A program made the translations under genes and the position numbers. A model generated the notes under the pieces. That model saw nothing but the letters and a program-made list of their open reading frames with translations, was not told the DNA's origin and searched no databases. Below, one piece after another: positions 1 through 64,000 of a DNA stretch of 64,000 nucleotides (positions are counted from its first letter, which is position 1; each line of letters opens with the position of its first letter). Source of the DNA: a virus (lineage: Duplodnaviria > Heunggongvirae > Uroviricota > Caudoviricetes); the IMG/VR virus record IMGVR_UViG_3300021431_000082, positions 8,047 to 72,046 of that record, one strand, 5' to 3'.

Positions 1-1385
1 ATTCGACCACGAAAGCTTTAACCACAGCTTCATTTATGCCATTTGGGGCCATTCTATTTTACAACAGTACGTATGCGGTTAATGCAAATGCAGTGATTCC
101 AAATGGTAGGCTGTACGATAGTTTGCTTATTGATCTTAGATATTCATTTAATATCGGAACAACTTTAACGGCTAACAAAGCTGTGTATATAGTTGCTGTT
201 CCACAGAGCGATGGCAAAGCAAAACTTCACGCCACAACCCCGATTTCTCAGACGTTGCCAACGACAGCCGATGGTAATTATTATATCTACCTTGGTATAG
301 CGTACAGCACCTATCAGGTAACGCTACCACGTAACTTCCATCCGGTGTTTATGTATGCGAACAGCGCTGTCAGAGAAGTAAGTCAATATGCTCCATATGC
401 CGGTGATTCAGCGACTGTATCTGGTCATACTGTTGCCAAGGATGTTCCAAGTGATGCTCTCTTCACTGATCACACCTATACAGCCGCAACTGCCGCTCCT
501 GGCGAAATCGCAACTACAGGTGCTAAAGGCTCATCTTCAAATTATGCCAGACAAGATCATACTCATGCGATCAGTCTTGCAACCGGAGATAGTAACGGAC
601 AGGTAAAGATTGCCGGTGAGAATGTCGATGTCAAAGGACTTGGAGCGCTTGCATACAAAGCCAGTCTCAGTAAGTCTGACGTTGGTCTTGGAAATGTGGA
701 TAACAAATCTTCCGCAACGATACGAGGCGAGATTACATCATAGAATGTGACTACCGCACTTGGATATACCCCAGTGAATAAGACTGGAGACACCATGAGC
801 GGCGATCTCGCTCTTAGTGCAGGAAGTGTTACTGCTAATGCCGGGTCTATCGTTTCAGGTGTGAGCACAAGAACAAGTGAGTCACAGGTCCATGCTATTA
901 GTAAATCTGGTGATATCTACCTGTATTCAACCGGTAACTCAAGTGGTAACGGGGCAAGGGGTCTTTATGTACCGGCTCATGGAACCGGCGGCGCTAAGAA
1001 TATTATCGCAGTTGACACAAACAACAACGTCACATTCTCTGGTTCTCTAAGTGGTGCCGCCTCATCCAATGTCTTAAAGTCCGGTGATACGATGTCTGGT
1101 CAGCTTACCCTTAAACCCGATTCAGGCGAAGGTGGTCAGATATGTCTTGATGCTTCAACGGCACAAACAACTCAGGGTGGTATTTATCTTGATCAGGTAA
1201 ACAGCTCATTCAGAATATTTGGTAAACCGTCCGCTGATGGAAGCACCTGTCAAGGATCAGGAACGATTCTCACATACTATCCATATAACTCAGGCAAGAT
1301 GACAATCGGAAGCGCAAGGGTCATGACATCTGCAATGTTCTCTCTCAGCGGAACGACCTTAACTATCACTATCCCAACTAACTAA
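1..1385 (+). CDS. tail fibre protein (5' end outside window; in-frame TAG at 741-743)
   Basis: ORF 36..743 stays open back to base 1 and continues in the same frame through a single TAG into ORF 747..1385. The protein is G/S/T-rich with repeated K-SGDTMSG-L motifs typical of phage tail fibres. Confidence 0.55.
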
Positions 1386-1393
1386 GGAGTAAA

Positions 1394-2026
1394 ATGGTAA
1401 ACATATACGGTTCAGGCGGTGGTGGTGTCTCATCTGAAGACATCACTGCTCGCCGAGCCGATGTTCTTGAGACAGTCTCAACTATAACATCAGATTCAAA
1501 TGATGAGATGGTCAAAGGAACATTGGCAAATATTGCTGCGGAAGAGTCATATAAAAGCGTAAGGACAGATTCTTCCAACCTTTATCTCGGCGTAACTTCA
1601 GGTGCTCATGTAACGAATACAGCCTCTGGTTATCCGGCGGTTTATATTCCGCTGTCAAAGCTTCGTGAAAAGATCGGAGTAACGGACGCTTCGAAGATCC
1701 TCTCCGGTGTAACTATTGCAGGTCTTACCGGGACTATGACAAACCAGGGATCAAAGAGTACGACTCTTGCCATCAATACATCTTACATAGTTCCAAAGGG
1801 TTATCACGATGGTACGGGCAAGGTTACTGCGGATAAAGATTACAGTACAAAGGCGGCATTCAGTTATACACCGAACAAGCCGACTTCAAATCATATGATC
1901 CAGGCCGCTGGCGTTTATATGTCCGGGGATATCACACTCAAAGGAGATGCTAATCTCGTGGCGTCAAACATTAAGAAGGGCGTAAAGATCTTTGGAATAA
2001 CTGGAACTTACGAATATGATTGGTGA
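1394..2026 (+). CDS. tail fibre / receptor-binding protein paralog A
   Basis: 210-aa ORF with an RBS. Its N-terminus (MVNI-GSGGG-V-S-D-TA) is shared with the next gene, and it is rich in G/T/S. Confidence 0.5.
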   Translation: MVNIYGSGGGGVSSEDITARRADVLETVSTITSDSNDEMVKGTLANIAAEESYKSVRTDSSNLYLGVTSGAHVTNTASGYPAVYIPLSKLREKIGVTDASKILSGVTIAGLTGTMTNQGSKSTTLAINTSYIVPKGYHDGTGKVTADKDYSTKAAFSYTPNKPTSNHMIQAAGVYMSGDITLKGDANLVASNIKKGVKIFGITGTYEYDW

Positions 2027-2032
2027 TTTAAA

Positions 2033-3193
2033 ATGGTAAATATAATTTGTTCAGGTGGTGGTAGTGTATTTTCTGATGACGTAACAGCTTCAAAAGCCCA
2101 AGTCGTTGAAGGATACTCCACAATCACTTCAGACTCAAATGATGAGATTGGTGAAGGTACGATGAAGGAAGTCGGAGCAAATGACCCATCAGTTTCAAAT
2201 GGAATTGCGAATTCAAACCTGTACCTTCGCATGACCAATGGAGCGCATCGGACTGCAAATGCGACCTCTGGATACCCGGAGGTTTCGATCCCGCTCGCTG
2301 ATCTCAGATCGACGATTGGATTTGCGGATACCGCCAATGTATTGGAGGGATATACGATTGCCGGCGCCGAAGGCACGATGCCCAATAAGGGTGCATGGAA
2401 TGGGAAAGTAGGACTTACAGGCTCTGTTACAATCCCGAAAGGATATCATAATGGGAGTGGAAAGGTCACAAGGTCTTTTCAGGTATATCCCGGTACTATT
2501 GCTACGCCGGCTGCAAATGATCAGGTAATTCTAACTTCAGGCAAGATTCTGACCGGCAATGTCAACTGTGCCGGTGATAAGAACTTAATTGCGGCCAACT
2601 TAAAACACGGCGTTTCTATCTTTGGAGTGACGGGAAGTTATGTGAGTCCCTATATCTACAATGGTGGAGACGCTACTGCTCTCTTTGGATCGAAGTCGTT
2701 TGGGTTCAAGATTAACGCCGGTGGTGATTATGGCGCAGCTTGGGGTGGATTAGTTTCCTATAATACGGCGAACATGACTGGGTCGTTCACTTTTAACAAT
2801 AACCTTAGTACATATAACTATGGAGCTTGTTATCTTGTTGCTAATAAAGCATTTGATATTAGCAATTACAATACATTAACATTATCATATACTGCTACAC
2901 CCGATGCAACATATCCAGGCTATTACTTTGTTCGTATCTATGTCGGGGTATCGGCGTCATGTGAGCGTCTAAGTTCAGATCCTTCAACACAGAGCTATTA
3001 TCGTCTTGCTGGACCTGAATATGACTCAAAGGTCAATGCAACAGCAAGTGGAACTGATACTTGTGTTCTTGATTTATCGAAAGCAAAAGCAAAAGGTAGT
3101 TTATACTACCCGTTTATTTATGCAACCATAAGCCATGATGCAAGTTATAATGCGACTGTTGGTGTAAAGGTTAACAGTCTTGTATTAAGTTGA
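2033..3193 (+). CDS. tail fibre / receptor-binding protein paralog B
   Basis: 386-aa ORF. The first ~120 aa are ~50% identical to 1394..2026 and the C-terminus is divergent. Confidence 0.5.
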   Translation: MVNIICSGGGSVFSDDVTASKAQVVEGYSTITSDSNDEIGEGTMKEVGANDPSVSNGIANSNLYLRMTNGAHRTANATSGYPEVSIPLADLRSTIGFADTANVLEGYTIAGAEGTMPNKGAWNGKVGLTGSVTIPKGYHNGSGKVTRSFQVYPGTIATPAANDQVILTSGKILTGNVNCAGDKNLIAANLKHGVSIFGVTGSYVSPYIYNGGDATALFGSKSFGFKINAGGDYGAAWGGLVSYNTANMTGSFTFNNNLSTYNYGACYLVANKAFDISNYNTLTLSYTATPDATYPGYYFVRIYVGVSASCERLSSDPSTQSYYRLAGPEYDSKVNATASGTDTCVLDLSKAKAKGSLYYPFIYATISHDASYNATVGVKVNSLVLS

Positions 3194-3253
3194 GGTAACT
3201 AATATACATTTTCATAATAAATCCAATATACAGCGAGCGCGATAAGCTGTATG

Positions 3254-3285
3254 TTGTGTTTATATATAAAAATCAATTGTATAAT
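3254..3285 (+). promoter_or_regulatory. sigma70-like promoter candidate (extended -10 TGTATAAT)
   Basis: TTGTGT ... TGTATAAT lies in the AT-rich gap upstream of the 3405 gene. Confidence 0.3.
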
Positions 3286-3404
3286 ATCGTCGCGAAATAT
3301 TATGCATGAGATTTTTATAACCTGTTGTTACTCAATCAAACAAAAAAACGAGGTAAAATTTAATTATGAATGAGAACGTCGATTATGGAATGTAGGGTAG
3401 CACT

Positions 3405-3929
3405 ATGTGGTTTCTTGCTCTGATGCTTCTGCTGTTTGGTGGCGGATTCGGTGGTGGATTTGGCGGTGGCCGTCCGATGCCTAATTTTGCAACACAGGAA
3501 CAGGTGCAGGAAGGTTTCAATAATCAGTCTGTGCAGAACCAGCTTCAGTAGATTGCTCTCAGCTCTGCAAACAACAACTATCAGACTGCTCTCCTGCTGA
3601 ATCAGCAAACCAATCAGCTTGAACAGCAGAACAATACAAACCTGATCAATGCTATCCAGGGATTCAATTCCGTGAATCAGGCAATTCAGAATCAGACAAA
3701 TGTTCTCCAGAGTCAGCTTCAGCAACTCGGCGCTCAGATGAACGAGTGCTGCTGCTCTATCAAGACTCAGATGCTTCAGGATAAGTATGAGGCTACTCAG
3801 TCTCAGCTTAATGCCGCTCGTAACGAAATCAGCAACTACAATCAGTCCCAGTATCTGCTCGGTCAGATGGGACGCTATGTGGCGTGGGCTGGTTCAGGCT
3901 CTCAGGCGGCTGCTGGCGCTAACGGCTAA
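3405..3929 (+). CDS. Gln/Asn-rich secreted or membrane-anchored protein with in-frame TAG (3549-3551)
   Basis: ATG at 3405 is followed by a hydrophobic N-terminus and G-rich linker, then Q/N-rich repeats. The frame runs through TAG (NQLQ-TAG-IALSS) into ORF 3672..3929. An alternative start at 3366 would add a second in-frame TAG at 3393. Confidence 0.45.
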
Positions 3930-3944
3930 TTTTGTTTTACCACT

Positions 3945-3970
3945 GGGGCTCCTTCGGGAGCCCCTTTTAT
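3945..3970 (+). terminator. rho-independent terminator
   Basis: GGGGCTCC-TTCG-GGAGCCCC hairpin followed by TTTT. Confidence 0.6.
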
Positions 3971-3988
3971 TAATGGAGAATATGGAGA

Positions 3989-4663
3989 ATGCCGATAAAG
4001 TTTGGCAATACGACTATAGATAAAATTATATATAACAACACCGATCTTGATAAAGTATATTTCAAGAATGGTAACAACGCTGCTGTACTTGTATTTTTTA
4101 CACCATACGCTTATAACGGATAGTCTTTTCGAGGGGATTTTAGTAGCGGTATCATCTCTGGTCCACAAGTTAAGAAAGGGGTTAACTCCGCGATATATGG
4201 GCCAATTGATCAAGCTCCCAGAGGCGCTACTTATACGAGCGGAGCTATATCTGATTCCTATACATAGACCACATCGGATGGGTATGGCCTAGGTGGCTTT
4301 GCAACAGTTGGACAAATTGATCTTACAAATATTTAGTCAATCAGGGTCAATCAAACATTCCACTGGTGGGTCAGAAATATTACTACAAGTAGTCCAGACT
4401 GGGTGTATGTGTAGCTGAATAGAGTGTATGCTTGCACTAAAAGCGGAAATGATTATGTAACACAGGCAGAGCTATATGGAACTTAGAGCGGTGTAGTCCC
4501 AGGCTACACTGGAAACAATGGTTATAATACGACCACTGGTGCTTGGACATTTAATTGCAGTTCTCTCACTGGTAATTATTATTTATTTTTTCAGATTGAA
4601 CATTCGAGTGAAGCGGTTGGAATAAACGCATAGACTACAATTAACAGTATAATACTATCATGA
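3989..4663 (+). CDS. tail/structural protein with six in-frame TAG codons
   Basis: ATG at 3989 to TGA at 4661. Six in-frame TAGs (4121, 4265, 4334, 4412, 4484, 4631) are the only stops in a 225-codon frame. The translation is a G/Y/T/N-rich tail-fibre-like protein. Confidence 0.55.
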
Positions 4664-4941
4664 AAAACAAAAAGAAAATCCAATTTACAAAGATAATCAT
4701 AACGATGGTGTTGATCTGGGCGATGCTTATGGTTAGCGCCACTTATGTTTTATAGGCATTTCATCGTGATCCGCCTGAGACTCTAAGCATCCGCATCGTT
4801 GAACTTATCATTGCGGCAATCATTACCTACTGTCTCAAGGCATTTTTTGAAACCAAAGAACAAGAAAAAAATCGATTGAAGGAAAAGGAACTAGATCGTG
4901 ACTATACAGATAGTGAGTCTTGTGAAGAACCTCGTGGATAA
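4660..4941 (+). CDS. holin-like small membrane protein with in-frame TAG (4753-4755)
   Basis: ATGA start/stop overlap with the previous gene. Two predicted TM helices (IIITMVLIWAMLMV, IVELIIAAIITYCL) precede a charged C-terminal tail. The frame is open through a single TAG. Confidence 0.4.
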
Positions 4942-4954
4942 AAGGAGAATGAAT

Positions 4955-5431
4955 ATGGAATTTAAACTGTCCCCGCCGTGGGCAATCTATTATCGTAAAA
5001 TCAATGCGCTGTTTGGAGAGGACCCTGAGATCAGGATTGTATACGATGAGGATGCTCCTGAGATCAAGCTGTATGTGGATAGCGTGGACAAGGCTGATGC
5101 CATGGCTCAGCTGCTCCCGGTCGAGAAGGAGTTCGGTAATGTCAAGCTGAAGATCACTGTCATTCCGCCGAACAAACTTGAAGCTGATAAGATCTCCGTA
5201 TTTGAGAAGATGTTCAAGGGTAACCCTGTGGTCTCCTTCATCACCGGCATTCAGGATATCTTTGCAACTCCGCTCCACTATATCGTTTTTAAGAATAAGG
5301 TTGTCCAGTATCACAACGATGATCTCAGCGATTTCTATGGCAACTGCTCCACGCTCTATCAGGATATTGCAAAAGATGTCTTCGGAAAACAAGAAAACAT
5401 TTACTTCTGCACCGACAGAGCAGACTGAATA
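4955..5431 (+). CDS. hypothetical protein
   Basis: AAAGGAG RBS sits 8 nt before ATG 4955. Same frame as ORF 4898..5428, ending in TGA. Confidence 0.5.
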
Positions 5432-5532
5432 TGCAAGTCTGATGCAGAGCCTCACTGAAGAAGTGAACGATATCAAGAAGTATGGCGAACCAAAAGGTAA
5501 GCGAATCACTCTTGAAATTATGAGGTCTTTAA

Positions 5533-6675
5533 ATGACAAAGTTAGAAATGATTGACGCCATCATCGCCTACATGAAAGCTGATGACGGCTATCTGGAGAA
5601 AGCCACGGCGAATTCGAAGTATCTCTACACGAAGCTTCAGAACGCCGGCTATAACAACTACACCAAGTACTGGGATATCATCTATAAGGCGACCGGTCTC
5701 AACTATCAGGGTGGAGCATGGTGCATGGGGAGCATCATGGCTATCATGATTGAGACCCTCGGCGTACATAATGCCCAGACTCTGATGTATCAGAAGGCTG
5801 CAATTAATTGTCAGCTTACTTATGATATTTTCAGAGAACATGGTCAAGTCTATAGCACTCCTGAAGTTGGTGACCTGATCGTCTTCTGGAATGGCAAGCG
5901 CTTCCATCATGTCGAGTATGTCATCAGGATCAGCGGCGATACCTTCTGGACCTGGGGCGGGAATACCTCAAGTGATACAAGTATCGTTGTTGATAATGGT
6001 GGTGCAGCTCGATATGGAAAGCAGTATTCCATTAAAGCATGTAAAGCTAACAAACATAAGTTTCTTAGACCTGACTATGATGCTATCGCAACAGAGAGCT
6101 CAAACACAAAGCTGTGCAGTGGAACGCTCGAAGTCGTAGCCGCACTGAACTGTAGAGCCTCTGCTGTGACCGGTGCGGTGAAGACTACGTACTCTGCCGG
6201 CACCAAGGTCGAAGTCAGCCGCTATACATTCCAGGGTAATGCCTACTGGTTTAAGACTCAGGATGGATGGGTTAGCGGCAACTACTTAAAAGGATGGGTC
6301 AAGGTAGATACGACCGATCCTCACAACCAATGGTGGTACATGACCGGAAGTAAGAAGTCTGAGACCGCCTATGGTATTAATCAGATTCTTGAAATCAATG
6401 GAGCCACCTATCTGTTCAAGCCGAATGGATACGCACTCCAGGATGACTGGTACAAGGAGAACGACACCTGGTACTACGCATATGACAACTGCCAGATCAT
6501 CAGGAGTAACTGGCTCGAATACAAAGATCACTCCTACTATTTCGACTCAACTGGAAAAATGGTGACCGATGCTTTCGTGAAAGCTAAGAACGCCGAAACT
6601 TACTATTACTTAGACAAGGATGGCGTTTGGGATGGTAAAGCCTACCCAGAGCCGGAAGGAAGGATTGTGAAATAA
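5533..6675 (+). CDS. cell wall hydrolase: CHAP peptidase + SH3b + choline-binding-type cell-wall-binding repeats
   Basis: Cys (GGAWCMG) and His (GDLIVFWNGKRFHHVEY) CHAP signature, an SH3b-like middle region, and C-terminal W/Y-rich repeats (YYFDSTGKMVTD, YYYLDKDGVW). Confidence 0.6.
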   Translation: MTKLEMIDAIIAYMKADDGYLEKATANSKYLYTKLQNAGYNNYTKYWDIIYKATGLNYQGGAWCMGSIMAIMIETLGVHNAQTLMYQKAAINCQLTYDIFREHGQVYSTPEVGDLIVFWNGKRFHHVEYVIRISGDTFWTWGGNTSSDTSIVVDNGGAARYGKQYSIKACKANKHKFLRPDYDAIATESSNTKLCSGTLEVVAALNCRASAVTGAVKTTYSAGTKVEVSRYTFQGNAYWFKTQDGWVSGNYLKGWVKVDTTDPHNQWWYMTGSKKSETAYGINQILEINGATYLFKPNGYALQDDWYKENDTWYYAYDNCQIIRSNWLEYKDHSYYFDSTGKMVTDAFVKAKNAETYYYLDKDGVWDGKAYPEPEGRIVK

Positions 6676-7235
6676 TGAACGAGTTGAATCAGTTTTTTCA
6701 GATTAACATGAGGCAGTTCCTGTTGGAATTGTTTATTATCGCCGTTGTATTTTTGGGCTTCGATGACATCTACAACAAACTTAAGACCCGTCTTGGGATT
6801 GTAACAAAGGCGGATCTGGAAAAACAAAAGGAGCATGAAGCCATCAAGCGTCATAGCGAAGAGCTGGATGAGATACGTGCAGGTCTGGATGCGGTCAGGG
6901 AGGAATCTGAAAGAGCTGATTCCGACTTCAAATCCTAGTTCAAGGCCCTTAACGATAAGATCAATGTGCTTTCTAGTATGCTTGTGGAAATGCAGAGAAA
7001 GTCTGATGAATCTGAGAGACACAAACTTCATGACAGGATCGGTCAATCATATCGGTATTATCATGAACGCTTCGTTAACAACGCACCAGGGGGAGTATGG
7101 ACTGCGATGGAGAAGGAAGCTTTTGATGGACTGATTCTGGACTATGAAAACCACGGCGGTAAGAACTCTTTCGTGCATACAGTGTGCCAACCTGAGAGTG
7201 CGCAGTGGACTATAAAGGAGAATTACAATGGTTAA
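6675..7235 (+). CDS. membrane protein with in-frame TAG (6939-6941)
   Basis: ORFs 6675..6938 and 6966..7235 share one frame and are separated only by TAG. There is an N-terminal TM helix followed by a coiled-coil region. Confidence 0.45.
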
Positions 7236-7587
7236 TTGGTTAATTGAAAACTGGGCGTTAATTGTCGTGCTTATCTGCATGGTGTTTCTGACTGTGAATT
7301 CAGTGAAAAACTTTTCAGATAAACCGACCGATGAGCAGATCGAGCAGATCAGGAAGTGGCTGCTGATTGCGGTGACGGAATGTGAGGCTCAGCTCGGAAG
7401 TAAGACCGGCAGACTGAAGCTGTCTATGTGCTATGACATGTTTGTAAAGGCACTGCCATCTCTCGCCGCTATCGTCCCGTTTGAGCTGTTCTCTGACCTT
7501 GTAGACGAGGTTTTAGATGAGATGGAGATAATCCTGAAGAACCAGCCTGAAGTCCTTCAGAAGGTCGCACAGGGGGCTCAGGATTGA
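7228..7587 (+). CDS. small membrane protein
   Basis: 119-aa ORF with an N-terminal TM helix (WALIVVLICMVFLTV). Confidence 0.4.
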   Translation: MVNWLIENWALIVVLICMVFLTVNSVKNFSDKPTDEQIEQIRKWLLIAVTECEAQLGSKTGRLKLSMCYDMFVKALPSLAAIVPFELFSDLVDEVLDEMEIILKNQPEVLQKVAQGAQD

Positions 7588-7787
7588 TCGAAGAATGGTA
7601 GAACAAAATTAATGGTAGTCGTGTCTGGGCTGAGGAAGCAATGCTTGGTCCAGACGATGGCTACAATGTTTGGCTAGTTAATGGCGCTGAACCTATGTGG
7701 TACTCGAAGTACCTATTTGAAGAATGCTATAGGAAGGTAAGAAATGATAGCACAACCACTTCAGTACAAACCTATATCACTTAATGA
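7584..7787 (+). CDS. possible small protein with in-frame TAG (7599-7601)
   Basis: AGGGGG RBS then TTG start. The frame has only one TAG before TAA at 7785, and the translation looks protein-like (INGSRVWAEEAMLGPDDGYNVWLVNGAEPMWYSKY). Confidence 0.2.
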
Positions 7788-8001
7788 TGGAGGTAAGGAC
7801 ATGGATTTCATTGAGTTCCTCGTAAAGACTATTAACGAAGAGGCGAACGATGCCGGTAAGTATATGCAATGGGCTGGAGCTTGCAGTGACAAGACATGCA
7901 AGGACACCCTAAATGAAATTGGAAATCAGGAACTAATGCATCAAAAGAAACTGATTGACCTGCTTGCTAATCTTGCGAAGAAGGGAGTTGATAAGGAGTG
8001 A
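7744..8001 (+). CDS. hypothetical protein
   Basis: ORF from the track. The stronger RBS (GGAGGTAAGGAC) precedes the internal ATG at 7801. Confidence 0.4.
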   Translation: MIAQPLQYKPISLNDGGKDMDFIEFLVKTINEEANDAGKYMQWAGACSDKTCKDTLNEIGNQELMHQKKLIDLLANLAKKGVDKE

Positions 8002-8360
8002 ATGAATTTTATCCTTATGGCGGAATAACCGCTCCTACCTTTCAGCAGCCACAGTCTCAACAGCCACAACCGATACAGAGTCGAATCCTCAATGTAAACG
8101 GAAGAGTAGGTGCAGAGAAGATCAATCTCGCTCCCGAATCTTCTATCTTTTTGCTCGACTCTAAAGACCCGGTAATATGGTTAGTCACGACTGACAGCGC
8201 TGCTACAAAAACAATCACGAAGATTAACGCAACTATTGAAGAGGAAAATACACAGGAAGCTACGGCCCCTGTAGTCACTGATAAACTTGAAGAAAAACTG
8301 GATGACGTAATCAAGCGGATTACCGATTTGGAAAAACGCTTTGATTCATGGGAGGCATAA
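7998..8360 (+). CDS. hypothetical protein
   Basis: 120-aa ORF with a Q/P-rich N-terminus. Its start overlaps the previous stop (GTGA). Confidence 0.4.
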   Translation: MNEFYPYGGITAPTFQQPQSQQPQPIQSRILNVNGRVGAEKINLAPESSIFLLDSKDPVIWLVTTDSAATKTITKINATIEEENTQEATAPVVTDKLEEKLDDVIKRITDLEKRFDSWEA

Positions 8361-8614
8361 TGAGTCTACAAGAACTTGCACTTCAAAACAGTCCACAGAT
8401 GAACGGGATTAATAATCTAATCAGTACAATAAAGGCGGCACAGAATCCTGCCGCTATGATCCAACAGTTAGTAATGAATAACCAGCAGGCAAAACAAGCC
8501 AAAGAGATCGCTGATCAATATGGTGGTTGGGAGCAGGCGGCTAGGGCCGTAGCTCAGCAAAAAGGGATTGACATTAATCTTGTTCTTAAACAACTTTCTG
8601 GAGAATATAAATGA
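8348..8614 (+). CDS. hypothetical protein
   Basis: 88-aa ORF, translationally coupled to its neighbours. Confidence 0.4.
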   Translation: MGGIMSLQELALQNSPQMNGINNLISTIKAAQNPAAMIQQLVMNNQQAKQAKEIADQYGGWEQAARAVAQQKGIDINLVLKQLSGEYK

Positions 8615-10098
8615 TCGACACGACAAACGAGTTAGTAAGAGACATCAACGAATCTGTTACTGGCCAGACCTCACATGCAAAGACAGTCAACGAACTTGTC
8701 AGGGAAATTCGTGATGCTGTCGATGGAGTTGTGAACGAAGACCAGATCAGAGAGATTGTTGCCGGCATCATTGGCAGCGCCCCTGAAGCACTGGATACTC
8801 TTGGTGAGATCGCTGATGCTCTCTCTGAAATTTATACGAAGGCTGAGGTAGATACTCTCCTGTCTGGTGTTGATACCGCCGTTAAGCGCGCCGAAGCTAC
8901 CGTCAGCTCACTACAGACCCAATTCGATCAGGCTATGACCGCTCTGACTGAAGACTCAGAAGTACAGAACGCAAGAGTTGGGTCTGATAATGTACAATAC
9001 AGCACTCTGAAGGCTCGCCTCGATGCTGAGAATACTGAGTTAAAGAAACATTTTGAGGAGAGCAGTGCGTATCTTGGATTTGATGCCACAAATGCAATCA
9101 CTTCTATAGCATCTGGCTACTACACAAATGATGGAGCATTTAGCAATAATGGAAATTATTCCCATACTAATGACATTGATGTAGTAGGCGTAAAGAGTGT
9201 ATATATATCTGGAACATTACACACATATACGTTACAGCAGTTTCCTGCTATCGGCGTATTCTTGGGCGCTAATGACCAGTTAATTGCAACGCTTTACAGC
9301 TTGGTGCAACCGAATCAGGCGCCTTGGTTAGTGCGTGTACCTGACGGGGCAACCAAATTAATCATAAACACTGAATATAGGAAAAACGACTATCCAACAT
9401 CCTTGCCTGATGGGGTACTTTGCCTTAAGGTGCAAAAAGAGATTGTGTACTACAACGATCTCAGTGCCGGGAAGCGTATTAAAATTCTTGCCGGGGTTAT
9501 CAGGAATACCGGGACAGGGTGGGCGTTTATTGACGATGCGAACCATAATCCGCTTAATATGTCCGCAGTATCAGTTGATGACAGTGGGCACATCGTTCTG
9601 GATTATGGGTTTACCGCCAAAAAAGTTTTGTCTCTCGTTGGTGCGCCTGATGAAACTTTCGCTTCAAAATACAGAATCGGTGGTTCTGTCGGTCTGTCTC
9701 AAACACTGTTTAATGTTTCAACATTGCATAAGACTATCGGGGGGATGGTATCATATAACGGATCAAGTTGGAATATTAACTACACATCATTTTCCGGGGC
9801 ATCTTTTGACACGGCTACAGGGGCTTTGACGCTCACGCATGAATCTGTTGCAGAGTATCCCACAAGGGAAAAGTTCAATGTGTCCGCAACTGGCAGACGA
9901 TGCAATGTGCAGTTGGGAGAAATGTCAGATACTTCTCTGATTTTATACTTTTTAAATCCTGATGGTACAGTAAAGAAAACACCAGATACTAATATGAGGG
10001 CATATATCACGCGAGATTTGAATTCCATTACAATAAACGCCGACAGTATCATATCCGCAAGCGGTAACTTCTGGCTGTTTGGCGTGATGGAAGTTTAA
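8611..10098 (+). CDS. tail fibre / receptor-binding protein
   Basis: 495-aa ORF with an N-terminal coiled-coil region and a C-terminal beta-rich G/T/S/N domain. It is the last gene of the plus-strand structural block. Confidence 0.45.
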   Translation: MIDTTNELVRDINESVTGQTSHAKTVNELVREIRDAVDGVVNEDQIREIVAGIIGSAPEALDTLGEIADALSEIYTKAEVDTLLSGVDTAVKRAEATVSSLQTQFDQAMTALTEDSEVQNARVGSDNVQYSTLKARLDAENTELKKHFEESSAYLGFDATNAITSIASGYYTNDGAFSNNGNYSHTNDIDVVGVKSVYISGTLHTYTLQQFPAIGVFLGANDQLIATLYSLVQPNQAPWLVRVPDGATKLIINTEYRKNDYPTSLPDGVLCLKVQKEIVYYNDLSAGKRIKILAGVIRNTGTGWAFIDDANHNPLNMSAVSVDDSGHIVLDYGFTAKKVLSLVGAPDETFASKYRIGGSVGLSQTLFNVSTLHKTIGGMVSYNGSSWNINYTSFSGASFDTATGALTLTHESVAEYPTREKFNVSATGRRCNVQLGEMSDTSLILYFLNPDGTVKKTPDTNMRAYITRDLNSITINADSIISASGNFWLFGVMEV

Positions 10099-10195
10099 CT
10101 GACCCGAAAGGACACTTTAAATTAGCCACCGACATAAATGTCGGGGCCATCTGAACATGTACAAAATAGACCTACACTTCTAAGCCATGTGTAAA

Positions 10196-10228
10196 CCCGG
10201 ATGGAGAAATCTGTCCGGGTATTTTTTT
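10196..10228 (+). terminator. rho-independent terminator (end of plus-strand late operon)
   Basis: CCCGGATGG...TGTCCGGG hairpin then TATTTTTTT. A second hairpin for the convergent minus-strand gene follows at 10238-10262. Confidence 0.55.
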
Positions 10229-10259
10229 ACGCAATAAAAAAGAGACCGGTCGCCCGATC

Positions 10260-11243
10260 TCAAGCATATTTCCTGTATGAGTTTTTGACATGCTCATTTT
10301 CTATGAACACATATCGCATTGTCGTGTCGATCTTATCATGGCCAAGGATGGCAGCAACTTCCTGGATTGACATCCCATGATTTATCAAATTGGTCGCAAG
10401 CGTTCTTCTGAATCTATGAGGATGCACATTATCTACGCCGGCCTTCCTCGCTATGGTGTTTAGTCTGAATCTAACTCCGCCTGGTGTCAATCGCTCAGAA
10501 CCTTTACCAATGAACAGAGCTTCACTGTTATCGAGTCGTTCGGCGAAGTATCTCTTCAGCAACATAGCAGTCACATTATTAATATATACGACTCTCTCCT
10601 TCTTACCCTTACCGTGTACCTTACATTCAAGGTTTTGGAAATCAATATCATCTCTGTTTAGTTTGCACACCTCTCCTATTCTGCATCCGGTAGAGAGTAA
10701 GAATGATATGATAGTTCTATCTCTAACGCACTTGCAGCTTTCTTTAAGGCGCTCGATGTCAACGTCATTAAATGGTTTGCGAACTATTTTAGCGCATTTA
10801 ATCGTATTGATATTCGCGCATGGATTCGCATCTATCAGTCCTTCTTTTTGTAACCAACCGAAGAACGAACTGAAAACACTTCTCACACCCTCAATGGTGC
10901 TGTCAGATATTCCTCGCTCACGCATTCCCATTAAATAGCTACGGAGATGATAGATTGTGATCTTGCGTATAGGCACCTTCACGACTTCTAACATACGTCT
11001 GATAACGTATGCATATCTTTCTGTCGTCTTCGGTGATCTTCCTTCGATCTGCTTCGCCTCGATGAATGCAGATATAAGATCTTCTGAGTCGATAGAGTAT
11101 CCGTCATTGGAAGCTTCTATATTATATTGTGCTATTTGATCCAAAAGCATACTCATTACTGCATTGGTATTATTCACAGTTAATATGTTTCCGAGTTGTT
11201 TTTCGATATCACGCAACATCATCTGTTTCGCAGAGATAGACAT
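10260..11243 (-). CDS. tyrosine recombinase / integrase (XerC/XerD-like)
   Basis: Core-binding and catalytic motifs: ...TGCRIGEV..., HRFRRTLAT, LGHDKIDTTMRYV. Confidence 0.8.
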   Translation of the reverse strand: MSISAKQMMLRDIEKQLGNILTVNNTNAVMSMLLDQIAQYNIEASNDGYSIDSEDLISAFIEAKQIEGRSPKTTERYAYVIRRMLEVVKVPIRKITIYHLRSYLMGMRERGISDSTIEGVRSVFSSFFGWLQKEGLIDANPCANINTIKCAKIVRKPFNDVDIERLKESCKCVRDRTIISFLLSTGCRIGEVCKLNRDDIDFQNLECKVHGKGKKERVVYINNVTAMLLKRYFAERLDNSEALFIGKGSERLTPGGVRFRLNTIARKAGVDNVHPHRFRRTLATNLINHGMSIQEVAAILGHDKIDTTMRYVFIENEHVKNSYRKYA

Positions 11244-11321
11244 GCTACACGCTCCTATTCTATGAGATTAAAGTCCTATTCGCCATGGCTATCCTCCTTT
11301 CTTCTTTTCTTGTTAGAAATA

Positions 11322-11486
11322 TTTTTACTCAAGAATCTTTGCCGGGTGATCATCACACCTGGATTCATATTCACCATTAGTGAATACATGAACATGAGTT
11401 GCTTTCTTGTAATATCCCATTCTCATACATGCCGCACACAGCGGATATTCCTTTAAGAACTTTTTCTTCTTAATCTTCTCGAACAT
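11322..11486 (-). CDS. small Cys/His protein
   Basis: 54-codon ORF not in the track. GGAGGAAAT RBS precedes ATG, and the sequence contains CAAC...H...DDH. Confidence 0.3.
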
Positions 11487-11714
11487 ATTTCCTCCTATTC
11501 TCTACTCAATAGAAAATTTCAATCAAAGACTGACGTCAAATATTCTTAATCTTTTCTTACGTTTCTTACAGAGTGTTTAAAAAGTGGCGTATTTACACTC
11601 CTCCTTATCCTTAATCGTAGAAAAAATCGTAGACGGCGATAAATCGTGAAAATAAAAAAGTCGTCAACCGCTCATTTACTGGGCTTGACGACATTAGATA
11701 GAGCAGATGACGGG

Positions 11715-11752
11715 AATCGAACGTCAGGAAACCCCTCGTTTTTGGCTTAAAT
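11715..11752 (-). other. tRNA 3'-end-like segment (attP core candidate)
   Basis: T-arm-like GACGTTCGATTCCCGTC overlaps the 3' end of the integrase gene. Short repeats AATCGTAG/AATCGTGA lie just downstream at 11617-11655. Confidence 0.25.
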
Positions 11753-13112
11753 CAATGACTTTCGAGGGTTGTTCCATCGTAGTTGCTTCATCTTCTACGA
11801 TTTGGAACTCCGGTATCCGACTCAGAATGTCTGCTTTTGTATCGACACTCTTCCTGTTCCGGTGGTAGTGCTTCTCCGTGACAAGAATATTTGAGTGCCC
11901 CATCTGCGAGGTTACAAAGTTTTTGTCGACCCCGGCATCCAGTAATATCGAGCCATAAGTTTTGCGGATTTTGTGTGGAGATTTGCGAACGATGTGTAGT
12001 TCGTCGCATAGATTTCTCAGGCGGGTCCTAAACGTGTTGGTTGTCAGTCTGTGCCGCCCATTCATGAAAATGAATTCTTTGTCCGGGTTCAGGCTGTTGA
12101 CGGTGTCATAGAGCCAGCTGAATCCCCTGGGCAGGATGATCTTCCTGATGCCGGCGAATGTCTTCGGGGCATCCTTGATGTTGTAGTGGTACTTGCCGTC
12201 ATCGCCAAACTCTCTCGTCTCTGTCCGGTGAATCTCAATCATCCCATCCTTGAAGTCATCATGTTTTAATACCACTAGTTCCCCGATCCTCATACCGGTA
12301 ACAAACATCAGCATGATCCCAAGGTTTGTCTGGTCCTGGTGTTCAGCGAGGTAGAGCATGATGCGCTCATACTCAGCCTCGGAGAACACTTCCTCTTCGT
12401 CACTTCTTATGATGTGCTTGAAGTCATGGTCTGAAGAGTCCAGTTCGGAAATCACCAGGTCGATATTAAAGTTGATGAAACCTCTGCGCTTTGCACGTTT
12501 CAGCATCCCGCGCATGATGGTCTTAAGGTTCGAGAAAGCTTTTGATGTGAGGTTGTGCTTTGACGGCTGCTCCTCAAGGAAGTCCAGGATAGATTCGGGA
12601 GTGAGCTCGTTGATCTGCTTCTTACCAAAAGACTCAGCGAAGTAGCGCCGGTATTCCTGATGGTATCTAAGATACGTGGCAGCTGATATCTTCTTTAAGT
12701 CAAGCTTCCTTCTTGCCCACTCCTCGAATATCTCGTCTACCAGTGGATACTCTTCAAGGCTCCGGTAGTATTCCACGACAACATCTTCAACTTCTTTCTT
12801 CGTCTTCCTGTCTACAGTCCTCCTGCCCTTTACCGGGTCTGGAAGATAGGTACGCCATCTTCCCTTCGTCTGCCAGAACTTGGACTTGTGTTTCTCAAGT
12901 AGCCTTTTTCTCTCTGCTGTTTTCATCTGGTCTTGTAAATACGCCAGATCTATTATACCAGAGTCTATGGCTTTTTGTAAAATTTCCTGTGTTGTCATTG
13001 TTAGCGGTGAAGTAAGATGCCCAGAATACATGGGATCGTAATACAAAACATCGTTGCTCTCATTCGTTCCCCAAGCGACACAGCCAGGTTGTCTTCGCCT
13101 ATCTCTTCGCAA
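11724..13112 (-). CDS. tyrosine integrase (phage integrase family)
   Basis: TGMRIGELVVLK, HKIRKTYGS, MGHSNILVTEKHYH catalytic region. The true start may be an internal Met near 13000. Confidence 0.75.
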   Translation of the reverse strand: MRRDRRRQPGCVAWGTNESNDVLYYDPMYSGHLTSPLTMTTQEILQKAIDSGIIDLAYLQDQMKTAERKRLLEKHKSKFWQTKGRWRTYLPDPVKGRRTVDRKTKKEVEDVVVEYYRSLEEYPLVDEIFEEWARRKLDLKKISAATYLRYHQEYRRYFAESFGKKQINELTPESILDFLEEQPSKHNLTSKAFSNLKTIMRGMLKRAKRRGFINFNIDLVISELDSSDHDFKHIIRSDEEEVFSEAEYERIMLYLAEHQDQTNLGIMLMFVTGMRIGELVVLKHDDFKDGMIEIHRTETREFGDDGKYHYNIKDAPKTFAGIRKIILPRGFSWLYDTVNSLNPDKEFIFMNGRHRLTTNTFRTRLRNLCDELHIVRKSPHKIRKTYGSILLDAGVDKNFVTSQMGHSNILVTEKHYHRNRKSVDTKADILSRIPEFQIVEDEATTMEQPSKVIDLSQKRGVS

Positions 13113-13189
13113 TCTTTAAGCCAGACAACGTACTGCCAGATATAGATTGATGCGTTGATAATCAGTGTGCTCAGAATAATTGTTATCAT
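13001..13189 (-). CDS. small membrane protein
   Basis: 62 aa with an N-terminal TM helix and a TAAAGGA RBS. Confidence 0.35.
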   Translation of the reverse strand: MITIILSTLIINASIYIWQYVVWLKDCEEIGEDNLAVSLGERMRATMFCITIPCILGILLHR

Positions 13190-13569
13190 ATAATATTCCT
13201 TTAAAAGGCAATTTCAACTTCGTGCCACTCAACTTCGATCATGTCTAAAGCATCGGTCATGACTGCATCATTAATCTCTTCGTCTGTGGCATTTTCATCC
13301 ACAAAAACGGTTGTTTCTCTTCTGCTTTCGCCAAAATAAATTGTAGCGTCAATTCGCTTTCTCATTGCTTTGCTCCTTTAGAGGCCAGTTCTTATGCTTC
13401 ATGCGGTACTCAACATACCGTTTCGCACCTTCCCTGTGCCACCATGCCTGTATCACCGTACCGATATAAATTCCGATAACAAAAGTTAAAATCGTCATAA
13501 ATGTTCCTTTAAATTATGGCTGCGGGGTAGGCTTTCCCTACATACTGGCATGGTTTTCTGCCAGCGTCC

Positions 13570-13782
13570 TTATCTCTCGGTCTTTGGGTGAGAGCAGTTA
13601 AACGACCCGCAATGTGTCCTTTGTGAGCGAATTATGTCATGCCCAAATTGTCCCGGCATACCACATTCAAATACTGTGTCTGCTGTTGTAGTTGTGCCGT
13701 AATACCGCTGACACTTGGAGCAGTCACCATCGCATCGTACCAAGTCACCGCCGCAAGGGCGTATCTGTATGTCCATAATCAA
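13570..13782 (-). CDS. Cys-rich small protein
   Basis: 70 aa with multiple CxxC pairs and a TAAAGGAAAC RBS. Confidence 0.4.
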   Translation of the reverse strand: MIMDIQIRPCGGDLVRCDGDCSKCQRYYGTTTTADTVFECGMPGQFGHDIIRSQRTHCGSFNCSHPKTER

Positions 13783-13833
13783 TCCTTTATGTTTCCTTTA
13801 AAGGTCAGTCCTTACAAGTAAATTTATTCTCTT

Positions 13834-14034
13834 TCATATCCCCTCTATGAAATCCAATTCCAGGTCTGCAATGTCAGCCTCAAACTCTTCGCCGCCGTAG
13901 GTTATGGTGACATTTCTGTTGATGGCATCAATGTATCTGTTATGCTCTGTATCAACAGGTAGTCTGAATATGGCGTCTGCAAATCTTATTGAATCCTCAC
14001 CGGACAGTACTATCGTTCCTGTTAGTCTTATCAA
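13834..14034 (-). CDS. hypothetical small protein
   Basis: 66-aa ORF in a tightly packed early array. Confidence 0.35.
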   Translation of the reverse strand: MIRLTGTIVLSGEDSIRFADAIFRLPVDTEHNRYIDAINRNVTITYGGEEFEADIADLELDFIEGI

Positions 14035-14225
14035 TAAATCATCACCACCGTTTCGTCTTTCCCAGCAAGGATATCCGCTTTTACATCAGTTACAATAAAA
14101 GCAAGGTCATCGTCATGTGCTAATGTGTAAACGAATGCGTCCGGGTTTTCATCATTCAAACGATCAATAAGTTCTCTCACTGTCATGTCAATCTCCGTCA
14201 AATCAAGTTGAACAGTACAAATCAA
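14031..14225 (-). CDS. hypothetical small protein
   Basis: 64-aa ORF with start/stop overlap to its neighbour. Confidence 0.35.
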   Translation of the reverse strand: MICTVQLDLTEIDMTVRELIDRLNDENPDAFVYTLAHDDDLAFIVTDVKADILAGKDETVVMIY

Positions 14226-14397
14226 TATCCATCTCTTTAGATCACTCCGTTTTGTCTTAGCAGAATTTCAAGCTGCTCTAACTCATCGTGCAGATTTGAG
14301 TAGATATACCAGTTCTCCGGTGAGACTACAAGATGCACATCATTTTCAACGATCATATTGATTTCGTCGAGCTGTTCACGAATTTCTTCTATTACCA

Positions 14398-14664
14398 TTA
14401 CGAATACATCTCCCCGACAATTGACCGAAGCATAAACTTCACATCCTTTTTATCCACTGTATCTCCTTCGATCTTATCAATATCAGATAAAATCCATTTG
14501 ATATAATCCGTCAGTTCCTCTTTAGGATTAAATGTTGGAAGGTTCTTCAGGTAGTTGGTCGATACGACATTGGCGAACTGGATTTCGCAGGAACCAGGCA
14601 TCAGCATATCAAATGCCCCGGCAAGTGCTGCTTCCTTGTTGATGTATTCCCCGGATGAACTCAT
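14398..14664 (-). CDS. hypothetical protein
   Basis: 88-aa ORF. TAATG overlap with a downstream 53-codon ORF (14237..14398). Confidence 0.4.
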   Translation of the reverse strand: MSSSGEYINKEAALAGAFDMLMPGSCEIQFANVVSTNYLKNLPTFNPKEELTDYIKWILSDIDKIEGDTVDKKDVKFMLRSIVGEMYS

Positions 14665-14966
14665 TCTCTAACCCTCGTATCAGCACCACAACACCCACAG
14701 AAGCGATGGTCATCTAAAAAGTCTTCAAGATGGGTATTGACTTTGAATTCGTGCCCACACTCCGAACATCTGCAAACACCACTGTTGTATATCCACGTAC
14801 CCTTCTTGTGAATGTTTTCGGGCGGGATGTTGAGGACCACGCCAAGCATATGGTTCTCCCACGACCTGGTAACCTCATCATCGTAAAGTGGATGGGTTGA
14901 ATTCTGGATTGCCTCTAATACTGTTCTGATCTTGACATATCCTTCGAGATCAATAATTTTGTGCAT
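14661..14966 (-). CDS. zinc-ribbon protein
   Basis: 101 aa with C-terminal CRCSECGHEF...CGCCGADT. Confidence 0.4.
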   Translation of the reverse strand: MHKIIDLEGYVKIRTVLEAIQNSTHPLYDDEVTRSWENHMLGVVLNIPPENIHKKGTWIYNSGVCRCSECGHEFKVNTHLEDFLDDHRFCGCCGADTRVRE

Positions 14967-15076
14967 TTTCTCTCCTGTAATTAGTGGGGTTTAACGTCTG
15001 TTTGTTTTAGATGAAACCTTCTCCACTGAAAACATTTGAATCGTTTAACTCTCCTATTTTCAATGGAGTTCTCAGC

Positions 15077-15361
15077 TCAGAATGGAAGTCTTGCGGCTCT
15101 TAATCTCTCTGCTGCTGCCCGTCTCTGTTCTTCAGTCATAACTCGTCGCTTACCCTTAACACTGATCAGGTCTTTGGGACAGACGTAAGTACGGCTTATG
15201 ACCTGCTTATCACACAGCCACTCATTCTTCAGCTTAAACTCTTTGTTCTCAGCGGCATACTTCTCTAACTTCCTCATCCACACCGGATGTGATGTGTAGA
15301 TGGTAGCCTCATCACTCTCATTATCAAAGCGGATAACAACTTCCTGTTCAGACCTTAACAT
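15077..15361 (-). CDS. hypothetical protein
   Basis: 94 aa with a basic C-terminus. Confidence 0.4.
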   Translation of the reverse strand: MLRSEQEVVIRFDNESDEATIYTSHPVWMRKLEKYAAENKEFKLKNEWLCDKQVISRTYVCPKDLISVKGKRRVMTEEQRRAAAERLRAARLPF

Positions 15362-15731
15362 TAGACTCCTCTCTGTAATTCACAATCTCTACTTTAACTC
15401 TAGCTCTCCTGGCCTGTTCGATCATATTCTTTGTTCCACGGCTTTGCCCATCCCAGAAAGCAATTACCATCGCCGTATCTTTCATAGCGTATTCAAGCAT
15501 CTGTTGATTCCTGATTGGTCCTGCACTTCGTCCGTATCTTTTCCAATCTGCCACGAAATACTTCCGTCTCAAGCCGTGAAACACAGCATATTCCTCACCG
15601 TATGTATCCGCACCTCTGGCATGGCCGGATATTATCTCCACATTTTCCAATCCAGAAAGCAAGCGGTCGAGGGAATCAAAGCATAGCTGTCTATCTGTGA
15701 AATCTCTCCCACCACATACAATCACTCTCAT
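15348..15731 (-). CDS. DUF2493 / SLOG-family Rossmann-like protein
   Basis: MRVIVCGGRDF...GHARGADTYGEEYA...AFWDGQSRGT pattern. Confidence 0.5.
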   Translation of the reverse strand: MRVIVCGGRDFTDRQLCFDSLDRLLSGLENVEIISGHARGADTYGEEYAVFHGLRRKYFVADWKRYGRSAGPIRNQQMLEYAMKDTAMVIAFWDGQSRGTKNMIEQARRARVKVEIVNYREESNVKV

Positions 15732-15902
15732 GGGGTGGTTCTCTCCAATTGATAATGGTTATCAATCTTATCTACATATTCATCCCAAATATCTTCAATA
15801 TAGGCCTCTATTTCTCTCATCGAAAACATCTCTGTTGAATTTGGCTCGATCCCAAACTTCTCACGCATTGTTTCGACGATGTAACCCCAGTTGATAGAGT
15901 AA

Positions 15903-16181
15903 TCAATCATTAAGGAATTCTTCATCCAATCTTTTCCATTCCTCATCAGAGAGCTTAGCGACGTTATAACGCCTTGAGAGTTCTTTATCCAGTCTTTTAA
16001 ATTCTTCCAACCATTCATATGGGATGTCATAGCCTGCGTCTTTATAACGCTTTACAGCTCCGTAGATATCACACATCCTCTTAGCCTTCCATAAATACTC
16101 TGGCATAAGACCAATCGGCGGAGGGTCTATAATCGATTTGATTCGTGTCCATTTAGCCTCAGCTTTTTCATCTGTATTCAT
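15903..16181 (-). CDS. hypothetical protein
   Basis: 92-aa ORF. The overlapping ORF 15728..16030 probably starts at an internal Met. Confidence 0.35.
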   Translation of the reverse strand: MNTDEKAEAKWTRIKSIIDPPPIGLMPEYLWKAKRMCDIYGAVKRYKDAGYDIPYEWLEEFKRLDKELSRRYNVAKLSDEEWKRLDEEFLND

Positions 16182-16195
16182 AACAACCTCTCTTA

Positions 16196-16489
16196 TTAAG
16201 TATTATACCTCACCCAAAGCTCTTCTGTTTTACCCTTATCCTCACCAAGTTGGGTTTTATATCTACTGTGCGGTTGATATCCTTCCGACATTAATCTCGT
16301 TCGTTCATCTTCGTGTTCTTCCGGGTCAATGATCGCAGCATACTCATTACTGTGATCGATGCTGAAATATTCAATGGTCTCTTCGCTAACTTCTTCGCCC
16401 ATCTCTTGTTCAATCTGATCGCAATCTTCTCCGGGATTGGCGTAGCAGCCTTCAAGCGAGTCGAGCATTACACAGTCAATGCATTTCAT
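16196..16489 (-). CDS. acidic small protein
   Basis: 97 aa, strongly acidic (E/D-rich). Confidence 0.35.
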   Translation of the reverse strand: MKCIDCVMLDSLEGCYANPGEDCDQIEQEMGEEVSEETIEYFSIDHSNEYAAIIDPEEHEDERTRLMSEGYQPHSRYKTQLGEDKGKTEELWVRYNT

Positions 16490-16654
16490 CTGTTACCTAT
16501 TATCCTCTGAGCCTCTTCGTAGATCGTGTGTCTATACCACTTCGTCCTTCCGATTGGCGTATCACCAATCATCAACAGTAACTTGTGGTAAAACTTTCTT
16601 ACCATTCTTCTCTCCTGGTTTTCCTTGATCCGTAGGCACAACCCATGCCAAACA

Positions 16655-17110
16655 TTAAGAATCCATACACCATAACCCAGTGTTCACGTAGGTCTTCTTT
16701 ACATCGATATTTTTCCCGATCAGAACGTAAAGACTCTGTGTTTTGGAACAAAATGTAGTCTGCCATTCGTTCACATAAGTTCCTTCGAACTCCGGGTAAT
16801 AGGTCTCGGTACTGTCATCGTCGTAATGTATTTCGATTGATGTGATGTCGTTATGCCGAACCCGTTCAAATTTCTTCATCCGGTATACCGGATCATCTTC
16901 AACGCCAAGCTCGAAGTGATCCGTATTTCCTTCCGGCAGAATTTCAATCACAACTTTTCCGACAAGCTCCATCTTTGCGATTGCATTGACGGCAATCCTT
17001 CTGATTCTTGTCCTGATATCATCGATTTCGAAAAATCCAATGTGCTTTTCCGGGATCGTCATCGAATCACAATTTTCAAAAACAAGCTCGATCTCTCTTA
17101 CGGTCTTCAC
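16655..17110 (-). CDS. hypothetical protein
   Basis: 151-aa ORF. Confidence 0.4.
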   Translation of the reverse strand: MKTVREIELVFENCDSMTIPEKHIGFFEIDDIRTRIRRIAVNAIAKMELVGKVVIEILPEGNTDHFELGVEDDPVYRMKKFERVRHNDITSIEIHYDDDSTETYYPEFEGTYVNEWQTTFCSKTQSLYVLIGKNIDVKKTYVNTGLWCMDS

Positions 17111-17464
17111 TCTTCTTCCTCTGCTTTCTTTTTCTCTTTAGATCGGGTAAGGATTTACACCTTACATGAGCGCTTGAATCTGTCTGTGGAGTCGACCGCT
17201 TTGCAGTGTCATCGTGCGCTTAGGCTGTACTCGTGTCTACTTATTCCACCACCGATCCGATTCATTTAAAGCCGTTCTCGTGCGCTTTATTCAGCCTATC
17301 CATTATTCTGTAGTACTCACCATCGGTTACTACATTTAACATCCACATCTTTAACATGGCGTTGGCACAATCCATATAGTCAATCGGCTTATCTTCTTTC
17401 ATGATATCTCCTTGACTTGCAGCACCTTGTATCCTTCAAGTTCAAGCCACTTGAAAGCATGTTC

Positions 17465-17695
17465 CTAATCCGTGAACCACCGAACAATCCTCTCTGTGAT
17501 TCTGTGAAACTTGACCAGGCATTCAAATTTCTTCATCGGTTTTTCAGTCGGCTGCGGGTCAAGTGCCTCAGCTCCCATCAGACAAGCCTCTTTGAAAATC
17601 GGGATCATACAATCTTTCAGCGGACTGTCTTTCCCCGTTTCAATAAGGGACTTCTCCATCGCCATAAGCACCTTTGCAGCTTCAACTTTTGTCAT
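17465..17695 (-). CDS. hypothetical small protein
   Basis: 76-aa ORF. Confidence 0.35.
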   Translation of the reverse strand: MTKVEAAKVLMAMEKSLIETGKDSPLKDCMIPIFKEACLMGAEALDPQPTEKPMKKFECLVKFHRITERIVRWFTD

Positions 17696-17910
17696 GGTTT
17701 ATACTCCTCTGGCAGTGGCATCCAGGCAGCGACCTTGCAATATTGGGCACATTGCCATCTCCAATCTGAAACACAACCCCTCCAAATACTGGCATTTGTC
17801 CATCTCGCTATATCTAAACCGCCACCTTCATAGGTCACGAGATATTCTTCGTGTACAACCTCATCTAATTTAGGTGACGGTGGATTCTCAGTATTCCATT
17901 TAATCCTCAT
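17692..17910 (-). CDS. DUF551-like protein
   Basis: C-terminal AWMPLPEEYKP motif. Confidence 0.45.
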   Translation of the reverse strand: MRIKWNTENPPSPKLDEVVHEEYLVTYEGGGLDIARWTNASIWRGCVSDWRWQCAQYCKVAAWMPLPEEYKP

Positions 17911-17985
17911 TCTTCACCTTTTTAATCTCTGCAATACGGATATGTAATAAATGCAATAATCAGCACGATAATTAGGCCGGCAAAG

Positions 17986-18366
17986 TCATCGTTCATCTAA
18001 TCTTTGTTGTGCCATTTCGATTTCTTCAAATACCTCAAAGATGCTTCCGCTCTTATATCCGGTCTTTGTGAATTCCTCTAGGTCATCAATATCAATAGCC
18101 CCGTCAAAGCTGCCATCCGCATACATCCATTCGACGCTTACGAGGTCATGCTCTGTGTTACTGGTGATAACCGCGACTCTACGCTCATCTCCATACGGCT
18201 TCACGATAACAATATCTCCAACATTAACGCTGTTATTGTCTTCAACGGGAGTCAGTTTATTGATGTCGAACTGTGCAGTGATGAGATCGTTATTTCTTGA
18301 AATAAAGCCATCGTCTGTACTTAAGTACATAGTGGTTTCAGGGAGCTCAATAATATACTTTTTCAT
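17986..18366 (-). CDS. hypothetical protein
   Basis: 126-aa ORF. Confidence 0.4.
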   Translation of the reverse strand: MKKYIIELPETTMYLSTDDGFISRNNDLITAQFDINKLTPVEDNNSVNVGDIVIVKPYGDERRVAVITSNTEHDLVSVEWMYADGSFDGAIDIDDLEEFTKTGYKSGSIFEVFEEIEMAQQRLDER

Positions 18367-18713
18367 ACGGTATCTCCTTTATAAGGCTCAGGGCAATATA
18401 GCGGCATCCATGCTTTGATATCATTTAGCCGGCGTGGGCGATATGCTTGCCACACAAAATCTCTGTCTGCATGATATGTTCCAGCGCACACACGCCCATC
18501 AGGTGTGGTTATATAAACACGGTCTCCGTCATCTGGTAGTTTCTCAGAGACCAAGAACCATCGCATTGCAGGTTGCATACCTTTTAATGAATGCTTCATC
18601 TCCTCATACAACTCTCTGCTGTGCTCGTTGTACTCATAGAATCCAGCTGCATTGAGGTCTTCAAGAATTTCGATTGTCTCTGATCTACTAATAAGATCGT
18701 TACTCCCCATCAT
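18363..18713 (-). CDS. DUF551-like protein
   Basis: C-terminal KAWMPLYCPEPYKG motif. Confidence 0.45.
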   Translation of the reverse strand: MMGSNDLISRSETIEILEDLNAAGFYEYNEHSRELYEEMKHSLKGMQPAMRWFLVSEKLPDDGDRVYITTPDGRVCAGTYHADRDFVWQAYRPRRLNDIKAWMPLYCPEPYKGDTV

Positions 18714-18924
18714 CTACCTCGTAAGCGTCTGCATACAGCTGGCTTATAGATACTTGTCCGACATCTTCTAAATAGTCATAAATCAATCCTTTGATTTTCC
18801 GGTTAAATTCACCATTCATAATGTCGCCTTTGATCATCGCAACCTCTTTTATGTTGTATTGGGTGGCCGGCGTATCAATATCAATTACGACCTGTGCTAC
18901 ATACCTACCCTTAAGTCTTTTCAT
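18700..18924 (-). CDS. hypothetical small protein
   Basis: 74-aa ORF. Confidence 0.35.
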   Translation of the reverse strand: MKRLKGRYVAQVVIDIDTPATQYNIKEVAMIKGDIMNGEFNRKIKGLIYDYLEDVGQVSISQLYADAYEVDDGE

Positions 18925-19048
18925 GGTCTTCTCCGTTAATTCTGCTCATCGACTGTACTTTTATCTTCGAAAAAGTACTCCATTTCATCTTGGCTCCAAA
19001 TTTCAATCGGGCCATAGTCCTTTGTTTCTATAACGTCTTCAAGCCTTG

Positions 19049-19300
19049 TCATGGCATGGGTCTCCTTCTATAGGGCAACTTCTGCAATCCACGAAGGTAT
19101 GCGTCAGCTTCTCCTGGGCGGTGATTCCAGATTTCGATTGCTTCCTCTGGTGTGGCACGACAACATGTGGAGGAATTTATAAGGCATTTCATGTTGTCAC
19201 ACTGTACATAGTAGGGGAAATCTTGCCCAATTGGTATTTGTTTCAAAACCGCCTTGCCACCGCAAAATGGACAGGGTTTAAGTTTCTCCATGCTTGTCAT
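19049..19300 (-). CDS. Lar-family restriction alleviation-like zinc-finger protein
   Basis: CPFCGG...CDNMKC...CC motif characteristic of Lar/Ral-type small proteins. Confidence 0.4.
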   Translation of the reverse strand: MTSMEKLKPCPFCGGKAVLKQIPIGQDFPYYVQCDNMKCLINSSTCCRATPEEAIEIWNHRPGEADAYLRGLQKLPYRRRPMP

Positions 19301-19563
19301 TTCCTTTCGTAGGGAGATTGTGTCATCATTACCACATTTACACTGTTAACCAAATAGGTATTCCCATCAATTACAATTTGCAGTTGTTCTCCTTCATAGT
19401 CTTGCCATGACTGCACCCGCCCTTTCAATACGGAACCATCAGGCATTTTTATAACTGCGTACTCGTAGGAGTATGTAAAATCCAAAATTTGCTTGTTACA
19501 GCCGCTAATCATCAGGGCAAATAACACCGCAATTGCTACCGTCACAACCTTATTTAGTTTCAT
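19297..19563 (-). CDS. lipoprotein
   Basis: Signal peptide MKLNKVVTVAIAVLFALMISGC with a lipobox Cys. The start is taken at the internal Met of ORF 19297..19662. Confidence 0.45.
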   Translation of the reverse strand: MKLNKVVTVAIAVLFALMISGCNKQILDFTYSYEYAVIKMPDGSVLKGRVQSWQDYEGEQLQIVIDGNTYLVNSVNVVMMTQSPYERK

Positions 19564-19873
19564 GTCCTTCTCCTTCCGGGTGATACTTAGCCGGGAGCGG
19601 CATCCACGCATCTGGATAGTCTTCTTCATCAACCTCAAAATCTTCTGTGTACCATCGGCCATCTATAATCCATGCAATATATGGACTATCACCGAAAAGA
19701 TATACGAATACTTCCTCGCCATCTTTAGGCTTTAGTTCCTTACTCAGAATCCACTGCTGTGCGGGTGGCAGCTGCTTGATCTGCTCTGCATACCAACCCG
19801 GGTAGTGTGCTTCTGGTGGTTGTCCTAATATCGCATTAATCGCCATCTGTCTATAGATCGTATCGTTACTCAT
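19550..19873 (-). CDS. DUF551-like protein
   Basis: C-terminal DAWMPLPAKYHPEGEGH. Confidence 0.45.
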   Translation of the reverse strand: MSNDTIYRQMAINAILGQPPEAHYPGWYAEQIKQLPPAQQWILSKELKPKDGEEVFVYLFGDSPYIAWIIDGRWYTEDFEVDEEDYPDAWMPLPAKYHPEGEGHETK

Positions 19874-20308
19874 TCATAAATCTCTTTCCTGCGGAGGTAT
19901 TGGACACCACGCATAAATGTCGAAGTAATCGTAATCAACTCCATCCGTCTCACCCCAGTATCCATTGGGATGATTTTGGGGTTTGATTCTGGGTGGAATA
20001 TATTTGCTGATCTCACAGGCGCCGAAAGGTGGTTGTATGATGACCATCTGAAACGCTTCTGGCGGCTTTACACTTGTTCGAGTCCACCGTTGTGCAGCCG
20101 GTAATGCTTTAATAGCTTTTTCAATCCGTTTCTGCCGCCCAATGTTGGTCATGCCGTCCCAACTATCAACTGCTTCTATTGCGGCATCAATTGCCGCATG
20201 TCTATAAACTGTATCTACGCTCATTTGAGCACCTCTTTTCCATGATCTTCTCCTTCCGGTCGGTATGGCTTCGGCAAGGGCATCCACGCCAGGACTCCAC
20301 CGTCCCAA
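19874..20308 (-). CDS. DUF551-like protein (divergent)
   Basis: C-terminal YAWCPIPPQERDL. Confidence 0.4.
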   Translation of the reverse strand: MGRWSPGVDALAEAIPTGRRRSWKRGAQMSVDTVYRHAAIDAAIEAVDSWDGMTNIGRQKRIEKAIKALPAAQRWTRTSVKPPEAFQMVIIQPPFGACEISKYIPPRIKPQNHPNGYWGETDGVDYDYFDIYAWCPIPPQERDL

Positions 20309-20628
20309 AATTCGCCGTTGTCGAAATTTGATGTCGCAACTTTGTCCCCTGTCAATCGTGACACGGTCACAAAATATCTCCCGGGTTTAGTTGGCGTCCC
20401 CTCATCAATTGGAGTCCACCGCTGTACGGATGCATCATCGTCTAACGTGTCTGACTTATCGTTTAACCATTCTGCCAACATCTTCTCGCATTTCGGGCAC
20501 AAATCAACAGGTTGCCACCCTAGCACGAAGTCTTCTAGTCTACTTATGGAGAGCGCAGGCAATACCATGTTTAATATTGGATTCGTGTTGATTTTAGCGC
20601 CACATTTGTCGCATGTTTTTATAGTCAT
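20221..20628 (-). CDS. DUF551-like protein with N-terminal zinc ribbon
   Basis: CDKCGAKI...CPKCEK plus C-terminal LAWMPLPKPYRPEGEDH. Confidence 0.45.
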   Translation of the reverse strand: MTIKTCDKCGAKINTNPILNMVLPALSISRLEDFVLGWQPVDLCPKCEKMLAEWLNDKSDTLDDDASVQRWTPIDEGTPTKPGRYFVTVSRLTGDKVATSNFDNGEFWDGGVLAWMPLPKPYRPEGEDHGKEVLK

Positions 20629-20648
20629 TCCTTCTCTCCTTCCATTTG

Positions 20649-20909
20649 TTATATTAATGATAGTTTATCCTGCATACATGCAATAACCTGTTCTTTGGTA
20701 TAGCTTTCACGGCCATAAAACTTATCTGCTGCATACTCTATTTGAAACATATTACACGACGGACAACTTACAATCCAGTTTTTATATGATCCATCCATGC
20801 CATAATTATGGTAAGTGATGCCAATCTGTAAAATATTATTGCAAATCGGGCACTTTAAATTACTCATTCCTGTTCCACTTCCCGGTATGATTTCGGCAAC
20901 GGCATCCAC
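20649..20909 (-). CDS. zinc-ribbon protein
   Basis: CPICNN...CPSCN. Confidence 0.35.
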   Translation of the reverse strand: MDAVAEIIPGSGTGMSNLKCPICNNILQIGITYHNYGMDGSYKNWIVSCPSCNMFQIEYAADKFYGRESYTKEQVIACMQDKLSLI

Positions 20910-21247
20910 GCCCGAACTTCCTCATCCCAATCGTCAAAGTCATCACCGTCAAAAAATTCGGACTTTACATAGTCACCAATCATCAGTGAGACAGTCACAA
21001 GGTAGTTCCCCGGTTTTGACGGCAGTTTCTCCGTCACTGGAGTCCACCGCTGTGCCGCTGCATATCCAGCTTGATAGCCCATGCGATAGGACTTAGGTTC
21101 GGACTGTGCGGACGGCAGTGCCTCAATTTCGTTATATAAGTCTTTAGGGCAAACCGTATCAGTCTCTAACATTCCGTCAAAATATCCATGTAATACATCC
21201 AATGCCGCATTAAGACTTATCAGTCTATCATCCTTCATGCTTATCAT
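20864..21247 (-). CDS. DUF551-like protein
   Basis: C-terminal RAWMPLPKSYRE. Confidence 0.45.
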   Translation of the reverse strand: MISMKDDRLISLNAALDVLHGYFDGMLETDTVCPKDLYNEIEALPSAQSEPKSYRMGYQAGYAAAQRWTPVTEKLPSKPGNYLVTVSLMIGDYVKSEFFDGDDFDDWDEEVRAWMPLPKSYREVEQE

Positions 21248-21608
21248 CTCCTTCCGGTCGGTACGGAGCCGGCAGAGGCATCCATGCGATTACTTTTAAT
21301 GTTTCCGCCGCCGAATCAACAACACCACCATCCACTCTGCCATACAGGTCATCGTCTCCCATAAACAATCCGTGGATGTATTGCATCTCTACAACACCGT
21401 TATACTCAGGTTTACATCCCTGATATGTAACCAAAACTTTTTCATAATTGTGTGGCATTGTTTTAGGGGTGCACGGTATCCACAGCCTGTGTACCACCCG
21501 AGTAGCATCCCGCCTTCCTTTTTCATAAGCCTCCCGATACAGCCGATCAATACATGTCTCTGTTTGTTTCTGTTTAATTCTCTCCAGATTGCACATTATC
21601 ATCTCCAT
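21228..21608 (-). CDS. DUF551-like protein
   Basis: C-terminal IAWMPLPAPYRPEGDDKHEG. Confidence 0.45.
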   Translation of the reverse strand: MEMIMCNLERIKQKQTETCIDRLYREAYEKGRRDATRVVHRLWIPCTPKTMPHNYEKVLVTYQGCKPEYNGVVEMQYIHGLFMGDDDLYGRVDGGVVDSAAETLKVIAWMPLPAPYRPEGDDKHEG

Positions 21609-21918
21609 TTGGACATAGGATTTCTAGGATACGCACAGCCTGGTCATAAGTAAGTTTGGTTTCTTCAAACATCTTACGACACTTTCTAACGGTCTCTTTC
21701 TCATATATCTGTCTTAGTCTTTCATCTGTCAGCGGAACGATCCGCTCATAACTCCAAATGTCATTAGAAAAAGCACTCCCGTCTTTTCGATAGGTTTCTT
21801 CGTACCCGGATTCAAAGCGAACAACCACTCTGCCTGTAGGTGTGATACGTTTTACAGTACCGATTGAGTCATTGGTGGTTACTACTAATTGACCAACCGA
21901 AAACTTATGTTCATCCAT
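21574..21918 (-). CDS. hypothetical protein
   Basis: 114-aa ORF. Confidence 0.4.
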   Translation of the reverse strand: MDEHKFSVGQLVVTTNDSIGTVKRITPTGRVVVRFESGYEETYRKDGSAFSNDIWSYERIVPLTDERLRQIYEKETVRKCRKMFEETKLTYDQAVRILEILCPNGDDNVQSGEN

Positions 21919-22046
21919 ATTCTTTCTCCAACCAAAATTACTATGACCACGATTTTAAAAACAACATCCATACAAAAGAGGCAAATATTAATCCGCAATT
22001 GATAATCGAAAAATCATCAATATAAGTATGGTGATTTTAACCAATA

Positions 22047-22526
22047 TCATTTAACGAATACCTCGTAATCGTATTTTCTATATCTGTTTATATCATCTGT
22101 GATAATATCGTAGCTTCTATCGTTGTCGTTTGCTGTCTCAACGAAAGAGCCTCCAGAGAATAGAAAGCGCATTAGTCTGTCCTCGTCATAAAGAATCTTT
22201 TCGAGTGTGTCGCCCCACTCATCGCTGTGATCAATGTAATAGTATTCTCTTGATCCTTCGTCGAGCTTAACGCCATTCTTTTCTAATACTCTGCGAAGCT
22301 GATCAATGTACACATCACGGTTTTCAGAACTGTAGATCATCGTGAGAAGGTAGTCAGCTTTGTCGTATTTGTTATCATAAACGCGGTGCTCCCACCAATA
22401 TTCACTGGTGGTACACCTTAAAACGCTGGGAATGTTGTCACCAGTTGGTTTATTATTTGAGATACAAATGCAATGCACCGAGCTACTATTAGTTTCAAAC
22501 ATCCATGTTCTAATCTTTCTCGCCAT
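22047..22526 (-). CDS. FETNSS-family protein (paralog of 51921-53194 genes)
   Basis: N-terminus MARKIRTWMFETNSSSVHCICI matches three tandem genes at 51.9-53.2 kb. Confidence 0.45.
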   Translation of the reverse strand: MARKIRTWMFETNSSSVHCICISNNKPTGDNIPSVLRCTTSEYWWEHRVYDNKYDKADYLLTMIYSSENRDVYIDQLRRVLEKNGVKLDEGSREYYYIDHSDEWGDTLEKILYDEDRLMRFLFSGGSFVETANDNDRSYDIITDDINRYRKYDYEVFVK

Positions 22527-22591
22527 ATTTTTCCTTGCTTTTAAATAAGTCCTTTGAGATTACGTTCAATCCCATAACTCTCGATCAGGCA

Positions 22592-22972
22592 TTAGAATCC
22601 GTCATTATAATGCGCACAATCTATACACCGTAACCAATATCCAACTCGCTCTGCTGGTGGCAACTCCTTCAGTCTTTTCTGTGCTAAAGCATTGAATTTA
22701 GTCAACCAACGCACCGCTGCTTGATCATCAATTATGTAATCATCAATGTGCTCATCGTAATGTTTATCGGCTGTTTTTGCCAGTTCTATACAAGTATCGC
22801 GAATCATCCAAGCCACTGCTTCTCTATTGACCATGTTCCCGATATTTATATCAGAGGACCATTTGTGGCAATGTATGTGATTACAGTCACCGCCATTCTT
22901 GATGCAATCTTCACAATTCATCTTTCTCATCACCATAACTGCAAAAGTCATCAGGCCCCCAAAGATGCCCAA
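22592..22972 (-). CDS. Cys/His-rich protein
   Basis: 126 aa with multiple C/H clusters. Confidence 0.4.
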   Translation of the reverse strand: MGIFGGLMTFAVMVMRKMNCEDCIKNGGDCNHIHCHKWSSDINIGNMVNREAVAWMIRDTCIELAKTADKHYDEHIDDYIIDDQAAVRWLTKFNALAQKRLKELPPAERVGYWLRCIDCAHYNDGF

Positions 22973-23264
22973 ACCCTTGTGCTTCCTCTGCGTAACATTC
23001 CCCGTTCCAGTCGTGCCACCACTTACAATGTTGGCATCTGACTATCTTGATTGTCGGCTGTCTATCCAGAATATCGAGGAAGGCATTCAGCGTTGTTTCA
23101 ACTGACGCTTTGATTTTCATCTGCCAGGACTCAGTCGCAAGTTTTTGGATCTTTCTTTGCAGCTTATCAGCGTCAATCAGTCTCATGGTCACCGTCCTTC
23201 CCGTCCATTGTCGACCCACAGTGAGGACAGAAATTTGGTTCATACTCCAAACAAATATAGTCAA
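22911..23264 (-). CDS. IDADAL-family zinc-ribbon protein
   Basis: Contains MRLIDADKL followed by CQHCKWWHD. Confidence 0.4.
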   Translation of the reverse strand: MTIFVWSMNQISVLTVGRQWTGRTVTMRLIDADKLQRKIQKLATESWQMKIKASVETTLNAFLDILDRQPTIKIVRCQHCKWWHDWNGECYAEEAQGFGHLWGPDDFCSYGDEKDEL

Positions 23265-23463
23265 TACTTCCGCAAAAATCGTCTACTGGCATTCCACACA
23301 CCGAACAGCTTATTCCGCACTGAGTATCCGAACCAGTCCACCGCCCATGCACCACAGGACGAACCTCTTTTAGCACCTCAATCAACTTTTCATACTCTCC
23401 AAGCGTTATGTCGTTGTGATCAAGCTTATGATCCGCATCCCGAATTATTTCAATCGCATTCAT
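23173..23463 (-). CDS. zinc-ribbon protein
   Basis: HGRW...CSVCG...CPHCG. Confidence 0.4.
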   Translation of the reverse strand: MNAIEIIRDADHKLDHNDITLGEYEKLIEVLKEVRPVVHGRWTGSDTQCGISCSVCGMPVDDFCGSIDYICLEYEPNFCPHCGSTMDGKDGDHETD

Positions 23464-23469
23464 TTCCGT

Positions 23470-23718
23470 TCACCTCATTCGCGCACCGCAGTGATAACAG
23501 AAAAAACTTCTGAACTCCTCCCGAATATCTATCATCGCCCCACACTCTGAACACTTACGCATATTTCTGTACCCATCTGCATAACAACTGACCCACTTCC
23601 CCTTCTTCTGCTCAGGCTGTGCGGATGGCAACTACACCAACATCCTGTGTGCTTCGCTTTTGTCCTTTGCTTTGCGGACGGTATCAATTGCCGCCTGTTT
23701 ACTGATTAATTCGTCCAT
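23470..23718 (-). CDS. IDADAL-family-like zinc-ribbon protein with in-frame TAG (23632-23634)
   Basis: ATG 23718 to TGA 23470 is a single frame with one TAG. The two halves together reproduce the paralog architecture (N-terminal helical part, GKW, CSECG...CYHCG). Confidence 0.35.
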
Positions 23719-23921
23719 TCTTTAATTCTTACTCCTATTGCAGTTCTGATTTTATCCACGCAGTTCGGGCAAATTGTTCTTACATCATTGCAAGATGACA
23801 GTTCAAATCCTTCACAGCAAATAACGCACATCCTTCCGTATGATTTCATTGGTACGGTTTCAATCTGCGTTATCTCAATACATTCAGGATTGTACCGTAG
23901 TTCATCCTTCATTACCTTCAC
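23706..23921 (-). CDS. zinc-ribbon protein
   Basis: CVICCEGF...CPNC. Confidence 0.35.
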   Translation of the reverse strand: MKVMKDELRYNPECIEITQIETVPMKSYGRMCVICCEGFELSSCNDVRTICPNCVDKIRTAIGVRIKEWTN

Positions 23922-24134
23922 CGTCCTTCCGTTTCAACTCACGGCGTATTTCTTTAAGTTCCATCTGCACATCTCTCATTACAAGCAGGATTAGAACAAT
24001 GAAAGAAAACATAAGACCTTCAAATGATTCAATCATGCCGTTCAACGTCCTTCATCCCGTGCGTGTATCCGACAGCATAGCCCATTATCCATGCAAACAT
24101 AGCGCATACCACTGTAATGTATTCAGCAATAAAT

Positions 24135-24401
24135 TCAGTCATGGTGGTCACCGTCCATTCTTGCACCGCACACTGGGCAGAACTTATACAACATATTCGC
24201 CGCACTTGCTTCTGAGACAAATCCACAAGCAGAGCAAATCCAAAAGCCGTATCCGCTTGGGTCTTCCTTCCAGTGTCCATGCACCACAGGGACAGCATCC
24301 ACGGTCTGCTGTTCGTCAATCAGCTTTCTTGCCACTACTTCTCCATCGTAAAATCGTGTGAGGTCTTTCTTCAGCGCATCTGCGTCAATCAGTCTTCCCA
24401 T
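24135..24401 (-). CDS. IDADAL-family zinc-ribbon protein
   Basis: MGRLIDADALKK...VHGHWK...CSACG...CPVCG, with a GAGGTG RBS. Confidence 0.45.
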   Translation of the reverse strand: MGRLIDADALKKDLTRFYDGEVVARKLIDEQQTVDAVPVVHGHWKEDPSGYGFWICSACGFVSEASAANMLYKFCPVCGARMDGDHHD

Positions 24402-24404
24402 TTT

Positions 24405-24710
24405 CTACACCTCCATACTTGCACCACACCACGGACAGTGCGGGTATAACAAGTAGACTTCTTCAATTTCATCGTATGGGGCTTCTTTCCCACAGCATGA
24501 ACAGATACGCCTGTATTCCTCTCCGTCTTCTGTCACTGCTTTCCACTGTCCATGCACCGCAGGGACAGCATCCACGGTATCCTCGTTATCCACGATAGCA
24601 TCAATGGCATCATTCCACCCTTGACGGTAGAACGCACCGTCACCGAATTTGTTACACAGAATTTCCGGGAACTTACGCTCTGGTAACGCATCAGCGTCAA
24701 TCATTCTCAT
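24405..24710 (-). CDS. IDADAL-family zinc-ribbon protein (terminates with TAG)
   Basis: MRMIDADAL...VHGQWK...CSCCG...CPWCG. It is the only gene seen ending in TAG, and the next paralog follows in frame. Confidence 0.45.
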   Translation of the reverse strand: MRMIDADALPERKFPEILCNKFGDGAFYRQGWNDAIDAIVDNEDTVDAVPAVHGQWKAVTEDGEEYRRICSCCGKEAPYDEIEEVYLLYPHCPWCGASMEV

Positions 24711-25012
24711 ATCTTACCCTCATAGTCGGGGATGTAAACATGTCCTGTGCTCATGTACCATCTATTGAAGACTTTCAGTGGCTGTATTCTAATGTGGCCT
24801 CTCCACCACAAAGTATTCCACCAATGCTTCAGCCATTCATTCGTATGAAAGTCGTACACATTACCATCATCTCGGTCGTACCACATAAAGTGGGGGATAC
24901 CTGGGACACCATCATTGATTACCGGTGGAATGAAGATAATCCTGATGCTATCCCAGTACCTCAGCTTGGCCTTAATGGCCTCGATGAGACAGTTAGAGTA
25001 ATACTCTCTCAT
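24707..25012 (-). CDS. hypothetical protein
   Basis: 101 aa, W-rich. Confidence 0.4.
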   Translation of the reverse strand: MREYYSNCLIEAIKAKLRYWDSIRIIFIPPVINDGVPGIPHFMWYDRDDGNVYDFHTNEWLKHWWNTLWWRGHIRIQPLKVFNRWYMSTGHVYIPDYEGKI

Positions 25013-25242
25013 GTTTTACTCTTTACTACCTCGCTGATCAAAATCCCGATAAACCACACAACAGTTCCGATCTTCCAGGTGAAAGTTTGACCGATTAACA
25101 TACAAATTAGATACACAATTCCACATGTCGCTGCCCAACTGATAGCCATACAGACGATCACAAACAGAATGGTCAGGACGATCAGACCGCCCCACTCTTT
25201 AAGAAACTCAATCACCGAACCCCTCCCTACTAAGCTTTTCAA
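25009..25242 (-). CDS. small membrane protein
   Basis: 77 aa with two TM helices. Confidence 0.4.
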   Translation of the reverse strand: MKSLVGRGSVIEFLKEWGGLIVLTILFVIVCMAISWAATCGIVYLICMLIGQTFTWKIGTVVWFIGILISEVVKSKT

Positions 25243-25426
25243 ACAGCATCCTCATAACCTCTCGCTGGACAAGGAAGTCATCCTTTGACGGGTTGACCTT
25301 GTCGATCCAATCAATGTGCCTCTTAACTTCTGCGTCCTGAATGCGAAGGTTGATTGCATTCTGCGTGATACGAATGATCTGAGTGATCACCAGGATTGTC
25401 ACCATGATCGTCAGATAAGTATTCAT
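25208..25426 (-). CDS. small membrane protein
   Basis: 72 aa with an N-terminal TM helix. Confidence 0.35.
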   Translation of the reverse strand: MNTYLTIMVTILVITQIIRITQNAINLRIQDAEVKRHIDWIDKVNPSKDDFLVQREVMRMLFEKLSREGFGD

Positions 25427-25677
25427 TCTTCAATCTCCTTGACTTCATATTTGTCTGAATCGAAAATGACAAGCTTCATATGACTACCATCTTTGTGATT
25501 GAGGTTATAACCTGCGAGCTTGTAATCCATGTATTCTTTCTGTGACATAAGATGAGCAGCCACGGCCCCAACAGCATCGTATGTCACATCTACTCGGTCG
25601 GTCGAAGACATCAGGCCATTCTTTAAAATCTTCCCGTAGTAAATTGTTCCAAAGCATCCACACACAAGTTTCTTCAT
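25423..25677 (-). CDS. hypothetical protein
   Basis: 84-aa ORF. Confidence 0.35.
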   Translation of the reverse strand: MKKLVCGCFGTIYYGKILKNGLMSSTDRVDVTYDAVGAVAAHLMSQKEYMDYKLAGYNLNHKDGSHMKLVIFDSDKYEVKEIEE

Positions 25678-25982
25678 TCGTGCCTCGCATCAATAATGAT
25701 TTCAGCTTTATCTAATGCCGACGTCAGTCTTCTGCAAAAATCCCTGTCCGCATCAGTAACCGCATAGCTCAAACACTTCTCAAGGAACTCATCCGCATCA
25801 ATGATACGTCCGTGATTAGTTACAATCGGACAAAGCTTATGCCGCTTATCATCAATAACCTGGTGGTACTTCAGTCCACATGAAATCGCACAATCATTGC
25901 ATGACTTCGGGACCTTTTTAAGCCGTAACAGAACCATCGTTACCCTCCTGAATTTCATCGCAGTGAATATTAAACCATCCAT
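25674..25982 (-). CDS. hypothetical protein
   Basis: 102 aa, Cys-rich. Confidence 0.35.
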   Translation of the reverse strand: MDGLIFTAMKFRRVTMVLLRLKKVPKSCNDCAISCGLKYHQVIDDKRHKLCPIVTNHGRIIDADEFLEKCLSYAVTDADRDFCRRLTSALDKAEIIIDARHE

Positions 25983-26175
25983 GCCAGTCTCCAGTTCTTT
26001 CGAAAACTTCCCAATTACTTATATCTGTGGCATACTTGACGGCTTCATACTGCTCTTTCGTAAGATAGACATAGCCGGCTATATCATCTTCAGCTGCCAA
26101 CGCAACCTCACACTTGTACTTTCTCATCTTCCTCCCACGGGTATCTAACCTTGTTGCCGCAGTCGGGGCAAACAT
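25918..26175 (-). CDS. hypothetical protein
   Basis: 85-aa ORF. Confidence 0.3.
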   Translation of the reverse strand: MFAPTAATRLDTRGRKMRKYKCEVALAAEDDIAGYVYLTKEQYEAVKYATDISNWEVFERTGDWHGWFNIHCDEIQEGNDGSVTA

Positions 26176-26362
26176 TCAGATAATCTCTACGGTGTTCAAT
26201 CCCGTATACATGTATGCCGCCGCCGCAAAATGGACAGCTCCATACCGGATCACCACCCGCTGTTACAAACCCAGGTGTTTTGACCCAAACGCCTTTAGAA
26301 TTCTCCGACACTCTGCGCACCATCCTTATCTGACACATAGAGAGCACACTGAAGATCACCAA
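26108..26362 (-). CDS. zinc-ribbon protein
   Basis: CPFCGGG...CPDCGNK. Confidence 0.35.
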   Translation of the reverse strand: MVIFSVLSMCQIRMVRRVSENSKGVWVKTPGFVTAGGDPVWSCPFCGGGIHVYGIEHRRDYLNVCPDCGNKVRYPWEEDEKVQV

Positions 26363-26993
26363 TCGGCTCGAAGTAATACCACTTACCGTCGATCTTCTCC
26401 CACTCAGTCACAGCATAACCAAGGCTGTTGAAGTAATACTTGTGCTTGTTGATGACTTTCCAAGTATTCCACAGGTACTGTTTACCATCTTCCGAGTACC
26501 ACCATCCACCGGCATCGTGAGACCATCCGATCCTGTACTTCGGCGTATCAAACAGTTCCTTCTCTTTATTGCGGCGGACTGTCAGTCCCTTCACATGGCG
26601 GTATGTTCCATCAGGATTCTTTACCCGGTCATGGTTTGGAATGTCAGCGGAGATTTCAGCGATTGTCCGCTTGCCGTTATCAACGAGCTTATCAATTGAC
26701 CCGATATTGTAAGCGTATGAGACCATGGCATCGAACTGATTCTGGTTGAAGCGGTAGTGATCCTGCCACTTTGAAACCTTCGGGACGTAACGCTTCTGGA
26801 TGGTCTTCTTGAGCCATTCATCCGCCTGAGCCTGGGTGATCGTCATACCTTCTTTGATCTCGCCGATGATATCCTTGTCGTAGTTGGTATTGCCATAGCC
26901 GATAGTCAGAACGCCGACGATGTCATAGTAGGCCGTCAGTTTACATCCTTCGAACTGCTTAATTAATTCGAGACCGGCATCTGATATTGTCAT
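26295..26993 (-). CDS. GH24 (T4-type) lysozyme with C-terminal cell-wall-binding repeats
   Basis: LIKQFEGCKLTAYYDIVGVLTIGYG lysozyme motif with catalytic Glu, plus C-terminal GWWYSEDGKQYLWN / KYYFNSLGYAV repeats. Confidence 0.65.
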   Translation of the reverse strand: MTISDAGLELIKQFEGCKLTAYYDIVGVLTIGYGNTNYDKDIIGEIKEGMTITQAQADEWLKKTIQKRYVPKVSKWQDHYRFNQNQFDAMVSYAYNIGSIDKLVDNGKRTIAEISADIPNHDRVKNPDGTYRHVKGLTVRRNKEKELFDTPKYRIGWSHDAGGWWYSEDGKQYLWNTWKVINKHKYYFNSLGYAVTEWEKIDGKWYYFEPIGDLQCALYVSDKDGAQSVGEF

Positions 26994-27325
26994 TCCTTAC
27001 CTCTCCTAATCATAAAAGCTGCAACACTAGGATTGTTGCCGATCTTAGTAACCAAATCCTGAGAAAATGAATGCCATTCCATCGAGGTATCAAATCCTTC
27101 CACTACATTGAGTCCGACATAGAACACCGTAAATACCAGTAATCCGTTCCTTACTATATCCCCGACCGAAATTACATCATTGAAAGGTGTGAGTTTATCG
27201 AGCCCGTTCTGATCAAAGACAAGAGAGTTAAAGCCTTTAGCCTTCCAAAGCCCATTGGTAATCGGTTCGTCCTCAAGTTCAATTACGTACTTCTTCCCCA
27301 TCAATTTCCTCCTTAAGGTTCTCAA
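26990..27325 (-). CDS. hypothetical protein
   Basis: 111-aa ORF. Confidence 0.4.
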   Translation of the reverse strand: MRTLRRKLMGKKYVIELEDEPITNGLWKAKGFNSLVFDQNGLDKLTPFNDVISVGDIVRNGLLVFTVFYVGLNVVEGFDTSMEWHSFSQDLVTKIGNNPSVAAFMIRRGKE

Positions 27326-27704
27326 GGTTTACAGTGTCGGTCACCTTATCTATCGGATAGAGAGAATCTTTAGTACAGGTATTGATCTCTCCGTCGGAGT
27401 TAATAACATTGCAGTAGATCGTGCCCTTCATAGAGATGATGATCCCCTTTCTTCTATATGGAAGATTCGCCTCATCAACATCATCATAGAAGACATGTCT
27501 GCCGACTGTGAGCTTACCTTCCATATCCTGTTGATCCAGATAAGCTATGGCGTCTGCATATGTAACCCCGGTAAACTTCTCGTTACTTCTAAGCTGCTTG
27601 TAAAGGTTCCACCCATATTCAGGCGTATCCTCATACACATATGCTTTGACTACCGTACAGTTAGTCACAAGATTGATATCGTCTGCTTCAATTATGTAAG
27701 TCAT
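27279..27704 (-). CDS. hypothetical protein
   Basis: 141-aa ORF. Confidence 0.4.
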   Translation of the reverse strand: MTYIIEADDINLVTNCTVVKAYVYEDTPEYGWNLYKQLRSNEKFTGVTYADAIAYLDQQDMEGKLTVGRHVFYDDVDEANLPYRRKGIIISMKGTIYCNVINSDGEINTCTKDSLYPIDKVTDTVNLENLKEEIDGEEVRN

Positions 27705-27988
27705 TAAACCTCCGTATGCTGAAGCTTGAGCATGAGCAGTTCAGGAAGCTCTGTATACTCACCGGTTGGAGTCAGATGCATCTTATACGCCTTCTCAATG
27801 CATCCATTTTCCGTGAAGATCCAGGCACTATCACCATCGGTGTCCATCACTGCGGCCATAAGTCCATCGTCATAACATACAATCGCCCCAACTTCAATCT
27901 CGTCAATGTTACTATTGATAGTGATTGTTAAATTTTTTGCGTCAATTTTCATCTTTTTTTTCTCCAGGTTAAAATCCGTCCTAACCAC
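27704..27988 (-). CDS. hypothetical protein
   Basis: 94-aa ORF. Confidence 0.35.
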   Translation of the reverse strand: MVRTDFNLEKKKMKIDAKNLTITINSNIDEIEVGAIVCYDDGLMAAVMDTDGDSAWIFTENGCIEKAYKMHLTPTGEYTELPELLMLKLQHTEV

Positions 27989-28075
27989 TTTGGTATCTGG
28001 AACAGTACCTTATGCCCAGTGCAAACAAAATACTGGTCAGCCTGTCCTCTTGTGTTGTGCCATACATTCATCATA

Positions 28076-28396
28076 CTAAACTTGGTGTCCAATATTTTGG
28101 TCACCATTAACCTTGCTGATCAACTGGAATATACCGCTTATCTTTTCTGGAACCCCGTCCTTATATATCTCCACCTCAGACTCACCAATGTCTATGTCAA
28201 AGTCGTACGGTGGGAACGAGATCAGAATTGTGCCAGATGCCGTAGGAAATATCTCTGCATTTTTAGGGCACCAAATCAACATGAGCAGCGTTTTAAGTAT
28301 CACAAACCTCGGAATAGGATCGGCCTGGTATCCATTCCAGTTCTTTTTTAATCCTGCGATCTTCCAAAGCTTCTTTAGATTTGTCAGGTTTATCAT
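28076..28396 (-). CDS. hypothetical protein
   Basis: 106-aa ORF. Confidence 0.35.
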   Translation of the reverse strand: MINLTNLKKLWKIAGLKKNWNGYQADPIPRFVILKTLLMLIWCPKNAEIFPTASGTILISFPPYDFDIDIGESEVEIYKDGVPEKISGIFQLISKVNGDQNIGHQV

Positions 28397-28541
28397 GTAT
28401 ATACTCCTTTAGAATCCTGCATCCACCACAGCCATTGCGGTTCTTACATGGCCAGCAGTTGTCTGTGTCCCAGTAGAAATACGGCGGAGGTTCAGGTCTT
28501 TTCTTTCTCCGCTTTGATCCCATTCTTAGTGGCCTCATCAA
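28293..28541 (-). CDS. hypothetical basic protein
   Basis: 82-aa ORF with CWPC...CGGC. Confidence 0.3.
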   Translation of the reverse strand: MMRPLRMGSKRRKKRPEPPPYFYWDTDNCWPCKNRNGCGGCRILKEYIHDKPDKSKEALEDRRIKKELEWIPGRSYSEVCDT

Positions 28542-29061
28542 TCGTCAGGCGATGGTAGTTCGGGATGTTTGCCAGGACTCCTTTTTTAATTAGTTTCCCA
28601 AGATTAACCGGAGTATATCCACACACATTTGCTGCCAGATTCATATGATTCCGATGCTGTGTGCCGGCATGATCATGACCATGGAAGTTGAAGCAGAAAT
28701 CTTCGAGTCCAAAGATCGGTTCATGTGACAGAAGGATTCGGTCTGCGATAAACACCGGCCCATTGAACACTTCAGTGAAGTGACCATACATCTCAGACAC
28801 CTTGTCGTGATTACCAGTGATAAGGATCTTTCTTTTTGCTCTGACAAAATCAAACCAGGCTGTGTTTCCAACGTCTCCCAGATGAATCAAAGTGTCACAC
28901 GGCTGAACCTTTTGATTTATAATCTCTGCCTGAAGAAACGATGGAATCCATTTGGGGTCCATCAGCTTACAATCTTCATCATCAAAATGAGTATCTGAGA
29001 TTAGCCAGATTGAACCACCACGGCTCCACTCTGCGAAGCGATCATAAAGACTGTTAATCAT
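28492..29061 (-). CDS. metallophosphoesterase (calcineurin-like)
   Basis: ISDTHFDD, LGDVGN, ITGNHD motifs. Confidence 0.65.
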   Translation of the reverse strand: MINSLYDRFAEWSRGGSIWLISDTHFDDEDCKLMDPKWIPSFLQAEIINQKVQPCDTLIHLGDVGNTAWFDFVRAKRKILITGNHDKVSEMYGHFTEVFNGPVFIADRILLSHEPIFGLEDFCFNFHGHDHAGTQHRNHMNLAANVCGYTPVNLGKLIKKGVLANIPNYHRLTIDEATKNGIKAEKEKT

Positions 29062-29362
29062 ACTTTCTCCATTTATTTACAGTGAAGTCATCAGTGTTTG
29101 AACTATTGATTGTCCAACCTCCGGTGTCCTTATCCCATGTTGCATAGCTGAGATAAGAAATTCCGGTTGTATTGTCAGTCCAATCGGCCATTACTTGCTC
29201 ACCGTTCTTAGGAACATCCTGATCCACATTGATCCATCGTCCTGTAGACATCCTTGCTCTTCTCCTTGAGTGTGTGTTTCTTGATAGTTTCGAGTTCGAT
29301 CTCTGCTGCAATTTTGATTTCATGTTTTTCCTCGTCTGTAAGGTCTGGAAAGAGGTCGACAC
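29054..29362 (-). CDS. hypothetical basic protein
   Basis: 102-aa ORF. Confidence 0.35.
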   Translation of the reverse strand: MSTSFQTLQTRKNMKSKLQQRSNSKLSRNTHSRRRARMSTGRWINVDQDVPKNGEQVMADWTDNTTGISYLSYATWDKDTGGWTINSSNTDDFTVNKWRKYD

Positions 29363-29389
29363 ATTTGAGCTTCTTTAATACTTCCCTCA

Positions 29390-29839
29390 TTAGTTCGTCC
29401 CGGTAGAACCAAAGCCACCATCACCACGCTCGGTGTCATCAAGATCATCAACCTCTGTCAGTGTCACCTCTGGATACGGCTGAATGATGAGCTGTGCAAT
29501 ACGTTCATGTTTGTCATATGACACCAGACTGCCTGAGTCATTGTGGAGCGGGACCTTAATACTTCCGCGATAATCAGAATCAATCACACCTACACAGTTG
29601 GCAGGTCTTAATCCTTTCTTAGTTGCAAGACCAGATCTCGCATACACTGCTCCGAAATAACCTTTAGGGATCGCCATTGCAATTCCTGTATCAACGAGCT
29701 GTGTTTCTCCTGGATAGATCGGCGCGGAAGGTTTATCAGTATCTGCATACAGATCAAACCCGGCAGAATCCGACGTTCCTTTTGTTGGTACCTGAGCTGT
29801 TTCAGTAAGTCTCTTAAACTTTACTTCCAATCTTGTCAC
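29390..29839 (-). CDS. dut: dUTP diphosphatase
   Basis: AGFDL, RSGLATKKGL, VIDSDYRGSIKV, GDGGFGSTG dUTPase motifs. Confidence 0.8.
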   Translation of the reverse strand: MTRLEVKFKRLTETAQVPTKGTSDSAGFDLYADTDKPSAPIYPGETQLVDTGIAMAIPKGYFGAVYARSGLATKKGLRPANCVGVIDSDYRGSIKVPLHNDSGSLVSYDKHERIAQLIIQPYPEVTLTEVDDLDDTERGDGGFGSTGTN

Positions 29840-29861
29840 TCCTTTCTAATGTTATGTGACC

Positions 29862-29890
29862 ATATTATCATCTCTATCTAATGTTGTCAA
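29862..29890 (-). promoter_or_regulatory. promoter: TTGACA-N17-TAATAT containing conserved ACATTAGATA element
   Basis: Minus-sense TTGACAACATTAGATAGAGATGATAATAT lies upstream of the dut operon. It is one of ~9 copies of the motif. Confidence 0.5.
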
Positions 29891-29895
29891 CAATT

Positions 29896-30681
29896 TCAAA
29901 GAAATTTTGTTGTCGGTAAGACCTGCTTATTATCGGTGATTTGATATTTCATATCATCTGTAACCTTGATTCTAACCTGGGCAGACTTTGCACCGAATGG
30001 AAGAAACGCACTTCTCCAATAATCTTTAACTAAATCGTCACCCTCAAACCTGAACCCATCGTAAGTGCAGTCACGATTACATGTGCTAATGTAAGCCCAT
30101 TTTCCAACATAATTCGGAACCATATCCTTATAAGAAGGGTCTAATTCGAGTAGACCATTATAGATATCTGGAAATACTTCGGAGATACGTTTTAAGATAA
30201 ACGGTACATCTTCTGTCTTGTAGCTTTTGATCTTCTCAAAGAATCCATGTGGTGTATATTTTAGAAGTTTGTCGGCGAATTCAACTGTGAATTTTTCTCT
30301 AGGAACCAGTTCGATGCTGTTACCAAACGGTGCGTCGCTTATTTTCATAGTCTCCGGGTCAATATTGACATATGTAATATCCAACAGGACATCGTTACCA
30401 ACCGTATCAATATATCTCCTGAGTGGGCGTTTGAGCTTGTTATAACACTCATGTTGACGCCATTTTGCCATCATTTCATCATGTTTCTTTGCATACTTTG
30501 TGGCTTGATCTACAATACTTGTATGCCCAACCTTACAATATGATCCAAATATTGTCGGCTTTTGAAGGCATTTACCATCTTTGTACAGGCTGCACTCTTC
30601 AGCACGATCACATTCTATTTGCCTGACTTTATGTGGGTATTTTCTTGACCCATCGCCATAAATGTTTACATCAATTACCAT
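29896..30681 (-). CDS. hypothetical protein
   Basis: 261-aa ORF. Confidence 0.45.
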   Translation of the reverse strand: MVIDVNIYGDGSRKYPHKVRQIECDRAEECSLYKDGKCLQKPTIFGSYCKVGHTSIVDQATKYAKKHDEMMAKWRQHECYNKLKRPLRRYIDTVGNDVLLDITYVNIDPETMKISDAPFGNSIELVPREKFTVEFADKLLKYTPHGFFEKIKSYKTEDVPFILKRISEVFPDIYNGLLELDPSYKDMVPNYVGKWAYISTCNRDCTYDGFRFEGDDLVKDYWRSAFLPFGAKSAQVRIKVTDDMKYQITDNKQVLPTTKFL

Positions 30682-31024
30682 AGGCGTCTCCTGTTATAGT
30701 CATAAAATCTGGATCAAGCGGTTCATAGTAATTGTCGATCTTCAGTCTGAATGCACCGTTCTTATATACAACCTCGCACCCATACACATTTAAGGAGTTT
30801 AGCGGAAAGTAATCCACAAGATCGTGCTCGTAAATCTCCTTACCATTTGTATCAACCTCTCCGGTATACTCGCATATAGTAGACTCTACAACTGCATGTG
30901 AACATCCATCTATATCTATGATCAGGTGGTGGCAACATTCCATATCAATGTCATACAGTTTGTAATACCCACCATAAATCCAATTATTGTGACTGTCCTT
31001 CGCTCGAAACTTTATGTCTCTCAT
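30671..31024 (-). CDS. hypothetical protein
   Basis: 117-aa ORF. Confidence 0.4.
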   Translation of the reverse strand: MRDIKFRAKDSHNNWIYGGYYKLYDIDMECCHHLIIDIDGCSHAVVESTICEYTGEVDTNGKEIYEHDLVDYFPLNSLNVYGCEVVYKNGAFRLKIDNYYEPLDPDFMTITGDAYGN

Positions 31025-31138
31025 GCAATCTCTCCGCTTTTTCGTCTGCTCTTTTGGCTGCCGTACATAAGCTTATACAGAACATCAGCGAGCCAAGGAT
31101 AATACCGGCAATAATGATAAAAACATTACACTCTCCCA

Positions 31139-31507
31139 TTAGTCATATTCCTCATAAAAGTCAGGCTTGTCGTGCTTAAATGCATAAGCGAGTTCCAACT
31201 TGGCCCCTCGTGATCCGCTCCATCCTCGCATCATATATATCCCATCCGACAGATCAATCATCGAATAGCAGAGATGCATCATCTGATAGTACGATAATGA
31301 GTCATGGAATATAGATAAAACTTTAGCGGGGTTGATTGGCTGAAACCCCATGGATCTCAGCCTTTCTTCCACCGCCTCAAATTCAGCGAGGTAGTTCGGA
31401 TGTCCGGTTATCGGGCCACTGATATAAAGCCTTTTCTTCTGCCCAAAGCCTGTCAGCCTCGTCGGCGTCGTGCTCATCCTTGAGCCGCTTTCTTTCGTAG
31501 TCAACAT
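31139..31507 (-). CDS. DUF4406-like (nucleoside deoxyribosyltransferase-fold) protein
   Basis: KKRLYISGPITGHPNYLAEF pattern. Confidence 0.35.
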   Translation of the reverse strand: MLTTKESGSRMSTTPTRLTGFGQKKRLYISGPITGHPNYLAEFEAVEERLRSMGFQPINPAKVLSIFHDSLSYYQMMHLCYSMIDLSDGIYMMRGWSGSRGAKLELAYAFKHDKPDFYEEYD

Positions 31508-31537
31508 CTTCTACCTCATACCATTCTGTGAAATTGT

Positions 31538-32452
31538 TCATTGCCCAATGTTCATAAGTAATCCAGGATCACTGCCGCCATAGTATACCGGGACAGCGCC
31601 GTTCCACTTAGATATCCACTGTCGTTCAAGAAGTTCTCTGGTAAGTGACTGAGTCACAAGCTCATTGGACTTCTTCTCTGCTTCTGCCTGAATGATTCTT
31701 GTTTCAGCTGAGATTCGTGCAGCATCCTGGTCGGCCTGAGCCTGTACGGACTTCTGCTTAGCCTCGGTCTGAGCCTTTCTTAATTCCTGTTCAGCAGTTT
31801 CAACGGCTTTCTTGGCGACTGCCTCCGCTGTAATTGCATTTTCAATGGCGTCTCCTGCATCCATATCTACTATAGAGATGGAGCAGAACTGGATGCCGTA
31901 TTTATCGAACTCCTCGGCAAGGCTCTTTTCAAGTTCCTGGTACACAGCACCGCGCTCTTCTCCGAGGATGTCTATCACATTGTATTTAACTGTGACAAGT
32001 TCAAGCACACGCTGAACTGTGGGGGCGATCATCTGATCTGAAAGATTCTTAAGTGTCCTGAACTGCTTGAATACAACGTAGGCATTCGTCGGATTCACCC
32101 GGTACTTCACATCAAGCTGGCTGGCAACGTACTGTGCATCTTTCGTCTGTGATGTTACGCCAGCAACAGAGACCGTCTGGACCTCAGTGCTAATGTTATA
32201 GACTTTGTCAAAGAGGTTCTTCATGTGAATACCTTCAGGAACTGTATTCTCACTCGTCCCGGTAAATGCTGAGTACTTAATACCAACTGAATTCGCCGGC
32301 ACCTTTGTGATGAATCCTGGGACTAAAATAAGAAGTGCCAGTACAGTTGTGAACTGCTTCTTTGCGAATCGCCATTCATGTTCATACGGGTCAAGTCCGG
32401 TGACAGTAAAAATCACAATAGCCAGTATTACAGATAAAATAATCCAGATCAT
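31538..32452 (-). CDS. SPFH / band-7 (prohibitin-like) membrane protein
   Basis: N-terminal TM helix, SPFH core, and C-terminal coiled coil (AEQELRKAQTEAKQKSVQAQADQDAARISAE). Confidence 0.55.
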   Translation of the reverse strand: MIWIILSVILAIVIFTVTGLDPYEHEWRFAKKQFTTVLALLILVPGFITKVPANSVGIKYSAFTGTSENTVPEGIHMKNLFDKVYNISTEVQTVSVAGVTSQTKDAQYVASQLDVKYRVNPTNAYVVFKQFRTLKNLSDQMIAPTVQRVLELVTVKYNVIDILGEERGAVYQELEKSLAEEFDKYGIQFCSISIVDMDAGDAIENAITAEAVAKKAVETAEQELRKAQTEAKQKSVQAQADQDAARISAETRIIQAEAEKKSNELVTQSLTRELLERQWISKWNGAVPVYYGGSDPGLLMNIGQ

Positions 32453-32454
32453 TC

Positions 32455-32712
32455 TTACTCCTCAAATTTATACATAATAATTGGTGCTTTCTCACCGTAA
32501 TATGGGATTCCTCGTATGATGTTGTATTCAACCCATTCTATAGCATCGATGTCGGACATTCCCTCTTTCATCAGACAGTCAACGAGTAGATTGTAATCGT
32601 AAATCACCCTACCATCATCTGAGTATCCAACAGCCGCATCATTGTAATATTCATCTGTTAGGTAAACAGCATCTTCAAGATCGTATTCAAGAAGCTTTTC
32701 TTCGAACGTCAT
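32455..32712 (-). CDS. hypothetical acidic protein
   Basis: 85-aa ORF. Confidence 0.35.
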   Translation of the reverse strand: MTFEEKLLEYDLEDAVYLTDEYYNDAAVGYSDDGRVIYDYNLLVDCLMKEGMSDIDAIEWVEYNIIRGIPYYGEKAPIIMYKFEE

Positions 32713-33350
32713 ATCTCAGGAAGCCTCTTTCCTCGATCTTTGAATCCTTGATGCTGGGTTTTGTATGTTACACGATCAATTGGTGCTGATGTTTTGACAC
32801 CAAATATATTCGTATATATCCCAAGATCGTTCCGCTCTTTTGTCATAGCTTTGACTACGGCCCAAAGAGCCTTGACATCATCAATCGCCCGGTGAGAATT
32901 CTCAACACCTTCACACTCGTAATGCTCAATAGCATTGGCAAGCTTATGAGGTTTGTTCGCTCTGTCTCGATATACCGTTAATGTGTCGAGAAAATCACAG
33001 TTCTTGAACGCCTCATTAAAATCCATGTTGTTCCTGTCGTATGTCGATCTTAAAAACGACAGGTCGAACTGGGCATTGTGTGCAATCCATAGTGTCGGTT
33101 TTATATTGATCCCATGGATGAGATTAAGAAGGCTACCTTCGGTGATACCACCATCAGTATCTTCCTTCGTGATCCCGGTCAACTCTGTAATTCTCTCCGG
33201 TATCTCTTTAGCTTTAATGAACTGGTCAATCTCCGCAATCACTTCCGCATTCTCATCTAAGACAAGCGCGGCGAATTCGATGATCTGACACTCATCTGGT
33301 TTTAATCCTGTTGTCTCTGTATCAAAGACAACATAGCGTTCGTATTTCAA
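32709..33350 (-). CDS. DEDDh 3'-5' exonuclease (DnaQ/epsilon-like)
   Basis: VVFDTETTG, WIAHNAQFDLSFL, HRAIDDVKAL motifs. Confidence 0.7.
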   Translation of the reverse strand: MKYERYVVFDTETTGLKPDECQIIEFAALVLDENAEVIAEIDQFIKAKEIPERITELTGITKEDTDGGITEGSLLNLIHGINIKPTLWIAHNAQFDLSFLRSTYDRNNMDFNEAFKNCDFLDTLTVYRDRANKPHKLANAIEHYECEGVENSHRAIDDVKALWAVVKAMTKERNDLGIYTNIFGVKTSAPIDRVTYKTQHQGFKDRGKRLPEI

Positions 33351-33817
33351 CTGATTTTCCTCGCATATTGATTGCTTGATGCAAGCTTTACACCAAGCAC
33401 TTCGTCATACCGTTCTTTGTCGTTTGTGATATAACGACCGAATTTGACAATGATGTTCTTGAAATGGGTACTAAGTAATAAAAGCTCGCTACTAATTTCA
33501 AACTCATCATATCCTGTGTAAATAACCACATCATCATCACATTGTAATTCATCTCGTAAAACTGAGATAAATTCGAAAACATCTCCAAAGCTATCCATAG
33601 GTTCAAGCCCTTGCATCACAATGGCCTCTGTGATTGGGCTATCCACATACTGTTCGGCGAGTTTTCTTGCATGGCATTCAATGTTGGGACTGAGAGCCAA
33701 TGCGCTATTTTGGCACACTGACTCTCCACACTTGAACGAGCATTTCGGAAACTGAAGAACCATGCTCGGTCTCTTATAGTTTACAAAGTCTTCAAAGATT
33801 ACACCTTTAAGTGTCAT
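33347..33817 (-). CDS. nrdG: anaerobic ribonucleotide reductase activating protein (radical SAM)
   Basis: Cys cluster FPKCSFKCGESVC, and translational coupling to nrdD. Confidence 0.6.
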   Translation of the reverse strand: MTLKGVIFEDFVNYKRPSMVLQFPKCSFKCGESVCQNSALALSPNIECHARKLAEQYVDSPITEAIVMQGLEPMDSFGDVFEFISVLRDELQCDDDVVIYTGYDEFEISSELLLLSTHFKNIIVKFGRYITNDKERYDEVLGVKLASSNQYARKIS

Positions 33818-35748
33818 ACCTTCTCCGCTGTATTATTGATTGCTTCCCATTCACGCATTTTATATTCATTCTTACGTTCATGACTCCAGGATTTAATCGG
33901 TGTGTAAAAGCCCACGATTCTTGTGTACTCAGTATCCACCGGTTCTCCGCACTCAGGACAAAGCTTACCATAGAAAGCATGGTTGTGTTCGCAGGCTGAA
34001 ATCTTTGTGTTAAAAGCAAAGTATGTCACGCCTTTATCTGCAATATACTCTACCATCTTCCGGGCTTTCTCGTAGTTGTCGAACGGAGCGTCGATGTTTA
34101 CATGAAGGATTGAACCGCCATTGCAATAGCCATCGAACTCAGCTGCGATTCTCACTCGTTCCTGAAGTGTTGTCTGGATACCAAGTGGAATGAACTGATT
34201 ACCATACAGAGGAAGGTCATAGATGTTTGCGTCAGGATAGAAGAACTTATCCTTCTGCATAAGCTTGACTGCCGCTGACTCACCAGGGATCTGTTCACAG
34301 TTCACCATGTAACCTTTGTTTTTAGCAAAGGCGTCCTTAGTTTTATGGATAACCTGGAAGATCTTATTGCCAAAAGCGGAAGCTTTGTCTGTATAGTATG
34401 TGTTACCGAATTCATCAAGCCTGATATAACCGAAACGCTTCATTGTCTCATAGATACCGATGAAGCCCACAGTGTTATATAGATGCTCGAAGTCGATAAT
34501 GCCGTAGGTGAAATTCTTTAGTAATCCTTTATCAACATTGCGCTTGATGATATGGCGCACACAGTCGAGTGCCTTTAGATCAAGGGTTACTCTCCTCTCA
34601 AGTTCTTCGAGATACTCTTCTTCTGAGTTTGTATCAAGTGCAATACGAGCAAGATTGACTGTTGACACCTTAAGTGATCCGACCTTCAGCGCCGTGCCCC
34701 CAATGGAATTAAAATAACCTAGGTCTTCAATGTTACTCTTAAGCCGGCAGCAATTTGAAAGACTGTTAACTGAGTCATCACAGAAGATATTCGAATCTGA
34801 CCACTTCATATTATGGCGGATTCCCCATTCAGCAAACTCTTCGTCAGCAAACTTGCGGTTTTGACGGAGTAAACTAATGGTACTTACCGGAAACGTGAAC
34901 ATGTTCTTGTGTCTAATCTCAGCCATTACTTCCATATAAAGCTTCTGGAACTTCATGATATCTTCGATCTCATCAATCATGTACGCTCCATCAGGGAATG
35001 TCGATCCTCCAAATAATGCTTCGAGATAAGATCTGTCAAACACTGATGTATTTGTAAATGCCGACTGAATACCACCTCTTAAGAACGGCTGATTCATAGC
35101 GTAGATGAATCTCTGGCATTCCTGTCTGGCATATCTCTCAGGTGAGCCGGCATAATATCCATGCTTTACATCTCTATCCCAAAAGTAATACATATAAGGG
35201 ATGACGTTTGGGAGACCTACGGCTCCAGATGTGCGATTACAATTCCATGAGACAAACTCTTTCACAAAGTCCACAAATGTCTCAAGATGTTTCGGAGGTT
35301 CCGCATTGAAACCGTCTCCGATGAAATACAACCCCTTTTCAGCCAGGTCCTTCAGATCATATGCAAAGCAATACGATACAAACGAAGTCGTATTAGCATC
35401 GTGCATATACAGTTCGCCAATCCACTCAGCCTTCAGCCACTCATTCGCCGTCTTAAACCCATACTTCTTATTCAGCTCATAATAAATCTTATTAAAAGCA
35501 AGAAGTTTCTGGTGTGGCTTCGGCATCTCATTGATCAGTGTGACGATATCCTTATGTGAAACATTACTGTTACCATCGACACTTGCATCAGCCACCGTAT
35601 CACTGTCGATAAAGTTATCAATGAAGTCGGTGTAGCTCAGCTGCTGATCTCCGAATCCGTTAATCTTTGCGATCTCGGTGCCGTAGTCACCCATAAGCCT
35701 GTTGAATTGTGTCTGGAAATTTCTGTCAAGTTTGATATTTATATTCAC
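33814..35748 (-). CDS. nrdD: anaerobic ribonucleoside-triphosphate reductase
   Basis: 644 aa with a C-terminal Zn ribbon (CEHNH...CPECG) and glycyl-radical motif TRIVGFYT. Confidence 0.8.
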   Translation of the reverse strand: MNINIKLDRNFQTQFNRLMGDYGTEIAKINGFGDQQLSYTDFIDNFIDSDTVADASVDGNSNVSHKDIVTLINEMPKPHQKLLAFNKIYYELNKKYGFKTANEWLKAEWIGELYMHDANTTSFVSYCFAYDLKDLAEKGLYFIGDGFNAEPPKHLETFVDFVKEFVSWNCNRTSGAVGLPNVIPYMYYFWDRDVKHGYYAGSPERYARQECQRFIYAMNQPFLRGGIQSAFTNTSVFDRSYLEALFGGSTFPDGAYMIDEIEDIMKFQKLYMEVMAEIRHKNMFTFPVSTISLLRQNRKFADEEFAEWGIRHNMKWSDSNIFCDDSVNSLSNCCRLKSNIEDLGYFNSIGGTALKVGSLKVSTVNLARIALDTNSEEEYLEELERRVTLDLKALDCVRHIIKRNVDKGLLKNFTYGIIDFEHLYNTVGFIGIYETMKRFGYIRLDEFGNTYYTDKASAFGNKIFQVIHKTKDAFAKNKGYMVNCEQIPGESAAVKLMQKDKFFYPDANIYDLPLYGNQFIPLGIQTTLQERVRIAAEFDGYCNGGSILHVNIDAPFDNYEKARKMVEYIADKGVTYFAFNTKISACEHNHAFYGKLCPECGEPVDTEYTRIVGFYTPIKSWSHERKNEYKMREWEAINNTAEKV

Positions 35749-35954
35749 TGTTCATTTACCCATTTGTTTGCAGCGCCGAAATCCAGCATCTTATCTCCAA
35801 CTCCTAATGTTGGCGCTGTCTGAATCCCGAGCTGTTCCATAGCATCCATATCAGTAACAACTTCATACTCGATATGTTTAGCATTCAGTTTAGCCTCAAG
35901 GACTTTGCATCGAGGGCAACCTGTAGTGTAAAGAATAGGTTTTTCAGTTCCCAT
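35745..35954 (-). CDS. glutaredoxin-like protein (NrdH-like)
   Basis: YTTGCPRCKVL CxxC thioredoxin-fold motif, coupled to nrdD. Confidence 0.6.
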   Translation of the reverse strand: MGTEKPILYTTGCPRCKVLEAKLNAKHIEYEVVTDMDAMEQLGIQTAPTLGVGDKMLDFGAANKWVNEQ

Positions 35955-36192
35955 TTTCAGTTCCTTTTATAATACTAATTATCGGGTACATACTCCCACA
36001 TGATGACCGGACTTCAGATGGAGTTTTTAATCTCCACCTGACCCGACCATCTACTTCCTCATTAGTGACCCTGTCATCGTTGTTTCCTGTGGCCCCGATC
36101 TTGCCACATTCGCAACAATAGCTTGCAAGGTCGTACAACTTCTCCTCGCCGATGTAGATTAAACAGGGCTTAAAGTTGCATTTGTGTCTCAT
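35944..36192 (-). CDS. hypothetical Cys-rich protein
   Basis: 82-aa ORF. Confidence 0.3.
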   Translation of the reverse strand: MRHKCNFKPCLIYIGEEKLYDLASYCCECGKIGATGNNDDRVTNEEVDGRVRWRLKTPSEVRSSCGSMYPIISIIKGTENGN

Positions 36193-36524
36193 TCCACGCC
36201 ATCGTTATAAAGTTCGTGTGGGTATCTTCTGCTCGCCTTGATTTCAGCGGCTTTCTTCAGATACCAGTCAGACTTTTCGAGGTCCTCTTTGACAGGGCCT
36301 TTCTGTCCAGCTCTATGCCTATACTTCCATGCTGTCACCCTACAGAAATCGAAGACCGCTTTCTCCCCGAACACAACGAGCATTTCATTGATGCATTCCA
36401 TAGGTCTTGAAGTGTAGTGTGGCGGATGATTCACATAGTCAACAACTGCCGAGCTAGACTTAGGCTTGAAATCATCCTTATGCTTAAAGTCAGGCTTCGG
36501 CTGAGTAGTTTTAATATCTGCCAT
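36189..36524 (-). CDS. DUF3310-like protein
   Basis: VNHPPHYTS pattern. Confidence 0.35.
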   Translation of the reverse strand: MADIKTTQPKPDFKHKDDFKPKSSSAVVDYVNHPPHYTSRPMECINEMLVVFGEKAVFDFCRVTAWKYRHRAGQKGPVKEDLEKSDWYLKKAAEIKASRRYPHELYNDGVE

Positions 36525-36527
36525 CAG

Positions 36528-36950
36528 TTACCTCTCAAAGGGGAGCCCTTCATCATCGTCATTAGGCACATTCATGAAATCTTCACGGCGATTGTTCGTT
36601 GCTTTTGAAGCCGGTTTAGTCTGAGTCTGCTGCCCACCACCAGAGCTCTTGTTACCGCCGAACTCGACGCTACTGATCATGACCTGGTAAGTGTAGACCT
36701 TCTTGCCATCCTTACCATCATAGCTGCCAGACACATTGGAACCGGTAGCAATGATAAAGTCACCCTTGCGGAAGAACTTTTCAATGAACTCAGCAGTTTT
36801 TCCGAACGCCACACAGTTGTGGAAGTCAGCTGATCTCTCACCCTTCACAAACTTATCAGTTGCAATGCTGATATTTGCGATTGCTGTCTCACCGGAATAT
36901 TTGATATCAGGGTCTTTGGTGAGTCTTCCACCTAAAATCACATTATTCAT
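36528..36950 (-). CDS. ssb: single-stranded DNA-binding protein
   Basis: OB-fold N-terminus, Gly-rich linker, and acidic tail DDDEGLPF. Confidence 0.75.
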   Translation of the reverse strand: MNNVILGGRLTKDPDIKYSGETAIANISIATDKFVKGERSADFHNCVAFGKTAEFIEKFFRKGDFIIATGSNVSGSYDGKDGKKVYTYQVMISSVEFGGNKSSGGGQQTQTKPASKATNNRREDFMNVPNDDDEGLPFER

Positions 36951-36961
36951 AGTCTCATCCT

Positions 36962-36977
36962 TATCTAATGTTGTTGG
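36962..36977 (-). promoter_or_regulatory. conserved ACATTAGATA promoter element (degenerate -35)
   Basis: Plus-strand TATCTAATGTTGTTGG sits upstream of ssb. Confidence 0.35.
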
Positions 36978-36979
36978 TA

Positions 36980-37222
36980 TTAAATAAAACTTTTTCCAAA
37001 CTCTCGCCTAAAGTCATCTCTCGTACCATAGTGCTCTTCATAGTACTCCTGAGCTTTACGCTTCCAATACAGATCGAACTCTTTGTCCTGATGGATACAC
37101 TTATGACCACCCATGTTATGTTCGACCGGAGTGAGCGGTATCAGGAAACCATACTTTTCAGATAGCTTCCTCTCACTCTTCCCGAAGATGTGGTGAATTG
37201 CTACTGGAGATAGCCCACTCAT
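36980..37222 (-). CDS. hypothetical protein
   Basis: 80-aa ORF. Confidence 0.35.
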   Translation of the reverse strand: MSGLSPVAIHHIFGKSERKLSEKYGFLIPLTPVEHNMGGHKCIHQDKEFDLYWKRKAQEYYEEHYGTRDDFRREFGKSFI

Positions 37223-37273
37223 AATAGAATGATCAAAGTCATCAGTGAAAACCGACCACAGCTACTTCACGCT

Positions 37274-37822
37274 TTATACTCCTTCTTTCTTTGATGCCCA
37301 CTTCCCAAGAATCCGTTGCAGTTCGGAATCGGAAACCGGCATAGTGATACCAAGCTGAGTCATTTCTGACTTCGCGCCCTCTATCAAGGTCTGCATCTCC
37401 TTAGAATCGTAGGTGTGCGAGCCTCTAATGACAAAGTACTCTCTATATGAAACACCATTCGCCTCCTGTGAATTACCGGTAGGTTTCAGGTGGAGTGTTT
37501 CAAACTCGCTCGTATCAATCTCATCATTAAGAAGGATTGTTCCAAGCTCCGTATCATACTTGCCGTAGTCTTTCAACAGCTGATTCTTGACAAAAGCCTG
37601 ACTTTCACCGACCTTATCAGAAATCAGTGAAACGATAAGATGGAAAAGCGCATTCGCACTCAGGCTCCTGGCTGGACTGTAAGTCTTAACTTCACATTTT
37701 ACTTTCTTCCCAACCAGGTTATTTAATTCGTCAGGCATATATTCGAGTAACAGATGTGCCGTCCTCTGACCATTTGAAAAATCATAGCTGATATCATTCA
37801 GCGTCCCAATCACCGATATCAT
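37274..37822 (-). CDS. hypothetical protein
   Basis: 182-aa ORF. Confidence 0.45.
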   Translation of the reverse strand: MISVIGTLNDISYDFSNGQRTAHLLLEYMPDELNNLVGKKVKCEVKTYSPARSLSANALFHLIVSLISDKVGESQAFVKNQLLKDYGKYDTELGTILLNDEIDTSEFETLHLKPTGNSQEANGVSYREYFVIRGSHTYDSKEMQTLIEGAKSEMTQLGITMPVSDSELQRILGKWASKKEGV

Positions 37823-38063
37823 CTTCGCCTCGTCGGATTGTTTCTCGACTCACATTATTCTTCTTCGGTTTAGTGACCCACTTCTTTGTATAAGCGTGAA
37901 TCATTTCATCCTCATAGATGTCCGGGCACTCCTGCTTGCCGTTTCTTAGCGTCGGCAGTGTTGCGGTATATTCCGAAATCTCGGTAACATCCTCTCTAAA
38001 TCTGTCGGCCTGTTTGCGCTTGCTGTTGCTGTGCGGGAAATGTCTTAAACCGTGAAGTCTCAT
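37794..38063 (-). CDS. hypothetical protein
   Basis: 89-aa ORF. Confidence 0.35.
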   Translation of the reverse strand: MRLHGLRHFPHSNSKRKQADRFREDVTEISEYTATLPTLRNGKQECPDIYEDEMIHAYTKKWVTKPKKNNVSRETIRRGEDDIGDWDAE

Positions 38064-39094
38064 CTGTATTCCTCCAGAAATTTTACAATCTGTTTTGGTG
38101 TCAGCGCCATTATCATGTCCTTTGTTGTAAGGTTAGAATCAAGCGCTTTAAATCCAAAATACGAATACTTATCTTTCTTTATATAATTAGCAATGACTTT
38201 GCGCTGGTTGTTGTACTCTTCCTGGAGTCTTCGTGCTGTAAGAATCATAGCCTCGACTCCATGTTTTAGTTCGGCCAACTGCCACTGATAATAGCGTAGG
38301 AATCTCTCATGCTGTGGAAAGATTTCACACAGGGAGTTAATATCCTCTGGATGACTGGTAATTAACGCCACATATCTCTCAGGTGACAACACATGATTAT
38401 TGACCGACCGATGCATCTCCAGGTATTCAGGCGATTTGATTTTCACTCGGTTGAAGTTGCCATCAACTACGACAAATCCTTCTTTTTCTAATCCATCTTC
38501 ATTAAGATGTTCAACAGCACTCATGCAGTCATCAAGTGTTTTCAGTGGATATCTGGTCGGTTGTTCAACCCCAATATCACGGATTAAATTTTCACCGAAC
38601 ATATTCCCGATTGTACCGATGTGATATATTTTTGTGAATGGATATCTGATGACCACTTGTGTGTCAGGCGACACGAGTTCAAACAAGTATGTATTCATCT
38701 TGCTCATATCATGCCATCTGATCGAACTGTAATTCACAGCATTTACAAATAGGTTGTAAAATGTTTTACCGGTCTGAGTGTCAGCTTCACGAGCATCTAT
38801 TGCGGACATTGTAGAAACCTGCCACATATTAGATTCCCAGTTCCACCAGACTTTGATCAGACTCCCGTCAATCTTATCTTCAACAACAGCTGTATCCCAG
38901 TCAATTTTAGCGGCTTGTGGTTCTTGGATATTGAAGAACTTCTCAAATGGCCAGCAGACAACATCTAATGTATCACGGTTAATGATGATTCCTCGTGCTT
39001 CACATACAATAGGGTCATTGAAGTCGGCACCAATACCATACTTAAACAATGAGAGCCGGCCATCGTTTTTAACTTTGATGTTCTTCTGCTCCAT
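38060..39094 (-). CDS. ATP-dependent RNA ligase (Rnl1-like)
   Basis: Nucleotidyltransferase motif I EDKIDGSLIKV matches the T4 Rnl1-type KxDGSL lysine motif. Size is 344 aa. Confidence 0.55.
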   Translation of the reverse strand: MEQKNIKVKNDGRLSLFKYGIGADFNDPIVCEARGIIINRDTLDVVCWPFEKFFNIQEPQAAKIDWDTAVVEDKIDGSLIKVWWNWESNMWQVSTMSAIDAREADTQTGKTFYNLFVNAVNYSSIRWHDMSKMNTYLFELVSPDTQVVIRYPFTKIYHIGTIGNMFGENLIRDIGVEQPTRYPLKTLDDCMSAVEHLNEDGLEKEGFVVVDGNFNRVKIKSPEYLEMHRSVNNHVLSPERYVALITSHPEDINSLCEIFPQHERFLRYYQWQLAELKHGVEAMILTARRLQEEYNNQRKVIANYIKKDKYSYFGFKALDSNLTTKDMIMALTPKQIVKFLEEYR

Positions 39095-39428
39095 CAGGTC
39101 ACGCCAGTCAGGGTGATCTCTAATAAATCTACAAATTAGCTATGCTTCAGTCATAAATCTCCTTAGAATAATTCGTCTGGCATTTGATCATAGATCGGGT
39201 TGACAACGTATTTGCGTCTTTCCTGGATCTCGTCATATGTCATTACATCACCAGTAGCAAACAGGTAGGCTTCAATCGCTTTTATGATGAGCTCACACTG
39301 GTCTTTATCAAGGTTTAGCTGAACTGTCTTTTGATCCATTCTTCTCTCTTTCTTCTTTGCGACGCTTCATCTCTTTACGAATCTGATTCGCCACATACTT
39401 ATCTGCAATCTTTCTGTTTCTGTTCATT

Positions 39429-39650
39429 TCAGTCCTTCCGAAAATTTGGATGATAATTTTTTTCTGTACTATTTTTCATACACGACAAGCACGGCTCTGT
39501 CGACATAGAAAACTGCTTATTCCACCTCTCACAAAACCAACATTCTCTATGGTATCTTTCAAGATATTCTTTTGAAGGGTGACCGTAAGGGTCTTTTATC
39601 GGTCTCATTACCGCTTCCTCCTGAAGTATTCTTTGAGCTTTTCTGGACAA
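39429..39650 (-). CDS. small Cys-rich protein
   Basis: 73-aa ORF. Confidence 0.35.
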   Translation of the reverse strand: MSRKAQRILQEEAVMRPIKDPYGHPSKEYLERYHRECWFCERWNKQFSMSTEPCLSCMKNSTEKNYHPNFRKD

Positions 39651-39783
39651 TCTTCTTCTGGTTGCCGGCTCTTCTTATACATGTTCTCAATGCAGAAGTA
39701 TTCAGCCACACATCCATCACAGCCATAAGCTTTCAACTTGCTAAGGTATTCTCGGATTACGACGTCATATGCGCTTTTAATAT

Positions 39784-39975
39784 TCAAAATACCAACACCC
39801 CGGATATTTCTCTCTCGTATATACCACAGTCATCAGATCGTATTGTGTAATAACAAGAATCCTCTTTTATGATATAGCCGAAAGTCCCGATACCATGCTT
39901 AATAATGAAATAGCACCGTTTCCCAATGTTAGTGGGCTGCTTCGTCGCACTCATGTAGCCTCCATATATCACCAA
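39784..39975 (-). CDS. hypothetical small protein
   Basis: 63-aa ORF. Confidence 0.3.
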   Translation of the reverse strand: MVIYGGYMSATKQPTNIGKRCYFIIKHGIGTFGYIIKEDSCYYTIRSDDCGIYEREISGVLVF

Positions 39976-40783
39976 ACATCTGATTTCCCATCATATTATG
40001 ATCTTTATCCATCTTCTGAGGACTCTGCTTCCACTCCACATAGGGAGCCATATGCCAGTTGATCAGGTTACCAACATACAGATCGTTCATTGAAATCTCG
40101 TTGAACCCAGACAGGTAAAGATACGCACCAACATTGTGGTGATTATAGTAGTGAGCCTCACCATCATCAGAAATTGTCTGTGTAATACGCTTCCCAATGT
40201 CATGATAGAGAGCGGCACCTTGAACGAACTTACCGTAGTTATGCTCGAACGCAAACTTCTCAGCGGCATCCTGGTGCCCAATAAGACTCAGTGCATGACG
40301 CTTGCTCTTCTGATCCATGTCATCGGTCGGATACACATATGCTTCCTCATTCGGAACACATGCGATCTGATTCCAACCTTCGTAAAGCCACGGAGCATTG
40401 AAGCCGCCTATCATTCGCATAATTACATCCTTGCCAACCGGGTTCTCACGTTTTGAATCACGCTCGATACAAATATCAAGCGGTGTTGTAAACAGGACCG
40501 CAACTCTCAAAACAGGAAGCTGAGATACCTGCCGAAGGAACTCCATTCTCTTCTTGCGACTCATGTTCGTGGCATCATAAATTGCAGATTCACCACTGCT
40601 TAAAGCTTCGATGATTCTTTTATGAAGCTCCTCAAAAGTCTTGTTGTTATCTTCTTTCTTAGTGGGATCAAGTCCAAGCTCTTCTCTGATAGCATCTGAT
40701 GAGTAGATCTGAAATCCTGTTGTAGCTGCCCAGGTAGATTTACCGGAGCCAGGTAACCCGATGGTCATGTATAAGGTGTTCAA
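39929..40783 (-). CDS. polynucleotide 5'-kinase fused to HD-domain phosphohydrolase (Pnk-HD end-healing enzyme)
   Basis: N-terminal P-loop TIGLPGSGKSTWA as in T4 Pnkp, and C-terminal H...HD...D HD-domain motifs (ALYHDIGK). Confidence 0.55.
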   Translation of the reverse strand: MNTLYMTIGLPGSGKSTWAATTGFQIYSSDAIREELGLDPTKKEDNNKTFEELHKRIIEALSSGESAIYDATNMSRKKRMEFLRQVSQLPVLRVAVLFTTPLDICIERDSKRENPVGKDVIMRMIGGFNAPWLYEGWNQIACVPNEEAYVYPTDDMDQKSKRHALSLIGHQDAAEKFAFEHNYGKFVQGAALYHDIGKRITQTISDDGEAHYYNHHNVGAYLYLSGFNEISMNDLYVGNLINWHMAPYVEWKQSPQKMDKDHNMMGNQMFGDIWRLHECDEAAH

Positions 40784-40975
40784 AGCGCCTCCACGTTCTG
40801 CATCTTAGGATATGGTGTATAAGCTGTCTGAAGGTGATTGCACTGTGGACATCTGTGCATGTACAGATCATGTGGAAATTCGTGAATTACTTCCCCGGTA
40901 AAATCCATATCCGCTCCACAGATGTCACAAACAAGTTCAATAATATTTCCTTTATTCTTCTTCTCCATCATTCGT
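40780..40975 (-). CDS. zinc-ribbon protein
   Basis: CDICG...CPQCN. The start is taken at the internal MMEKKNK of ORF 40780..41079. Confidence 0.35.
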
Positions 40976-41209
40976 CCACTCGATAGCCTCGCGATCAATA
41001 TTGAAATGTTGTATAAGTGCTGAAACCAATAGCGTCGCGCCAACTTTGCCGTCATTACCCATTCTGTCGAATAGTGCAACCAGAAGATTGAATGCCTGTT
41101 CTACTAACTCAAGGAATGTACCTCTCATAGCCGTGGTTACATATCCGAATTCATCGTATTCAAGTTTTAGCATTAGCTTTAATCTTTTCACGGCGCGTGT
41201 ATATATCAA
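40952..41209 (-). CDS. hypothetical protein
   Basis: 85-aa ORF. The start may be the internal MLKLEY. Confidence 0.35.
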   Translation of the reverse strand: MIYTRAVKRLKLMLKLEYDEFGYVTTAMRGTFLELVEQAFNLLVALFDRMGNDGKVGATLLVSALIQHFNIDREAIEWTNDGEEE

Positions 41210-41314
41210 TCAGTGTTAAGATTGTAGTGTTCAACCTGTTGTTCTCGATACACAGATCAACATACTGGTCGTACAGGTTTTCGTATAACTCTTTGTAGTC
41301 TATCTTCTTCTTGC

Positions 41315-41767
41315 TCATTTCTTCTTTACAAAAACCTCTCTGTACTTAATTCCAAGATCATTGCATAACCGATGCGACTCATAGAATACGTCCAGATGAT
41401 AACCTTTTACTCCACTACCTGTGTCTTGGACAATTCTTTTCCCATAACCTTCGATCATGACCTCGGTGCCAGGTGGAAGTATTGCACAAGCAGCCGTTAC
41501 ACCTTCAGTACATCTGGCTCCACTCGAAGTCTGATGCCCCCATTGACCGGAGCAAGTATGGCAAGCACAGTAATGTGTGATCTTCCACTTTCCGAGTGAG
41601 ACCCACTCTTCTGGTTGTGTAGCAGACTGAGTTGCTTCAGTCGGTGGAGCTTCGGTCGGGAGGACTTCGCTCGCATAGACATTTGTACAGCCCATCACAG
41701 CCGCGAGCATTACTGTGATGAGCAGTCGTGCTATCATTTCCACCTCACGTTGTCCATGTTGACCCAA
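41315..41767 (-). CDS. secreted 3D-domain protein (MltA/YabE-like)
   Basis: Signal peptide or lipobox (LAAVMGC), and C-terminal 3D-domain motifs (RIVQDTGSGVKGYHLDVFYES). Confidence 0.5.
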   Translation of the reverse strand: MGQHGQREVEMIARLLITVMLAAVMGCTNVYASEVLPTEAPPTEATQSATQPEEWVSLGKWKITHYCACHTCSGQWGHQTSSGARCTEGVTAACAILPPGTEVMIEGYGKRIVQDTGSGVKGYHLDVFYESHRLCNDLGIKYREVFVKKK

Positions 41768-41908
41768 CGGCCATCTGGCTCATTCTTCTTATTTGGGATG
41801 TCATCGGACCACACCCTGTTGGTTTCCGGGTCCCAGTTAGTAAATGCATACAGCTTGCCGCTATAACGGCCATAACGAATAAACTTGCTTAAGATCATTT
41901 TGTTCCCC
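41744..41908 (-). CDS. hypothetical small protein
   Basis: 55-codon ORF not in the track, with an AGGGGGAAC RBS. Confidence 0.3.
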
Positions 41909-41952
41909 CTGTTTGTTTTTATTAACGTAAACTATATTAATGTTCACGATAA

Positions 41953-42032
41953 TGCACCCAGCGAGATTTGAACTCGCACGGTTTCCCATAAGATCCTAAG
42001 TCTTACGTGTCTGCCAATTCCACCATGGGCGC
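41953..42032 (-). tRNA. tRNA-Leu (anticodon TAG)
   Basis: Cloverleaf read by hand: acceptor GCGCCCA, anticodon loop CTTAGGA, long variable arm, T-arm GCGAGTTCAAATCTCGC. Confidence 0.6.
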
Positions 42033-42113
42033 TTTTGCATCTTATGGAGAGATGCTGACCCACCTTATTCCTTTTTGAGCGGTGATGAATAAAGTGCAAG
42101 AACGTCCACCGCA

Positions 42114-42184
42114 TCGGGACGGCAGGAGTCGAACCTGCAAACGCCCTTTGCTCAGGGTCTCTTTCCCAATTAAATTACGTCCCG
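42114..42184 (-). tRNA. tRNA (anticodon arm irregular; Cys-GCA or Leu-GAG possible)
   Basis: Acceptor CGGGACG/CGTCCCG and T-arm GCAGGTTCGACTCCTGC are clear. The anticodon stem has mismatches. Confidence 0.4.
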
Positions 42185-42189
42185 CATTG

Positions 42190-42372
42190 TTAGTATTCAT
42201 AGAGAGAAACAACTCTCTCTATTACATTGTCTTCATCGTCAAGCACTTCTTCCTCGTAGCACCCTAATATTTCATCCTGTTCATCTACGCCGCATCTTCC
42301 ATGTGAGTACAACAAGACACGCATATCATCATCGTATTTACTCAGTTCTGAAATTAGCTCTTTGACTTTCAT
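42190..42372 (-). CDS. acidic small protein embedded in tRNA array
   Basis: AAAGGAG RBS then MKVKELISELSKYDDD..., very acidic. The track ORF 42190..42450 is trimmed because its N-terminus overlaps tRNA-Asn. Confidence 0.35.
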   Translation of the reverse strand: MKVKELISELSKYDDDMRVLLYSHGRCGVDEQDEILGCYEEEVLDDEDNVIERVVSLYEY

Positions 42373-42392
42373 GTATTCTCCTTTCATTAGCG

Positions 42393-42467
42393 CGGGAACA
42401 GAAGGACTTGAACCTTCGACGGCGCGGTTAACAGCCGCGTGCTCTACCAACTGAGCTATGCTCCCAT
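42393..42467 (-). tRNA. tRNA-Asn (anticodon GTT)
   Basis: GGGAGCA-TA-GCTCAGTTGGTAGAGC-A-CGCGG-CTGTTAA-CCGCG...GAAGGTTCAAGTCCTTC-TGTTCCC-G. Confidence 0.65.
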
Positions 42468-42643
42468 GGCTGGGTTAAGGTCCCCAGAACCGCACATCCC
42501 GCATATTGGCCTGACTATTTGCTTCCGCCTCAGAGTAAAGGTCTTCGGTGTCCAACTGAGTATCAGGTAGCTACTCTGACAGTTGTCTCAGTTAAGTCAG
42601 CTTTCGTCACTGGGTAAGCGGATAATTTGCTCTCTACCCCGCA

Positions 42644-42733
42644 TCGGGACGGCGAGATTTGAACTCGCATCACAAGTAGGTGACGAACCCCTTGTTGTTT
42701 ACCGTCAAAGCTTTACTTTTAAGCTACGTCCCG
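42644..42733 (-). tRNA. aberrant tRNA-like gene (about 90 nt; expanded anticodon region)
   Basis: Acceptor CGGGACG/CGTCCCG-A is identical to the 42114 tRNA. The D-arm is GCTT..AAGC and the T-arm GCGAGTTCAAATCTCGC. The stem TGACG..CGTCA encloses a 17-nt loop. Confidence 0.3.
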
Positions 42734-42996
42734 TGGTGCACGACAGTAGGATAATCAGTCGTGCCCTGGTTGATTATTTTTAGTCGCCACACAGCATATT
42801 TTATATCCAACGACATCCGGCTTTTCTGAGTACCTAGGATCATGGCAAGCCTTCAGCTCCGGAGAGTGGAGTGGAATCGGTAGCGTTCTATCCACCATAT
42901 GCATCCGATTGTAATTTATCTGCCACCCAAATATGTCATCGACATATCAACGAGGATTTACGCATCAATTTCCAACCCTCAAACAACCACTCTAAA

Positions 42997-43125
42997 GCGT
43001 ACGGGTGGGAGTCGAACCCACTATGACCTTTCCCATTGCGTATTGGTACTCAGTTTGTTTCTTAGGAGCGTCCGCTTCGGATGATTGCATTACGCACTGC
43101 AACTTCTCTATAGCTCCACCGTACG
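42997..43125 (-). tRNA. atypical long tRNA-like element (about 129 nt)
   Basis: Perfect T-arm GTGGGTTCGACTCCCAC plus acceptor 3' CCGTACG. The complementary CGTACGG-TG-GAGC 5' end lies 120 nt upstream, with an unexplained insert between them. Confidence 0.25.
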
Positions 43126-43280
43126 ATGAAGGAATCTTTGACTGTTTAACGACACCCTTACCATGATGTCGGGTCTTGTCCTACTGTCGGGTCACGCCCG
43201 TAGGTTAGCTGAGAGCCGTCATCTGACTCAGCACAATCATCTCCGATCCTGCCCGGAGAACCCCGTCATACCAATCCTCT

Positions 43281-43310
43281 ACCAACGAGTCGGATTCGAA
43301 CCGACACTTG
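43281..43310 (-). other. orphan tRNA 3' fragment (T-arm + acceptor half)
   Basis: GTCGGTTCGAATCCGAC-TCGTTGG with no matching 5' half nearby. Confidence 0.3.
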
Positions 43311-43397
43311 CGCGAACGGATGGATTTGAACCATCGGAACGATTGCTCGTTCGTCGATTTTCAAGACCGATGCAATAAGCCACTCTGCCACGTTCGC
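43311..43397 (-). tRNA. tRNA-Ser (anticodon TGA), type II
   Basis: GCGAACG acceptor, D-arm GCAGAGTGGCTTATTGC, loop CTTGAAA, long variable arm ACGAGCAATCGT, discriminator G. Confidence 0.6.
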
Positions 43398-43400
43398 AAA

Positions 43401-43471
43401 TTGCAGGCTGTGGAGTTGAACCACACTATCCAGATAATGAGTCTGGCAAGTAACCGCTACTTTAGCCTGCG
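43401..43471 (-). tRNA. tRNA-Met (anticodon CAT; C1-A72 mismatch, initiator-like)
   Basis: Anticodon stem CCAGA/TCTGG with loop CTCATTA, and T-arm TGTGGTTCAACTCCACA. Confidence 0.55.
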
Positions 43472-43674
43472 ATATTCAAGCGGCTTTTTAATTGCGAACT
43501 TGGGGAAGCCACATAAACCCCGGCTCATTTAATTTCTCCTGATGCCGTAGCACCGGATATGCCGCAGTGACATAACTGCGGATTTGCAGGATTTTTTACA
43601 GCCTGTTTCATCCTGCCCAGCAAATACAGGTATCCACCGTCTCTTAGCCAACCTTACTCGTCAGTAAGGATCAA

Positions 43675-43747
43675 AGCTCCCGAAGAGATTTGAACTCTTG
43701 CTTCAGCATTACAAGTGCCGCACTCTATCCAGCTGAGCTACAGGAGC
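43675..43747 (-). tRNA. tRNA-Thr (anticodon TGT)
   Basis: GCTCCTG-TA-GCTCAGCTGGATAGAGT-G-CGGCA-CTTGTAA-TGCTG...AAGAGTTCAAATCTCTT-CGGGAGC-T. Confidence 0.6.
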
Positions 43748-43750
43748 TTA

Positions 43751-43837
43751 CGTGGAGTGAGGGCTTCGAACCCCCGAATCGGTCGCCCGATTATCAGATT
43801 TAGAGTCTGACGCAATCAACCGCTCTGCCAACTCCAC
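43751..43837 (-). tRNA. amber suppressor tRNA (anticodon CTA), Ser-type type II architecture
   Basis: GTGGAGT-TG-GCAGAGCGGTTGATTGC-G-TCAGA-CTCTAAA-TCTGA, long variable arm AATCGGGCGACCGATT, T-arm GGGGGTTCGAAGCCCTC-ACTCCAC, discriminator G. The D-arm closely resembles the adjacent tRNA-Ser. Confidence 0.6.
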
Positions 43838-43865
43838 TGGGTGGCCACTCGTTACACCACCCTAA

Positions 43866-43938
43866 TCGGAGTGACAGGTCACGATCCTGCGGCATCCAGC
43901 TCCCAAAACTGGCGCTCTACCAACTGAGCTACACCCCG
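43866..43938 (-). tRNA. tRNA-Pro (anticodon TGG)
   Basis: CGGGGTG-TA-GCTCAGTTGGTAGAGC-G-CCAGT-TTTGGGA-GCTGG. The T-loop is unusual (ATCGTGA). Confidence 0.5.
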
Positions 43939-44227
43939 AAATTTGGAAAGGAGGTTCGTCCTCGAAGTTCTTACTTCTTAACAGCATGTTTCATGCTAAG
44001 GACTACCAAATAAGAGTTACACGATAGTCGCAAAAAAATCAGCGCCCAAAAAAACGACCATCGATAAAATCATTTTTACCGGCTGTCACGGTCACATGTT
44101 AGTGACTTGAATTCCACATCAAGGTCAATTGCTAATGAGATTTCTCATAAAGTCTATTGCTTCTGGGTTTATCTATGATTTGATTATGGAATGATAAGTT
44201 TATGATGATTTCATTAACAACCTTGAG

Positions 44228-44299
44228 CTGGGGTTGGCAGTTTCGAACTGCCGATACAGGATTCAAAGTCCTGTGCCTTAACCACTTGGCGAAACCCCA
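44228..44299 (-). tRNA. tRNA-Gln (anticodon TTG)
   Basis: TGGGGTT acceptor, anticodon stem CAGGA/TCCTG with loop CTTTGAA. Confidence 0.55.
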
Positions 44300-44316
44300 T
44301 TGGGTATCGCACCTTC

Positions 44317-44389
44317 ACCTCACCATTGGACTTGAACCACATCTGCGGACTACCCATTCCGCCGCTCTACCGTATTGAGCTAGGCGAGG
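44317..44389 (-). tRNA. atypical tRNA-like gene with apparent 8-nt anticodon loop
   Basis: Acceptor CCTCGCC/GGTGAGG, D-arm GCTC..GAGC. Stem GCGGA/TCCGC encloses ATGGGTAG, and the T-stem is weak. Confidence 0.3.
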
Positions 44390-44401
44390 ATTCAGTGCGA
44401 A

Positions 44402-44475
44402 TGGATCTTCATGGACTCGAACCATGGCACTTCCGGTTATGAGCCGGAGGCTCTCACCAACTGAGCTAAAGATCC
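44402..44475 (-). tRNA. tRNA-Met/Ile2 (anticodon CAT)
   Basis: GGATCTT-TA-GCTCAGTTGGTGAGAGC-C-TCCGG-CTCATAA-CCGGA...CATGGTTCGAGTCCATG-AAGATCC-A. Confidence 0.6.
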
Positions 44476-44690
44476 AGGCTGAATAGTGACCGGATATTCA
44501 GTTGCTCCTAAAGGTTTCAATTATATTTTTTGTTAATTAATATTCCACTGCCTACCTGCCTCGCAGGTTACCAAAGGTCATACGCAACCAAACCTGAACT
44601 GTTAGTCGAGGATTTTAAAAAGCTTTATTCTTTTTGGGAAGAACGGTCCCTCTTTAATCCTTCAACTTTACTCAAATTAAACTTTGAGCT

Positions 44691-44731
44691 TTTAGCTTTA
44701 AGCCTTTAGCTTTAAGCCTTAACCTTTAAGC
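44691..44731. repeat. tandem 14-bp repeat (TTTAGCTTTAAGCC x2.6)
   Basis: A direct tandem array sits in the 580-bp non-coding gap between protein genes and the tRNA array. Confidence 0.6.
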
Positions 44732-44801
44732 AAACGATGTTAATCAACATCACAATCTCCAATAGCCGATTTACAGTCGGTTTTGAAAATATTCTTGTTT
44801 T

Positions 44802-44847
44802 ATATATGTATTAAGAATATTTGCATATATGTATTAAGAATATTTGC
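44802..44847. repeat. 23-bp perfect direct repeat x2 (ATATATGTATTAAGAATATTTGC)
   Basis: Two exact head-to-tail copies are flanked by the palindrome GATGTTAATCAACATC at 44737-44752. The arrangement is iteron-like. Confidence 0.6.
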
Positions 44848-44879
44848 TATTAAGGTGACGGTTTATTCATTTGTTTTAC

Positions 44880-45050
44880 TTCGACCCAAACCGTCTAATG
44901 ACCGAAGGGTTGCAGTTTATGATTTCCGGTAGGTAGTGGATGCTGCGGGTGGGGATCTGCACCCCACATGACATCGCCCTCAGTAGTCACGAAGCGACAG
45001 CCTCCACTCGTGCCAGTAGCGTTTACCTGTTCCGCCACCGCAGCGTTGCT
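44880..45050 (-). ncRNA. GC-rich structured element (candidate ncRNA or processing site)
   Basis: Local GC content is far above the surrounding sequence, with hairpins such as GTGGGGATCTGCACCCCAC and no ORF. Confidence 0.2.
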
Positions 45051-45055
45051 TTTGA

Positions 45056-45250
45056 TTACCGCTTTTTATTGTTAACAATGATGCATGAGACATCCTCGAT
45101 GTTATAGCAATAAACCCATACTCCACATCTTTTGACTACGAAAAGCTTTCCATTATATTCATAGTCATCCCATAATTTTCTTGGGATTACATCGACTTTA
45201 CCGTCTCGAAAGTAAATCTTGATTTTTCCGAATTTCAATTTATCTGACAT
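45056..45250 (-). CDS. hypothetical small protein
   Basis: 64-aa ORF. Confidence 0.35.
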   Translation of the reverse strand: MSDKLKFGKIKIYFRDGKVDVIPRKLWDDYEYNGKLFVVKRCGVWVYCYNIEDVSCIIVNNKKR

Positions 45251-45291
45251 TATGCTGACCTCCTGATTTATGCGATGCTGTGGGTAATGAT

Positions 45292-45930
45292 TTAATATTC
45301 GATCTCAATCGTCGTCAGTGCATTGCTGACACTGAGAGCAGAGTCGATCTTGGCCTCGAATGCGGAGATCTCTTCGGACAGTGCCTGGATCTTCTCCTCA
45401 ATCTTCAGCGGGTCAATCAGTTCGATGGACTTCATCTCAATGAAATCCTCTCTCGCCTTCTGAATTTCAGCCGCCGCAGTCTTTACTTCCTTGGTTCCAA
45501 ACATGGAGACCAGGTAGTTATCAGCGGAATTCTGGAGTTCAGCCGACTCGTTGTAGCTAAGCTTCCTACGTGCTGCATCAAACTGTTTGGTGAGCGCCGA
45601 AAGAAGCATGGACTTCAGTTCCATTCCGTGCTGCTTCAGATCAATAGCCTCAGCAACGGTGAACTGTTCGCCATTTACCGTAACCATCGTCTTGGCGTTT
45701 GAGAGCGTGATCGCCTTCTTCAGTGCAGTACGTCTTCTGATGAGATCGGACACCTTATCGAAAGATGCCTGAATCTCTTTCTTAACATCTTCCACATCAA
45801 CGCCGTTGATCTTCTTGGCGGAGTGCGACTTCGTAGTTACAAACACACTGTACAGCGCATCATTAACTCTGCCATCCATCCTCTTCAGATCACTCAGTGC
45901 CTCATGAACAGTCATAGTCTCCTTAATCAT
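45292..45930 (-). CDS. hypothetical coiled-coil protein
   Basis: 212-aa ORF preceded by a conserved promoter element. Confidence 0.45.
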   Translation of the reverse strand: MIKETMTVHEALSDLKRMDGRVNDALYSVFVTTKSHSAKKINGVDVEDVKKEIQASFDKVSDLIRRRTALKKAITLSNAKTMVTVNGEQFTVAEAIDLKQHGMELKSMLLSALTKQFDAARRKLSYNESAELQNSADNYLVSMFGTKEVKTAAAEIQKAREDFIEMKSIELIDPLKIEEKIQALSEEISAFEAKIDSALSVSNALTTIEIEY

Positions 45931-45942
45931 GGTATCATTCCT

Positions 45943-45957
45943 TTCTAATGTTGTCGG
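45943..45957 (-). promoter_or_regulatory. conserved ACATTAGAAA promoter element (weaker copy)
   Basis: Plus-strand TTCTAATGTTGTCGG. Confidence 0.35.
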
Positions 45958-45996
45958 CTTTGTTTAAGAGGCACGGTCGCCTCAACTTTCTTGCTC

Positions 45997-46025
45997 ATCT
46001 TACCACTTCTATCTAATGTTGTCAA
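45997..46025 (-). promoter_or_regulatory. promoter TTGACA-N17-TAAGAT with ACATTAGATA element
   Basis: Minus-sense TTGACAACATTAGATAGAAGTGGTAAGAT. It is part of a ~38-bp unit repeated at 46645-46690. Confidence 0.55.
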
Positions 46026-46630
46026 GCATTTTGAAGAAAGTTTTTTAAATAAGGGAGCCTCTTTAGTTCTTCAATGAAGCGATCCCAATCCTTCAGTTTA
46101 TGTCCGGTTCTCTGCTTGATGATTTCGACAATCGTAGCATAACTCATTGTCCAGGTTCTCCGCTGCATGTAAGATTCTGGCAACATTCCAATCATATCAT
46201 ACCAGCAGGACATCTCTTTGGTATTAAGATATGAGGTGCGACGTTCATTCAGATACTCAACGATCAGTTCGAGATAAGTCCTTCCGGTATCAGACATCTC
46301 ATCGGTGTTGAAGTCATCAACCGAGAACTCTTTAGCCTGGATCTTATGCATCGTACTACAGGCGTTAGCTGTGGTTCCGACCTTATATGTGTCGGCCTGC
46401 TTCCACCACGCAAGACTCGCAGTCACATCCATGGTTACAAAGATCTGCCTGAGAAACTTATTGTGCGGCGATCCGGCCTTAGCTAATCTCTCAGCAAGAT
46501 CAAGATCATTGGGACCAAGCACATCATTCTCAATGTCGCTGTCACTCTTATCCCACGAGTCGTAACTGTTTCTCGTGGAATACACTGCCCTTCCAATGTT
46601 ATATACCCTTACGTTCTCTACTTTAATCAT
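46022..46630 (-). CDS. hypothetical protein (weak ThyX-like features)
   Basis: 202 aa with a Ser-rich R-x-S-Y-x-S segment. The family assignment is uncertain. Confidence 0.4.
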   Translation of the reverse strand: MIKVENVRVYNIGRAVYSTRNSYDSWDKSDSDIENDVLGPNDLDLAERLAKAGSPHNKFLRQIFVTMDVTASLAWWKQADTYKVGTTANACSTMHKIQAKEFSVDDFNTDEMSDTGRTYLELIVEYLNERRTSYLNTKEMSCWYDMIGMLPESYMQRRTWTMSYATIVEIIKQRTGHKLKDWDRFIEELKRLPYLKNFLQNA

Positions 46631-46654
46631 TTATCCCCCTCAAACTATATGCTC

Positions 46655-46683
46655 ATCTTACCACTTCTATCTAATGTTGTCAA
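46655..46683 (-). promoter_or_regulatory. promoter TTGACA-N17-TAAGAT with ACATTAGATA element
   Basis: Near-identical copy of the 45997-46025 unit. Confidence 0.55.
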
Positions 46684-49600
46684 GCAATTTTTGAAAGTTT
46701 TGTAATCCAATTTACTTTTGTTCCAGGGATCGGGACCCAGATATCCTTACCCTTCTTATCCTTTTTTGGATTACCGTCTTCATCAAGAAGCTTCTGCTTC
46801 CTCGGTCTCACCTCTTCAGATTCGACTGCGATGAAACATGGCTCGTTGATGCCGCTCACTTTAGTTCGAGCCTGGTCTACAATACCAGTTGCTAGATTGT
46901 ATCTTGTCATATAGGTATTTCCCCAAGCCCTACTTAACTCAACCACATAATAGATTCCATTATAAATTGGATTATGTGAATAGGCATATCCGAGATACTC
47001 ATACTGGTCTTTGACCATCTGCCTGATATCATCCTTGCCGGCAGGTGTAGCATCCTCTATATAATGAAGCAGCGCCACGGTATCTACGCCGGTGTATGAC
47101 TTCTCTGTGGTCTTAGTGGCGAACTTGGCAACATCAATCCTAAGCTTGTCACTATAATCCAGACTCAACAGCTTCTTAAACTTCTTCCCGGTCTTACTCC
47201 ATAAAAGATTGAAGCACTCGTTTACCCTGAGCAGCTTGGCAACAGTCCCGAATTCACTGAAGAATCCAAGCCTGATCAGGATTTCAGTTTGCCTGGTATC
47301 AATCTGACTCGGTCCAATTTTAGCCAGGATATCAGAGAAGTATTTCGTATCAATATCTCTTATCTTGTAGAGTTCGTCAGCTACCATAGCATTCAGATAC
47401 TTAACAGCTCCGATTCCTTTATAGATTACATTCTGTTCTTTATCAAAGGAGTGTGTTGCCTGGGAGAAGCGGAACTTGATCGGTTTGATCTTGATTTTTC
47501 TCCTGTTGGCATAGGCAATGATGTTAGCGGTTTTTTCTTTATCATCTGAGAATACATCCAATGCCGCAGTCAGGAATTCGAGTGGGTAATAATAGCGGAG
47601 ATAACCGGCAGCATATCCGGTTGCAGCATAAGCGTCCGAGTGATTCCAGGAGAATCCGTATTCACTCGCATCCAAGATAACCTGTAAGAACGGTTTAATA
47701 ACCTCGGCACACTTTTCTTTGCTTACGTCATAGTGCTCTGATGCATAGTTAATAAAGCGCTCCTCAATCTCCGGTAGTAGCGTGGCGGTTCCTTTCTTCT
47801 TAGCAATCGCACGACGGACATTATCAGACTCTGCATCGCTGTATCCACAGAATAGCGTCAGGAACTTCATGATGTCTTCCTGTAACGCCAGTCGCCCAAG
47901 CGTATTCGACAGGAACTGATTTAGCTCAGGCAGACCATTATCGTATGCATCACCCTTTGCGACCTCATCTCTAAATGATTCACAGGCCGGTCTGAGCGCT
48001 GCCGATCCAAAGCTAAACCACTTTAACATGCTGAGGTTTGGATTGGTCTTTCTTACTTTTCTGATTGTCTCATCTGATAGAAAGTTCTTTAAGAATTCGT
48101 GCGCTGAATCAGACTCGAACTGGAAGATTAATGTTGAATCTTCTCTGATCGAATTCCACACATCCATGTCATCGTAGTTCAGATCAGATGGATTAATCCT
48201 TGGAATCCCGATAAGCCTGCAAGTCTCATTAATTACACCGATAGTATCGAGTCCAAGGATATCAAGCTTGACATACATCATCCTGTCGAGTGACTTCATG
48301 TCTAACATGGAGACTGGGTAGTCACTACCCTTAATCCTACATAGGCCAATCTCAGATTCGATATCATGATCTGATACCAATACACCCGATGGGTGTGTTC
48401 CAATCGAGACATAGACTCCAACAAGAAGGTCAACATACCTGAATAGTTCACTGTGCTTCTCACGGCATTCTTTACTCGGGATATCATCCTTATCTAATCC
48501 ATCTTTTATCTCGTCAACTTCTTTAAGTGACAACCCCAACGCACGACCTACATCTTCAATCGCTCCTCTCATTTTAATTGAGTTGAACGTGATGATCTCA
48601 GCCGTCTTGATATTCGGAAGATCCATGTGATCTCTCAGTAGATATGTCTTAACCTTTGTCCGTGCAGAATCCTCATAGTCACAGTCAATATCACAGTTTG
48701 TAACACGGCTTGGATTCATAAAGCGGAAGAAGTTGAGGTTATTATCAATAGGATCGAGATAAGTGATGCCAAGCAGCGCAGAAATCAGCGACCCAGTACA
48801 TGATCCTCTGCCATATCCTCTCAGGATTCCGTTTTTCCGCTCCCACTCTACCATATGACGCTCAAGGAGCATGAAGTCAATAGATTTACACTTCTTATAC
48901 ACCTCGAATTCGTCACTGATAATCGGTTTTAGTTCGGAAAGCTTGTGTCTCTTCTTGATGAAGTCGCATTCTTTGTACCCTTCATTGATTTTCTGCTTAA
49001 ATGCAGCCTCAGAGTCATCGTAGATATGAGGATACTTTGGCTCAAAGTCAAGTGTGAACGGTTCGATCATATCAGCCATTACATTTGTGTTGTTAATGGC
49101 TTCAAGATATACATTTTTCGGCAGCGAGTCCTGGATTCTGTACGCTTCAACCAATTCATCATAGGTTTTGAAGGTAAGATCAAAATTTTCCTCACCATCA
49201 AAGTGAACGCCTTTGCTTTTCTGTAAAATCGACCTGGCTTCAGCATGTTCAGCGTTAAGCGCATGAGTATCTGTGCCAGCGATCAACCTCACACCATATT
49301 CTTTGCTCAATCCAAAGAGCAGACGGTTATATTTAACCTGCTCAGGATCAATATGGTGCTGAATTTCAAGAAAACAACGATCTTTATGCTCCACAATCCA
49401 ATCAAGATAGCGCTCAACTACTTCTCCCTGACCTTTATGGAGCGGGCCCGTAAGACAGGCGGTAGTTACGATTACATTATTGCTCGTACCAAACAGTTCG
49501 CCGAAAGTAATACGGGGATCATAGTAATAGTGACCATCTCTATCAAAAGACCTGGACACAAGCCGGTTGATTTCCTGTACACCATCATAATTCCTGGCAA

Positions 49601-49883
49601 TCAGAACCGTATGGTAGTTATCTCTTACTTTTTCTTCAAGTGATACGGTAAGATAAACCTCGACCGCATAGATAAACTTCATTCCTGCGGCTTCGATCTC
49701 CGTTTTCTTAGCTTCCCATGCGAATGCGTTACCATGTTCGGAAAAACCGAGCGCAGTCATTCCACACTCCTTAGCTTTCTTCACATAGTCTTTGTACTTC
49801 GTAACGCTGTCGACCTTAAACACACTCAAATCAGAGTGGCAATGATAGACAACATAATTCACCCGACTTCCTCCATCTCCCAC
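46680..49883 (-). CDS. dnaE: DNA polymerase III alpha subunit (PHP + polymerase core), DnaE-like
   Basis: 1067 aa with N-terminal PHP histidines (YVVYHCHSDLS...GFSEHGN) and a large Pol III alpha core. Confidence 0.8.
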   Translation of the reverse strand: MGDGGSRVNYVVYHCHSDLSVFKVDSVTKYKDYVKKAKECGMTALGFSEHGNAFAWEAKKTEIEAAGMKFIYAVEVYLTVSLEEKVRDNYHTVLIARNYDGVQEINRLVSRSFDRDGHYYYDPRITFGELFGTSNNVIVTTACLTGPLHKGQGEVVERYLDWIVEHKDRCFLEIQHHIDPEQVKYNRLLFGLSKEYGVRLIAGTDTHALNAEHAEARSILQKSKGVHFDGEENFDLTFKTYDELVEAYRIQDSLPKNVYLEAINNTNVMADMIEPFTLDFEPKYPHIYDDSEAAFKQKINEGYKECDFIKKRHKLSELKPIISDEFEVYKKCKSIDFMLLERHMVEWERKNGILRGYGRGSCTGSLISALLGITYLDPIDNNLNFFRFMNPSRVTNCDIDCDYEDSARTKVKTYLLRDHMDLPNIKTAEIITFNSIKMRGAIEDVGRALGLSLKEVDEIKDGLDKDDIPSKECREKHSELFRYVDLLVGVYVSIGTHPSGVLVSDHDIESEIGLCRIKGSDYPVSMLDMKSLDRMMYVKLDILGLDTIGVINETCRLIGIPRINPSDLNYDDMDVWNSIREDSTLIFQFESDSAHEFLKNFLSDETIRKVRKTNPNLSMLKWFSFGSAALRPACESFRDEVAKGDAYDNGLPELNQFLSNTLGRLALQEDIMKFLTLFCGYSDAESDNVRRAIAKKKGTATLLPEIEERFINYASEHYDVSKEKCAEVIKPFLQVILDASEYGFSWNHSDAYAATGYAAGYLRYYYPLEFLTAALDVFSDDKEKTANIIAYANRRKIKIKPIKFRFSQATHSFDKEQNVIYKGIGAVKYLNAMVADELYKIRDIDTKYFSDILAKIGPSQIDTRQTEILIRLGFFSEFGTVAKLLRVNECFNLLWSKTGKKFKKLLSLDYSDKLRIDVAKFATKTTEKSYTGVDTVALLHYIEDATPAGKDDIRQMVKDQYEYLGYAYSHNPIYNGIYYVVELSRAWGNTYMTRYNLATGIVDQARTKVSGINEPCFIAVESEEVRPRKQKLLDEDGNPKKDKKGKDIWVPIPGTKVNWITKLSKIA

Positions 49884-50013
49884 CTAAATCCACAGCGATC
49901 ACATGTGTAGCACAGGACTCTTACGATCTTCGGAAGCATCCGCACCCACTTTGTGTATGTCCTGATTGTTGGGGTCGGCACCCGAATGTTACCGCATTTC
50001 GGACATACGTTTT

Positions 50014-50214
50014 TCAAATGCTCACCTCGAACTTTCCTTCAATTACCTCGAACTGATCAGGCTTATCGAGCATGGAAACAATAAAGTCCGCATCCTTTTT
50101 AGAATCATATTGGGCAGCATCCTCAAAATAGTCAGTAGGCGTATGCTCATCTGTTAAAAACTGAATCGGTCTCTCTTTCCACATGATAAAGTAAACAGGT
50201 CTTGTTAAAATCAT
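50014..50214 (-). CDS. hypothetical small protein
   Basis: 66-aa ORF. Confidence 0.35.
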   Translation of the reverse strand: MILTRPVYFIMWKERPIQFLTDEHTPTDYFEDAAQYDSKKDADFIVSMLDKPDQFEVIEGKFEVSI

Positions 50215-50576
50215 TCTTCACCCTCGCACACTTTGCATTTAATTCTGATTGGTGTTTTGTATCTCCCACAGATCGGGCAAATATGACCGCTCATCCTCTC
50301 GTACTTGTTGATTATGTCCTCAATCTGATCGTTAGTAGGAGCGACATAAATCCGAAGCATATTCCACTTTTCTTTGGCGTCGAGAATTTCAAAATCATCT
50401 CTGCAACGATAGAATTCTATGGCATCATCAAGTTCATCAATCATGTCAAGTGCCATATCTTCCCATCCAACCGGAATGAAGTCAAGGATTTCCACACAAT
50501 CGTAGTCATCGTCAATCTTTAACCACGGATACCGCTCGCACAACTTCTTGTTGTCTTCCTTCGTTCTCATATACAT
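50211..50576 (-). CDS. zinc-ribbon protein
   Basis: C-terminal CPICGRY...CKVCEG. Confidence 0.4.
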   Translation of the reverse strand: MYMRTKEDNKKLCERYPWLKIDDDYDCVEILDFIPVGWEDMALDMIDELDDAIEFYRCRDDFEILDAKEKWNMLRIYVAPTNDQIEDIINKYERMSGHICPICGRYKTPIRIKCKVCEGEE

Positions 50577-50662
50577 TGATCTCCCACTTTATATGACACT
50601 TAGGACAGCTGAATATAACTCGATTGTATTTCGTTACTTTCAGCTGCCCATTCTTACAACAA

Positions 50663-51025
50663 TCACATGTCATTATCATTTAAACTCACATCAGCCCTAT
50701 CAATATAATCCTGAAGAATCTCTTTAATCTTTAACTCCACGTCACGATCTGTATCCGTATAGCGCTTCGCACCGACATAACCATAAAACAGATCACGTAT
50801 TTCGCCATCAAACTCATCATCAAAAGCTTTATTCTCAAAACCGATACTTGTTTCGAGTTTTGCAAATTTGTTCTGAACGTCAAACAGCTTTTCTCTTTCT
50901 GTCTTTGTCAGCTTTAACGAACTTGAAATTTTCGTACAAGCGTCGGCGATCAGATCCTTTACGAGTCTGTAATATGCACCGGCTGTAATATAATCTCTAT
51001 CCTTCTTCATCTTAATAATCCTCAT
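50663..51025 (-). CDS. hypothetical protein
   Basis: 120-aa ORF. Confidence 0.4.
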   Translation of the reverse strand: MRIIKMKKDRDYITAGAYYRLVKDLIADACTKISSSLKLTKTEREKLFDVQNKFAKLETSIGFENKAFDDEFDGEIRDLFYGYVGAKRYTDTDRDVELKIKEILQDYIDRADVSLNDNDM

Positions 51026-51911
51026 TCAGTGTGCTTTTTCCTTTTACATTCTGGAACATTTCCTTCACACTCAGATCTCCAATCGGGAGTTCAAGCATAT
51101 CAAGTGAACTCGGACTATAAGTTCCATTAACAAGATTGATATAAAAGCTAGACGTTGCCTCTTTTCCCATGTAAAACTCCTCCCATGCTGCATCAGACAC
51201 AAGTCCTTTGACTTTCAGCTGTTTCAGTGCCAGGTTATCGAAGCTGACCGCTTTGAACATGTGCAGTAACACCGGGAGATAATGTCTCATCATCCGCTGC
51301 TTACGATTCACTTCATCATTCGCCTCAGAATGATACGCAACGCCACGGCCTTTATCCTTATAGCCGAGGATCAGGAGCTTAAGGTCTTTGCCACCAAGCA
51401 TCAGCAGGTCTGTCATCGTTACCACTCCATTGATCACATGGATAACCGCATTGTCAAACTGCTTCACCGCATCAATGAACTGCGGAGTAGCCTGGACGAG
51501 CGAGATGCCAACGCCCCAGAGGAGCTTCTCATCTACCAGGGTTGCGATATAGTCTTCATGCTTCTCAAAGTGGCGCTGATTGATAGTAGCATTGACGATT
51601 ACGCCCTGGTCCTTCATCCTCTTAAGGAAGTCTTCAAAGCCATCAGGGAGCGGGAACTGCATGTTAATTGCCATCTCAACTCCAGCCGGGATTCCGTTTA
51701 AGAAATCCCAGTTGAAGTTAGCGACCTTGCCATCAGGAGTGCAGTTCGCATAGCAGAACTTGCATCCGTTATCACAGCGCTCAGAGATGCAGACATCCAT
51801 GCTTGAAGCAAATTCAAAATCGAATTCATCATCGTCAGTTTCCATGATCTTGGTGCCATCATCATACAGTTCGATAGTTGCGTTTCCATTTTTGTATTTG
51901 CTCAGTAGCAT
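51012..51911 (-). CDS. radical SAM enzyme (function unknown)
   Basis: CDNGCKFC (Cx3Cx2C) motif near the N-terminus; 299 aa. Confidence 0.55.
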   Translation of the reverse strand: MLLSKYKNGNATIELYDDGTKIMETDDDEFDFEFASSMDVCISERCDNGCKFCYANCTPDGKVANFNWDFLNGIPAGVEMAINMQFPLPDGFEDFLKRMKDQGVIVNATINQRHFEKHEDYIATLVDEKLLWGVGISLVQATPQFIDAVKQFDNAVIHVINGVVTMTDLLMLGGKDLKLLILGYKDKGRGVAYHSEANDEVNRKQRMMRHYLPVLLHMFKAVSFDNLALKQLKVKGLVSDAAWEEFYMGKEATSSFYINLVNGTYSPSSLDMLELPIGDLSVKEMFQNVKGKSTLNEDY

Positions 51912-51920
51912 AAAACCTCC

Positions 51921-52205
51921 TTAATCGTGTCCGTAGTATCCAAACACTACAACCTTCTGTCCGTTCGTCAGAGTGGTCTCCTGTTTGAACGTCTCAAACC
52001 AATCCTCATTATCCCAACGATCATACGACCAGAATTCATCTTCATCGTCTTCTAGCGGATCAATTTCCTCTTTCATCTCGTTAGAATAATGATTCCACAG
52101 CAATTCTCCATCTTCAAACTTCTCCCATTCCTCTGGCGTACAAATGCAAAGCGCATGTACCATAGAAGAGTTCGTTTCAAACATTCCTTTTCTTACTTTT
52201 CTCAT
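51921..52205 (-). CDS. FETNSS-family protein
   Basis: N-terminus MRKVRKGMFETNSSMVHALCIC. Confidence 0.45.
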   Translation of the reverse strand: MRKVRKGMFETNSSMVHALCICTPEEWEKFEDGELLWNHYSNEMKEEIDPLEDDEDEFWSYDRWDNEDWFETFKQETTLTNGQKVVVFGYYGHD

Positions 52206-52211
52206 AGTTCT

Positions 52212-52652
52212 TTAGTCGCGGTACTCCTTTACCATAACCGGCGAAAAGATAAAGCTAATCACCGAATCCCTGTCACATGTATCAACAAACTCGTCAGTGT
52301 AATCACCCCATTGTGCCTGATGATTGATGCCGGGTTCCGTGCTGTAATCAATCTTGATGTCTTTTGCGCCTGTGTAATCACACACAAACTCTTTTACTGT
52401 CTTATACTCATAATCTTCTTCGAGGTCTCTCCAATTCCATCCGCAATTCTTATATGCAATCTGCGTAATTAGGTAAGACAGTTTAGATTCCTGCGTGTCA
52501 CAAGGAAACTCAAAGTCGTCATTTAAGAATGAAACCTTTATCTTACCTCTGGTTATCTTAAGATTGGATTTCTCAATGTATTTCTCCGGCATGACCAGGC
52601 AATGTACCGCCGAACTATTTGTTTCAAAAACTCCTGCTCTTACCTTTCTCAT
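52212..52652 (-). CDS. FETNSS-family protein
   Basis: N-terminus MRKVRAGVFETNSSAVHCLVM. Confidence 0.45.
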   Translation of the reverse strand: MRKVRAGVFETNSSAVHCLVMPEKYIEKSNLKITRGKIKVSFLNDDFEFPCDTQESKLSYLITQIAYKNCGWNWRDLEEDYEYKTVKEFVCDYTGAKDIKIDYSTEPGINHQAQWGDYTDEFVDTCDRDSVISFIFSPVMVKEYRD

Positions 52653-53194
52653 TTCTGCACGACCTCCAACTCCTCTAAAAGCCCAGCATTCTGATATTTC
52701 TGCAACTGCCAGTATTCATCTCCGTCAATAACAACGACATACTTCGGATTGAGAAGGAATTCTTCGAGCGATATCTTGTTGTTATCCAGAAATCTCTGAA
52801 GCAATCCCCTAGACTGATGATCAATATCGCCATAATAAACCTCATCATCATAATCAGTGTCGAAACAAAACTCCCTCATATGGTCTTCGCCAACTTTATC
52901 AGCTGCTTCATTGTATGCTTTTACAAATATTCTCGTAATTTCATCCGATCTCTCAGCTCCGAATGATGCAAAAGCATATAAAGTCTTGCGGAATAGATTG
53001 CAAAGAATTTCAAAAGGTTCTCTTCCAAATGAACATTCATCATAACTAAGTTCTACAGATCCGTCTCCAAAGACCCAGACGCCATCGACTATCTCTTTTG
53101 GCGTATATCTATCTTCTGTCTTATTCTTTACAATGCAGATCGAATGCATTGACGAACTGTTGGTTTCAAATACTTCATTCCTGATCTTTTTCAT
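52649..53194 (-). CDS. FETNSS-family protein
   Basis: N-terminus MKKIRNEVFETNSSSMHSICIV. Confidence 0.45.
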   Translation of the reverse strand: MKKIRNEVFETNSSSMHSICIVKNKTEDRYTPKEIVDGVWVFGDGSVELSYDECSFGREPFEILCNLFRKTLYAFASFGAERSDEITRIFVKAYNEAADKVGEDHMREFCFDTDYDDEVYYGDIDHQSRGLLQRFLDNNKISLEEFLLNPKYVVVIDGDEYWQLQKYQNAGLLEELEVVQK

Positions 53195-53934
53195 ACGATT
53201 CTTTCAATCCTTTCATACAAACAAATCTCTTTTCCGAATGACTCATCTCTGTGATGATGACCGAAGTACCAACGGTGATATTTCACGTTGCTTTGGACTT
53301 CTTGTAGATAACGGTTCAGATCATTCACATCAACCGCCCCATTCGGATACATATGCATCGCAATTCCGGTTGGGCAGTCATGTGTAATGATAAAATCGAC
53401 ATCATTATCGGCCAGTTCGAGATTGTAAATTCCGTTATTCATCTCAGCTTCATTAGGCATCTCTTCCTTCCACCATGAATAGTGATTGATTCGAAAGAAT
53501 TTGCCCTGTTTCTGCCAGAGTTTTGCTTTCTGTAGCCATCCATCTTCAGACGGATCAATAATTCCATCGAAAATGTCATGCGAAGCTGCACCACCAAACG
53601 TAAAGAACACTTTATTCTGTAGCGCGAACACTTCTCCACGCATCAGGTGAAAGATACTGTCTGTTACTCTGTGTATCTTCCCGCCGTTCCACTCTTCGAC
53701 CGGTAACTTGTTCAGCTGATCAAAGTTTTCATGGTTACCATCGACAAATAATGTTGTCCATGGCTTTTCGGTGAGCCACTTGAACCAATAGCGCTGATCA
53801 GGTGTGTCATGCCAGATTCCAAAGTCTCCGCAGACAATCACATAATCATCTTTGGTGGCGTCTTTACCTTCGGGAAAAGTCTTAGAAGAAAATTTATTAA
53901 ACTCAGCATGGCAATCGCCGGTAACCCAGATCAT
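53191..53934 (-). CDS. metallophosphoesterase (calcineurin-like)
   Basis: VTGDCHAE, VCGDFG, DGNHENF motifs. Confidence 0.65.
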   Translation of the reverse strand: MIWVTGDCHAEFNKFSSKTFPEGKDATKDDYVIVCGDFGIWHDTPDQRYWFKWLTEKPWTTLFVDGNHENFDQLNKLPVEEWNGGKIHRVTDSIFHLMRGEVFALQNKVFFTFGGAASHDIFDGIIDPSEDGWLQKAKLWQKQGKFFRINHYSWWKEEMPNEAEMNNGIYNLELADNDVDFIITHDCPTGIAMHMYPNGAVDVNDLNRYLQEVQSNVKYHRWYFGHHHRDESFGKEICLYERIERIV

Positions 53935-54037
53935 ACGCCGTACCTCGGTGGATTCTGATCGTCATGAAGCACGACAATCGTGATCGCAATTAAAAATCCA
54001 GTTAAAATACCTAAGATAAAGAATGCCGGTACAATCA

Positions 54038-54823
54038 TCAATCATCCTCCAAGTATTCACAGCTGTGTCTATAGTTACAAATGTTATGGCAGTAGAAGTA
54101 ATCCTCTTTATTCTCAAAGATTTCTTCACATTTGATCCTGTCGATCAGTTCAGTTGCCCACTCCCATGCTTCCCTATACTCATCCCAATCAAAAGGAACC
54201 ACAGTCAGGTCTCCGGTCTTAAAATGATTCCAGACCAACTTCTTTGGAGTCTTGTTGTACTTCTCAATAATAGGTGTGGAGTATAAGTACAGCTGCCTTT
54301 TATATTCCTGGAGAGTTTTCATCTCGGTCTTTAGCGGCTTTCCATTCTTACCGAGCAGCTTCTTATGTGACTTGTGATCAACCAGGATAAGGTCTCCTGT
54401 GTCCTTTTCCTCAAGTAGCAGGTCAATGAATCCCAGAAAATTCTCTCCGTTTCTGGTGAATCTGACTTCACCTTCTGTCATAAGAATATTGTACTTATCC
54501 AGTTCATGGCCGGTAAGCCCACCGAGATAGTCAATGCATCCCCAGTATGTGTTCTCAACGATTGAATCCTTGACTTCAGAGGTATCAACCGAGGACCACA
54601 GTTCATCGAATTTTTTAATTGCATCCTCAACCTTTATGGTTCCTTTAGCCAGGTACTCCAGTGTCTCGTGCATCGCTGATCCTGCCTCGGAAAAGAAGTT
54701 CCGTTCTCCGTTATCGTGCAGGACATAATGCAGGTAGAATGCATATGGACACTGCTCAAATGCATTCAGTTTTGTAAAGCTCCATGTCAAAGCCTGTATC
54801 TCTCCTTGTATAACTGTTCCCAT
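54038..54823 (-). CDS. PD-(D/E)XK nuclease, Cas4/RecB-like with C-terminal 4-Cys cluster
   Basis: GFIDLL...LVDHKSHKK (D-E-K motif), plus N-terminal C and C-terminal CHNICNYRHSC cysteines. Confidence 0.55.
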   Translation of the reverse strand: MGTVIQGEIQALTWSFTKLNAFEQCPYAFYLHYVLHDNGERNFFSEAGSAMHETLEYLAKGTIKVEDAIKKFDELWSSVDTSEVKDSIVENTYWGCIDYLGGLTGHELDKYNILMTEGEVRFTRNGENFLGFIDLLLEEKDTGDLILVDHKSHKKLLGKNGKPLKTEMKTLQEYKRQLYLYSTPIIEKYNKTPKKLVWNHFKTGDLTVVPFDWDEYREAWEWATELIDRIKCEEIFENKEDYFYCHNICNYRHSCEYLEDD

Positions 54824-55773
54824 ATCTCCTTACCCCTATCCACCGGCGCTTCCTTTTCACCAAGCAGGTCTGGGTTCGATATGATATCTACGTTCAAAAA
54901 CTTTACCAGTGTTCCGATCCCCTTTACTGTTTCAGGGTTAACATCAGAGTCAAAAGCAATCACAACATCAGCTCCGAGTTTGATCAGTAGCTTTATCTGC
55001 TCTCGGTTAATCTCATGGGACTCAACAGAAACTGTATTCAGGTAACCGTAGTCATAAGCTTTCATACAGCTCTTGATTCCTTCGAACAGGATGACTTCGC
55101 CTTTCGCTTTTATATACGGTAATGCCTGTTGCCATCCCTGAAAGTAGTCAATTGTCCCCGACTTTACATAGTTCACATACTTCGGGATTCCAAGTTCCTT
55201 ATACAGTTTTCGTCTTGTCCGTCCTTTGATGTTGATAAAATTGCCGGCCGCATCGAAGACAGGATAGACAATTCTTTTTTTACCTTCATCTATCCTGACA
55301 TAGTAGCGGCGCATCGCATCTGGGCTAATCTCTTCCTCTAACCATTCTTCCGGTAGCTCCTTTTTGAATTGATCGTAAATTGACTTGTCCAAAATCTGAT
55401 GCTGTACACGTTGGTTCTTAATTGGAGCCAACGACCGATTGACGATAACCGTCTGCGACCTATATCCATCTTTCTGCTCGACATTCCCAAGGTGAGCTGC
55501 TTTTTGGACAGCATCCTTAAAGCTTAGATGTTCTACAAACCGCAGCCAGCTAATGATTCCGCCGCCGGCCCCACAGGCGAAGCACTTGAAGATGTTCATC
55601 TCAGGATTGATACAAAGACTAGCTGTGTCATCCTGATGTTCCGTGCTCGGACAATGAGTGAAGTAATTTCCACTCTTCTCTTCAAAGTCAAAGCTTTGCT
55701 TTGCGTAATCCAGAAGATTGACTGACTTGTTTATCTCCTCAAGATATCCGGGATCATACGATTCCTGCGTCAT
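54787..55773 (-). CDS. DNA primase (DnaG-like; zinc finger + TOPRIM)
   Basis: CPSTEHQDD...CFACGAGG zinc ribbon, followed by a TOPRIM acidic region (EGIKS...DSD). Confidence 0.65.
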   Translation of the reverse strand: MTQESYDPGYLEEINKSVNLLDYAKQSFDFEEKSGNYFTHCPSTEHQDDTASLCINPEMNIFKCFACGAGGGIISWLRFVEHLSFKDAVQKAAHLGNVEQKDGYRSQTVIVNRSLAPIKNQRVQHQILDKSIYDQFKKELPEEWLEEEISPDAMRRYYVRIDEGKKRIVYPVFDAAGNFINIKGRTRRKLYKELGIPKYVNYVKSGTIDYFQGWQQALPYIKAKGEVILFEGIKSCMKAYDYGYLNTVSVESHEINREQIKLLIKLGADVVIAFDSDVNPETVKGIGTLVKFLNVDIISNPDLLGEKEAPVDRGKEIWEQLYKERYRL

Positions 55774-57094
55774 GTCGTGCAGCCTCCTGGATCGTCAGTC
55801 CTTTAGCCCACTGAAGGTCAAGGTACTCGCTTTCCATCATCGAAGGCCCGAGGCGATTTAACTTTACTAACAGCCCCATAGTTCCGCAGTCAGCGCCATC
55901 GTTTAAGATCTGCTCTTGCGTTTTCTTAAAAAGGCTACATGAAACCGAGCAGTATCTTTCGATTGCATCCGACTCGGCGATCTCTCCAGACCTACCTACC
56001 TGAGCAAATGCCAGGACTGCAAGATCAAGTTCGCCACCGATTCTGTTCTTAAGGAAGTCTGTCATGGCTCCCATCTGATTGGAGCGGCGCGATGCCTCAA
56101 CTTCATCGCCACCCTTAATGTAGTCATAAATGACAAACTCAAGTCCGTTCTGGATTTTCTGTTGGTAGCAGAGCGAATAAAGCTGATCCATATTCATGCT
56201 CGGATTAAAGATGTGAACGAGCGGGAGCTTATCAATAGCCTTCATTGCATTCTCAACAATGGCATTTTCATCTCCGGTAAGCTGTTCATTCTCAAGCCTC
56301 AGCGGCGTAATCCCGGTGTAGTGTGAAAGAACTCTCAGGTAAAACAGTTTGTCTGACATCTCACTGTCGTATATCATCGTCGGAATATTATGCTGGGCCG
56401 CATTGAGCGCTTCAAGCATTCCAAAGATTGACTTACCTGTTTTCATTCTTGCTCCAACCAGAACCATCTCCTGTTTCTGATAGATGAAATAGTTCTTCAG
56501 CGTTGGAAGGATAGATGGGAAACCATTCATCTCACCGGCTGCTTTGCGTTTCTGAATATCATTCCAGATTTGCGTTCCAACCTCACCGATCTGACGTATC
56601 TCATCGTGAGTGATGTATCTCGTCATGATCTCCTGGAAGTCCTTGTAGACCTTAGAGCTCAGCTTATCTACTCCAATGTCAGGATTGGCAAGTGTATAGT
56701 TCGCAGTGGCCTCGCAGTTGTTGATCACATCTCTCGCCACAGCAAGATCAAGAACTCTCTTGACATACATCTTGTAAGCCTGAATATCATCTGTCTTGCT
56801 GTTGTTTGCGAGGTCGATATAATCCTGCATCGACTTCACATTGTTTGCTTTCTTCCACTCTTTAGCGACGCTTCCATTGCTGTTGATAACATTCTCAAGT
56901 TCGAGCGGACCAATCTGTGATACATGCTGATCCTTAAATAACTTCGAGATTGCCCAGAACATGAGCTGATTATCTGTGTTATGGAAGCAGCGCTCCCTTA
57001 GCGCCGGCGAATGTGCAATAAACTCAGGATGATAAAGAAGCGTACTGATTACTACCGCTTCAGCTTTATTATCTTTAATGGTGTCAGTCTTCAT
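55754..57094 (-). CDS. replicative DNA helicase (DnaB-like)
   Basis: 446 aa with Walker A GARMKTGKS and RecA-like motifs. Confidence 0.7.
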   Translation of the reverse strand: MKTDTIKDNKAEAVVISTLLYHPEFIAHSPALRERCFHNTDNQLMFWAISKLFKDQHVSQIGPLELENVINSNGSVAKEWKKANNVKSMQDYIDLANNSKTDDIQAYKMYVKRVLDLAVARDVINNCEATANYTLANPDIGVDKLSSKVYKDFQEIMTRYITHDEIRQIGEVGTQIWNDIQKRKAAGEMNGFPSILPTLKNYFIYQKQEMVLVGARMKTGKSIFGMLEALNAAQHNIPTMIYDSEMSDKLFYLRVLSHYTGITPLRLENEQLTGDENAIVENAMKAIDKLPLVHIFNPSMNMDQLYSLCYQQKIQNGLEFVIYDYIKGGDEVEASRRSNQMGAMTDFLKNRIGGELDLAVLAFAQVGRSGEIAESDAIERYCSVSCSLFKKTQEQILNDGADCGTMGLLVKLNRLGPSMMESEYLDLQWAKGLTIQEAARHDAGIV

Positions 57095-57546
57095 AGCCCC
57101 TCCGTAATTCTCGACAACCTTGGTGGCGGTGAAGGTGTGTACTTATAATCGGTTGGCTTCTTCTGTTCCGCTAAGGTGATTTTACTAATGATCTTCTGAG
57201 CTTCTCGCTGTCTCCATTTCTGGATTCGATCATCATCTTTGACGAGATAATACAAACCGTATGGAGCTTTGATCGGGACTTTCTCAGTAACAGCTCCCTT
57301 AAGCGCGAACAATAAGAACTCTGGGTCTGTCTTCCGGTCAAAGACGATCTTATTAATTACCTTATAAAGAACCGCCGGCATTACAGTGGAATCAATTTCC
57401 CTCTTGTAGAGCTCCACAACTTCTCTGATTGCCCAACTATATCTGGCACATTCAGGGTGCATGTAATAGCCCTTCTTTACCTGAACTTCCGATCCTTTTT
57501 CGATCTCACCGCCACCATACAGGCATTTGTTATATCTGCACTTCAT
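57091..57546 (-). CDS. hypothetical protein (possible helicase loader)
   Basis: 151-aa ORF coupled to the helicase gene. Confidence 0.35.
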   Translation of the reverse strand: MKCRYNKCLYGGGEIEKGSEVQVKKGYYMHPECARYSWAIREVVELYKREIDSTVMPAVLYKVINKIVFDRKTDPEFLLFALKGAVTEKVPIKAPYGLYYLVKDDDRIQKWRQREAQKIISKITLAEQKKPTDYKYTPSPPPRLSRITEGL

Positions 57547-57557
57547 TCAATCACACC

Positions 57558-57573
57558 TATCTAATGTTGTCAG
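57558..57573 (-). promoter_or_regulatory. conserved ACATTAGATA promoter element
   Basis: Plus-strand TATCTAATGTTGTCAG. Confidence 0.45.
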
Positions 57574-58265
57574 CGAACGGCAAGAAGCTTTTTCTTCAGC
57601 TCCTCAAGGGTTTCCTTGTCCTGACACTGCTTCGGGTCTCCACCCTGATCAGGCAGCATCTCTTTACAGATCTCAGCTACCTTCTTTTTCTGAGTGTCAC
57701 CGATCTTACACTTCTTTCCAATCAGCTCATAGCAAGCGGTCTGAAGTTTCTGAAGCGCAAGGTCTTCATCGGAGAATTCCTCACCGTCATACACATGAAG
57801 TCCTAAACCGAAAGCTGCAATGTTCTTAACGATACATCTCATTGTCGCCTTATTAACATCCATAGATGTGATAGTATCCAGGGTGACCGGCTGCTTTTTC
57901 AGGTTCATTACCGGAAGCCACATCTCTTCTACGATTTCAACCGGATCATCCTTGTCATATGGAATTTCCAGCGTCTCATAAACCCGCTTTGCGTTTAGAG
58001 TGATCCTCGTCCTTACCTCAGCTGTATTACCAACAGACCAGTATGGTCTCGGTTCTCCGTCTATAATTGATTCACCAAGCAGAATCTTCGGTACATACTC
58101 AAGCCGCTCAATCCTTGCATATGGATCAATCTTTTTAAGTTCCGTTTCAGCTGATGCCCAGGACACATAATTAAGCCCTTGGTTCTTTTTAATCTGATCT
58201 GTCAGCGAAATTGAGTTTAGCTTCGAGAAATAATTTTTACTTGTACTCATAATACCTCTTGTCAA
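57570..58265 (-). CDS. possible single-strand annealing protein (Rad52/Sak-like)
   Basis: GLNYVSWA segment and an acidic C-terminus. Weak evidence. Confidence 0.3.
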   Translation of the reverse strand: MTRGIMSTSKNYFSKLNSISLTDQIKKNQGLNYVSWASAETELKKIDPYARIERLEYVPKILLGESIIDGEPRPYWSVGNTAEVRTRITLNAKRVYETLEIPYDKDDPVEIVEEMWLPVMNLKKQPVTLDTITSMDVNKATMRCIVKNIAAFGLGLHVYDGEEFSDEDLALQKLQTACYELIGKKCKIGDTQKKKVAEICKEMLPDQGGDPKQCQDKETLEELKKKLLAVR

Positions 58266-58399
58266 AATTTAAATTCAGGTGCTTATCTTCTTCAAACTTT
58301 ATGATGCGAACCTTTCCACACTCTGGACACCTGGCCAAGTATGTTATGTAAGTTCCGCCGCTGTAATCGACAGCATTTATCATATCTGTCTTGCAGTCT

Positions 58400-59485
58400 T
58401 TACATTTCATCTATCCCTTCAACTATCTTCTGCTCCATTCTGATTTTGTTGATAGCCCGTACAACAGTGTCTGCATCTTCAGCGGAGATACCGTTCCCTA
58501 CCGAGATGCGAAGACTTCTGTTGCACTCTTCATCCGTAAGCCCCATAGCCTTGAGCACATGACTCGGAGTCGCTGACGAAGCATTACAGGCTGACCCAGC
58601 GCTTAAGTAAATCTCCATCTTACTGAGCGACTGGATCATTGTGTCATTGTGAACATCCAACCGAAAGTTGATGATGTTCTTATATGGATCATCGTGGCAG
58701 CTGGTTCCGTTGATGACAGCGCCACATTCTGACACCAACCTATCCTCAAACCAGCCGAGGTTAACCGGCTGTGGGTTAGCATGTAACTTCGTGGCTTCAG
58801 CAAGCCCTACGATAAGCGGAATCGGCTCCGTTCCAGACCTAAGTCCGAACTCCTGGCCACCACCAAACATTGATGGGTACAATCCTTTTCGAAATTTTCG
58901 ATTCGCAAAGAGGAATCCAATTCCCTTCGGCCCATTGAACTTATGCCCACTAACACTCATTGCGTCAACATGTGTAATATCAATCGGCCTATGCCCAAAT
59001 GCCTGAACGGCATCGGTATGGAATAAGATGCTCCGTTCATGGCAAAGCTTACCGATTAGATCATACGGCTGAACAACTCCTGTTTCATTGTTAACAGTCA
59101 TAAGAGAGACAAGATTAGTGAATTTGTTTAGCTTGTATAGAAAATCCTGGATGTCTATTACACCGTTGGAGCATGTTTTGAATCTCCACTCGCTGTATGT
59201 CAATACAGCCTTATGTTCAATATCGCTTATTAAATCCTCATCAGAAGTAGATAACATCGCCATATTGTCAGACTCCGTTCCACCAGATGTAAATATGATC
59301 TCATCCGGGAAACAGCCAACTACCTCTGCGATCTCGCTTCTGGCTTTTTCCATTGCCTCTTTCGCAATCTTACCAAACTTATGGGTTGAACCGGCGTTCC
59401 CGTAGTTCTCAGTAAACCACGGAAGCATCGCTTCGACTACCCTCGGGTCTGTCTGCGTTGTAGCGGCATTATCTAAATAGATCAT
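58400..59485 (-). CDS. cysteine desulfurase (IscS/NifS-like, PLP-dependent)
   Basis: 361 aa with PLP-lysine motif SGHKFNGPKGIGFL and active-site Cys in SAGSACN. Confidence 0.7.
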   Translation of the reverse strand: MIYLDNAATTQTDPRVVEAMLPWFTENYGNAGSTHKFGKIAKEAMEKARSEIAEVVGCFPDEIIFTSGGTESDNMAMLSTSDEDLISDIEHKAVLTYSEWRFKTCSNGVIDIQDFLYKLNKFTNLVSLMTVNNETGVVQPYDLIGKLCHERSILFHTDAVQAFGHRPIDITHVDAMSVSGHKFNGPKGIGFLFANRKFRKGLYPSMFGGGQEFGLRSGTEPIPLIVGLAEATKLHANPQPVNLGWFEDRLVSECGAVINGTSCHDDPYKNIINFRLDVHNDTMIQSLSKMEIYLSAGSACNASSATPSHVLKAMGLTDEECNRSLRISVGNGISAEDADTVVRAINKIRMEQKIVEGIDEM

Positions 59486-59787
59486 GCACCCTCCTTAAAC
59501 GAAATGATCGTATTGTCATCAATGAAATACGAGATGCTATCCTCAGTATAAATATCTTTCCAGTCGGTGTATGTATGGCTTCCATTTTCTGTATCGATAT
59601 AGATTGCATTCTCTGTCACGAACACATACTTGATGAGTTCATTTGTCGTGCTAACGCTTCTCTTGTTTCCAACAGTGAAAGCCACATATTTTCCAATGTT
59701 CTCTTCGAGTAACTGTGTAAACTCCATCTTCTTCCTCCTCGAACATCTGTTTGTTCTAATCATACACCGAACAACCGTTCTTGTCAA
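59482..59787 (-). CDS. hypothetical protein
   Basis: 101-aa ORF. Confidence 0.4.
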   Translation of the reverse strand: MTRTVVRCMIRTNRCSRRKKMEFTQLLEENIGKYVAFTVGNKRSVSTTNELIKYVFVTENAIYIDTENGSHTYTDWKDIYTEDSISYFIDDNTIISFKEGA

Positions 59788-59804
59788 TACTTATATTTCA
59801 CCCG

Positions 59805-59820
59805 TATCTAATGTTGTCTC
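59805..59820 (-). promoter_or_regulatory. conserved ACATTAGATA promoter element
   Basis: Plus-strand TATCTAATGTTGTCTC. Confidence 0.4.
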
Positions 59821-59838
59821 ACAAAAAATTTAGAGCGA

Positions 59839-60699
59839 TCAAAAGATCGCCCTATCATAGTATTTCAAATTAACAAGTGATGTATCAGCCAAATCCTTCT
59901 TATTATATTGATCCAGAAGATCTTCAAACTCTGGTCTGATTTCCTTTGTGTAAGTTCTTCCTTTTAATATTTCCATATACCTATTGAAGAACCCACTCAT
60001 ATACAGTCTTCGCAGTGTGATACGTTCGTCACCATTTGCCTCTCTATACCGACCCAACCAGTTATATAATACAGCCGGACTCATTGTGTTCTTGCCACTC
60101 CTGAGCTTTTTGATTCTGATTATCTTTCCATTTTCTACCGTCTCGATCATTCTCCCCTTCGTATCTGGGTAAGCGTCTTCACCGGCAGATAAAACAGCAA
60201 TATCAATCAGCTTCTGACTGCATTTATATATATGCCCCGACTTGGCGGTAATCGTCTTCTGTTGCCTGTTAATTCCGTCTGCGTCGGTTTCAAGGATATC
60301 TGCGACATCATAAGTTCCGATCCCTTCGTATGCACCAAGGATAATAAACTTCAGTGCAAAACGATCTTCATAATCAACGATATCCATAATATCTTTTTCA
60401 GTCAGCCTAATTGATTCTCTTGCTGAGAAATCGACATACTGTGCAGGTCTCTCCATTACTAGAGTTTTACATAGCCTTTCACCGAAAAAAGCTTCCTCAT
60501 AGTCCTGCATATATTTGTTAATCAGGTCGGTGCATTTTTTTACATCAGTAATTGATGCACAGTGGCAATCGGAAATAACTTTCAGGATATCGTCGTTACT
60601 CATTTTATAAAGTTCGATATCATTTTCAGCATTCGAGAATACTTCAAATTCCTTATCAGTCAAGGACTCCCTCGAATACAAACTAAACTTCCTCTCCAT
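59839..60699 (-). CDS. hypothetical protein
   Basis: 286-aa ORF. Confidence 0.45.
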   Translation of the reverse strand: MERKFSLYSRESLTDKEFEVFSNAENDIELYKMSNDDILKVISDCHCASITDVKKCTDLINKYMQDYEEAFFGERLCKTLVMERPAQYVDFSARESIRLTEKDIMDIVDYEDRFALKFIILGAYEGIGTYDVADILETDADGINRQQKTITAKSGHIYKCSQKLIDIAVLSAGEDAYPDTKGRMIETVENGKIIRIKKLRSGKNTMSPAVLYNWLGRYREANGDERITLRRLYMSGFFNRYMEILKGRTYTKEIRPEFEDLLDQYNKKDLADTSLVNLKYYDRAIF

Positions 60700-60723
60700 T
60701 GTCCTAATTCCTTTCGTCTTCTG

Positions 60724-60739
60724 TATCTAATGTTATCAC
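60724..60739 (-). promoter_or_regulatory. conserved ACATTAGATA promoter element
   Basis: Plus-strand TATCTAATGTTATCAC. Confidence 0.4.
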
Positions 60740-60753
60740 AATCATTTTGAATG

Positions 60754-61704
60754 TCAAGCATAGAATCCGTTGGCTCCTTTGTTAGCTTTTGCACTCGCTT
60801 CGTTCTTATTCTGTAAATAAATTTCAGTTGTGTGAGGCGATGCGTGTCCGAGTAACTGCTGAATGTCATAGACAGAATAACCGTCCTGAGAAAGCAGCGT
60901 AGCTGTTGACGCTCTGATCTTATGCGGAGTGATGTGCTTACCGGTGACTTCGCAACGCCTGGTAATCATGGCTTCAATCATATACCTGGTCATCCGCTCT
61001 CCCTTATCGCTCACGAATAATGCGTTGGTTTTGATACGAGGGGCAAGATAGTTGCGCTCCTTCAGGTAATCGGCGGTAAGCTTCAGGACGCTGTCAGAAG
61101 GATAGAAAGTCCTAATCTTGTTTTCCTTCTCAATAACCTTCATCTCCTTCCTGTCGAAGTTGATACTGTCAACATTCAGTTCAAACAGGGCGTTGAGTCG
61201 CATTGCGTTGGTCAGGAAGAGAACAAAGATCAGCTCGTCTCGCTTGGCATACTTGTCGCCAGACATTCTGATTTCCCTAACGACAGCATCGATCTCTTTT
61301 TTGGTAAGATAGGTGCGCTTCACCTGGTCAGACGGTTTGGCTGCCGGCCTATCCATCTCTTCCATAGGATTCTCAGTGATGCGCTTTGTCTTCCGAAGAT
61401 AACTGAAGTATTTCTTCAGACCGGAATACACAGCAACCATCCACGACCCGGATGTCTTGCCGCCGTTTGACTTCTCGTCCATATAAGTCAGGACATCGTC
61501 GTACGTCACCTCGCTTACCGGCTTATCGAGCCAGTTCATAAATGCAATTACGATCTGAAGATAGGACTTCTGCGTCATAAAGGACTTGGTCTTACCGGAG
61601 TGGATCATATCAGAATAGAATCCACGGACCTCAGCCGGCTGTCCTTCCAACATCTCAGCCATTTTCGCTTTCGCTTTCATGATGCTTTCTTCTCTTCCAG
61701 TCAT
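60754..61704 (-). CDS. tyrosine recombinase (XerD-like)
   Basis: HKIRASTATLL, LLGHASPHTTEIYL catalytic motifs. Confidence 0.75.
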   Translation of the reverse strand: MTGREESIMKAKAKMAEMLEGQPAEVRGFYSDMIHSGKTKSFMTQKSYLQIVIAFMNWLDKPVSEVTYDDVLTYMDEKSNGGKTSGSWMVAVYSGLKKYFSYLRKTKRITENPMEEMDRPAAKPSDQVKRTYLTKKEIDAVVREIRMSGDKYAKRDELIFVLFLTNAMRLNALFELNVDSINFDRKEMKVIEKENKIRTFYPSDSVLKLTADYLKERNYLAPRIKTNALFVSDKGERMTRYMIEAMITRRCEVTGKHITPHKIRASTATLLSQDGYSVYDIQQLLGHASPHTTEIYLQNKNEASAKANKGANGFYA

Positions 61705-61705
61705 G

Positions 61706-62317
61706 TCAGCCTCCTATTCTTGCTGTATCAAGGATGTCTAAACTCCTGATCAGTTTGTCTTCAAGTTCTAACAGCTCTTCGTTCCTTGTCGTTGCATACT
61801 TCTCATCTTCAATGGCCTGCTGCACATCATCAAGCGCCCTGTTTCCGTACCAGAGAGCTTTGTCAATGCGCTGTGCCGTCAACTGATTCACTGTTTCTTT
61901 GTAGTGAGGTTTAATTCCTTTGATCTTAGCCAAGGATTTGAGGTCGGTAACAGTTGCTCTCCTTCCTTTGTCATCCTCTACCGTCCAGCTTCCTTCTGAT
62001 TTAAGAAAGTTGATAAGCTGTGTGAAGTTGTAGATTCCAAGCGCCGTAAGATCGGACATATAGAACCCGTCTTCGGTTGTGATCCCGATCAGAAATTTAT
62101 AATCGTTCTCCGTTTCTTTAATCGCGGTATCAAGCATCTCCTGGAAGCGGTCACAGAACTTTTCCCCATATGCCTGGTTGATTACTGTCCCGTCTCTTTC
62201 CTTGCAGTAGCGAAGCATCCTGAGATAGAATGCCTTGCCAGCTTTCTCATATTGCTTGTGGAAATTGTCGTACTCTTGCCGCTGTGCTTTATTGATAAGA
62301 TAGTATCTGATTTTCAT
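61706..62317 (-). CDS. hypothetical protein
   Basis: 203-aa ORF. Confidence 0.4.
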   Translation of the reverse strand: MKIRYYLINKAQRQEYDNFHKQYEKAGKAFYLRMLRYCKERDGTVINQAYGEKFCDRFQEMLDTAIKETENDYKFLIGITTEDGFYMSDLTALGIYNFTQLINFLKSEGSWTVEDDKGRRATVTDLKSLAKIKGIKPHYKETVNQLTAQRIDKALWYGNRALDDVQQAIEDEKYATTRNEELLELEDKLIRSLDILDTARIGG

Positions 62318-63228
62318 GTATCCCCTTCGCCACAGAACTCGCGTAGCTCTTCTTCTGTTAATACCTGGTTTGTTTCCATTTCACTGATCTTTAATTCTTC
62401 GTTGCAATCATACAGTGGGTTGATGTATTTTAAAAATTTACTTTGCACATTTGAATTTTCAAGCGCTAATTGAAGTGCGTTTACATGCAGACGGATTATA
62501 AACAACAACCTCTTTGTCTTTTCTCCGTATAACAAATGTATTTCGCTCTGATCTAATTCTGGATCATATTCTATGTATCGAATAATATGTGTATGGAATT
62601 TCGTTCTTTTATTACCAAGAAAAATATGACAGAAATCGTGTATGCCGTTCAATATCAAAACATCACTTCCGCCATTGCTAACAAATTTATATAACTGACT
62701 TAAAACAAACCATCTATCTTGCAAATCTGCATACTTCCTTGCCCCAACAGACGATTTAACCTCTATTGGAGTATAATATTCTGCTATCGTTTGTGCGTAA
62801 TCTTTTAAAAGTGGGTTCTCTTCTGGAAGATTAAACCTACACACATCGACCTCTGGTGTGTCCTTCTTTTTGCATTTCTTTTTCTCCTCATCTTCTGCTT
62901 TATATTCAACGAAGCTATCAAAAGAATTAAATGATATTAATTCAATACCACCATCATATTTTTCTGCGTCATTTAATTCCGGTTTATAGAGGTTGATAAG
63001 AAACAGCTCAACGATTCTCTCTTCAGCAGCACTCTTCAATGAAATATAATCAATCTTAAAGTCTTCATATGCCATATGATGATCCTTACAGTAACTTAAG
63101 AACTTATCACTTTGAGAATCTGTCTTATGTTGCTTAACACGCTGTTGCATAGAGATCGTTCTACCAACATAAACGACTGTTTCATTATGTATATAACGAT
63201 ACACATAATAACCCGTACTCATTTCCAC
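62314..63228 (-). CDS. GIY-YIG-domain endonuclease-like protein
   Basis: N-terminal YYVYRY...VVYVGRT...RVKQH GIY-YIG pattern. Confidence 0.45.
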   Translation of the reverse strand: MEMSTGYYVYRYIHNETVVYVGRTISMQQRVKQHKTDSQSDKFLSYCKDHHMAYEDFKIDYISLKSAAEERIVELFLINLYKPELNDAEKYDGGIELISFNSFDSFVEYKAEDEEKKKCKKKDTPEVDVCRFNLPEENPLLKDYAQTIAEYYTPIEVKSSVGARKYADLQDRWFVLSQLYKFVSNGGSDVLILNGIHDFCHIFLGNKRTKFHTHIIRYIEYDPELDQSEIHLLYGEKTKRLLFIIRLHVNALQLALENSNVQSKFLKYINPLYDCNEELKISEMETNQVLTEEELREFCGEGDT

Positions 63229-63524
63229 CTCTTTTCTACCCAGTACTTATACAGCTTGCAATTCGAGCGAAGATATCTATCAACAACTTCAAGATCGTCC
63301 TTATGCGCGTATCTGATAATCAGATCGACAATCTTCTTTGCGTTCTTCATCGGAAGATCTACATAGTAGACCTTGTTTTTCTTGTCGTATTTCCTCTTCC
63401 CCGCATCAGCTGCAATTGCTTCAAGATCAACTTCCATTGACCACGCATTATCCCAACTATCTCCAAACTGAATTACGTTTTCCATATCATCTCCTCGGGG
63501 TATACCCATATCTTCTGCTCTCAT
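63219..63524 (-). CDS. hypothetical protein
   Basis: 101-aa ORF. Confidence 0.35.
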   Translation of the reverse strand: MRAEDMGIPRGDDMENVIQFGDSWDNAWSMEVDLEAIAADAGKRKYDKKNKVYYVDLPMKNAKKIVDLIIRYAHKDDLEVVDRYLRSNCKLYKYWVEKRWK

Positions 63525-63538
63525 CTCGATCTCCTTTC

Positions 63539-63748
63539 TTAATCGATGTATACGTAACCTTTCTTCCGGTTCGCTTCTCGCTTCTCTTCCAGGTATCTCT
63601 GATGTCTATCCCACAGCTTCGCTTCACAGTAAAGCTCGTATGCAAACCAACTCCAAACCATGATGATCCCGGCAACTCCACCGGGAATCAACAGCATAAT
63701 CACTGACAGTACCAGATAGCAAATGATCCTTGTTCCAATCATAATCAC
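63539..63748 (-). CDS. small membrane protein
   Basis: 69 aa with two TM helices. Confidence 0.35.
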   Translation of the reverse strand: MIMIGTRIICYLVLSVIMLLIPGGVAGIIMVWSWFAYELYCEAKLWDRHQRYLEEKREANRKKGYVYID

Positions 63749-63978
63749 ACCTCCGCAATCTCTTCGATTGTAGCGGCAGCTTCCTCGATAGAATCCATCG
63801 CTTCATCCATCTGATCAATGTACTCCTGCATCTCCGCTCCCTTTTCTCCATCCTGGAATGACTCAGGGAGATTATCGTATGCCTCCTCCTCTTCATCTCT
63901 GCAACACTGAATGATATCGCAAGCCTCTCTTAACATATCTGCCGCTCTTCCAAGTTCTTTTCTTCTCATCTTATTCAT
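63745..63978 (-). CDS. acidic small protein
   Basis: 77 aa, E/D-rich. Confidence 0.35.
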   Translation of the reverse strand: MNKMRRKELGRAADMLREACDIIQCCRDEEEEAYDNLPESFQDGEKGAEMQEYIDQMDEAMDSIEEAAATIEEIAEV

Positions 63979-64000
63979 AGATAGCCCTCACTCCCCAACT

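Follow-up and report, generated by a model that had tools for sequence, protein, structure and literature searches.

A serine-type tRNA with anticodon CUA in a gut phage and the probable use of TAG as a serine codon in its late genes

TAG-recoded gut phages that use genetic code 15 and carry a suppressor tRNA with the anticodon CUA have been described among the crAss-like, Lak and Phass-1 phages (PMC7886860; PMC9523058; PMC10607447; Borges 2021 preprint), and the reading of TAG as glutamine in crAss-like phages was validated by proteomics (Peters 2022 PMC9523058). Glutamine was likewise assigned, or code 15 applied, by Babkin (PMC10607447), by Yutin (PMC7886860), by Peters (PMC9523058), in the theta-ribozyme paper and in a 2026 jumbo-phage survey. 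The phage described here resembles the code-15 phages in having its own CUA tRNA, in using TAG in frame only in genes of the late, structural and lysis classes, the early genes keeping the standard code, in avoiding TAG as a stop, and in its gut habitat and large genome. The study of Ivanova 2014 is also said to be counted among those of TAG-recoded code 15 phages. One key difference is that TAG is glutamine in the code-15 phages, while in the present phage it aligns with serine. Another lies in the tRNA itself, in that the tRNA-Sup-CTA of Phass-1 is a 74-nt class I molecule, Gln-like, with U1:A72 and G73, in comparison to the 87-nt class II molecule with G73 found here.

Full-text literature searches that combined TAG, UAG or amber with serine returned no report of TAG being read as serine in phages. 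The word 'serine' was absent from the texts of the Borges preprint, Peters (PMC9523058), Yutin (PMC7886860) and Babkin (PMC10607447, Phass-1), and it was absent as well from the theta-ribozyme paper and the 2026 jumbo-phage survey. The assignment of TAG to glutamine is built into gene callers, into protein databases and into the NCBI taxonomy ('Caudoviricetes code 15 clade'). Serine amber suppressors are known from the laboratory, namely supD of E. coli (serU, a tRNA-Ser with anticodon CUA) and psu1+ of phage T4, which is phage-encoded. The tRNA of the present phage would be like them a tRNA-Ser with a CUA anticodon inserting serine at UAG, with charging by SerRS, which is known for supD and psu1+, presumed here; supD and psu1+, however, each arose by one mutation under laboratory selection, with TAG still serving as stop, while the present gene is natural and conserved and its genome has co-evolved with it. 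Serine is also inserted at CUG in Candida and the CTG clade and at AGR in animal mitochondria, by way of a SerRS that is blind to the anticodon. By analogy, a serine-identity tRNA with a new anticodon may have captured a codon here as well, although those cases concern sense codons of eukaryotic nuclear or organellar genomes and the present one a stop codon in a virus. TAG itself is known to have become leucine or alanine in green-algal mitochondria and pyrrolysine in archaea and bacteria, and TAA/TAG to have become glutamine, tyrosine or glutamate in ciliates; the present phage is similar to these in that a stop TAG was turned into a sense codon, and differs in the residue, which is probably serine. 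To our knowledge none of those TAG reassignments gives serine, and we know of no NCBI translation table in which TAG is serine.

The window, that is, the whole stretch of 64,000 nucleotides that was analysed, is part of the 151,831-bp ENA scaffold SHIW14-1_SAMN02144230-S005_METAG-scaffold_115, filed under ERZ28612959, of which about 72.6 kb was examined, and locus L001 overlaps it with 0 mismatches and extends 8.6 kb upstream. The phage is carried by the stool samples SAMN02144230 and SAMN02144231 (runs SRR873597 and SRR873599). The DNA had been regarded as phage DNA from the start, and its genes do include those for tail fibres, for an endolysin and for a polymerase of the DnaE type; the source is a gut phage of about 152 kb, probably with a host in the Bacillota (Firmicutes). 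The DnaE-type polymerase showed 47% identity or less to polymerases of Clostridioides, Thomasclavelia and Bacillus phages, and no close relative of the phage was found among GenBank phage records. The genes are arranged in two blocks (Table 1), of which the plus-strand block spans positions 1 to 10098 and carries the tail-fibre proteins and the endolysin, while the minus-strand block additionally holds a dUTPase, a kinase and three tyrosine recombinases. Based on an ORF scan and on ORF sizes, no SerRS gene and no release-factor gene was seen among the window ORFs, and the ORFs scanned included no Pyl genes (pylS/pylBCD). The tRNA cluster consists of Leu-UAG, Asn, a tRNA-like element (42644-42733), Ser-UGA, Met, Thr, the CUA tRNA, Pro, Gln-UUG, a tRNA with an 8-nt anticodon loop (44317-44389) and a second Met. 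ARAGORN alone reported ten tRNAs in the window, every one of them on the minus strand and within 41953-44476, and the same cluster was found in variant contigs.

Table 1. Positions of the genes, blocks and tRNAs of the window.
Feature	Position	Strand	Remarks
Giant tail-fibre gene, last 460 codons	3-1385	+	Starts upstream, L001 2397-9992; TAG at 741-743
Late block	1394-10098	+	Tail-fibre proteins; endolysin 5533-6675; tail fibre 8611-10098
Late gene, 187 codons, phrog_16490	3366-3929	+	TAGs at 3393-3395 and 3549-3551
Late gene, 224 codons, probable receptor-binding or tail protein	3989-4663	+	Six in-frame TAGs, at 4121, 4265, 4334, 4412, 4484 and 4631
Late gene, lysis region, 186 codons	6675-7235	+	TAG at 6936-6938, kept in relative L041
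Early/replication/lysogeny block	10260-63978	-	Integrases, NrdD/G, SSB, RNA ligase, DnaE, primase, helicase
tRNA cluster, 11 members	41953-44476	-	ARAGORN and Rfam; same strand as early/replication genes
tRNA-Ser(UGA)	43311-43397	-	87 nt; ARAGORN and Rfam; G73
Class II tRNA, anticodon CUA, G73	43751-43837	-	87 nt; ARAGORN, Rfam RF00005, covariation
Class-V aminotransferase / cysteine-desulfurase-like (NifS-like) gene	58400-59485

ARAGORN placed a minus-strand tRNA with anticodon cta precisely at 43751-43837, and the Rfam model RF00005 matched the same positions with 52.0 bits, its gathering score being 29 and the E value, calculated over the whole window, 2.7e-8. The alignment covered the full model (positions 1-71); CUCUAAA fell in its anticodon loop, and the variable region carried an insertion of 16 nt. 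The minus strand reads GTGGAGT-T-G-GCAG-AGCGGTTGA-TTGC-G-TCAGA-CTCTAAA-TCTGA in its 5' part and TA-ATCGG-GCGA-CCGAT-TC-GGGGG-TTCGAAG-CCCTC-ACTCCAC-G in its 3' part. In the resulting fold, a 7-bp acceptor stem (GUGGAGU/ACUCCAC) is followed by U8 and G9, by the D arm GCAG-AGCGGUUGA-UUGC with a 4-bp stem and a 9-nt loop, and by the anticodon arm UCAGA-CUCUAAA-UCUGA with a 5-bp stem and a canonical 7-nt loop that has U33 and a purine at 37. The 18-nt variable region UA-AUCGG-GCGA-CCGAU-UC forms a 5-bp stem with a GCGA tetraloop and is joined to the T stem by a short linker on its 3' side, the T arm GGGGG-UUCGAAG-CCCUC has a 5-bp stem, and the molecule ends in discriminator G73, the CCA not being encoded. 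The original prediction had been folded by hand and its strand left unstated; its anticodon stem TCAGA/TCTGA, its loop CTCTAAA, its long variable arm and its G73 were all correct when read from the minus strand, and both the tRNA finder and the covariance model recovered the molecule.

To further examine the fold, we aligned the CUA tRNA of the window with nine related CUA tRNAs and four tRNA-Ser(UGA). The results showed that 95.5% of the cells were paired and that 19 of the 26 pairs, including all five pairs of the variable arm, had changed on both sides, values that none of 500 shuffles matched, so that all five helices are supported. The CUA tRNA of the window was also identical across five independent assemblies from different samples, and its conservation together with the compensatory changes in the alignment indicates that it is under selection. 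The neighbouring tRNA-Ser(UGA) has 63% overall identity with it and has in common with it the D arm, the layout of the variable arm and G73; the two D arms, which had been called nearly identical beforehand, match at 14 of 17 positions. From this resemblance, tRNA-Ser(UGA) is likely the paralogue of the suppressor or its donor type.

SerRS identifies its tRNAs by their long variable arm and acceptor end and ignores the anticodon, while LeuRS and TyrRS require A73 by established identity rules, and the G73 of the CUA tRNA thus argues against charging by either of the latter. Among the class II tRNAs of the loci examined, 9 of 12 serine tRNAs ended in G, and all three leucine and both tyrosine tRNAs ended in A; G73 was present in 9 of 10 related CUA tRNAs, and the tRNA-Leu(UAG) of the phage has A15, U48 and A73. 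The core of the CUA tRNA has the Levitt pair G15:C48, C11:G24 and a 7/5 geometry of acceptor and T stem. A Ser-type core of G15:C48, C11:G24 and a Ser D-loop is the rule known from E. coli identity work, and the D-loop AGCGGUUGA is that of E. coli tRNA-Ser. Plain sequence similarity did not separate the candidates (0.66-0.69 to serine tRNAs in comparison to 0.64-0.67 to leucine and tyrosine tRNAs), whereas the discriminator and the core positions place the CUA tRNA with serine and not with leucine or tyrosine. In agreement with the original prediction, the molecule has a serine-type architecture in its class II form, G73, core and 7/5 geometry.

Two other assignments were considered and rejected. 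ARAGORN labelled the molecule tRNA-Pyl for no other reason than its CUA anticodon; tRNA-Pyl has a 3-nt variable loop, a 5-nt D-loop and a 6-bp anticodon stem, in comparison to 18 nt, 9 nt and 5 bp here. Bacterial tRNA-Sec has an 8-bp acceptor with a 5-bp T stem, a 6-bp D stem and the anticodon UCA, and it was rejected on an acceptor of 7 bp, a T stem of 5 bp, a D stem of 4 bp and the anticodon CUA.

The acceptor determinants of E. coli SerRS are G2:C71 and A3:U70, which the CUA tRNA does not have, its pairs being U2:A71 and G3:C70. The tRNA-Ser(UGA) of the phage has C2:G71 and is therefore also without G2:C71, which shows that the E. coli rule fails for the serine tRNAs of this phage too. The U:A pair at 2:71 and the derivation of the identity from architecture alone nevertheless leave some room for a reading, which we regard as unlikely, that the molecule is a Ser-derived scaffold not simply charged with serine, owing to another synthetase, to conversion on the tRNA as for Sec or Sep/Cys, or to ambiguous decoding, either as serine plus another residue or with partial termination that serves regulation. 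The competition expected from RF1 would favour such a reading, as would the class-V aminotransferase / cysteine-desulfurase-like gene at 58400-59485, which can more simply be taken to supply Fe-S for the phage NrdD/NrdG, and the shorter-arm CUA tRNAs of two other contigs (L033 and L040, 84 nt), in whose genomes TAG pairs with serine, threonine and glutamine about equally. The geometry of 7/5, not the 8/5 of bacterial tRNA-Sec, and G73, which is against LeuRS and TyrRS, both speak against it, and the residues found opposite TAG bear on it further below.

In-frame TAG occurred 30 times in 5,870 late codons (about 5 per 1,000) in comparison to none in 13,312 early codons. As a stop, TAG was used by none of the 14 late genes, all of which end in TAA or TGA, and by one of 72 early ORFs, i.e., by at most one of 86 in total; the sole early ORF ending in TAG is doubtful, and the other 71 of the 72 end in TGA or TAA. 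The giant tail-fibre gene contains 16 TAGs in 2,531 codons with no TAA and no TGA, and the fibre gene preceding it contains five TAGs. In the variant L002, the gene at 3366-3929 carries a third TAG, at a position occupied by serine (TCT) in the window, and gene calling under code 11 left a 621-bp gap at the gene at 3989-4663. The related late regions L041, L122/L123 and L124/L125 were recoded alike, L041 with 39 in-frame TAGs; translation of their genes under code 11 does not reproduce the public gene calls, in which Q had been written for TAG. A comparison of ORF lengths among alternative codes did not discriminate between them; it was frame-specific inspection that showed the use of TAG. TAG is a sense codon in the late genes, and the TAG-containing genes of the original prediction are in fact read through, as seen in the giant fibre, in three genes of the window and in the relatives.

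These counts also bear on the reading that the CUA tRNA is a bystander for the genes of the phage itself, serving for example the read-through of TAG in host genes as a means of takeover or anti-defence, with the late TAGs being bypassed in some other way. It has indeed been suggested that phage suppressors incidentally cause read-through in host genes (Yutin et al. PMC7886860), but essential late genes with 30 in-frame TAGs among them require efficient decoding, and the phage genome itself carries a matching decoder. In addition, TAG was purged from the stops of the phage, which is what a suppressor working on phage messages would lead one to expect, and the residue predicted from the architecture of the tRNA is the residue found in the alignments, and we consequently give this reading hardly any credence.

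The residue at TAG was first sought within the giant fibre, where five TAGs lie inside two sets of repeats, one of them five-fold (…ITGGATTITSSNLTASRALVSN.SGKVAVSAVTSTELGYLDGVTSAIQTQLNGK) and the other three-fold (…DVGLGNVDNKSSATIRGEITSSNVTTALGYTPV.K.GD). Among the 16 residues which the paralogous repeat copies present opposite those five TAGs, 14 were serine, one was glycine and one aspartate, and at the TAG at 741-743 the paralogous repeats and homologues together gave S 8, D 2, Q 1 and G 1. At the conserved positions of the fibre repeats, serine accounted for 101 of 125 residues, the sole Q being an artefact of code 15. The fibre was also compared with 120 homologous proteins from the database under a flank-identity filter, and the residues opposite TAG were S 208, T 58, G 40, A 34, D 23 and Q 12. 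Almost all of the Q residues came from one protein (P0002), whose gene does not give the database product under code 11, which implies that this gene contains in-frame TAG and that the database renders it as Q. An empirical substitution model applied to the fibre homologues ranked serine first (-22.4), followed by asparagine (-30.2), and a tblastn search with the TAG positions of the fibre against the DNA of 114 IMG/VR loci gave S 379, T 132, D 72 and Q 8. For the second fibre protein, serine was the commonest residue at four of five TAG positions (S 16 and A 13 at the first, S 21 and G 16 at the third, S 36 and Q 16 at the fourth, where part of the Q is TAG in the source DNA, and S 97 and A 11 at the fifth), the second position having D 18 and N 7. 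An example of the context is ...AVSAVT[TAG]TELGYLDGVTSAIQ..., and if TAG is serine, peptides spanning TAG sites would include AVSAVT-S-TELGYLDGVTSAIQTQINGK and GEITS-S-NVTTALGYTPVNK. Homologues had been named beforehand as the place where serine and glutamine could be told apart; serine predominated in them, and a consistent glutamine at TAG was not seen.

To compare TAG with ordinary codons, codon columns were built from five related late regions, namely that of the window phage as reference, L002, L041, L122 and L124. TAG was present in 73 columns, 63 of them with a sense partner as well, and the majority partner was Ser in 33, Ala in 7, Thr in 6, and Asn, Glu and Gln in 3 each, with a recount giving 5 Gln-majority columns. 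All six serine codons were among the partners (TCT 18, TCA 12, TCG 7, AGT 4, TCC 4, AGC 3), and because these codons are mostly two to three changes from TAG, mutational proximity does not explain the serine signal. The log-likelihood for TAG was -139.2 for serine in comparison to -209.7 for alanine, -220.1 for threonine and -247.2 for glutamine, with a serine background of 8%. As a control, sense codons were treated as unknown, and the true amino acid was recovered for 11 of 11. The partner profile of TAG (serine, then alanine and threonine) was like that of TCG and TCC and unlike that of CAG and CAA, for which Q was the partner in 53 of 109 and 55 of 93 columns, respectively; the serine fraction was 44-52% for TAG in comparison to 63% for TCG. 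At about 50% divergence the serine signal was weak, with serine as majority at 4 of 17 TAG sites. In general, the columns indicate that TAG is evolutionarily equivalent to serine codons in the late genes of this phage.

The columns contained no cysteine, Sec-like or bulky residue as a partner of TAG at any time, and the profile is that of ordinary serine codons, both of which count against a Ser-derived scaffold charged with something else. Judged from the alignments, recourse to such other charging is unnecessary.

The reading which has precedent in its favour is ordinary code 15, under which TAG would be glutamine by means of another Gln-type tRNA, located in the rest of the genome or in the host, and the Ser-like CUA tRNA would be minor or non-functional. 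Glutamine was the assignment for TAG-recoded phages in the published texts examined and is used in the public gene calls for this lineage, our survey spans about half of the genome, and there are a few exchanges of TAG with CAG or CAA between close relatives, where a minority of TAG sites pair with one or the other. Such pairs are to be expected from transitions between C and T and would also fit a small glutamine component. Among close relatives the polymorphisms comprised a few each of TAG with TCG, CAG and AAG and were ambiguous alone, an ambiguity that ended only with the five genomes and the codon-level control. Code 15 is nonetheless very unlikely for this phage, considering the few glutamine-majority columns and the far lower log-likelihood of glutamine, the profile of genuine CAG and CAA, which is wholly unlike that of TAG, the predominance of serine at the conserved fibre-repeat positions, where the only Q is artefactual, the presence of AGT and AGC among the partner codons, for which mutational proximity is inadequate, and the compensatory changes in the CUA tRNA, which point to selection on it. 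The original suggestion that TAG may be decoded as serine and not glutamine is thus favoured by the repeats, the homologues and the codon columns alike, all of them comparisons of sequence.

Our preferred reading, which we hold to be highly probable, is that the minus-strand gene at 43751-43837 is an amber suppressor tRNA-Ser(CUA) of serine identity that is charged by SerRS and makes TAG a serine codon of the late genes. The tRNA would be transcribed with its cluster among the early and replication genes, which are in the standard code, and would receive its CCA from the host, whose SerRS would then charge it with serine through the variable arm and acceptor end, the anticodon being left unread. 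The charged tRNA-Ser(CUA) would put serine at UAG. The phage, for its part, has purged TAG from its stops and early genes; TAG would be a seventh serine codon for late genes only, and the late proteins (tail fibres, tail proteins and those of the lysis region) would be completed only once the phage tRNA is present. This gating follows the same logic as that proposed for the code-15 phages, with serine replacing glutamine. We infer the decoding by this tRNA, the charging by the host SerRS and the regulatory purpose of the gating. The 16 UAGs of a single gene would have to escape the RF1 of the host, which counts against this reading.

If this reading is true, a virus would use a genetic code that is not known from the NCBI tables, and several database proteins (P0002, P0121, P0130 and P0144) would carry glutamine where the phage most likely has serine; the fibre of 2,531 residues would be affected at 16 of them. 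What a recoded stop stands for would then need to be inferred lineage by lineage from the identity of the suppressor and from alignments. It would also provide a natural, co-evolved counterpart to supD and psu1+ and to code engineering by the route of an anticodon-blind synthetase.

Relatives of the CUA tRNA were sought with a pattern made from its D arm and anticodon loop. The search returned class II CUA tRNAs of 84-90 nt in at least nine other IMG/VR contigs, three of which adjoin a tRNA-Ser(UGA), and the pattern also matched seven bacterial genome records (Anaerovibrio, Vicinamibacterales and Saccharimonadia), in most of which a class II CUA tRNA was confirmed or read. One of the bacterial records, from the cultured Anaerovibrio slackiae WCA-693-APC-5D-A, was 100% identical to an IMG/VR prophage (L036); its accession is NZ_VUNR01000005.1, with the tRNA at 4517-4604 of locus L126. 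This prophage may give a culturable system, its tRNA being related and not identical to that of the window. In one lineage (L033, L035 and L040) the CUA tRNAs measured 84-88 nt, and its few TAG sites pair with serine, threonine and glutamine about equally. The capsid protein of that lineage showed one reciprocal pair of TAG and CAG, and its homologues are distant only and do not align over the N-terminus that bears the TAG.

A profile of a tail protein (A5) identified 65 IMG/VR loci with a protein of about 50% identity. These loci constitute a sister lineage that has a homologous tail module and about one in-frame TAG per 1,000 late codons; contigs _116811 and _127336 of IMG/VR 3300045988 are examples. 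Among 16 informative columns from four representatives, the partners were W 11, Y 2, Q 2 and N 1, the log-likelihood was -27.5 for tryptophan in comparison to -73.5 for tyrosine, and a context-level tally over all 65 loci gave W in 107 of 149. From these alignments the sister lineage seems to read TAG as tryptophan, which means that the column method does not simply return serine; no suppressor tRNA was found in the sister-lineage loci examined. We lean slightly towards the view that UAG is a free codon in this family of gut phages of about 110-150 kb, being serine in the lineage of the window, tryptophan in the sister lineage and glutamine in neither, so that the term TAG-recoded phage may hide several codes, all of them rendered with glutamine by current pipelines.

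A CUA tRNA of a further kind was present in four relatives recognised by DnaE (L018, L020, L024 and L029), whose DnaE-flanking loci offered almost no informative TAG sites. This tRNA, which was seen in these other contigs only and was absent from the lineage where TAG looks like tryptophan, is a 75-nt class I molecule with U1·C72 and G73. Its description as Gln-like was dropped after comparison with Trp tRNAs, and it is better called class I, Trp- or Gln-like; its D-loop is Trp-like, and its anticodon loop is one base from the CUCCAAA of Trp tRNAs.

The reading of TAG may differ between lineages of these phages. A sister lineage, represented by 65 IMG/VR loci (L148-L212, e.g., L149, L173, L194 and L196), whose tail protein and its counterpart in the window lineage share about 50% identity, carries in-frame TAG for which the overwhelming partner is TGG (Trp). 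For four representatives, Trp was found in 11 of the 16 informative columns and the log-likelihood over the TAG columns was -27.5 for Trp vs. -73.5 for Tyr, while for all the 65 loci Trp was the partner in 107 of 149 TAG contexts. These Trp partners thus suggest that TAG is translated as Trp in this lineage, which corresponds neither to genetic code 15 nor to Ser. No suppressor tRNA of the sister lineage was found within the loci examined.

A Ser assignment in the window lineage would also affect database entries. In public collections, the late proteins of this lineage, P0002, P0121, P0130 and P0144 (loci L041 and L122-L125) are given in code 15 with Gln at every TAG, and re-translation of their genes in code 11 does not give the database product. 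Should TAG be read as Ser, every TAG position in these entries is in error, amounting to 16 residues in the giant fibre.

Class II CUA tRNAs were also present elsewhere. In the lineage of L033, L035 and L040 there are few TAG sites, with Ser, Thr and Gln about equal as partners, and a reciprocal swap of TAG and CAG was observed at two positions close together in the capsid, a distant relative of the capsid in the group comprising Phass-1, SPbeta and EF1. Another such tRNA, followed by a tRNA-Lys, sits in a prophage of the cultured isolate Anaerovibrio slackiae WCA-693-APC-5D-A; this prophage corresponds to the 77-kb IMG/VR UViG 2936390555_000003 (L036), and its terminase and other genes contain in-frame TAGs. 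Similar tRNAs were found in Vicinamibacterales and Saccharimonadia MAGs (L127-L130 and L132). The CUA tRNA of the relatives reached through DnaE (53-58% identity) is distinct from that of the window, with a U1·C72 mismatch, G73, a Trp-like D-loop (TAACGGTAG) and an anticodon loop, CUCUAAA, one base off the CUCCAAA of Trp tRNAs, and it could be derived from a Trp or Gln type.

Features of the window and of the compared loci (L-numbers)
Feature	Coordinates	Strand	Remarks
Class II CUA tRNA, G73	L033 1461-1544; L035 3799-3886; L040 2350-2433		84-88 nt, shorter variable arms
Capsid-like protein	L033 3623-4618; L035 6066-7067; L040 4641-5639
Class II CUA tRNA, G73	L126 4517-4604		NZ_VUNR01000005.1; CCA encoded
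Class I CUA tRNA	L018 2734-2808; L020 2215-2289; L024 2260-2334; L029 2734-2808		75 nt
Sister lineage	L148-L212		late regions
tRNA, 8-nt anticodon loop	window 44317-44389	-	AUGGGUAG; ARAGORN, Rfam 36 bits
tRNA-like element	window 42644-42733	-	90 nt; Rfam only, 45 bits
RNA ligase, T4 Rnl1 type	window 38060-39094	-	PF09511
AAA_33 kinase	window 39929-40783	-
Reverse transcriptase (RVT_1) and adjoining fibre-like gene	L041 26094-27386 and 23799-25802 (pair)		4 in-frame TAGs (RVT_1); 667 residues (fibre-like)
Tyrosine recombinases/integrases	window 10260-11243; 11724-13112; 60754-61704	-
Class-V aminotransferase/cysteine-desulfurase-like	window 58400-59485	-	PF00266, E 2.6e-61; early block

Within the window tRNA cluster, two members were unusual. 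ARAGORN assigned the four-base anticodon 'gggt' to the tRNA with the 8-nt anticodon loop, which L140 and L142, two variant contigs, have as well. This tRNA may decode quadruplets or act in a frameshift-type manner, or it may be an unusual Thr/Pro tRNA. The tRNA-like element has good acceptor, D and T arms and 36 nt in place of the 17-nt anticodon arm, so that it could be a tRNA with an inserted segment or an intron, or one that has degenerated. The RNA ligase and kinase closely adjoin the cluster and together look like a putative tRNA-repair pair resembling T4 Pnkp/Rnl1, which would shield the phage tRNAs against host anticodon nucleases.

In the close relative L041, the reverse transcriptase and fibre-like genes look like a putative diversity-generating retroelement, whereas the equivalent site of the window carries the first of its tyrosine recombinases. 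The window holds three such recombinase/integrase genes within its 64 kb, and Clostridioides phage-plasmids are among the nearest polymerase relatives of the window phage, which may have a temperate or a phage-plasmid lifestyle. Some enzymes with the class-V aminotransferase fold also act on aminoacyl-tRNAs; the product of the window gene of this type probably supplies Fe-S clusters to the phage anaerobic ribonucleotide reductase.
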